From NCBI RefSeq assembly GCF_000002075.1, contig NW_004797502.1, positions 64,998 through 128,997 of the forward strand: DNA of 64,000 nucleotides, given 5' to 3'. Positions 1 through 64,000 of this stretch are shown one piece after another. The position numbers were made by a program, and so were the translations under genes. A model generated the notes under the pieces. That model was not told the origin of the DNA and made no database searches. It saw only the letters and a program-made list of their open reading frames with translations. Origin of the DNA: Aplysia californica (taxonomy: Eukaryota). How positions within the stretch are numbered: position 1 is the stretch's first letter; each line of letters opens with the position of its first letter.

Positions 1-13300: not shown

Positions 13301-16300
13301 GTTTAGCCTCGTCTTAGTTTAGATAGAGAGATGGCTCAAATGTCAAAGAATAAAAACCAGGGGTTCTATTGATGTCTTTCGGTTTACCACTGTTTTCAGA
13401 TTAACCATGTTCAGTTTAAGCGGACCCCATGTACGTCAATCCTTTGCCCCTGATCCTGTGTTTTCTTGCAGATTACGGCGCGGGCACTGCCGGGCATGGA
13501 GGAAGATGGACGCCTGTTGCCCATGCTGTGTGGCCTCAGTAAAAGGTACCTGGGTCAGGACTACAGCGTCAAGAAACAGAACGTTGGTGTTGTTACTGCT
13601 GATATGATTGATATGGTATGCACTAAGATATAAAGAGTTTAATTGTTGATAAAATAAGATAAAATAAATCTATATTGTCCAGATGTTGGCACTTTGGTTT
13701 TGTATTTCACCACACACATGAGCATGTGCATGCACACCCATATACTCATCTTCTCTTCTTCGCACTTACAAAATATGTTTATATTCACAGACCCACAGTA
13801 AGAAGTATAAGATATAAATGAACAGTTATTAGTTATAATGTAGGCCTATAAGCTGAATACATAGTCAGTATTCTGATATGATGGCATTCTGATATTACAT
13901 GCTTTTGAGGTCATAGAAATGCTATTTTGCAAAATGATTGAGGAAGGAGATTAATGGATGATGATAAGAATGACTTTCTTTAGGTCTTTTACTTTACAAT
14001 TATGCAATTGTTGGCTGAAAAATAAAGGTCAAGTGATAAGTTGCAGTCTCTATTCCTTTCTTTGAAAGGCTTACACTTTGTTGGCCAGCCCATTGTTTCT
14101 AATTTATTGTAATATCAAATTTGGTGAGTATAGATTCAGTCCAGAAATGGAAATTTAGTTTGGTAAATGAAATTGACTCCTAGAAGCCAGTTCACAGTTT
14201 TCGTTCCCAAAGGAATGATGATATAGTCTTTTATAATTATTTGTATATATATGTATTTTATGTTCTTGTGAAACTACCAATTTTGTTGTCATTTGCTATC
14301 ATCATGACTGCAGAACTAATAATTTTGTTTCTCGTTCCTGATGTCCCCAGCTGTCGAAGAAGTCGTTCCCCCTGTGCATGCAGAATGTCCATGTCCATCT
14401 CAAACAGAGCCACCATCTTCGCCACGGCAGCAGACTTCAGTACGGCCTTTTCCTCAAGGGTATTGGCCTGTCCTTGGAAGAGGCTGTGAAATACTTCCGA
14501 ATAGAATTTATGAAAAGCATGGACGTTGATACGGTGAGCATGAGGGAGGGAGAAGGGATATTAGGGCTGCTGTAGTTATTTGGCATAATCATAGATCATC
14601 TGTCAATGTCTGACAATGACCAATGTATCCGCTGAGGAGAATATCTCTTAAATGAAATGGAAAAATTAAAGGTTAAGATGACTTGTGGCTTCTGCTAAGG
14701 CTAATGAGACCAATTCTAGTGCAGAAAAGTTTCCCACATTTCGAGCTTGTAAAAGATTCATTTGCACTTGTGGATGTGCACAGCTTGAGAGTTTTTCTCT
14801 TGGCTTCAGTATTTCTTATTTTTAAATATTCACATTTGATGTATAATAGTCTCACTATTGTCAAAGTCCCTAGTTTTGTTGCTGTCTGGTTACTCTTAAC
14901 TTTACCTGAGTGTCTTTCGTTTTTCCAGTTTGACAAGAAATATTCCTATGGTATACGGTACAACTACGGCAAAGAGGGCAAGAAGACGGACTACACACCG
15001 TTTGGCTGTATGAAAATCATCATGAACAACCCACCTGCCACTGGGGACTCACATGGTATACAAAACACCTTGCTCTTTCTGTCTTATGGTTCATAAGTTT
15101 ACATGCAGTTTTCTATCAGTTATTATCTTGGACAGTCACTGTCATATTTCGTTTGTTTGTTGTTGTTTTGTTTTTTGGGGGGAGGGGTAGCCATTTGTAC
15201 ACATGATTGTCTGTGACAGGTAGCCATTGGAGCATGGTCAACTGTTTGTTTGATTATTATTATTATTATTGTTGTTGTTGTCTTAGGCTGCAAAACAAAA
15301 CTGCAGTCTTCTTTGGCCTATTTGTAAATCATTTTGGGGGTTTTCATCAGAGATGTGTGTTTTCCATTTGAAACTTGATGCTCCATTCCACAAATTGTTT
15401 TATTGTCGCCCTCTAGTCCTTACATTGTAACTGTACTCTCTCTCTCTCTTTCTCTTTCAGGTTGTCCTTTCCGTCATTTTGACACAGATTTGCTGAAACA
15501 AAGAATATCTTCACAAGGTTTGACGAAAGAGGGAGTTGAGACGGTATGTATCAATATATGTACTGGTGCATTTCTTTGTTTGTTTTTTGTTGCAAACTTA
15601 CAAACTCGTAAATTCTGTGATTAGTGTAAGATTTTTGGTAAGTTTCCCCCCTTCCCATTTGAACTGCTTGGTTTAGTGCTTAGGTTTAGGGTTGCAGATA
15701 TGTCTTACAAGAACAGGAAACAGCAGGGTGTGATCGTTGTGATCCATGAGGATGTGGAGGGTTATACTTTAGCCTACTTTTACTAGTTTCTCTATACAGT
15801 GGAAACCATATATAACAGGCCCGGTAATAACAGGGATTTTTTAAATCCCCGTTTTTTCCTACTCTTTGTCTTTATTAGAAGTTATCGACAATAACAGGGC
15901 CTCATCGGAACCCAACCGGTTATAGCAGGGACAAATTCTCGTTACAACGTGTAAAAAGTAAGAGAGAGAGAGAGTAACGCAGTGATGGAGCAAGCCCACG
16001 CAAGCCATGCCACTGCAAGCACACGCAGCTTGTGAAGCGAGAGAGGGCTGCGGTGTGCTTCAGACCTCGATCTAGCCCGAAACTTAGCAACACACACGCG
16101 TAATGTGTCACCAACGATGTCAAGCTCACGAGAAAATGCCTTTCAATTGACAAAAAATATGAAATAATCCAGGCTGTTGACAAAAAGCAAGCTCCACTGG
16201 CAGAGATTTGTCGTCAGTTCGACATTCCACAAGGGTCGATTCACACCATTATCAAGGATAGAGAGAAGATAGTGGCACCATACTCCAATGGAAAGTTTGC

Positions 16301-18870
16301 TCTGGGTCGAAAGAAGATGAGACTACCAGATGCAGATGCTGTGGACCAAGCTTTTCTGATGTGAGGCAATGGAGAGAGTTGGTGCCAAAACCCCTGTTCG
16401 TGGGTACTTGTGGCAAAGGAAACTACCCGTGAATAAGTACAGCTGGATTAGTCCACAAATGCTCACTTTCCTTGCATTTCTGATTTAACAGGGATCGGAT
16501 ATAACAAGACATTTTCTCTACTCCCACCATCCCTGTTATATCAGGTTTCCACTGTTAATGGTAATGTTTTGAGCAACACTTTACAAATCTCTTTAACCTG
16601 TTCAATTCCTTGCAGAGTCCCACCCTGGGTCCTTCCTGAATCGAATTGGACGAAATGCTGTTGTGTTCTCGAAGAAATTCATTATAATCTGTAATTAATT
16701 GCTTTGTCAATAGAAATCGTACACTACACTTTAGCGCACACATAATGAAATCGGCGGGATGTACTAATTTTGAGTACAAAGAAAAACATCATGTATAAAA
16801 ATAATTCAGAACCTGAAAATATGTTCGTAGTGTACATTCTAGACTATACAATTTTAACTAAAATATGGTTATGGCACAAGGTAAGCTTGTTTTTATTCTT
16901 CCAAGTGTAGTCATAAATAAGCCATAGATCAGCCATTATGATTTCACAGCTAATTTGATATTAAACTAATTTTGTGTAGCAGAGTTTTAACCCTTTCCTC
17001 TTCTGCTTGACTCAGGTGATGAAGTATACCAAAGGCGGTCACTGTCAGGTGGCTTGTGCCAAATACTTTGAGCTGACTCATGGGATCAGTGACAGCGGCA
17101 CAGAGGTGGAGATGGTTATACAGCACCCGAACCAGTACTTTGAGCGCAGTCAGAAGTTGCTCAATGGTAAGTCGAGAGAAATACAGTTGAACCTTCTCTA
17201 ACAGCTATCTGTAAAAAGAAGAAAAAAAAGAATCACCTGTACAAATAGCCATTTCCCATTCATACACACCCTCACCCCTTGCTTTTGTTTTACATGATAA
17301 TAGTGACATTGGGAAAGAAGTACAACCGTCTAAAGCAAATACTTTTCTGCTAGACTATGGGTAGCTGCCTTAGACAATTTTTAAGGAACAGTCCAGGTCT
17401 TATGAGTGGTTGGAGGGTGCCACTAATAGTTCTACTTTACTTCATTGAAACAGTAAACAGCATTTTAACGAGTACTCTAAACGCAGCCGAAAATTACTCA
17501 ATGGTAGGTTAAGTCAGGTCCATCGACATACCATCATGTTTTCTGTTTCACCAGCTGTGAACTGACAACTCCTGCACACCCAAACATGATCTGGGGGGCC
17601 CTCGTGGCCTAGAGGTTATGGTGTTCACCTCTCATTCAATAGGCATTAATAGTTGTAAAGCGCATAGAGCATGCTCTTGAGCATGGATATGCTCCATATA
17701 AATGCAATAATTATTATTATTATTAATAGGCCCCGGATAGTGATGGAAATTTTTCTTCTCTAAATTGACTCCTTTCACCTCCTTTCCTTCTCTATAACAA
17801 TGTTCTGTCGTCTGCTTTCGCCTCCACCTCCACTTTCTGCCCCCACCCCCTCACCTCCTTTCCCCCCTCCTCTGGGCTCCTGACTCTTTCTACAACCTTT
17901 CTACTGCTACTCCTTGGCTCCTCCTTACTGCCGTCTTTCAGCCACACCCCTGATCTTGTGGTAGGAAAGATTTACACCTAGCCTTCTCGAACAAGGGCGA
18001 AAAATCTTGGAGGTCCCGTGTGAAAGTTGTACACGTTCAAGATCCCTTGGTGGCCCAAAATCGACAAGAGTAGGCCTCGGCCGCCACCCGGACAAAATTC
18101 AAAATTTCCTACCAACTGAAAATGTTTAAATGTGTCCCCCACGCTCAGATGACCTTAAATGCAGTTGCGAGCGCCGTAAAAACTTACCCTAACCCCACCC
18201 CCAAAAAATCCCCCGTGATCTCATATTCATACCAGTTGCAGACTGATGTGAAATCAAGAAAATCATTAATACGGTACTGGATTTTCTCCTGCCTAGTTTA
18301 TGCTTGGAAATCTTTCTTACAGAATGAAAAAAAAATGTTTACCGTTTCTGGAGCTTTATTTTCACTACAGTGTCTTTAGAAGCCATTGCATTCTCTCAAA
18401 ATCTCGCATAATGGAAATCGGTGTATGTTTCACTATGTCGAGAAGAGGAAAGTGACTCAAAGCTGATAATGTTATTGGGCTGTTGGTAAATAATACTTTT
18501 TGCCTTTGTTAAATCTCACCGACGATGTGCTTCTCTTTACTCACACTAAATGACCTTTATTGTGTCAATACACTTCTTTTTACTCTGGCTAAAGTAAACG
18601 ACCATTATTAATTTGATGTGTTCTTCTTTCCTCAAATCTCACTACTGCTGGTGTGACATGATGGTGATTTCCTTGTATTTTTAAGGTCCAGCAAAGCCTT
18701 CATCGACACCTAGAACTGTGAAAATTGTCAGCTCACAGTCCAGCACACCGGGTTCATCTGGCGGCAGTGCAGTTGTCGTGAAATCGGAGCCAATAGATGA
18801 AGACATGGACGATGATATGGGGTTCTCTGCGACAGAGCTGGCGTCATTAGATGAGATGGCTGCGGCGTGA
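7323..18870 (+). CDS. PRIM2: DNA primase large subunit (p58), 12 exons, 526 aa
   Basis: Exons 7323-7482, 9999-10129, 10529-10599, 10986-11106, 11496-11582, 12736-12873, 13472-13615, 14351-14533, 14929-15055, 15461-15543, 17016-17166, 18686-18870. All introns are GT-AG and phase-consistent (1581 nt). Motifs: [89 protein letters not shown]. All four Fe-S cluster cysteines are present. Confidence 0.97.
7544..8356. mobile_element. Tc1/mariner-pogo type MITE
   Basis: TA|CTGTCGAACCTG...aagacggccacc and ggtggccgtctt...CAGATTCGACTG|TA give TIRs and a TA target duplication. Same family at 60049-60728. Confidence 0.8.
8614..9900. mobile_element. Non-autonomous piggyBac-type element carrying a nested MITE
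   Basis: TTAA|CTCTTTCACTACC ... GGTAGTGAAAGAG|TTAA: 13-bp TIR and TTAA target duplication. Confidence 0.8.
8755..9788. mobile_element. Tc1/mariner-type MITE nested in the piggyBac-type element
   Basis: TA|CAGTAGTCTCCTCCTAAGATCCC ... GGGATCTTAGGTGGGACTACT, with subterminal ctaagatccc repeats. Confidence 0.7.
11880..12221 (-). mobile_element. tRNA-derived SINE, family B (CORE-like domain, L2-like tail)
   Basis: Reverse-complement copy of 31273-31565, including the (AAT)n tail. Confidence 0.8.
15797..16554 (+). mobile_element. Internally deleted pogo/Tigger DNA transposon
   Basis: TA|CAGTGGAAACC...ataacagg and cctgttat...GGTTTCCACTG TIRs. The remnant reading frame at ~16135-16365 ([46 protein letters not shown]...RKKMR) is a CENP-B/psq-type HTH. 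Confidence 0.85.
17598..18190 (+). mobile_element. tRNA-derived SINE family A, with a short SINE-tail insert at ~17644-17725
   Basis: Colinear with 4733-5243. The head is interrupted by a gtaaagcgc...tataaatgcaataattatt tail fragment. Confidence 0.8.
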
Positions 18871-20139
18871 TGTGAAAATGTGCAAAGTTGTTTATTTATG
18901 ACTAGTTTACGTCAACTCGTGTGTAATATTTCCTGTTAATTATTTGGTAATTTTTTTAATTGACAAAGCCTGATTTGTAACAAATTCTCCTTTTATTTTG
19001 TATGTCATGGATTGAAAATAAGAGGCACAACATCCGAGTTGTTTGCATAGGACATTCAATTTAGATGAAAGTGAGGTCTGACAAATTGACAAATTTCTAG
19101 CTATTTCATTGGGTCCGAGATTGCTGGTGTAAGGTATGTAGTTTATTTACCTTGAATTGTTGCTATTGTTGTTATCCATCCAGCAACAAACTTGATTTAA
19201 GAAACAGAAATTTCTATTCTTGAAGGTGAGTTCAAGGTTTTGTTGAGTTCGGTATCGAGGAATGCGTGGTTTACAATATTTTGTAAAATGTATATGTTTT
19301 ATTTACAATCTGTTTATATGTTCTGTATGAAGTTTCTTCACATTTATTAGTCAGTCAGTGAGTGGTTCTGGAAAAGAATGGAAAATAGTTATAAGCGTCT
19401 GTCTTTGTACTGTACATGATATATTCATGTCTGGGCGAATTTGAATTTGACATTTCAAGATTAAGAATCTTTGTCACCATCATCAACTTAACCCTCACTG
19501 CTTTTGTTACACATGTTTATGTTTACAGACTGATGAATACGTGATACACAACTTTATTAAATATTTCCTGTTAGGAGCTCATGACATGACTCTTTGGGAC
19601 AGCGTTATTTTAATCAAGCTTTTGTTGTCTCAATTATAATATATTGGAGTAAATTCAACTGTTGCAATTCTAGTTGATGGATAGAAAAGGTTTTTCACCC
19701 CAACCTCCTCCCCACCTGGCACAGTTTAAATCTTTTGAGAGGCAGGCTGCTTTGTCCCTGGCTGTGATAGGTGTGTGTCAGCAGAAAGACAGAGATTTGA
19801 TAATGACTTCTCGACTGTGTAGTCGAACTTTGGTCTTGTGCATGCTAGGCAAAGAGCATAATCTGTATTCTGTAAACACCAATTATGTTGATTGTGGATA
19901 AATGAAAATGTAGATATCATTTCATACTAAAAGGAGGGATAATTATGATGGGTGGGTTGACAAAACAGGGTTAGAGAATAAAGTGGTGGTTGCTATCGAG
20001 TGAGAGTAGTACTCATACAGTATCCCAGCTGACAGACAAGTTATCTGCCTATTCCACCCTGGTACTGGGTATAGAAGGCTCGCCTCCTGTCTCTGTTCAA
20101 GGCCTTGTCTTGTCACATTGTGGACTGGCTTCCTAAGCT

Positions 20140-20311
20140 GGTGCTCTGGTGTGGTTTGATCTGTTTGATCTTTATTTCTTATCAAACATCTCTTGTCCTG
20201 ATCTCTCCTTCTTTTATGTGTTTGTTATGTTACTCTTGTAACACCTAATCTTCGGCACTTATATGACCTTACTGTGTTGCAAATGCCGTAAAACTCTCAC
20301 TAAAACTAAAC
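20140..20311 (+). mobile_element. SINE-like repeat family C (3' part, aaact tail)
   Basis: cacctaatcttcggcacttatatgacc...gccgtaaaactctcactaaaact. Related copies at ~21180-21465 and 30780-30960 (+), and at 49070-49245, 51990-52165, 53005-53385, 55080-55260 and 56070-56160 (-). Confidence 0.65.
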
Positions 20312-20739
20312 TTCCTTAGCCTGTGCCCAGTCCTGAGTCCGCCATCATCTTCTTTTCTTGTTACATTGCCACTGTTATTACTACATTGTTGTTGTTACCA
20401 CAGCAGAAGTTCAGTCTAGAATGCACACATAATAGAACACGCACATAGCAAACAGATTTTCAGGTCATGTATTTTTACTTAACATTGTATTTTTTTGTAA
20501 TTTTAAAACACATACATACCGAAATTCGTAAAAAACTAAAAGATCTCCATGTCCTGCAGAGTTTGCTACGTGTATAGATCTATGCATGCTAGACTGTAAT
20601 ATGGTACTTGTTTACATGATATACCTGCACTGCACGTTGTTGTAAGTTTGTAAATAAATTTGAGATCATCTCCAGGCTGATGAAAAATAAAACTGTCACC
20701 GACTGAGAACCAACTGCACGCTTTCAGAGTTTACTTATT

Positions 20740-21172
20740 ACTTTTACTTTTGAGTTTTGTGTGCCACATTTCATTAACAATCACAAATGACAGTGAAAAT
20801 AGAATAGAAGCAACAGAAATATGGTTTCTTAGGAGACTGCTGAGAATATCTTGGAAAGAAAAGGAATCAAATGAGGTACATGTTGTACTTGAAGCCCACA
20901 TGGGCTGCTCGCTGATAAAATCAATCAGGAAAAAAGATAAATTATGCAGTTTTTGGAGACACCTGAAAAGACATCTTGAACATCTAGCTCTCATTGGCAA
21001 AAGTGAATGCAAACGAGGCAGAGGTAGGCCCATAGTGACCTACTTGGAGAACCTACACAGATGGTTGACGGGGAAAGATCCGGGTATAGATTTTTAAAGA
21101 GCATCCGAGCAAAGGAATGAATGGATAACCATCGTCAATGTCTGTCACAGATCTGGTACTTGATGATGATGA
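20740..21172 (+). mobile_element. 3' fragment of an RTE-clade LINE
   Basis: ORF 20750-21097 (RIEATEIWFLRRLLRISW...GKSECKRGRGRP) is typical of the RTE ORF2 C-terminus, and is followed by a (GAT)n tail. Confidence 0.85.
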
Positions 21173-22724
21173 TTTATGCGTGGTTGGCAGGTGTTCTGAT
21201 TTGGTTTGCTCGTTCTTTCTTATCAATCATATATTTAGATTAGATTATCTTCCTTCTCTCCTTCTTTTCGTTCCATGTAAAACATTGTGGGTGGTTGGCG
21301 GGTGCTGTGGTATGGTCTGCTCCTTCTTCCTACATATATATCAAACATTTGTCGCCACCTTTATGACCAGTCCTTTTTTCTGTGTTTGTTGCTCTCTTGT
21401 CTCTAATCTTTGGCACTTATACCTGTTTGTGTTGAAATGTCCTAAAATTCTCACTAAAACTAAAGAATCACATATTTCAGGTGAAATTTAGGCTTCATTT
21501 TCCGTTCTTTTCTCCCCTTTACATCTCTACTGCATTGCCACTTTTCACAACCTGGCTGTCATTCTCAGATGAAAATAAGCCTACATATGAGTAAATTTAA
21601 ACTCCCAAAGGGGGGGACATTTCTCGTTCTAATGCACAGTAAAATTGTAAATGGGCTGATCCAACAATGTCATGCTCATAACTGCCTAACAACAGGAAAC
21701 TGCTGCTTTTTCTTTCCTAATCCTTACTAACTATCGTCATTTTTCTCTACTTCTTTTGTGTTTGTCACACTCTTTTGACCCGCTATTTCCGGGGTGCCTT
21801 GATAGTCGAAGCAGACTTTGTGCTTTTGAAGCTAGAGAGGTGAGCAGAGTAAGTCTGATTCCCATAAGGACTTTCTGTTGAGATCCACCCCTTGGCGCTC
21901 ATAAGACCTTTAGCTGTTGCGAGCGCCGTAAAACCTCTACTTAAACTAAACTAAATTTAAACTCCTTTGCTCTGGGTGCTTTTAATTGCCGTCAAACGCG
22001 CAAGTAGCCTACTAAACTATGTAAAGTTGAAGTGCAAAGAGTCCTGCCCTGTCCTCTTTGAACTGCTTGCTTTATGAGTGAGCAAAGAAAAGGGCCACGA
22101 TTATGGAGTTGCAGATATGTTTTGTTTTTTAAAAATAAAACAGGACGGCATGCTGAGATGATGGTGTTAGCGAAATAAATATAGGGAGGGGTTACCTATA
22201 TATATTATACTTTACTTTTAAAAATAAATAAATAAATACAATTATTTTTTTTTTTTAAATTTAATAAAAAATATATGAATAAGACAAACTACAGGTAAAT
22301 TAATAAATGAATGAACGAATAAATAAATAAAGATGAAAAAGAGGAGTGCTACGTACACTACATTGTGACACATCGTTGTATTGTTGTACTGTATAGTGCC
22401 CCTTCCATCAGTTTCAAACGAATTGAGTGAGTGGTTGGAGGGTGCCGCTGGTAAATCCTACTTCTTTACTGCCCCTCCGTTGCTTCTAGCTGTCTGTCTT
22501 ACCTTTTCCCAGGACAAAATGAAATGACAATTATTGCGTCGATGTGCTTCTCTTTACTCAGACAAAACGAACAAACGAATTAGTAATTTTATGGCCTATA
22601 CTTTTCTGACACCAACATATACGGAAACTATCGTGCTATAAGACAGAGTTATATTTACAGTTCAATCATCACACCGAAAAGATAATGTAAATTATAATAT
22701 ATTGTGACGGAGAAAGATCTGCGC

Positions 22725-22814
22725 CAAAGATTCCACAGTCTACAAGATGGTCAAAGTCAAAGATCCTGCCCTACAAAAATTAAATGGTTGGGGGGGAAAA
22801 AGCGCCGGCGGGCC

Positions 22815-22887
<73 letters not shown>

Positions 22888-23012
22888 GCGCTCATTCTCA
22901 GGGGACGCCACTCACTTCGGTTTTGAGAACACTTTTTAAAAAATATGACTCGATGAGTTGACAATAAGCGGAGTGGAACATCTTAAGTAGTAGGCCAAGG
23001 GCAGGATCTTTG
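22725..23012. mobile_element. P-element-type MITE with internal (TA)n
   Basis: CAAAGAT...ATCTTTG termini; inverted repeat caaagatcctgccc (22758) / gggcaggatctttg; 7-bp flanks TCTGCGC and TCTGCGT. Confidence 0.55.
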
Positions 23013-23599
23013 TCTGCGTCCATGGCGGAAACGATTTTAATAATAGGCTAGAGATAATAGCCATTGCATTTGTATAGCTCAAATCCCCGCCCAGCAGCAA
23101 GCTCTATACTCTGTGACTCTATGCGCTTCACATTCTATACTATTTTTTGAAAAATGTGGCAGTGGCACAGGTTTCTTGATCCAAACCGTNNNNNNNNNNN
23201 NNNNNNNNNNNNNNNNNNNNNNNNNNNNNNNNNNNNNNNNNNNNNNNNNNNNNNNNNNNNNNNNNNNNNNNNNNNNNNNNNNNNNNNNNNNNNNNNNNNN
23301 NNNNNNNNNNNNNNNNNNNNNNNGTATATAATACAATAACGCAACGTTTTCAAAAAGTTATAAAAAAGCCAAATATGCTCTGATCGTCATTCATTGTGTG
23401 TAGGCCTACCTGAATTATACCGACACCTTAATCAAAACATCCCCTATCTCAAGCCCCCCCCCCCAAAAAAAAAAACAACAAAAAACCAACCCCACCATTC
23501 CCAACCCTTCATCAACGGCTTCGTCTTTCATCCTCATCCCCCAGCCTTTGTTCATAATAGTACGCACATTATTTTGAGGTTCCTGTACTAATCGTCATG

Positions 23600-24096
23600 C
23601 TCATAAGATAAATCATTTTTAGCCATTTTGAGTTAGTGTTTTTTTTGGGTCGATTTAGTTTTTTAGTTTTTTTTGCAGCACATTTAGTGGTTTTTGTTTT
23701 GATTTGTTTTACTTACAACAATCATATAAAATCGATTAAATAATTTTGTCAATATTTTGTTAAACGTTATAAACCAAAAATAAATAAATAAATGCGAAAA
23801 TGATGACAATAGTCAATTGCTATATATTCAACTATAGTCCAAGAACAGCCTAAAATCTGGCCTGTCTAAAGATTATCAAGAATCATAGATGTTCAATAGG
23901 CCTATATATTATGAATATGTTTGACAGGTCAGAAATAAAGAACCAGCTATTACAGTAAAAAAAAAAAAGAAGGAATAAATAATATGTAATATAAGGAAGA
24001 ACAGTCTAAAACATTTTTAGTTTTTTTTTCGTCCCCATTTAGTGGAATTTTTTTTCCGAATTTAGTAGTCTCTTAAAAATCTGGATGGCAACACTG
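23600..24096. mobile_element. hAT-type non-autonomous element, right end (left boundary uncertain)
   Basis: Ends in ggatGGCAACACTG (reverse complement CAGTGTTGCC, a hAT-type terminus) and is preceded by repeated tttagt motifs. The left end is not seen and may lie in the 23190-23323 gap. Confidence 0.5.
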
Positions 24097-24102
24097 ACCA
24101 GC

Positions 24103-24598
24103 CAAAGATAGTACAAGACAAGATGGGTCACTCAGCCTAAAAAGTGTCCGCAGGAAGTATGCTCTTTGCTTCAGATGGCGCTGCAGTCTGTTTTGAAGCT
24201 CTCTTTCGTTTTTCCAGAAGAAGAATAGGAATAGCACCTCCTTGCGTGCGCAGATCGACTGCTGTTCATCAGCAGTTCGGGTACGTTCAGTGCGGAGTTT
24301 TAGTTGTTTTTTTTTTTTAATGACCTCTCGCCCTTCATTCTAAAGTCAAATTAAATGAAGAAAACCATCTCCTTTTCCTCCGGAAGAGGTTTTTTGTCAG
24401 CGTAACCATTTTTAAAAAGCGTTCTTCCGAAATTTATCCCAAAACTTGCTAGTTTCACTTCGATTTTTTAAAACTCAAGTAGGGTAACTCTGTTCGCAAA
24501 AAGTGCGCTTTTGCGAAGAGGGCGCCACCAAATTTTGAGGACACTTTTTTAATTGGCTCAAAGAGAGAAGTGGCCCATCTTGTCTTGTACTATCTTTG
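24103..24598. mobile_element. P-element-superfamily MITE immediately upstream of PDCD2
   Basis: 30-bp TIR CAAAGATAGTACAAGACAAGATGGG(T/C)CACT at both ends, and an exact 7-bp target duplication GACCAGC (24096-24102 and 24599-24605). Confidence 0.85.
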
Positions 24599-24640
24599 GA
24601 CCAGCCCAGCATCTGCACATGTTGTTCTGTTTACAACAAG

Positions 24641-37984: not shown

Positions 37985-38534
37985 GTTAAGGGTAGGGGCT
38001 GGGTCAGGGTTATTTGTTTTTGTAAAGTGTTTTACGGCGCTCGCAACTGCATAAGGTCGTATGAGCGCCGGGGACACACCTAATATTTTCAGTTGGTAGG
38101 AAATTTTGAATTTTTTGCGGGTGGCGGCCAAAGCCTACTCTTATCGATTTTAGACCACCAAGGGACTTTTAACGTGCGCATCTTGCACACGGGCCCTCCG
38201 AGATTTTTCCGCCCTTGTCCGAGAAGGCTAGGTGTAGATCTTTCCTACCAAAAGATCAGGGGTGTGGCTGAAAGACAGCAGTAGGAAGAAGCGAAGGAGT
38301 AGCAGTAGAAAGGCTGCAGAAAGAATCAGGAGCCCAAAGGAAGGGGCAAAGGAGGTGAGGGGATGGGAACAGGAAGAGGAGACGAAAGCTGACGACAGAA
38401 CATTGCTAGAGAGCAGGAAATGAGGTGAAAGGAGACAAATTTAGAGAAGAAAATTTTTTGGTCGCTACCCGGATTCGAACCCGGGACCTTTTGAATGAGA
38501 GGCCAACACCTTAACCTCGAGGCCACGAGAGCCC
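37985..38534 (-). mobile_element. tRNA-derived SINE family A
   Basis: Full reverse-complement copy of 4733-5290 with an intact B box (ggttcgaacccgg). Confidence 0.85.
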
Positions 38535-38653
38535 CCCCCCCCCCCCGGTCAGGGATAGGTTTCTTCTGTAGGCCTATTGTCTATTGTGTTTGCTGGGGTG
38601 ATCGCTTGTTACGGAAATCCTTCCTGATTTATTAAGCAAAGGTAGTAACTTAC

Positions 38654-39409
38654 ATCTTTCCAAGTAGCTCCAGTTTCTTGACACAGGAGGTGAATATGCA
38701 AAAGCAGCTCATTGTTGCGAGGCAGATCTTGTGGCAATGATGGTCTGCGTCCCTTTCCGGTTGCTAACAACGTAGCACGAAGAGATGACATCCATTGGTC
38801 TGGAAAAAAAAATCATTCATTAGTCTGAGCTACACACATGAAACTTTTGGGGAGAGAGAAGAGTAATACAATACTGTCCAGACCCAGGGAGTAAGGGCAT
38901 TTGAGGAATAGAAGAAGATATACCATACAAGAATCTCTACGAAGTTTTGACAGATCTGGTTGTGTGCACGTCTAGATCTAGCCTACAAAAAAGTTAATGC
39001 ATGATATTTGATAAGTAGGTTAGTAGTAATAGTAGGGCTATACTGTGGACTTACACATAACATACTTGCCATGTCCGATTCAGATCTAGATCTAGCTGCG
39101 TACAATGGTATTTCATTCTCGACTGTGCGACGTTTTGCCGTGGAAAGAGAGAAGAAAGTAAAGGAGGGTAAAATCCGCTTCGCGAAAATCGGGCTCTGCG
39201 CGCGGATTTTACGGGTTCTGCATACCTAAAAGAAACTTGATTTACTACATGATTTAAGACCATGAATTGGGTGTTTTGATACTCATAAGAGAGACAAAAG
39301 GTTGCTGAATAATATGATATAAAAATTATGCCAATCCCGTGAATGGGCTTTGTTTGTCAGCAAATTGAAAACGATCAAAATTTGACTTCGTGTGTGCTGT
39401 ATGCCCGTG
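38654..39409 (-). mobile_element. 5' end of a CAC-terminated DNA transposon with a spliced N-terminal coding fragment
   Basis: Minus-strand terminus CACGGGCATACAGCAC at 39409. ATGGCAA|gtatgt at ~39072 splices to ttccag|ACCAATGG (~38799), giving MANQWMSSLRATLLATGKGRRPSLPQDLPRNNELLLHIHLLCQETGATWKD|gtaagt. Confidence 0.45.
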
Positions 39410-39533
39410 ATCGGCCGCTACCCGCGGTACCTATAATGATACTCTACACTTATATGCACACACAATTCCACAGGAAAAAATAATTCACAGAGATATGTGC
39501 ACAACTATTTCCATTCACAAGCGAAACTGGACT

Positions 39534-40519
39534 TCACTCGTTCCGCCAGAAAAACCTCTCTGTGTGGTACTTCCTGAAGCACCCACTCAGACAGAGGCCT
39601 GGCTTACTTGGGCAGTCTGGGCAGTAGTACCTTGTGTCTTTCTGCAAACCCTTCTTTGTACAAACACAGCACCTTTTTGGGGGATGATCTTTTTTCTCAG
39701 TTGGGGGAAGAACTTCAACAAAGTGCTTGTCGTAAAGTCAGACCGCATGATCATCGGTGACACTTGGAGCACCATCATCCCCAAAGATCCAGTCTGCAAC
39801 AATATCTTTCTGGAAGTCAAGGAAACTTGGCTTATTCCCTGCTTTTTCGAACCGGGTATGCGCATTCAGCATTTCAATTTGAATCATGTGCACGAACAAC
39901 TTCTTGTACCTCTTGAGGGTTTTCCGTGTGGCCTCGTATGGTTGGAGTAGTTGATCATGGCGGTCTACTGAGCCCATGTGTAGGTTATATGACAACACAG
40001 AGGGTGGCTTCTCTGCGGTCCCTTTAGGATCGTGGCATGTGGTCAACATGTACACCTACCTCTTGTCATGGTATTTCTGAGCAAGAAGGTGGCCACTGGC
40101 ACAGCTTTCAGTAGCTCCCTTCTCAACTGGAAGCGCTCTGAGCAGAGGAGCGGTCCTGTTCTTTCTCATGATGCCACAAGCTGATGTTTGTTGGCTGTGG
40201 AGGAAGGAAAATAGGTCCATAGAAGTGTACCAGTTGTCAACAAAGAGTTTATATCCCTTGTTCAGCAGAGGGAGCATGAGGTAGACAAATTCTTTGGCAG
40301 GTCTGCCAAAGGTGGCACATTCGTCTGGCAGGATTGCATCAATGGCCTCAGTGCTTTCGTCCTTTCCTGCATATATGCGAAAACGGTTTGTGTAACCACT
40401 GCCGTCACACAAAAGAAACGATTTGATTCCGAATCGAGCCCTTTTCAGCGGTATGTACTGCTTGAATAAAAGCCGACCTTTCCAAAGCATAAGAGACTCA
40501 TCGATCGCAATGTTCTGGT
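39534..40519 (-). pseudogene. piggyBac transposase pseudogene (C-terminal half)
   Basis: IAIDESLMLWKGRLLFKQYIPLKRARFGIK, LFVDNWYTS, YNLHMGSVDRHDQ and the C-terminal Cys-rich domain (RCRVC..TRYYCPDCPSKPGLC..CFRKYH). In-frame stops at ~40056 and ~39738; the 5' part runs into the gap. Confidence 0.92.
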
Positions 40520-40619
40520 NNNNNNNNNNNNNNNNNNNNNNNNNNNNNNNNNNNNNNNNNNNNNNNNNNNNNNNNNNNNNNNNNNNNNNNNNNNNNNNNN
40601 NNNNNNNNNNNNNNNNNNN

Positions 40620-43600
40620 CTAACTGATGAGATGCATTATTTGTAATGTGCAAATACCCTGCTCCCAGGCCCAAAAAACAGATGACTAACCAGCAAAAAG
40701 GAAAAAAAGAAGATAGTTGACTTTGTAGAGACGTGCAGTCGAAATAACGTTATGCAATCAAAACCATGTAAAAACCAGTGGACAAAAGTGAACTTCATAA
40801 AATATAAACAGCTATAACTTCCCTCCTAATTCACCTAGAGCAATCATTTTGGTATCAAATTAAAGCTTCTTTTCAGCATAAGAAGCTTAAATAGTTTAAA
40901 TCTTTGTGTGATCATTGTGGAAAATAATATGAGTCAGCAAGTGTGATGAAGAGTGAAAAGAAAAAGGCTCATATGTGAAGCATCGGATTTTCATTATAAA
41001 CCTATACTGTAACCAGCACTTACAGTTGACAGCGCGTACATCCACTTCCCAAATAAATTCCAGGGCTAGAGAAGAATCACTGCTTTCTCCTCTTCTTTGC
41101 CGGTTGTTTTTTCGGGCGTACAATGGCAGGGGGGGTGTTGGGCTCCTCCGGGACGGTAGCTGGGGGATTGTCTGGTGTAGCGACAACTGGCTTGGGGCAC
41201 ACTATGTCCTTGAACTCCTCTTGCACGAAAGGCCTTATCTCCTGATACAAATAGTTCTGCCTCTTGTTGTCCAGCCCAGGCAAAGAAATAACATTGGGCA
41301 TGCCCTCTAGTGGCACTCGTGTCTTCACAATATTTAGAGTCACTTCAGGGGAGCTAGAAAACTTCTTCACTACAAGTCCGTCCTGTGAAAAATGAAAATG
41401 CTGATTAGCCTTAATGTCTTTTACTTTTCGAAAGTACTGACCGAGAAACTCAGTCCACTTAAAAAAGGAGACAGAGGCTGTGTTGGGGTCAGGCCCAATA
41501 ACATGCGCTAAGTTGGAAGTTGAGCTGCTCTCCACCACAGCGGCAATACATTGCATGGAGTCAACTTTAGTCCTCCGCAGCCGCTTCTTAAAAAGACCAA
41601 AGCACCAGTCTGGGCTAAACTTGGTGTGGCCAGTTATCAAGAAACTCATTTTAATGCTACGGTGACGGCCAGTCATGACACGCCACAGTAGGTAGTTCAT
41701 CATAGCGCTGTTTTTGTTTTGTCCCGAACAATTGTCCGCATGAATGTGGAGATCCTGTTCACCAAGTCCATAGTTGCTAAGGAAGTGGTGAAGCAGGGAA
41801 ATCACACAATCAGCACCTTTGCCGGGCGAACACGCTTCGTCTATCAAGTAGTTTATTTGTTTGGACAGAGCTTCACAGTGGATCCCGAAAAGCCCACACT
41901 TCCTGGGGGTCTTGAAGTAAATGGGCCCTGGCTGAAGTGGGTTGGACGGATACTGCACTTGCTGCGCAAAATCGAAACTGTAATGAACAACACCGTCATA
42001 GGAGCATGGGGGATTAACGCCGAAATCTGCTATATCCTCAGGTAGAGCCTGTTTAGCGGTATCGCAGACAAAGCGGAAATATGACCGCTCAGAAGTGACG
42101 ATGAAGAGATGCTGTTCTATGTCCTTTATAACAGCAGTCTTTGTCTCCACAGACTCGTTCCGCACACGAGTAAGTTTCGCAGCATCCTGCTGACACACCC
42201 AGCACAGGTCAGTAGCTGGAGGCATAGTTCTTATGAATGGCAGCAAAGCAGCCCAAATCCGCCGAAAGCTTCTGTAGCTCACAACACGACTTTCCGGCAC
42301 TGAAGATAGGGTTTCAGAATACTGATCGAAGACACTCTTTTTTGAACAGTTTGTGGGCAGCAGCTTTACATCCGACACCCAGTTGTGTGGAGTACGCCCC
42401 GGCAGCATGATTGCGTGGTCTTCGGCATAATTGACAATGAAGTCCACAACATTCCGTGTGTCCTTGAAAGACAAGGAGTTCGAAGGCAGCTTCTTGAGGT
42501 TTCCATGTTGGCGTGGGGAGATACCATGTTCTTTGTAGTGCACAATGAGTGCGGTTAGTTTTTCCCGGCTGATGGCATGGATGAAGGTAAACGTGTCCCG
42601 ACAGATTCGTTGCCCGTGGTGAAAATAATCCGTGCGGGAAGCCTTCCTCTCGGTCTGGCTTTTCTGCTTCGGCCTGATAGTAAATGCCGACAGATGAATG
42701 CCACAGCTGATCTTGGCAAGGACGACCATGTCCAGCTCCGCCCTTTCAAGCGACATGAAGTGGCACCGCAGCTCCTGCAGCTCCTCGTCCTGAAACATGG
42801 TATGGCACGGCTTACCATTATTCAAGGCACACGCACAAGGGGGACGCTTTGAAGAATTTTTCTTTGCACATGTCGGAGCAGTATCAGAACCAGCCAAGGG
42901 GAGCACAGCTCGGCCAATATCAGTCACAACAGAGAAATCAGACTCCAACTCTTCATGTGTGTCAACTGTGGAAAGATATTATATATGATTCATTAAGTAC
43001 ATGTTTTGGGTTGGGTTTTTTTAAACAAGCAGTCGTCACTCTAACAGAGACTCACTTTTTGTTGAGTCATGTTACGGTAGACCACACTATTCAGCATGTT
43101 TAAATGATTTCTCTCCCCACATCATATTGATCTGAGATGAGCATGAGGGCCTAATTCATAGTCCACCTTTGTATTTAATGAAAACTGTAACCATACATAC
43201 ACATTTTTTGTGATCATAAAACAGTATTACTCTGTGTCCATTCTCGTTCTAGCCTGAAAGCTGCACAAGACACTGAAAAGTAATTAGTCTTTGGTCTTCT
43301 TATAATAATATATATATATATATATATAATAATTATAATCTGCGTCTGTGGTGTAGCAGTAAAGCATTTCGCTGTCGCATGCAGAAAATGTGAGTTTGAT
43401 GCTCGCGTGGGGCGAGTTTTATTATAAATCGAGTATTCGTCTTTCTGCTGGCACGTTGTATCCCTCTCAACCCGGGTGGGCCGTGCTGCCTCCTGAATGA
43501 TTTTAGTGTCAAGAGACGTAAAACTAGAACAATTTACAATTTGTATAGATCTAGACCTATATTGTTGATCAATACACAGGAGTAGTCCTCACTGAAACCT

Positions 43601-44950
43601 AAATCTAGATCTAGATCTACACAAGCAGTCCTCACCGAAACAGCCTAAATCTAGATCTAGATTAGATAGACTGACTGCAGTTCCTAGATCTAGAATCTAG
43701 ACCTAGAATTTAAATCTTGAACCAGACTTAGATCTAGATCTAGATCTATGTTTTAAAAACAGTTTTGTAGTGGTTAGAACAAAGAGGGAGAGGTTAGATC
43801 TAGATATCTAGATCTAAATCTAGAATTCTAGACATGGTACAAAGGGTAGATCTAGATCTAGATCTAGATCTAGGGATTACGGTAAGGAGAAAGGACAAAC
43901 TAAAATGTAGACAAATTCGTCTAGAATCTGTTTCTCTTTATCACTTTTCATCACATCACAACCTTTGCAGGCGGTTGGGTTGGTGGTTGTTTGTGTCCTT
44001 GTTCGGTTGTTTTGTGTGTGTATAGATCAAGATTCTAGATATAGATCAAGACAGACAACACAAACGGTCATCAGCTGTTCAGCCGCAATGTTTACATCCG
44101 TAGGTAATGTCATTATTCACTTTATAACAAATACTAGCAAATCTAATTGTAACATTAGATACTAACCTGCATCAGAAGACTCTGTAGAATCTGAATAAAG
44201 AATCAGCGTCACTTCTTGAGCCGAAATAATCATCAAGAAAATCCTGAATGGAGTCGTTACCAACATTGTCAACAACGGTCCGCGAACAGCTGTTCAGTAG
44301 CTTGGCGATTTCCTCGCTTGACGTCGCCATGATCACTCGTCTCGACTTGTAGTGGTCGACGGAATATCTTGAATTTCTTTTCAAAACAATGCCAATGAAG
44401 TCCAAACAATAAAATGTCGATAGGGAACAGATTCAGCTGTATGCTCGAAGCGAAAATGACGAACTGCGTGACTTGTGAGGCTGTAGCTTCCCTCGCGCAA
44501 GTAGGACAAAGAAAACGGAAGACTGAATTTTGTACCGTGCTCGCTGATTGGATGCGCACTAAATACCCGTATATATTACTTCTGCGCACTCTTCAGTGTT
44601 GGAAAGTAGAGAAAACAAGCTTTAAAACCATACCAAATATAGGGGGTCTATTTTTAGACGGAAACCTTCCACAGCCGGCTGAAATTTGTCAATTTTTCGT
44701 TCTTCAAAGGCAATTTTCGATGATTTTTCCGATTGCGAGCGTCATAGGGTACCTTAGATATTGTCTTCAAAAACAGATTTTCCAACTGTTTTAGGCATTA
44801 GCATTACAATTTTTAGTTAGAAAAATGGATAAATAAAAAGATTTGGCTATAATCTCAAATTCGATAAAAAAAATCAATATTTTGTGTTTATGGAGCTGTA
44901 GCTAGGCTTGGGGATTTGCGTCTTCCGCCTGGTTTTCCCAGGCCACCACA
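40620..44950 (-). mobile_element. Sola-like DNA transposon copy B (near complete)
   Basis: Ends in GCCTGGTTTTCCCAGGCCACCACA (44927-44950), the inverse of 35859-35882 at 23/24 positions. Contains the transposase gene. Confidence 0.85.
41077..42965 (-). CDS. Sola1-like DDD transposase, main exon (open, 623 aa ORF)
   Basis: SFDFAQQV..P..QPGPIYFKTPRK, HADNCSGQNKN, GHTKFSPDWCFG (putative D/D/D triad), DLCWVC and a basic C-terminal NLS. Acceptor ttccacag at 42965; upstream exon 44330-44167 is frameshifted. Confidence 0.8.
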
Positions 44951-45329
44951 TATATGTCCCTAAAATATTGGAACCACTGTACTACAGTGACAGGACTGAC
45001 TCCTACAAAATCGCTTGTAACACAGAGTGGTGTCTTGTAGGCCCAAAAATATAACAACTGCACAAGGACTTTCAAAGAAAGATTGGAGTTTACCCAGTAA
45101 GAGTCTCTCCTCAATGAAATCACAACACTTTTATGACTGGGGCAACGAAAAACGTTGTCCTCACCTCGACCAGATTTGACAAGGGTCATCAAACGCCCGC
45201 AAGTGACGCAATTGGGGAGGTTAGATCTTAAAACATGGTTTTGAAGAAAAGTTATAGCATTATCATTTGACTGTCCAATTTCAAAAAGTACATTAATGGA
45301 TGGCTGTCTAGCAGCAGCCATGGGACGCA
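44951..45329 (-). pseudogene. Merlin/IS1595(ISXO2)-like transposase N-terminal fragment
   Basis: AITFLQ..L..CVTCGRLM..FRCPSH..SLRRDSYWVNSNLSL..LLYFW..VSPVTVVQWFQYFRDI, a zinc ribbon plus HTH typical of Merlin. Cut by the Sola TIR. Confidence 0.8.
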
Positions 45330-45429
45330 NNNNNNNNNNNNNNNNNNNNNNNNNNNNNNNNNNNNNNNNNNNNNNNNNNNNNNNNNNNNNNNNNNNNNNN
45401 NNNNNNNNNNNNNNNNNNNNNNNNNNNNN

Positions 45430-47050
45430 ATATATATATATAATAATTATAATCTGCGTCTGTGGTGTAGCAGTAAAGCATTTCGCTGTCGCATGCAGAA
45501 AATGTGAGTTTGATGCTCGCGTGGGGCGAGTTTTATTATAAATCGAGTATTCGTCTTTCTGCTGGCACGTTGTATCCCTCTCAACCCGGGTGGGCCGTGC
45601 TGCCTCCTGAATGATTTTAGTGTCAAGAGACGTAAAACTAGAACAATTTACAATTTGTATAGATCTAGACCTATATTGTTGATCAATACACAGGAGTAGT
45701 CCTCACTGAAACCTAAATCTAGATCTAGATCTACACAAGCAGTCCTCACCGAAACAGCCTAAATCTAGATCTAGATTAGATAGACTGACTGCAGTTCCTA
45801 GATCTAGAATCTAGACCTAGAATTTAAATCTTGAACCAGACTTAGATCTAGATCTAGATCTATGTTTTAAAAACAGTTTTGTAGTGGTTAGAACAAAGAG
45901 GGAGAGGTTAGATCTAGAATCTAGATCTAAATCTAGAATTCTAGACATAGTACAAAGGGTAGATCTAGATTTCTAGATCTAGATCTAGGGATTACGGTAA
46001 GGAGAAATGACAAACTAAAATGTAGACAAATTCGTCTAGAATCTGTTTCTCTTTATCACTTTTCATCACATCACAACCTTTGCAGGCGGTTGGGTTGGTG
46101 GTTGTTTGTGTCCTTGTTCGGTTGTTTTGTGTGTGTATAGATCTAGATCAAGACAGACGACAACACAAACGGTCATCAGCTGTTCAGCAGCAATGTTTAC
46201 ATCCGTAGGTAATGTCATTATTCACTTTATAACAAATATACTAGCAAATCTAATTGTAACATTAGATACTAACCTGCATCAGAAGACTCTGTAGAATCTG
46301 AATCAAATCAGCCTCGCTTCTTGAGCCGAAATAATCAAGAAAATCCTGAATGGAGTCGTTACCAACATTGTCAACAACGGTCCGCGAACAGCTGTTCAGT
46401 AGCTTGGCGATTTCCTCGCTTGACGTCGCCATGATCACTCGTCTCGACTTGTAGTGGTCGACGGAATATCTTGAATTTCTTTTCAAAACAATGCCAATGA
46501 AGTCCAAACAATAAAATTTCGACAGGGAACAGATTCAGCTGTATGCTCGAAGCGAAAATGACGAACTGCGTGACTTGTGAGGCTGTAGCTTCCCTCGCGC
46601 AAGTAGGACAAAGAAAACGGAAGACTGAATTTTGTACCGTGCTCGCTGATTGGATGCGCACTAAATACCCGAATATATTACTTCTGCGCACTCTTCAGTG
46701 TTGGAAAGTAGAGAAAACAAGCTTTAAAACCATACCAAATATAGGGGGTCTATTTTTAGACGGAAACCTTCCACAGCCGGCTGAAATTTGTCAATTTTTC
46801 ATTCTTCAAAGGCAATTTTCGATGATTTTTCCGATTGCGAGCGTCATAGGGTACCTTAGATATTGGCTTCAAAAACAGATTTTCCAACTGTTTTAGGCAT
46901 TATCATTACAATTTTTAGTTAGAAAAATGGATAAATAAAAAGATTTGGCCATAATCTCAAATTCGATAAAAAATCAATATTTTGTGTTTATGGAGCTGTA
47001 GCTAGCCTTGGGGATTTGCGTCTTCCGCCTGGTTTTCCCAGGCCACCACA
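45430..47050 (-). mobile_element. Sola-like transposon copy C (5' end; direct repeat of ~43317-44950)
   Basis: Near-identical to the 5' region of copy B, including the TIR at 47027-47050 and exon 1 (46432-46274). Confidence 0.85.
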
Positions 47051-47079
47051 CAAATGTCTGCGTTCCACAAGGCACTCAC

Positions 47080-50000
47080 ATCCTGAGGGCGGAGCGCTGA
47101 GCCAGCAGCTGAAGTCTCCACCATCACCTCACACTGCCATGGACCCGAACCCCCATCAATCTCATCACACTTGACGCTGACAGAAGTGCTCCGCCGACGA
47201 GGTACTGAGCCCGACGGAACTTGATTCTCATCTGAAGCAAATGACAAGAATTCCAATATATTAATAATTTAGACCTGCATGTGAGCCTCAACCAGATTGT
47301 CTGAAAATTTTGCGCAACCCCCCCCCCCCCCCCCCCCCAAGGAGCTTTTGTGGGTGTCATAAGTCATAAGGAAGGACTTTCGAGTAACGAGTGACCACCC
47401 CAAAAAACACAACAAAGAAGAGACCTAACCCTACCCCTACGTCTACCCCAAAAAAGAACCTGCAACGAGCCTTATGTGAAAAGGCCAGCAAAAGTTTAAA
47501 AAAAAATTAAATTAAAAATTAAAAAACCACACTCCAAAACAAACAAGGCTTACAAGGAGCATAATATAATGGCCTACATCTAGATCTACATATATATTGC
47601 TAGATCTATAATAATAGGGTTTGATACAATAAGTAACACAATAGAATTGGAATATGAATCCTCCATATATAGATCTAGAGCTAGTAAACTAAATAAATCT
47701 AGATCTAGATCTAGATCTAGTAGAACAAGTGAATAGGATCTAGGAATAGGCCTTGGCCTTGAACTAGAAATCCGCATCCGATTCCGAACAGAGGGGCTCA
47801 GCTGAGTCTAGATTCTAAATAAATAAATAATTCACGCACCTGATGAAATGCCTTTTACCAACATTAATATTACAGCACAGCCTATGATAGGGTTGGACAA
47901 AATAGAATTGGAATATGAATCCTCCATTGAGGTCTATAATGATCTCTATATAAATCTAGATCTAGATGTCTAGATCTAGATGTCTAGATCTAGATCTAGA
48001 TGTCTAGATCTAGATCTAGATGTCTAGATCTAGATCTAGATTCTATTTATCTAGAATCTAAATCTAAGTGAGTTGGACTGGAATTAATCCACACGATCTG
48101 AACAATTGAATTTGTCAACAAAACGAAATTCAAAATGGCCGGTCGAGCACGAAACAAAGTAGATAATTTAGGTCGTCGTCCTTTTTCGTATTCGCATTTC
48201 TACTCAGGTTCCGACAATTATGTCGGAAACGCCGACGTCGGCAGTCGGTGGTCGGCACGAACACGAAAGTGCCGACAAAGCCGACGGGAGAAAAGGGGGA
48301 CGCTGGCAGTCGGCCAGGCCTCGCACTTCGCACATTGACTGATACAGGTGGGCCTAGCGATAGCATCGGCCGCCTCGCGGGTCGGGTCGCGATTGTCGGA
48401 TTTCAGACGATTGTCGGCAAACATGCAGGTATAATAATTGCATTGATACAGTGCATATCCATGCTCTACAGCATGCTCTATGAGCTTTACAGCTTCTAAT
48501 TATACTACCCCAGCAAACCCTATAACACTCAGAAACGTCAGCTTCACAGGAATAATACTGTAGATTAAGCCCTCAAACACTTACAAACCGACAAGATCTT
48601 TCAATGTCTATAGCCAGGAACCCATTTCCAATAGGGTGAAGTGGAAAACGTGTATAGTGCCTTTCAAAAAGACATTGCATCAGGCCTCTGACAGGAGTCG
48701 AACACCTTCACCATACGGTTGAGAGTCTGAAAGCCTTACCACTAGACTACCGATGGCACAGTAACTTCAGTAATAACACAGAAACAGAACAAGATAAAGG
48801 ATCACGATGTTTAGTTTTAACATATACAAAACACAAAATAAAAAAGCACTACACCCACTTAGAACTCATAAATAGATGACAAACCTGATTTTCTCTTTCT
48901 GTCTTTCCGTTTGTTCTCGTCCCCATCACTTGAGCTATCAGTTGAGGTCACAACCTATGGGAAAAAAGGTATAACACTTTTATCTTAAAGGTGTCTCTTA
49001 GATAAGGAACCTGCACAAAAATCATCAGATTGTATTTTTAAAAACCCGCAAATAACGCAGCCATACGGTTGTTTTAGTTTTAGCAAGAGTTTTACAGAAC
49101 TTGCAACACAATTTGATCATAGAAGTGCTGAAGATTAGAAGTGTAACTGGTAACATATGAAAAAAAAAAAGGAGAGATAAAGATGACACACATTTGATAG
49201 GAAAGAAGAAGCAAACTTCACCACAGCATCCCCCAACCACCCATCATACAGTGGAAGACATCACCTTTCCCAAAAGTAATGACCAAAAACATTCCACTTC
49301 AAATTAAGCAAATTGTTTTCCCTTTGTAGCATCAAGCTCCATCAGACAGAGTCACACCAATTCTAAAAAAGAGCACTTGGTCCTCACTAAGAACATGGGC
49401 TGAAAAGATTACCATTTCCAGCAGGAAGATTAACAAAATAAATATCCCCACTATGAATCAAGCCTTAAACTTCCAAGTGAAGTTAGTTTACCAACAGCAC
49501 CACAGCAGGTGGTATAAACACCAACAATTTCCAGAACTGTCCAATAAAAAAGACCTCCCTTAAACCTACTTACCTGTGGTCCCACCCTGGTCATAGGTCG
49601 CTGACAAGAGCTCTCCTCTCGCACACAAAGCTGTACCAGTTTTTCCAGCTGTCCACATTCCACCCCTCATATACCCCAATCTCCTTGTATTCCCTTCCAC
49701 CTCTAAGCACAAGCACAATGCTTTCTTTGGTTAGCCTCTCTTTCTTTTGCCTATAATTTATTACACAATTAACTGACCTGATCACCTTCCTTTGTGTGTA
49801 AGTGAGCGTCCAGCTCCGACTGCTTCACAACAACAGATGGGCTGGTGGCTCCGGTGAGAACAGTGGTCGATGATGAGACAGACTGGGGTGATGATGCTGA
49901 TTTTTGCGACGATGCTTGAGATCCTGACGAAGGCAAAGAGCTTGACAGACTTCCCGATGACTCTGAAGGGAAAAGAAAAAGAAATTCAATAAAACATCAA

Positions 50001-53000
50001 AGAGATTTACCTATCAGCAGCAGAATACTCAAGCCTTCTGTCAAAAAAGATGTATTATTTTATAGACAGAAACAAAGATTATTCCTGTAAGTGTTTTTAA
50101 GTGAGTGAACAAGTGAGTGAGTGTGTGTGTGTGTGGGTGCGCGCGTGTGTGTGTATGTGGGTATGTGTNNNNNNNNNNNNNNNNNNNNNNNNNNNNNNNN
50201 NNNNNNNNNNNNNNNNNNNNNNNNNNNNNNNNNNNNNNNNNNNNNNNNNNNNNNNNNNNNNNNNNNNNNNNNNNNNNNNNNNNNNNNNNNNNNNNNNNNN
50301 NNNNNNNNNNNNNNNNNNNNNNNNNNNNNNNNNNNNNNNNNNNNNNNNNNNNNNNNNNNNNNNNNNNNNNNNNNNNNNNNNNNNNNNNNNNNNNNNNNNN
50401 NNNNNNNNNNNNNNGTGCATGTGCAGGTATATATTTATCAAAAGCACTTAATCCCTCTTACACATTGCCACATTACCAAAAACAAACACCTAGGTCCAAT
50501 ATAACCTGGACAAATTCAAAACAATACCAGTAGCAAAAACTACATCACTAACTCTCTCACTTCTCAGTTGATAACTAAAATCAATTCAAATAATCTTACG
50601 AGAAAAAATTAACTAAAATAAAGCAATAGGTGTGACAACTGTAAAGGTGTTTTTTTTTTAAGCAAGAAAAGAAAAAAGCAAGTTTTCACATTAAAATAAT
50701 GGTTATTCATTTTCCACTTCATTACACTAACCTGGAGTGCATGAAACCTGCTCTGTTGGAATGTTTGAAGCTCCACTAGTGGGCAGCTAGAGAACAAAAG
50801 AATAAAATTAGTGGGCCGGAAACATTTACAAAATCACAGGTGAACAAACAAAGCTCATAAATTACATTCATACATGTACAAAAAGAACTTCATATTAGAT
50901 CCTTTGAGATGGACAGGAACCATTGTGACAAGGCAGCAAGGAAACTGTCAAATTTTGACAGGAAACAGAATAAAAAAATGACAGTAGTAAAAAGGAGTAA
51001 ATCACATCAGACAGCCAGCCCACCACCAATAATGTGCTCTATGGAAGGAAATCTGTATAAATTGTCTAATACAAAACAAGGACAGTCACAAAGTCATCAG
51101 TGACATCTCTAAAACAACTGTGCTACACTGAAGCAAGCATAGAATACTTCTTATCTGGCTGTCAATCAAAATCAATGATGAATGTGACTGTGATTGAATT
51201 CAGACGAGAATGTTTATTGGCCACAAGGCCTGCTTCGGATCTGCAATATCTTCCGTATTTTAGAACTTAAAAGTCTGATTGTGATGACCTGCAATGTTTG
51301 ATGTTGTGAGAGTTTATCATAGCATTAACACTTTGCCCCCATAGGACGCTGATTGATGTGTGATATAGCAACAAAAATAAAATAGCAATGATCTCCTTTT
51401 TGACATGCGCACTTGTTTATGAATGGTTTGTGTGGCCCTTAAGGTCGAAAATTAGTATTTTTCCAACAATGGGAGTAATTTTTCTTTAAATGTCTAGTAC
51501 ACCTGGCATGAGTACTGCTTTACATTTATACCATATTGAAAATTCAGGTGATGAATGAGCTAGATCTATTGTATTATTGTTTTCAATCTTGGTGAAAATG
51601 AGATCATCACATATAATTTTCTCATTATGCTGAAAATTTTATATAATTGGGTATTTTTTGCATCCTGGTCCATGGGGACGAAGGTTGTGAGCTTTTCACA
51701 TTTCATGGAAGCAAAGGGTTAAAAAAGTCTCACCTGGGACAGAACTGAGCTACATCCAGAAGCCGAAGTTGATGATAAAGAAGAGGACAAAGAGGTGTTG
51801 GCCGATGCTGGGAGCCCGGCAGTGCTGAACAAAGCCGTGCCAGAAGAAGAAGCGTCTGATGCTGGAACAGTCACAGCCCTCGTCACCAATTGTCTCCGAA
51901 TACGGATACATGAATCCGGCTCCAGGGAGCAGTTGCGGTGAAAAAGACCTCTGCAGAGAACATGGTGGGAATTTGGGGGGTTTTTTAAAGTTTTTATTAA
52001 GAGTTTTGCGGCACCTTCAAGACAATTAGGTCATATAAGTGCTGAAGATGAGAGATTAGAGACAAGAGAGTAGCATACAAAGAAAAAAAAGGAGAGAGAT
52101 TTATAAGGATGATAGTTTGATAGAAAAGAAGGTGCAAACCACACCAGAGTGCCCGTCACCCACTTGAAGTATAGATTGAGCTATAATAATTGTACCACTC
52201 TGCATAAACAATCAAAGTTTTTTGTCATCAACATTAATGTTTCCACGATTTCATGTAAAAAAAACAAAAAAACTTTTATCAAAGAACAGGTCAAGGAGGA
52301 TGGAGGGGGTGGCAGGGGGAGGGGAAAGAGACAAAAAAATATAACACAGTAAGCTGGCCATTCCATGAAAAGCAGTACCACAGTAACAAACGTAATACAG
52401 AAATGAGGGACCTGCTGAAAAAAAAATGTAAGAAGTGGCAGAGCCATTCTTTCTTTTTTGGGGAGGGGGGGGGGGGGGTAGAGTTGCCTTTCAAAAATTC
52501 TTTATTTTTGGGGGGTAGAGGATGGTTGCCTTTAAAAAAAAAGAATAAAGAAAGAGACAATGGCGCTATCAGCACTAAAAATATTTTTCACTATATTTAC
52601 CATCATATTCATAAAAATGGCAACACATCTTCTGACAAAATCTTTAAACAAACAACTCACAAGGCTTCCATGACAGAAAACTGCTGCACGCGCAGGGCCT
52701 CCCCCAGCAGATCCGCGCCACAGTAGACCATGTGTGGGTTGTTTTCATCATAGAGTTTCCTCTCCTGAATGTACTCCTGGACCAGTCCAATGATCTGACC
52801 ATACACGATAATAATAATAATAATATAACAATGATGATGGTGATAATAATAATAACAATTACAACAATAACAACAGTAATAACAGTAACAACAACAACCA
52901 CAATCATAATAATAATGATAATAATAATGGATAATTTCTTTAGCACCCACTCCAATAAAATACAGCTCTACGCACTTCCGAATACCTTCATCTTGACGCA

Positions 53001-53456
53001 AAACTTAGTCTTAGTTTTAGTAGAGGTTTTACAGCACTTGCAACACAATACAGTCATAAAAGTGCTGAACATAAGATTGTTTGTTTTAGTAGAGGTTTTT
53101 CGGCGCTCGCAACTGCGTAAGGTCATATGAGCACCAGAAGATTAGAGGTGTTACAAGCAAGTACCGTAACAAACATAAAAAAGAAGGAGGGTAGATAAGG
53201 ATGATAGGTGTTTCATAGGAAAGAAGGAGCAGACCACACCAGAGCACCCGCCAACCACCCTCCCGAACATAAGAGGTGTTACAAGAGAGTAACAAACACA
53301 AAAAAGGAGGAGAGATCAGGACGGCAGATGTTTGGTAGGAAAGAAGGAGCAATCCACACCACAGCACCCGCCTACTACCCACAACAATGAGATGATGATG
53401 ATGATAATAATAACAACTACAACAATTACAACAGTAATAACAACAACCACAAAAAC

Positions 53457-53487
<31 letters not shown>

Positions 53488-55610
53488 GATAATTTCTTTA
53501 GCACCCACTCCGGTAAAATACAGCTCTATGCACTTCAGAATACCTTCATCTTGACGCAAAACTAAAAGTGAAGGAACATGATGCATACATGCTATCTCTA
53601 TATTATATCAGCTTTAACACTTAAGCAGACACAGCAAAATCTATGATAGGATGCACATCACATTATGAACATAAGAATGCCAGGAATAAGAAGGACTACA
53701 TGTATTATAAATGTAGGAAAACAATTTAAGCAAGAGACAAAAGACATTTATTATGACAGACTAAACCAAGTGTTCCATTCATCTACACTAGACATGACTT
53801 TGTTTAGCACAAAAGTAAAGACAGGCTTATACACTGTAATGCAGGGACCAGTCGCTAGACATTTTGGCATGTTCACGGACACACCTAGTAGTACTGAGGA
53901 CCCTTTTTCAACACTGTCGCAAATCATTTGACGCAAATATTCAAGCCAATCAGTTTGTAATTTAACAACTAGTTTCACCTTTCTAACAAGATATAGGGTA
54001 AACTATTTTCAAGGAGTAGTCACAGTCAAAGAGCGAGTAATACACACTAAACATTACAACTGAACTAAAAACTAAACAAACAAATAAAAGCCATGATTTT
54101 TTAAGTGTATGCTTTCTTTGCTGCATTGTTTTGCTCCTTTTTATTATTGTAATTTAAATTATTTCAAAGTATGAGGATCGGTGGATCAGTCCTCACTTCC
54201 TACCTCTTTCAAAGTGTATGTTTCTCCAATGCCCCCTGCGAGCTGTAACACTTTCAGTAAGGCAGGACGAGGTCGCAACTGAAGATAAAATTTATTATCT
54301 TTTTTATGAAAGAGAAGTACGCCAACACATGAACAGTCAATCTATGTTGAAAAAAGGAAGAAAGATAAGCTGAAAATCAGAGAAAAGAAACTATGTAAGA
54401 CTTACCAGTGGTGCCCTTCAACCACCCAACCCCCCCCCTAAAAAAACCCAAATAATTTATCATGAAACCACTAATGCGGACTTAAGAGTACTCTCCTTCC
54501 AGTCACACATCAGGTCCTATTAAAATAAAAAAGCGGTGAACACCACAAATATCTCTAAAGTGAAAGGTTTCTTTCGGCACATTTGATTTTTACAGCAAGT
54601 AACCAGGGTATACAACTTGAAAGTTGACATTGTTCAGAATTATACAAAAGTATAGTTGAAAACGTTCAAGACAGCCACATTTTGTCAAAGAAAAAAATAC
54701 AAGAGGCAAGTTGTAAGTAGAAGAGACAGAAATTGATGTACAGAAAAGTGAGAGGCCATCCCAGGATGGAGAAAAGTGAAAGGTGTTTGTTCGTGGCCTA
54801 TACCCTGATGATGGTGAGAAAGGCAATGATGATGATGAATTGGGAAGTGGTCATTTTTGTGCAGGTGATTGTGTCCTTGACAGGCGGCCGCTAGAACAGC
54901 TTCGGCTGTGCTTATGACAATCCTTTAAAAAAAAAAACCAAAGAAAAAACACTATAAAATAAAGACAGGGGAACATCATGCTGAAGTGGTACAGAGACCA
55001 AAAACTTTTATTCTCGTTGAATTTTCCTCGAACAGCAAACTCTGGCCAGTCTGATTTTCATCCCCATATTGTTTTAATAAGTGTTAGTAAAAGTTTTCAG
55101 CACTAGCAACAAACATAATTAGGTCAAATAAGTGACAAATATTAGAAGTGTTACAAGGGAGTAACTTACAAAGAAAAGAAGTTGGGAGAGATAAGGACAT
55201 TGAAAGTTGAATACGAAAGAAGGCTCAAATCACATCAGTGCGTTCACCAACCCCCCAACTTCAAACAAATCAGACAAGAAGTTTTACCTGCTTTTGATAT
55301 ATCTGTCCTCTCTTTTACCTCCCATAACCCTTCAAGTGCTCAAGATCGAAACACAGCGTCATTTATCACTTACCATGGGCACACGAACAGTAGTGGTCTT
55401 CTCTTCCAAAACATACTGTGTAGTGGGAGTGGTGGTAGGGACTGTGTCGCTGCTGCCACAAGAAGACGGCAATGATGACGTGTGGGCGGCTGCCACAGTT
55501 ACCGTGGTAGAAAGAGGTGACTGAACCTGGATCCGGGACACAGATGGGGAACCTCCGTCGATAAGAGGCTGGGCAGAGCCCTCTGGTATTGGTGCTCTGC
55601 CCGTCTCCAT
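47080..55610 (-). CDS. MDM2: MDM2/MDM4-family p53 regulator, 3'-incomplete (SWIB/p53-binding domain, Ser-rich linker, NLS)
   Basis: Exons 55610-55374, 54278-54204, 52794-52661, 51950-51734, 50786-50732, 49962-49778, 48954-48885, 47231-47080; GT-AG introns, phase-consistent (375 codons). LRPRPALLKVLQLAGGIGETYTLKE|IIGLVQEYIQERKLYDENNPHMVYCGADLLGEALRVQQFSV aligns to the MDM2 p53-binding domain. NLS KRKDRKRKS; RRRSTSVS..DE..GPW resembles the post-NLS/Trp motif. The last two exons are less certain. Confidence 0.85.
47560..48423. mobile_element. Probable DNA transposon end within an MDM2 intron
   Basis: Dense ccgac/gtcgg repeats ending in gattgtcggcaaACA (TGT terminus on the minus strand), preceded by tctaga arrays. 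Confidence 0.4.
48430..48760 (-). mobile_element. tRNA-derived SINE family B (diverged)
   Basis: Reverse-complement similarity to 31273-31565 and 11880-12221. Confidence 0.7.
52806..53565. repeat. Local duplication of an (AAT/AAC)n unit plus ~80 bp, flanking SINE-C fragments
   Basis: atggataatttctttagcacccactcc...ttcatcttgacgcaaaact occurs at ~52927-53005 and again at ~53485-53562. Confidence 0.85.
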
Positions 55611-57939
55611 CTGCCTCTTTCTTTTCAACAGGTTACACTATTCAAGAAATAACAATGTAACTGAAAAATTTGATGAAAATGTTAAGGATCCTTCTAATCA
55701 GGGTGGAGTTGCAAATTGTTTCTATCCTCATTTGTAGTGCAACAACCCTTGTACAAAACATATATAAGCTTGTACATAAATTTTTCAATTCTATTTCGTC
55801 TTGTAATAAAATATAGATCTACCATACTTCTTGATTCTTTACACATAAGGACAATTTGAACATTTAATTAAATTTTTCATTCCTAAGCGAAGAAAAATTA
55901 GGCGTTAAAAATTAAAATAATAAAATTATATTATTACTCCTAAGGCACTGTACCATCATTTTTCTTAAATATTACTTACAAATTCATAAATACTATACAC
56001 ACGTAATTGACTCTATACACTTGACAAGAGTAAAAGAACGAGTAACGGCAGAAAAACCCCGAGGTTTTGTTTGTTTTTTAGTAAGAGTTTTACGGCATTT
56101 GCTGAATTTGCAACACAATAAGGCCATAAGTGCCGAAGATTAGAGGTGTTACAAAGAGAGTTGTGTGTAGGAAGAAGAGAGGTATTAACCCATTACTATT
56201 AAAGAAAAGGAGCATAAATGACAACCCAGACCATTTTTACAATAAAATCAAAGAAAAGTTAAAACAAACCTACTTTACCCATTAAAATGCAAACGCAGTT
56301 TGGGAATCTGAACCCATCTAAACTAAAACTAGCATGCATAGTAGAGGCTCAACAAAGTTGAAAGAATAGCGTTTACTAAAAATGAATGGAAGTTCAACGA
56401 TAAAGGCTTTTAAGAAATCCTTGTCATTTTGTCAGTTTCATAAAATGTAACATAAATTGCACAGAGTGACAGCCAGTAGACAAAACAAACAATACAATGG
56501 AAACCCAAGTTCGGTTCCAGAACACAGAACCAGCAGCTAAACATATAAACTTTAAAAAATCCATTTGTTAGCAAAATTAAATGTCTAGCATAAAATTTAA
56601 AAAGGACTTACAATTAATCTGACATTCTCTGTCATGACTATTTAAAATTCAACAGCACAACTGAAACAACTGAGTGATGAATTGTAGCACAGCGATCACA
56701 ACAACTGCTCGTTAAGTCTGTTCGAAGAACAGAAACCACAAAGAAAAAATTTGGAGGGAAAGAAGCAGATTCTCTTGCATTGCATTTCATAAGTTCTAAA
56801 ATTAGAAGCGGATGTGCATACCGGAAACACATGGGAGTGGTATCTGCCTTGTTCTCCCATGTTATTAATCCCCTTGACGCCTCTGTGGAGGTAACCACCA
56901 CATCCACAACCCCCCTCTCTTTTTCACTTTGACCTCCTAACACAAAGAAGGATGCCAGGCATGCCACCAGTTGTGAACACCAAAGACCAGTGACCGCCAT
57001 AAACTCATAAAGGTTATAAGTCACATTGAACCATTTAACTTGAACACGGCTCTGCTCAAGCAAAAAATGAGCCCATAGTCCATACAATAAAATACAAAAA
57101 GTTGTGAAGAGAATTGAGTGTGGTGAACTTAACAAATATCATATGTTCAAAATGTAGGCCTACTGTTTCTAATTTTTTTTTAGGAACAAATTGTATTTTT
57201 TTTCTGAAGAAAGAGTCTTGACCTCCGAAACTAGTAACGGTAAATTCATGGCCATCCCATTTATATAATATAACTTTTCCAGGTTTTAAGCATACATTTC
57301 AAAATTATTCTTTTACTTTCCCTCCCGTCTCACACCTAGCGGTCCATTCTCTACAATATATTGACGCGTTGAACACGAATATCGACTTCATTTCCATGGC
57401 AAATGAATAGTTTTAAAAACAAGTCAGACATGAAGTTATAGGACCTCGCTTTGATATGATCTGCCCTCTTTTACCTCCCATATAGCCCTTCAAGTGCTCA
57501 AGATCGAAACACAGCGTCACTTATCACATACCATGGGCACACGAATACTTTTAAAAACTTTTTTTTTAAAGTATTTAAATTTATTTATAAATATGGTTTT
57601 TGATCGAGCTATTATCACACTATATCACAAGCTTAGTGACTAAACCTACCTAATCCTAATATCATATTGCGTTGTAATTTCCGCACTTTGGAGCTATGGG
57701 GGGGTCAGTGGGATTACAGCTTGTTGATGTATTGCAGTTAAGTTGAAATTTTCTTGAAAATTGTTGGTTTGTGACAATTTTAGTGCCTATAGGCTAATGC
57801 GTGATCTGTGCAGCAAAAAATACTGCAGTTTGACCCCCAAAGCAGGGCATGTGAGGGAGTGAAAACAAATATTTACCAAAAATTTAAAAAGTAGTAAAGT
57901 TGTTCCCGCATCTGATCCAGACATAATGGAGGTTGCCTT

Positions 57940-58160
57940 GTTAGTGAGACAACTTCCTGGGCCTTCGGCATATATATTGTAGTAGGGTGGCCAGTTCCTT
58001 TCAACGCCCCCTTTACTTCCCCAACTCGAATTCAGGAAGGCCTAACCATTACTGCTGGATGGGCAGGAGGGGGCGAAAAAAAATCTGTGTCCGAACAGAG
58101 GCTCGAACCCGGACTTTCCGCTTTGGAAATGAGCGCACCAACCGCTCCGCTACCGCACCC
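57940..58160 (-). mobile_element. tRNA-derived SINE head and body (another family)
   Basis: Minus strand gggtgcggtagcggagcggttgg...gggttcgagcc provides A and B boxes. It does not form a tRNA acceptor stem. Confidence 0.55.
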
Positions 58161-58283
58161 TAAAAAAAAATCTAGTATGGTACATCAAGTAATTAAAAAA
58201 TAATAGCCTATTGAATCGGGAATGACAAAGGATTTTTTTTTCCCATTAAAAGCAAGGCAAATGAACAATCTTTTTTTTCCCCG

Positions 58284-58460
58284 GAGTTTTACAGCTCTCG
58301 CAACTGCATAAGGTCATATAAGAGCGCGCGGGACACACCAAACATTTTGAATTGGCAGGAAATTTTGAATTTTGCCTGGGTGGCGGCGCGGCCGAAGCCT
58401 ACCTACTCTTATCATTTTAGACCAAGGAATCTTTAACGAGCGCAACTTGCACACAGGCCC
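58284..58460 (-). mobile_element. SINE family A 3' fragment
   Basis: Matches 38028-38200. Confidence 0.7.
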
Positions 58461-58942
58461 TAATCACAGAAGACAGAAGACGATAGCCTATAGATTCTAA
58501 ATAGAAGAAGTCTAGATATATGGTATTTTTTATAGAAAAGCCCTCCCGTTTCGCGTCACATCTACTAGATCTACTTGAAGTCAGCTCCTTCACCACTTTA
58601 GTGCCGTCGGATATACGAATAAGGTCAGTTTTTTTAGTTGGCTAAGTTTTAGGCTTTTTTTTTTTATAATGCATGCTTTTATAGTCATTAGGGAGGGTTT
58701 CAGGGGGTGTCCCCCTGACAAGCGAGAACGTAATAGCTGTGTGTGTAGTAGGGCGGGCAGGCAGGGTCTCCCCCCTGAAATAATGTGCCGTAACATCTAA
58801 CAATTTGCGACGTTTTTCAATGCCAATTTCGCGTTCGGGGCCCTAAAAAGCTACAAAATAATACCATTTCTGAGATGGGAGGCTATAAATTTACCATCTA
58901 GATATCTAGATCTAGATCTCTAGACTAGATTTCTATTCTTAC

Positions 58943-59100
58943 CGCAGAATGTTGTTGGTGATTGGGCGGGTTCAACTCGAACACCTCATCAGCTCACGAG
59001 AAGAAAGTCAAGAAAGTAAAGTAGGTCTTGGCTATACGTAAAAAGGCGCTGCTGGGCTGGGCCTCCCGATGGAAATTTTCAGCAGAAGAATTGCAGCATG
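58943..59100 (-). other. Probable non-coding first exon of the MDM2-family gene
   Basis: GC-richer segment ending in a strong donor (ctgcg|GTAAGA at 58943/58942); contains only short uORFs. The 5' boundary is approximate. Confidence 0.55.
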
Positions 59101-59231
59101 GTCTAAATATAAATACAGTCTACATAAATGAGCGCAAAATATTAACAAGCCACGTGATCTTTTGTGTTGAACCCCTGGCTCCAACCAAATGAAAGCAGAT
59201 CAGTTCCTAAACAAAAGTAAAACAGAAAGCT

Positions 59232-59251
59232 GGACGTGTCCGGACTTGTTT
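59232..59251. promoter_or_regulatory. Candidate p53-family response element in the MDM2/LAS1L divergent promoter
   Basis: GGACGTGTCC-GGACTTGTTT: two abutting decamers, 19/20 match to RRRCWWGYYY x2. Confidence 0.65.
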
Positions 59252-59944
59252 CAACGCAGCAAGGGGAATGCTTGGGAAACGGGAAGTGATCGAGCAGCAT
59301 TGGAGGGAAACCCCTAGTTTTGTTGGTATTTCCTGACCCAATTATAATGTTTCTATCAGTCTATTTATATCTTCAAACAAGCAAGGTTGCGTCCACTGAG
59401 CCTGCTCCAGGCCGAAGTATGTCAAAGAATGAGATTTCAAAATAACAAAAGGGTGAGTATGTAATCACCTTTTTTAAAAATTGTTCACTTGTGGAAGCGG
59501 GTTGTTTATTTAGATCTCATCAAGGGGCTTAGAATCTCACCTAGAATCTAAAATTCGGTTTTGTAAGCCAAGCCAACACACTGTGGCCAAACTTACACCA
59601 TTTCTATACTGTCAAACTGCAGTCTGTCTATGCCCCTAGGCCTTAATTAGACTGGTATTGCCAGTTGCCAGCACGCGTTTTGTTAAAATTATGTAGCCTA
59701 GATAGATCTATTATATTTTTTTTTCTTTGTCTTTTTAGAAAACTGCAGTTCAATTTTAAATTATACTCTGCAATATATAAATATTCATTAACTTGTACTT
59801 TAAATGATACGGGAAAAAAGTGTAGTAGAGTTAAATACGAAGGCCTGGTCGTTGAATTATCAAATACAATTTTTGATCTCTAAAATCTGGCTAGTTTCAT
59901 TTCTTATTCTTTTTTTATAGGACAAAATTGTCAGCAGAATCAAG

Positions 59945-62900
59945 ATGGCAGCTCCCTTGATGTCGTTGCCTTCTTCTGGCAGTATCAAGCATGTAGTGCC
60001 GTGGCGATCACGGTATGCAATTACTTTTTTGTTTATTTTGATACAATACAGTCGAACCTGTGTAAGACGGCCACGCATTGTCAAGGAGAAAAGTGGCCGT
60101 ATAAGACAGGTGGCCGTCTTAGGCAGGATTGATTCTCTAGATGGCTGGATTGTACTTTAACTTTAATGTTTACTGGACCACCCATCTCGGTCCGTGAACT
60201 ACGCACGCCTAGCCTAACTACGCATTTATAGATCTAGTATCTAGTTCTCTACGTGCGGACAAAAGGTAGTTCCGCAGGCGACTTCATGCTTAGCGCAAGC
60301 CAGCGGCTAGGCGAGGTGAGCGAGAGGTGGTGGTTGAGGATGGGTAGGCGATTTAACTTTCGTGGACCACCGTGTATCATACCCAACGATAATAAAGAAA
60401 ACATGCAAATGCAAAATATGAGCGGACTATCATGTTTACGTATCAATGTTGTAACAACAGTGGGGGGTTTCAGGGGGTTAGCCCCTCAGGCAACAATAAT
60501 TTTAAAACACACACACAGACACACACATATATAGATAGATATATAGATCTAGATTTAGATCTAGATATTGCCCGTGGGTTGATAAAATAAAAGTGTTGGA
60601 CAAGTGCCAATTTTACAGTCAAATTATATTATTATATCTAATCTAGATCTAGATCTAGATCTAGATTTAAAAAACGCGAGGGGGGGGAAATCCGAAATGG
60701 AAAGTGGCCGTCATGGCAGGTTCGACTGTTCTTATTGTGACTTGCATTTATTATTTATAATAAAACACAAACTTTCGTGACGTTTGAGACCAAATTGCGG
60801 AGACCAAAATAGCCTGTTGAGTCTGCCATAAAAATAAGACAGGGAAGATCTAGAATCTAGATATATATCGAGATCTAGAATCTAGATCTAGATCGAATAT
60901 TATCTAACCTTTTATAAATTTTCTTTTATTCCTGACTTGTTAGAAGCTTTATATTGTCAGAATGAAAACAAAACGCCTCTGTCTTTCTACAGGAAGAGGA
61001 AGAAAACACTCTCAGGAAACTTTTTTTTCTTTTTGCCTGTGGCTATGCGTACGACCCTCCCGTAAATAGGTTGTTCTTTATATGGATTTTATTGACTGAA
61101 GGATTTTTTAACAATTGAAGATTTTTATTATATCAACAATAAATCAATGAAATGATTTCTTCAGCTATCTTTTTTATAGCCAAAGGCATAAAAGATTCTC
61201 AGACGAACATGCTAACATCGAAGCATGCGAAGAACCTACTCTTCCTCTACTCTACTTTGTTGTTACTTAGTTCAACTTGAACTGCTTAAAGTTTAAGGTG
61301 TATGTTGATGAAGCCTCAAGACGTGTTTTGAAAGTTTGTCCGCTTGTAGTGTCCGGTTTGTAAACAGCAATAATATGTGTGTGGCGTACAACAAAGACTA
61401 ACTTATTATGTGAACTGGAGGCCCGTATGCATAGACAGGCGCTCCACATTAGGATAATAATGCGTATGCATAGCTCTGCATGGATACGCATAGTAGCCAC
61501 TTTGTTTCTTTTTTGGCGTATAATTTAATTCATTTGACTCATTTAGTATTTACTGAAGAGGAACAGGGCATAATCTATTATTTTCTCCCATCTTCTCATC
61601 AACTGAGATATCGATCGTTGATAGCTCTTTTTCTTCTTGTTCTTTTTTTTCTATTTTATAGATCTGACTTTATGTTAGTCATAAATTGCAAGATTTTGAA
61701 ATATTTTGATGGGTTTTGTTGGACTAGCCTTCTTGTAGAAATCTACACTTTAAGCTTAATTAATGCATTAATTTTTCTCATGTTTTTACAAACTTGGGGA
61801 TTTGGGGGGGCGGGGGCATGACCTATGACTAAAAAGATCTTAGTTAGGGTGTACTTTGAGGGGGGGAGGGGGGGGGGGGCGGGGGGGGGCGGTGGTGTAT
61901 TTCCCTATAATTTTATAATTTGATGGTGATTTGCAAGTAAATTATTATTTGTTGAGATTCTCTTGAAAACAATGAATTTGTGACGGTTTAAGTGGCCTTA
62001 TCATATGTGTGCCCTGCGGTAAAAAATACAGCAGTTTAGTCCCCTAGTTAAAGCAGTACATGTATGTGGGGAGTAAAGCTAAAAATTTACCTTTTTTCCT
62101 AATTAATAGTAAAATAATACTGGCTTTACAAAATAAATGACTGAAAAATATGTCAAAATATTAAATGGCTTGTTGTCATTCATATATACTATGGCACAGG
62201 ATTAATTGAAATATTTAATGTTTGTTTGGTTCCTTTGTGTATCCTATGCTGCCTAATTGCACTTACTGACACTTGAGAATCCTGATAATCTGCAGCTGTC
62301 ATTTCCTAAGCAATTTTACTGAGCTACGGATCTTTTCCTTTGACTTTGTTGGGCCACAAACATCTTTGTTACTGGGTGACAAAACAGTCTGGTCTTCAAG
62401 GGGGGGAGTCCCCTATGTCTGTTTTGAGCTGGTCAGAAACATTATCGTACAGGCTGTGGAATATCCCAGTGTTATTAAATTACTTATTGTACTTTACCGT
62501 TTTGAAATTTGTTTTGTTCGTGTTTTTAATGCGCATTAGGTTTATGCAACTTCTAAATTTTCTGTACGTGAATCTTTAGAAAATAAAAAGAATTCTTTTC
62601 ATAAGAAAGAATGCTTGGATGAAGGTCTTTAGTATTTTTGTCCTGTTTTGTTTCATGAACTCATTTTAGTTCCTAATTTAAATGTAGTTGAATATGGAAA
62701 AAGAAGATTTCATTTTTTAAGAATACATCATTAAAAAAATGTTTGGTTATTAGGCAGGAATTCTTAGGCGTCTATGAGAACCTGTTCAATGAGGATGTGT
62801 CTCAACAAAATCAAGCCATCAACAGAATTGCCACTTGGAAGTCAAGGTAGGTCTTATGATTATGAAATTCATATATTTTCTACTGTGTTAGTTAAAATGA

Positions 62901-63655
62901 AAGCAGTGAGGGTTTGTACTTTGTAGTACATCAAAGTACTTTTTTCCAGGTGCAGTGCTATTGTAAGCAGCAACTGATGTTGTCTAGACTTATAAAAAAT
63001 TGCAGCAGATATATTATCATGACTGAGAAAATTGTCCTCTCAGAATATGCCAGTGTGAAACAAGACAGCTTCAATACATTAGCTCTAGCCTGTTTTGCAC
63101 CGAAGCTTTGTTATGCAGTACAAAAGAAGTTGTTGAAAGCAACATTCCATTGGTTTTATATGTATATTACTTGTGAGGCAGCTTGGTAAAATCAGGCGCT
63201 CGTCAAAATAAAGAAATCAGAGAAAGGAGTATTCCTCTAGTTTGGAAATTTTTATCGAATTTTTGTTTTTTGGCTTACACCTTTCATGCCCATTAAAGAA
63301 CTCATTCCGATGTTGATTTTACTGAAAAACTTTGACTAAAGGCATAAAGGATATAAATTTTGTAGTTTCCATGGACACTCAAGCTAAGGACATAACTCAA
63401 CTTAGATTAGACAGCCATTTTTTCGCTTATTTTACTTCTGAAACCAGGTGACCCTCACCTCCTTAGATTGTTTGTATTTGATGATGATAGTCTACTATTT
63501 GTCTTGCTCAGGGCAGGGAACAAGTTGTCTGTGGCTATTGAAAGTTCTGCTCATCTTCTGCAAGTTTGCTTAGACTACAGAACGGCAAAGGCTGAGGGCT
63601 CTCTGCAGGAGAAAGACGCCCAGTTGAGGTCCAGCTGTGGCCTTGCACTGATCAG
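59945..63655 (+). CDS. LAS1L: LAS1-like ribosome biogenesis endonuclease, 5' part (continues beyond the window)
   Basis: Exons 59945-60012, 62754-62846, 63512-63655; GT-AG introns, in phase. Product: KHVVPWRSRQEFLGVYENLF..QNQAINRIATWKSRAGNKLSVAIESSAHLLQV...LRSSCGLALIR, which matches the Las1 N-terminal domain. A 5'-UTR intron lies at 59453-59920. Confidence 0.88.
60049..60728. mobile_element. Tc1/mariner-pogo type MITE (same family as 7544-8356)
   Basis: TA|CAGTCGAACCTG...aagacggcc and ggccgtc...CAGGTTCGACTG. Confidence 0.75.
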
Positions 63656-64000
63656 GTTTCACTACTTTTTTTTTTCTGTGAAATGATGTCCTGGGTATTC
63701 ACATTAATGGTCAAGTACATCTCTTTCGGTACCTATTATATGAATGTAGACTTCTTTTCCTAAGCTCAGCAAATGGTAATGGGATCACTCTTAAGTGTGC
63801 TAGATTTGGACTGACAGCGATGCAAAGAGGCTCGTCTCAGTGCAACAGCAAATGATGAAGTGGGTCAACTTTGCCAATCGATAGACGATAGTGGAGCTCG
63901 GGAGCAATTCTCTTGAAACAGAGAATGGGATTCTATAAGGAATTAATTAATATTTTCTTGGGTAATAAATGTAGAAAAATTTGTTGAAATATATATCTTT

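Follow-up and report, generated by a model that had tools for sequence, protein, structure and literature searches.

In vertebrates, the feedback loop between p53 and MDM2 plays a central part in suppressing tumours. The age of its transcriptional arm is poorly documented, the non-vertebrate evidence that we found consisting of protein-protein interaction and of in vitro binding to putative sites in Trichoplax. A 20-mer, GGACGTGTCCGGACTTGTTT, at positions 59232-59251 on the plus strand of a 64-kb window of Aplysia californica (the window being the whole stretch of DNA that was analysed), raises the question of whether p53 also controls its own inhibitor in a mollusc. An earlier note had described it as a near-perfect p53 response element just upstream of an invertebrate MDM2 gene. 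The analysis reported here indicates that the 20-mer is probably a real p53-family element. That the Aplysia p53-family protein would bind it and induce MDM2, which would constitute the feedback arm, is our main reading, with a probability of roughly 0.65.

The gene on the left-hand side of the 20-mer is encoded on the minus strand and corresponds to a 675-aa protein (P0001) named 'E3 ubiquitin-protein ligase Mdm2 [Aplysia californica]' by NCBI. The protein comprises a SWIB domain at residues 83-143, with a Pfam E-value of 1.9e-4 slightly under the gathering score, and a C-terminal RING domain at residues 620-669 (E 1.1e-11). Compared with p53-binding domains of the PDB, the SWIB exon matches those of human MDM4 (E 1.5e-9) and human MDM2 (E 8e-8). 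The presence of SWIB and RING domains, the NCBI name and the MDM4/MDM2 matches identify the gene as an MDM2-family ortholog, as had been proposed from the sequence. Its transcript is documented by a spliced Logan contig of 1032 nt (run X5, record 9), which aligns with 0 mismatches in three blocks, 54204-54278, 55374-55637 and 58943-59076. The two joints, 55637 to 58943 and 54278 to 55374, both read CT..AC, i.e. GT..AG on the minus strand. The first donor, CTGCG/GTAAG, is thus found at 58943/58942 on the minus strand, and the 5' end of exon 1 reaches at least 59076. The features on the MDM2 side are as follows.

58943..59076, minus strand: MDM2 exon 1, non-coding, defined by the spliced RNA contig, with stops in 3/3 frames.
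55374..55637, minus strand: MDM2 exon 2, in which translation begins (ATG at 55610-55608, METGRAP...), coding for P0001 residues 1-97.
54204..54278, minus strand: MDM2 exon 3, LRPRPALLKVLQLAGGIGETYTLKE, start of the p53-binding SWIB domain.
52661..52794, minus strand: MDM2 exon 4, SWIB core, 100% identical to P0001 residues 105-149.
~51731-51955, 49760-49966, 48877-48957 and 47035-47238, minus strand: later MDM2 exons, P0001 residues 148-392 (coordinates obtained as positions on contig C232 minus 64997).
59108..59115, minus strand: TATA-like box, TATTTATA, which precedes the 5' end of the MDM2 contig by 32-39 bp, its putative function suggested by its position.
59151..59156, no strand assigned: E-box CACGTG, between the TATA-like box and the p53-type site, at about -75 to -80 from the MDM2 start.

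The MDM2 gene is divided over two contigs of the assembly: this one codes for residues 1-392, and C147 (1703-7836) for residues 375-675 with the RING domain, the two parts overlapping at residues 375-392. Within the window we found no exon for the RING or RanBP zinc-finger domains, which are located on C147. The 20-mer precedes the MDM2 contig, whose 5' end is at 59076, by ~156-175 bp, and the first donor of the gene, as fixed by the joint between 55637 and 58943, by 289 bp. The earlier note's estimate of ~290 bp was therefore accurate, and so was its placement of an E-box at ~59151. In two poly(A) raw-read RNA runs (X21 and X22), the depth on these exons is below 1x, and most of the reads placed are repeat matches. 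Rfam and tRNA scans of positions 55800-59500 gave no match.

Other features of the window are mentioned here for completeness. In MDM2 intron 1, segments 58237-58630, 57843-58236 and 56070-56266 are interspersed repeats with a summed RNA-contig depth of up to ~100,000; joints and loose ends connect 58319 to 56135, and these segments look like one abundant transcribed repeat family. A 633-aa open frame is found at 41080-42978 on the minus strand (Pfam DUF7869, E 1e-17), and an ORF at 39612-40619 on the same strand gives the impression of a putative piggyBac-type transposase with a C-terminal cysteine-rich motif. The two frames, which lie downstream of the MDM2 exons, look like insertions derived from transposons. 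Finally, the segments 43217-44800 and 44905-46900 are near-identical tandem blocks with repeated ORFs and an N gap at 45330-45429, which may be a genuine local duplication or may have arisen in the assembly.

Directly to the right of the 20-mer, the plus strand carries LAS1L (LAS1-like), a ribosome-biogenesis gene that is divergent from MDM2 and had escaped the earlier note. The features on this side, together with the 20-mer, are listed below.

59232..59251, no strand assigned: p53-type element, made of the decamers GGACGTGTCC and GGACTTGTTT on the plus strand, abutting.
59227..59453, plus strand: putative non-coding LAS1L exon 1, from an RNA contig at 59227-59390 and a donor AAAGG/GTGAGT at 59453.
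59921..60012, plus strand: LAS1L exon with the start codon, ATG at 59945, MAAPLMSLPSSGSIKHVVPWRSR, covered from 59923 by a contig of 1746 nt (run X4, record 8).
~62754-62846 and ~63513-63656, plus strand: two further LAS1L exons, with Pfam Las1 E-values per exon of 2e-4 and 5e-4.

The first coding exon of LAS1L is 84% identical to the LAS1 first coding exon of three other gastropods, Biomphalaria (locus L003), Physella acuta (L005) and Bulinus truncatus (L006), and the two further exons match Physella and Bulinus LAS1 in tblastn searches with E-values of 1e-9 to 1e-13. The RNA contig at 59227-59390 (run X5, record 14) has 0 mismatches and a depth of 3.6, and it might stem from unspliced RNA or DNA; it begins 5 bp before the 20-mer. 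By depth arithmetic, the contigs of run X5 do not cover positions 59077-59226. This gap between the contig ends fits two divergent start sites ~150 bp apart, and the presence of the divergent LAS1L gene beside MDM2 places the site within a compact bidirectional MDM2/LAS1L promoter. The description 'just upstream of MDM2' thus holds in that the site is 5' of a transcribed exon 1, but the promoter is shared with LAS1L and is not simply that of MDM2. To the right of the site, on the LAS1L side, an ETS-like GGGAAGTGA was read by eye within 59262-59300 on the plus strand, and it may be part of the LAS1L core promoter.

How good a p53 site is the 20-mer? Flanked by AAAGCT on the left and CAACGC on the right, it reads AAACAAGTCC GGACACGTCC in the MDM2 sense. 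It agrees with RRRCWWGYYYRRRCWWGYYY, i.e. two copies of RRRCWWGYYY, at 19/20 positions with a spacer of 0 bp, the sole mismatch being in the first decamer, where a G takes the place of W5 (core CGTG). Both decamers retain C4 and G7. The two abutting decamers, their 19/20 fit and the lack of a spacer had all been read correctly in the earlier note. Most activating p53 elements have 0 bp between their half-sites.

The 20-mer is the only match to the consensus with at most 1 mismatch in the 64-kb window. Dinucleotide shuffles of the window give 0.17 expected matches, with at least one match in 14 of 100 shuffles. In the Aplysia californica assembly (927 Mb, 4332 contigs), there are 26 perfect matches and 1077 with at most 1 mismatch (1.16 per Mb), and the reversed pattern, used as a control in the same genome, yields 34 and 1234, respectively. 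As the counts for the real pattern are below those for the reversed one, p53-type sites are not enriched overall in this genome. From the density of 1.16 per Mb, the probability of finding a site with at most 1 mismatch within 300 bp of a chosen point is ~3.5e-4, and that of finding one anywhere in the ~5 kb from the promoter to the MDM2 ATG is ~6e-3; both figures carry possible hidden multiple testing, since many MDM2 promoters may have been looked at. The promoter stretch 59080-59460 (381 bp) is single-copy in the 927-Mb genome, which rules out a repeat or transposon origin of the 20-mer. Elsewhere in the genome, a perfect 20/20 consensus, GGACATGTTTGGACTTGTTT, is found on contig C245 (319833-319852 of assembly G000), and its second decamer is that of the MDM2 site.

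To go beyond consensus matching, the site was scored with an affinity matrix measured on human p53 (Veprintsev & Fersht 2008, PMC2275157), with which we could reproduce the published predictions. Changes at C4 and G7 carry the largest affinity penalties in this matrix (Table 2 of PMC2275157). With a matrix for human p53, as opposed to the mollusc p63/p73-like protein, the Aplysia site has a penalty of 0.62 and a predicted logKd of -6.99. The corresponding predictions for known elements are the following.

p21 5' site: predicted logKd -7.11, human-p53 matrix.
MDM2_RE1 (mammalian): predicted logKd -6.69, human-p53 matrix.
MDM2_RE2 (mammalian): predicted logKd -6.42, human-p53 matrix.

On the human matrix, the predicted affinity of the Aplysia site thus falls between those of the p21 5' site and MDM2_RE1, in the range of validated elements. 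Scoring with a p53 matrix against the background, which the earlier note had proposed, was carried out on the window and on 224 kb of background sequence. The Aplysia site is the best-scoring 20-mer of the whole window, the runner-up having a penalty of 0.79, and 1 other equally good site is found in the 224 kb; composition alone predicts 0.5-0.7 such sites per Mb.

The site can be compared with the mammalian MDM2 elements themselves. MDM2_RE1 is GGTCAAGTTGGGACACGTCC, made of the decamers GGTCAAGTTG and GGACACGTCC (PMC2275157). The Aplysia site, read in the MDM2 sense, has exactly the same second decamer, including the non-consensus CACG core, and the CAAGT core of the first decamer is also common to both, for 15/20 identical positions overall. 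We regard the identity of the second decamers as a curiosity, and it is no evidence of descent. In mammals as in Aplysia, a p53-type full site is found beside MDM2, but the architectures differ. The p53 elements of vertebrate MDM2 genes are a pair inside intron 1 and drive the internal P2 promoter. In Aplysia, by contrast with this intronic pair, a single element is present 5' of exon 1 in a bidirectional promoter with LAS1L. A further difference is that the function of the mammalian elements is proven, while the Aplysia element is predicted. A search for a vertebrate-like P2 element in Aplysia intron 1 yielded as its best 20-mer one at 55756 that has a penalty of 1.25 and has lost G7, and this candidate was rejected.

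Conservation in related species, whose absence was among the things that the earlier note had named as speaking against its reading, was assessed at the orthologous loci of Biomphalaria, Physella and Bulinus, identified using P0001. The LAS1-MDM2 head-to-head pair, with one short promoter in common, is also present in these three species; it spans 47035-64000 in the window, 1-20872 in L003, 1-19374 in L005 and 1-29797 in L006. Its occurrence in Aplysia (Euopisthobranchia) and in three Hygrophila indicates that the arrangement is conserved between both groups. The loci, of 30-40 kb each, were scanned whole with the human-p53 matrix at a penalty cut-off of 0.85 or less. Very few sites per locus score this well, and one in each species is located just upstream of the LAS1 ATG.

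Biomphalaria, L003:2587: GGACAAGTCAGGACTTGTCG, penalty 0.65, 96 bp to the LAS1 ATG.
Physella, L005:6880: AAACGTGTCTGAACTTGTTT, penalty 0.83, 94 bp to the LAS1 ATG.
Bulinus, L006:9592: ACACAAGTCTGGACTTGCTC, penalty 0.71, 88 bp to the LAS1 ATG.

Equivalent sites therefore exist in three other gastropods, and on the point of conservation the earlier note's reading stands. A 0-bp spacer and the C4 and G7 residues of both decamers are common to the sites of all four species. In alignments anchored at the 20-mer, all species pairs agree at 12-16 of 20 positions within the site; in the flanking 20-bp blocks, agreement is ~5/20, which is the random level, except in the planorbid pair (Biomphalaria/Bulinus). 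Given a background density of matrix sites of 4e-6 to 2e-5 per bp over the 224 kb, the joint chance of such sites in three lineages (Aplysia, planorbids and Physella) is ~1e-8 with 300-bp windows and ~5e-7 with 1-kb windows, Biomphalaria and Bulinus not being mutually independent and hence counted as one lineage. The comparison covers four gastropods, all of them in Heterobranchia.

In the MDM2 sense, ACAAGTCnGGAC is common to the sites of Aplysia, Biomphalaria and Bulinus. The Physella site best resembles that of Aplysia when flipped (16/20), and the asymmetric CGTG/CACG half is reversed in Physella relative to Aplysia and missing in planorbids. For a near-palindrome with such a reversed half in Physella, strict orthology of the sites, base for base, cannot be demonstrated. 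No E-box CACGTG was found closer than 400 bp to any of the orthologous sites (L003, L005 and L006), and the E-box at 59151 was therefore discarded as a conserved partner. Two sacoglossan loci (L007 and L008) contain many N gaps, and LAS1 homology is absent from them within 10 kb. A second Biomphalaria assembly (L004) stops ~1.45 kb before the promoter. It falls short of it because of a ~4-kb insertion and does not contradict conservation; this insertion sets L004:1346-7043 apart from L003:5392-7077 and affects either the long first intron of MDM2 or the region upstream of the gene.

A p53-family element calls for a protein to bind it. The Aplysia genome has one locus for a p53 DNA-binding domain (PF00870, E 5e-34; contig C1545). 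Its main exon is closest to the DNA-binding domain of the Alvinella pompejana p53-family protein (7pc6, E 2.5e-66), the next-closest matches being human p63, p73 and p53. The Aplysia ORFs read 'CVGGPNR', in which 'GGPNR' holds the equivalent of R248, and EVRICACPGRDRK ('VRICACPGRDR'), with the equivalents of R273, A276, C277 and R280 in human p53 numbering. Those DNA-contact residues are described as conserved in invertebrate p53 homologs (PMC8901663). As they are kept, the Aplysia protein is expected to have a p53-like recognition code.

We propose the following mechanism. A tetramer of the single p63/p73-like protein of Aplysia would bind 59232-59251. The site would act from a compact bidirectional promoter, ~156-175 bp upstream of the MDM2 start, with the TATA-like box at about -30, and, towards LAS1L, it would coincide with the 5' end of that divergent gene or lie immediately before it. 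Upon stress, the p53-family protein would be stabilised and would bind the 20-mer, and MDM2 transcription would increase. MDM2, with its SWIB p53-binding domain and its RING E3 ligase domain, would then restrain the p53-family protein, so that its induction would represent the transcriptional arm of a negative feedback loop as in vertebrates. LAS1L might be co-regulated from the 20-mer. That the Aplysia protein binds the site, that it activates transcription from there, that it does so under stress, and that MDM2 responds, as opposed to LAS1L alone, is what we infer from the sequence.

Among the alternatives, the one that survives best accepts a real p53-family element but assigns it to another target, LAS1L, which would be activated, or repressed at its start site, or to both genes equally. 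The element would then link p53 to ribosome biogenesis, and the induction of MDM2 would not be its main purpose. This is in line with the location of the sites 88-96 bp from the LAS1 ATG in the three snails, closer than to any known MDM2 exon, and with the conservation of the head-to-head pairing itself. In Aplysia, the low-depth RNA contig that starts at 59227 makes it possible that the site is part of the core promoter or the 5' UTR of LAS1L. However, the MDM2 start is only ~156 bp away from the site, and the TATA-like box points to MDM2. Furthermore, to our knowledge LAS1L is not recognised as a direct p53 target in vertebrates, unlike MDM2, which is the canonical one. A bidirectional promoter as short as this one is expected to serve both genes, and the alternative then overlaps with our main explanation. 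In mammals, loss of LAS1L triggers nucleolar stress and p53 according to two reports (PMC3279398, PMC8684752), which speaks for LAS1L. All in all, we consider it unlikely that LAS1L is the main target or that both genes are equal targets.

It is improbable that the site serves another factor, be it of the bHLH-PAS/HIF type (ACGTG), of the grainyhead/CP2 type (central CCGG) or an unknown factor of the LAS1L/MDM2 promoter. The Aplysia half GGACGTGTCC does hold RCGTG, the centre of the site is TCCGGA, and ACGTG is also found in Physella. Nevertheless, both ACGTG and CCGG are missing in Biomphalaria, which has CAAG/CTTG cores and a TCAGGA centre, and in Bulinus, whose centre is TCTGGA. What is conserved is the p53 grammar, namely two RRRC..GYYY decamers without a spacer. 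That the 20-mer and its snail counterparts are fortuitous look-alikes of the consensus, devoid of p53 function, is very improbable: there are ~1000 equally good matches in the genome with no enrichment over the reversed-pattern control, 14% of shuffled windows hold one, the earlier note searched for the site after MDM2 had been recognised, and the half-site orientation is inconsistent between Aplysia and Physella, but the probability of a site no farther than 300 bp from a given start is ~3.5e-4, equally strong spacer-less sites recur in the same promoter of three more species amid random flanks, for a joint chance of ~1e-8 to 5e-7, and C4 and G7 are retained in both half-sites in 4/4 species. 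Our preferred reading therefore remains that of a p53-family element that would induce MDM2.

Similar regulation has been considered in other invertebrates. Siau et al. 2016 describe three putative p53 elements, TXRe320/350/540, upstream of the Mdm2 gene of Trichoplax adhaerens (PMC5039725). Tap53 bound these sites in vitro, and human p53 was able to transactivate from TXRe540; Tap53 gave no transactivation in human cells, and the authors call for confirmation in the native organism (PMC5039725). The Trichoplax and Aplysia genes both have p53-like sites a few hundred bp upstream, which for Trichoplax has been argued to reflect an ancient loop, and we make the same case for Aplysia. They differ in that spacers of up to 13 bp were allowed for the Trichoplax sites, going by a figure legend, compared with 0 bp in Aplysia. 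Moreover, the Trichoplax sites have been tested for binding, whereas that of Aplysia is predicted and backed by cross-species conservation.

Another likeness is offered by Corp in Drosophila, a negative regulator of p53 that is induced by p53 (PMC4521751). There, p53 transcriptionally induces its own inhibitor, making up an invertebrate loop that resembles the one proposed for Aplysia. Unlike the Drosophila Corp system, Aplysia retains a true MDM2 ortholog. In molluscs, an MDM homolog of Mytilus interacts with p53 (Muttray 2010, cited in PMC10303687), and the affinity between mollusc TAD and SWIB has been measured as low (PMC10303687). The earlier note held that the evidence from invertebrates mostly concerns protein binding. 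The Mytilus interaction agrees with this view, but the in vitro binding of Tap53 to the Trichoplax Mdm2 sites gives the idea of a transcriptional arm a precedent in an invertebrate (PMC5039725). In the literature on Aplysia Mdm2/p53 and on LAS1L/MDM2 bidirectional promoters, we found neither the element nor the gene pairing. A conservation-supported candidate p53 element at MDM2 in a mollusc thus appears to be new, and its pairing with LAS1L is undescribed in the literature searched.

The 20-mer is probably a functional p53-family element, as predicted from its sequence and conservation, and would represent a new, molluscan instance of the p53-to-MDM2 arm. By this reading, molluscan p53 probably induces its own inhibitor, as its vertebrate counterpart does. 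A strong predicted site kept across long-diverged heterobranch lineages provides a concrete 20-bp target in tractable animals such as Aplysia and Biomphalaria. The promoter shared with LAS1L also suggests a connection of p53 signalling with ribosome biogenesis that can be tested. It is tempting to speculate, if only tentatively, that MDM2 and LAS1L are an anciently conserved gene pair in gastropods and that the shared element makes them respond together. If true, p53 activation would adjust both its own inhibitor and the rRNA-processing factor LAS1L through one site, and the p53-MDM2 loop would have a hard-wired genomic link to nucleolar or ribosome surveillance, older than the vertebrate RPL5/RPL11-MDM2 route.
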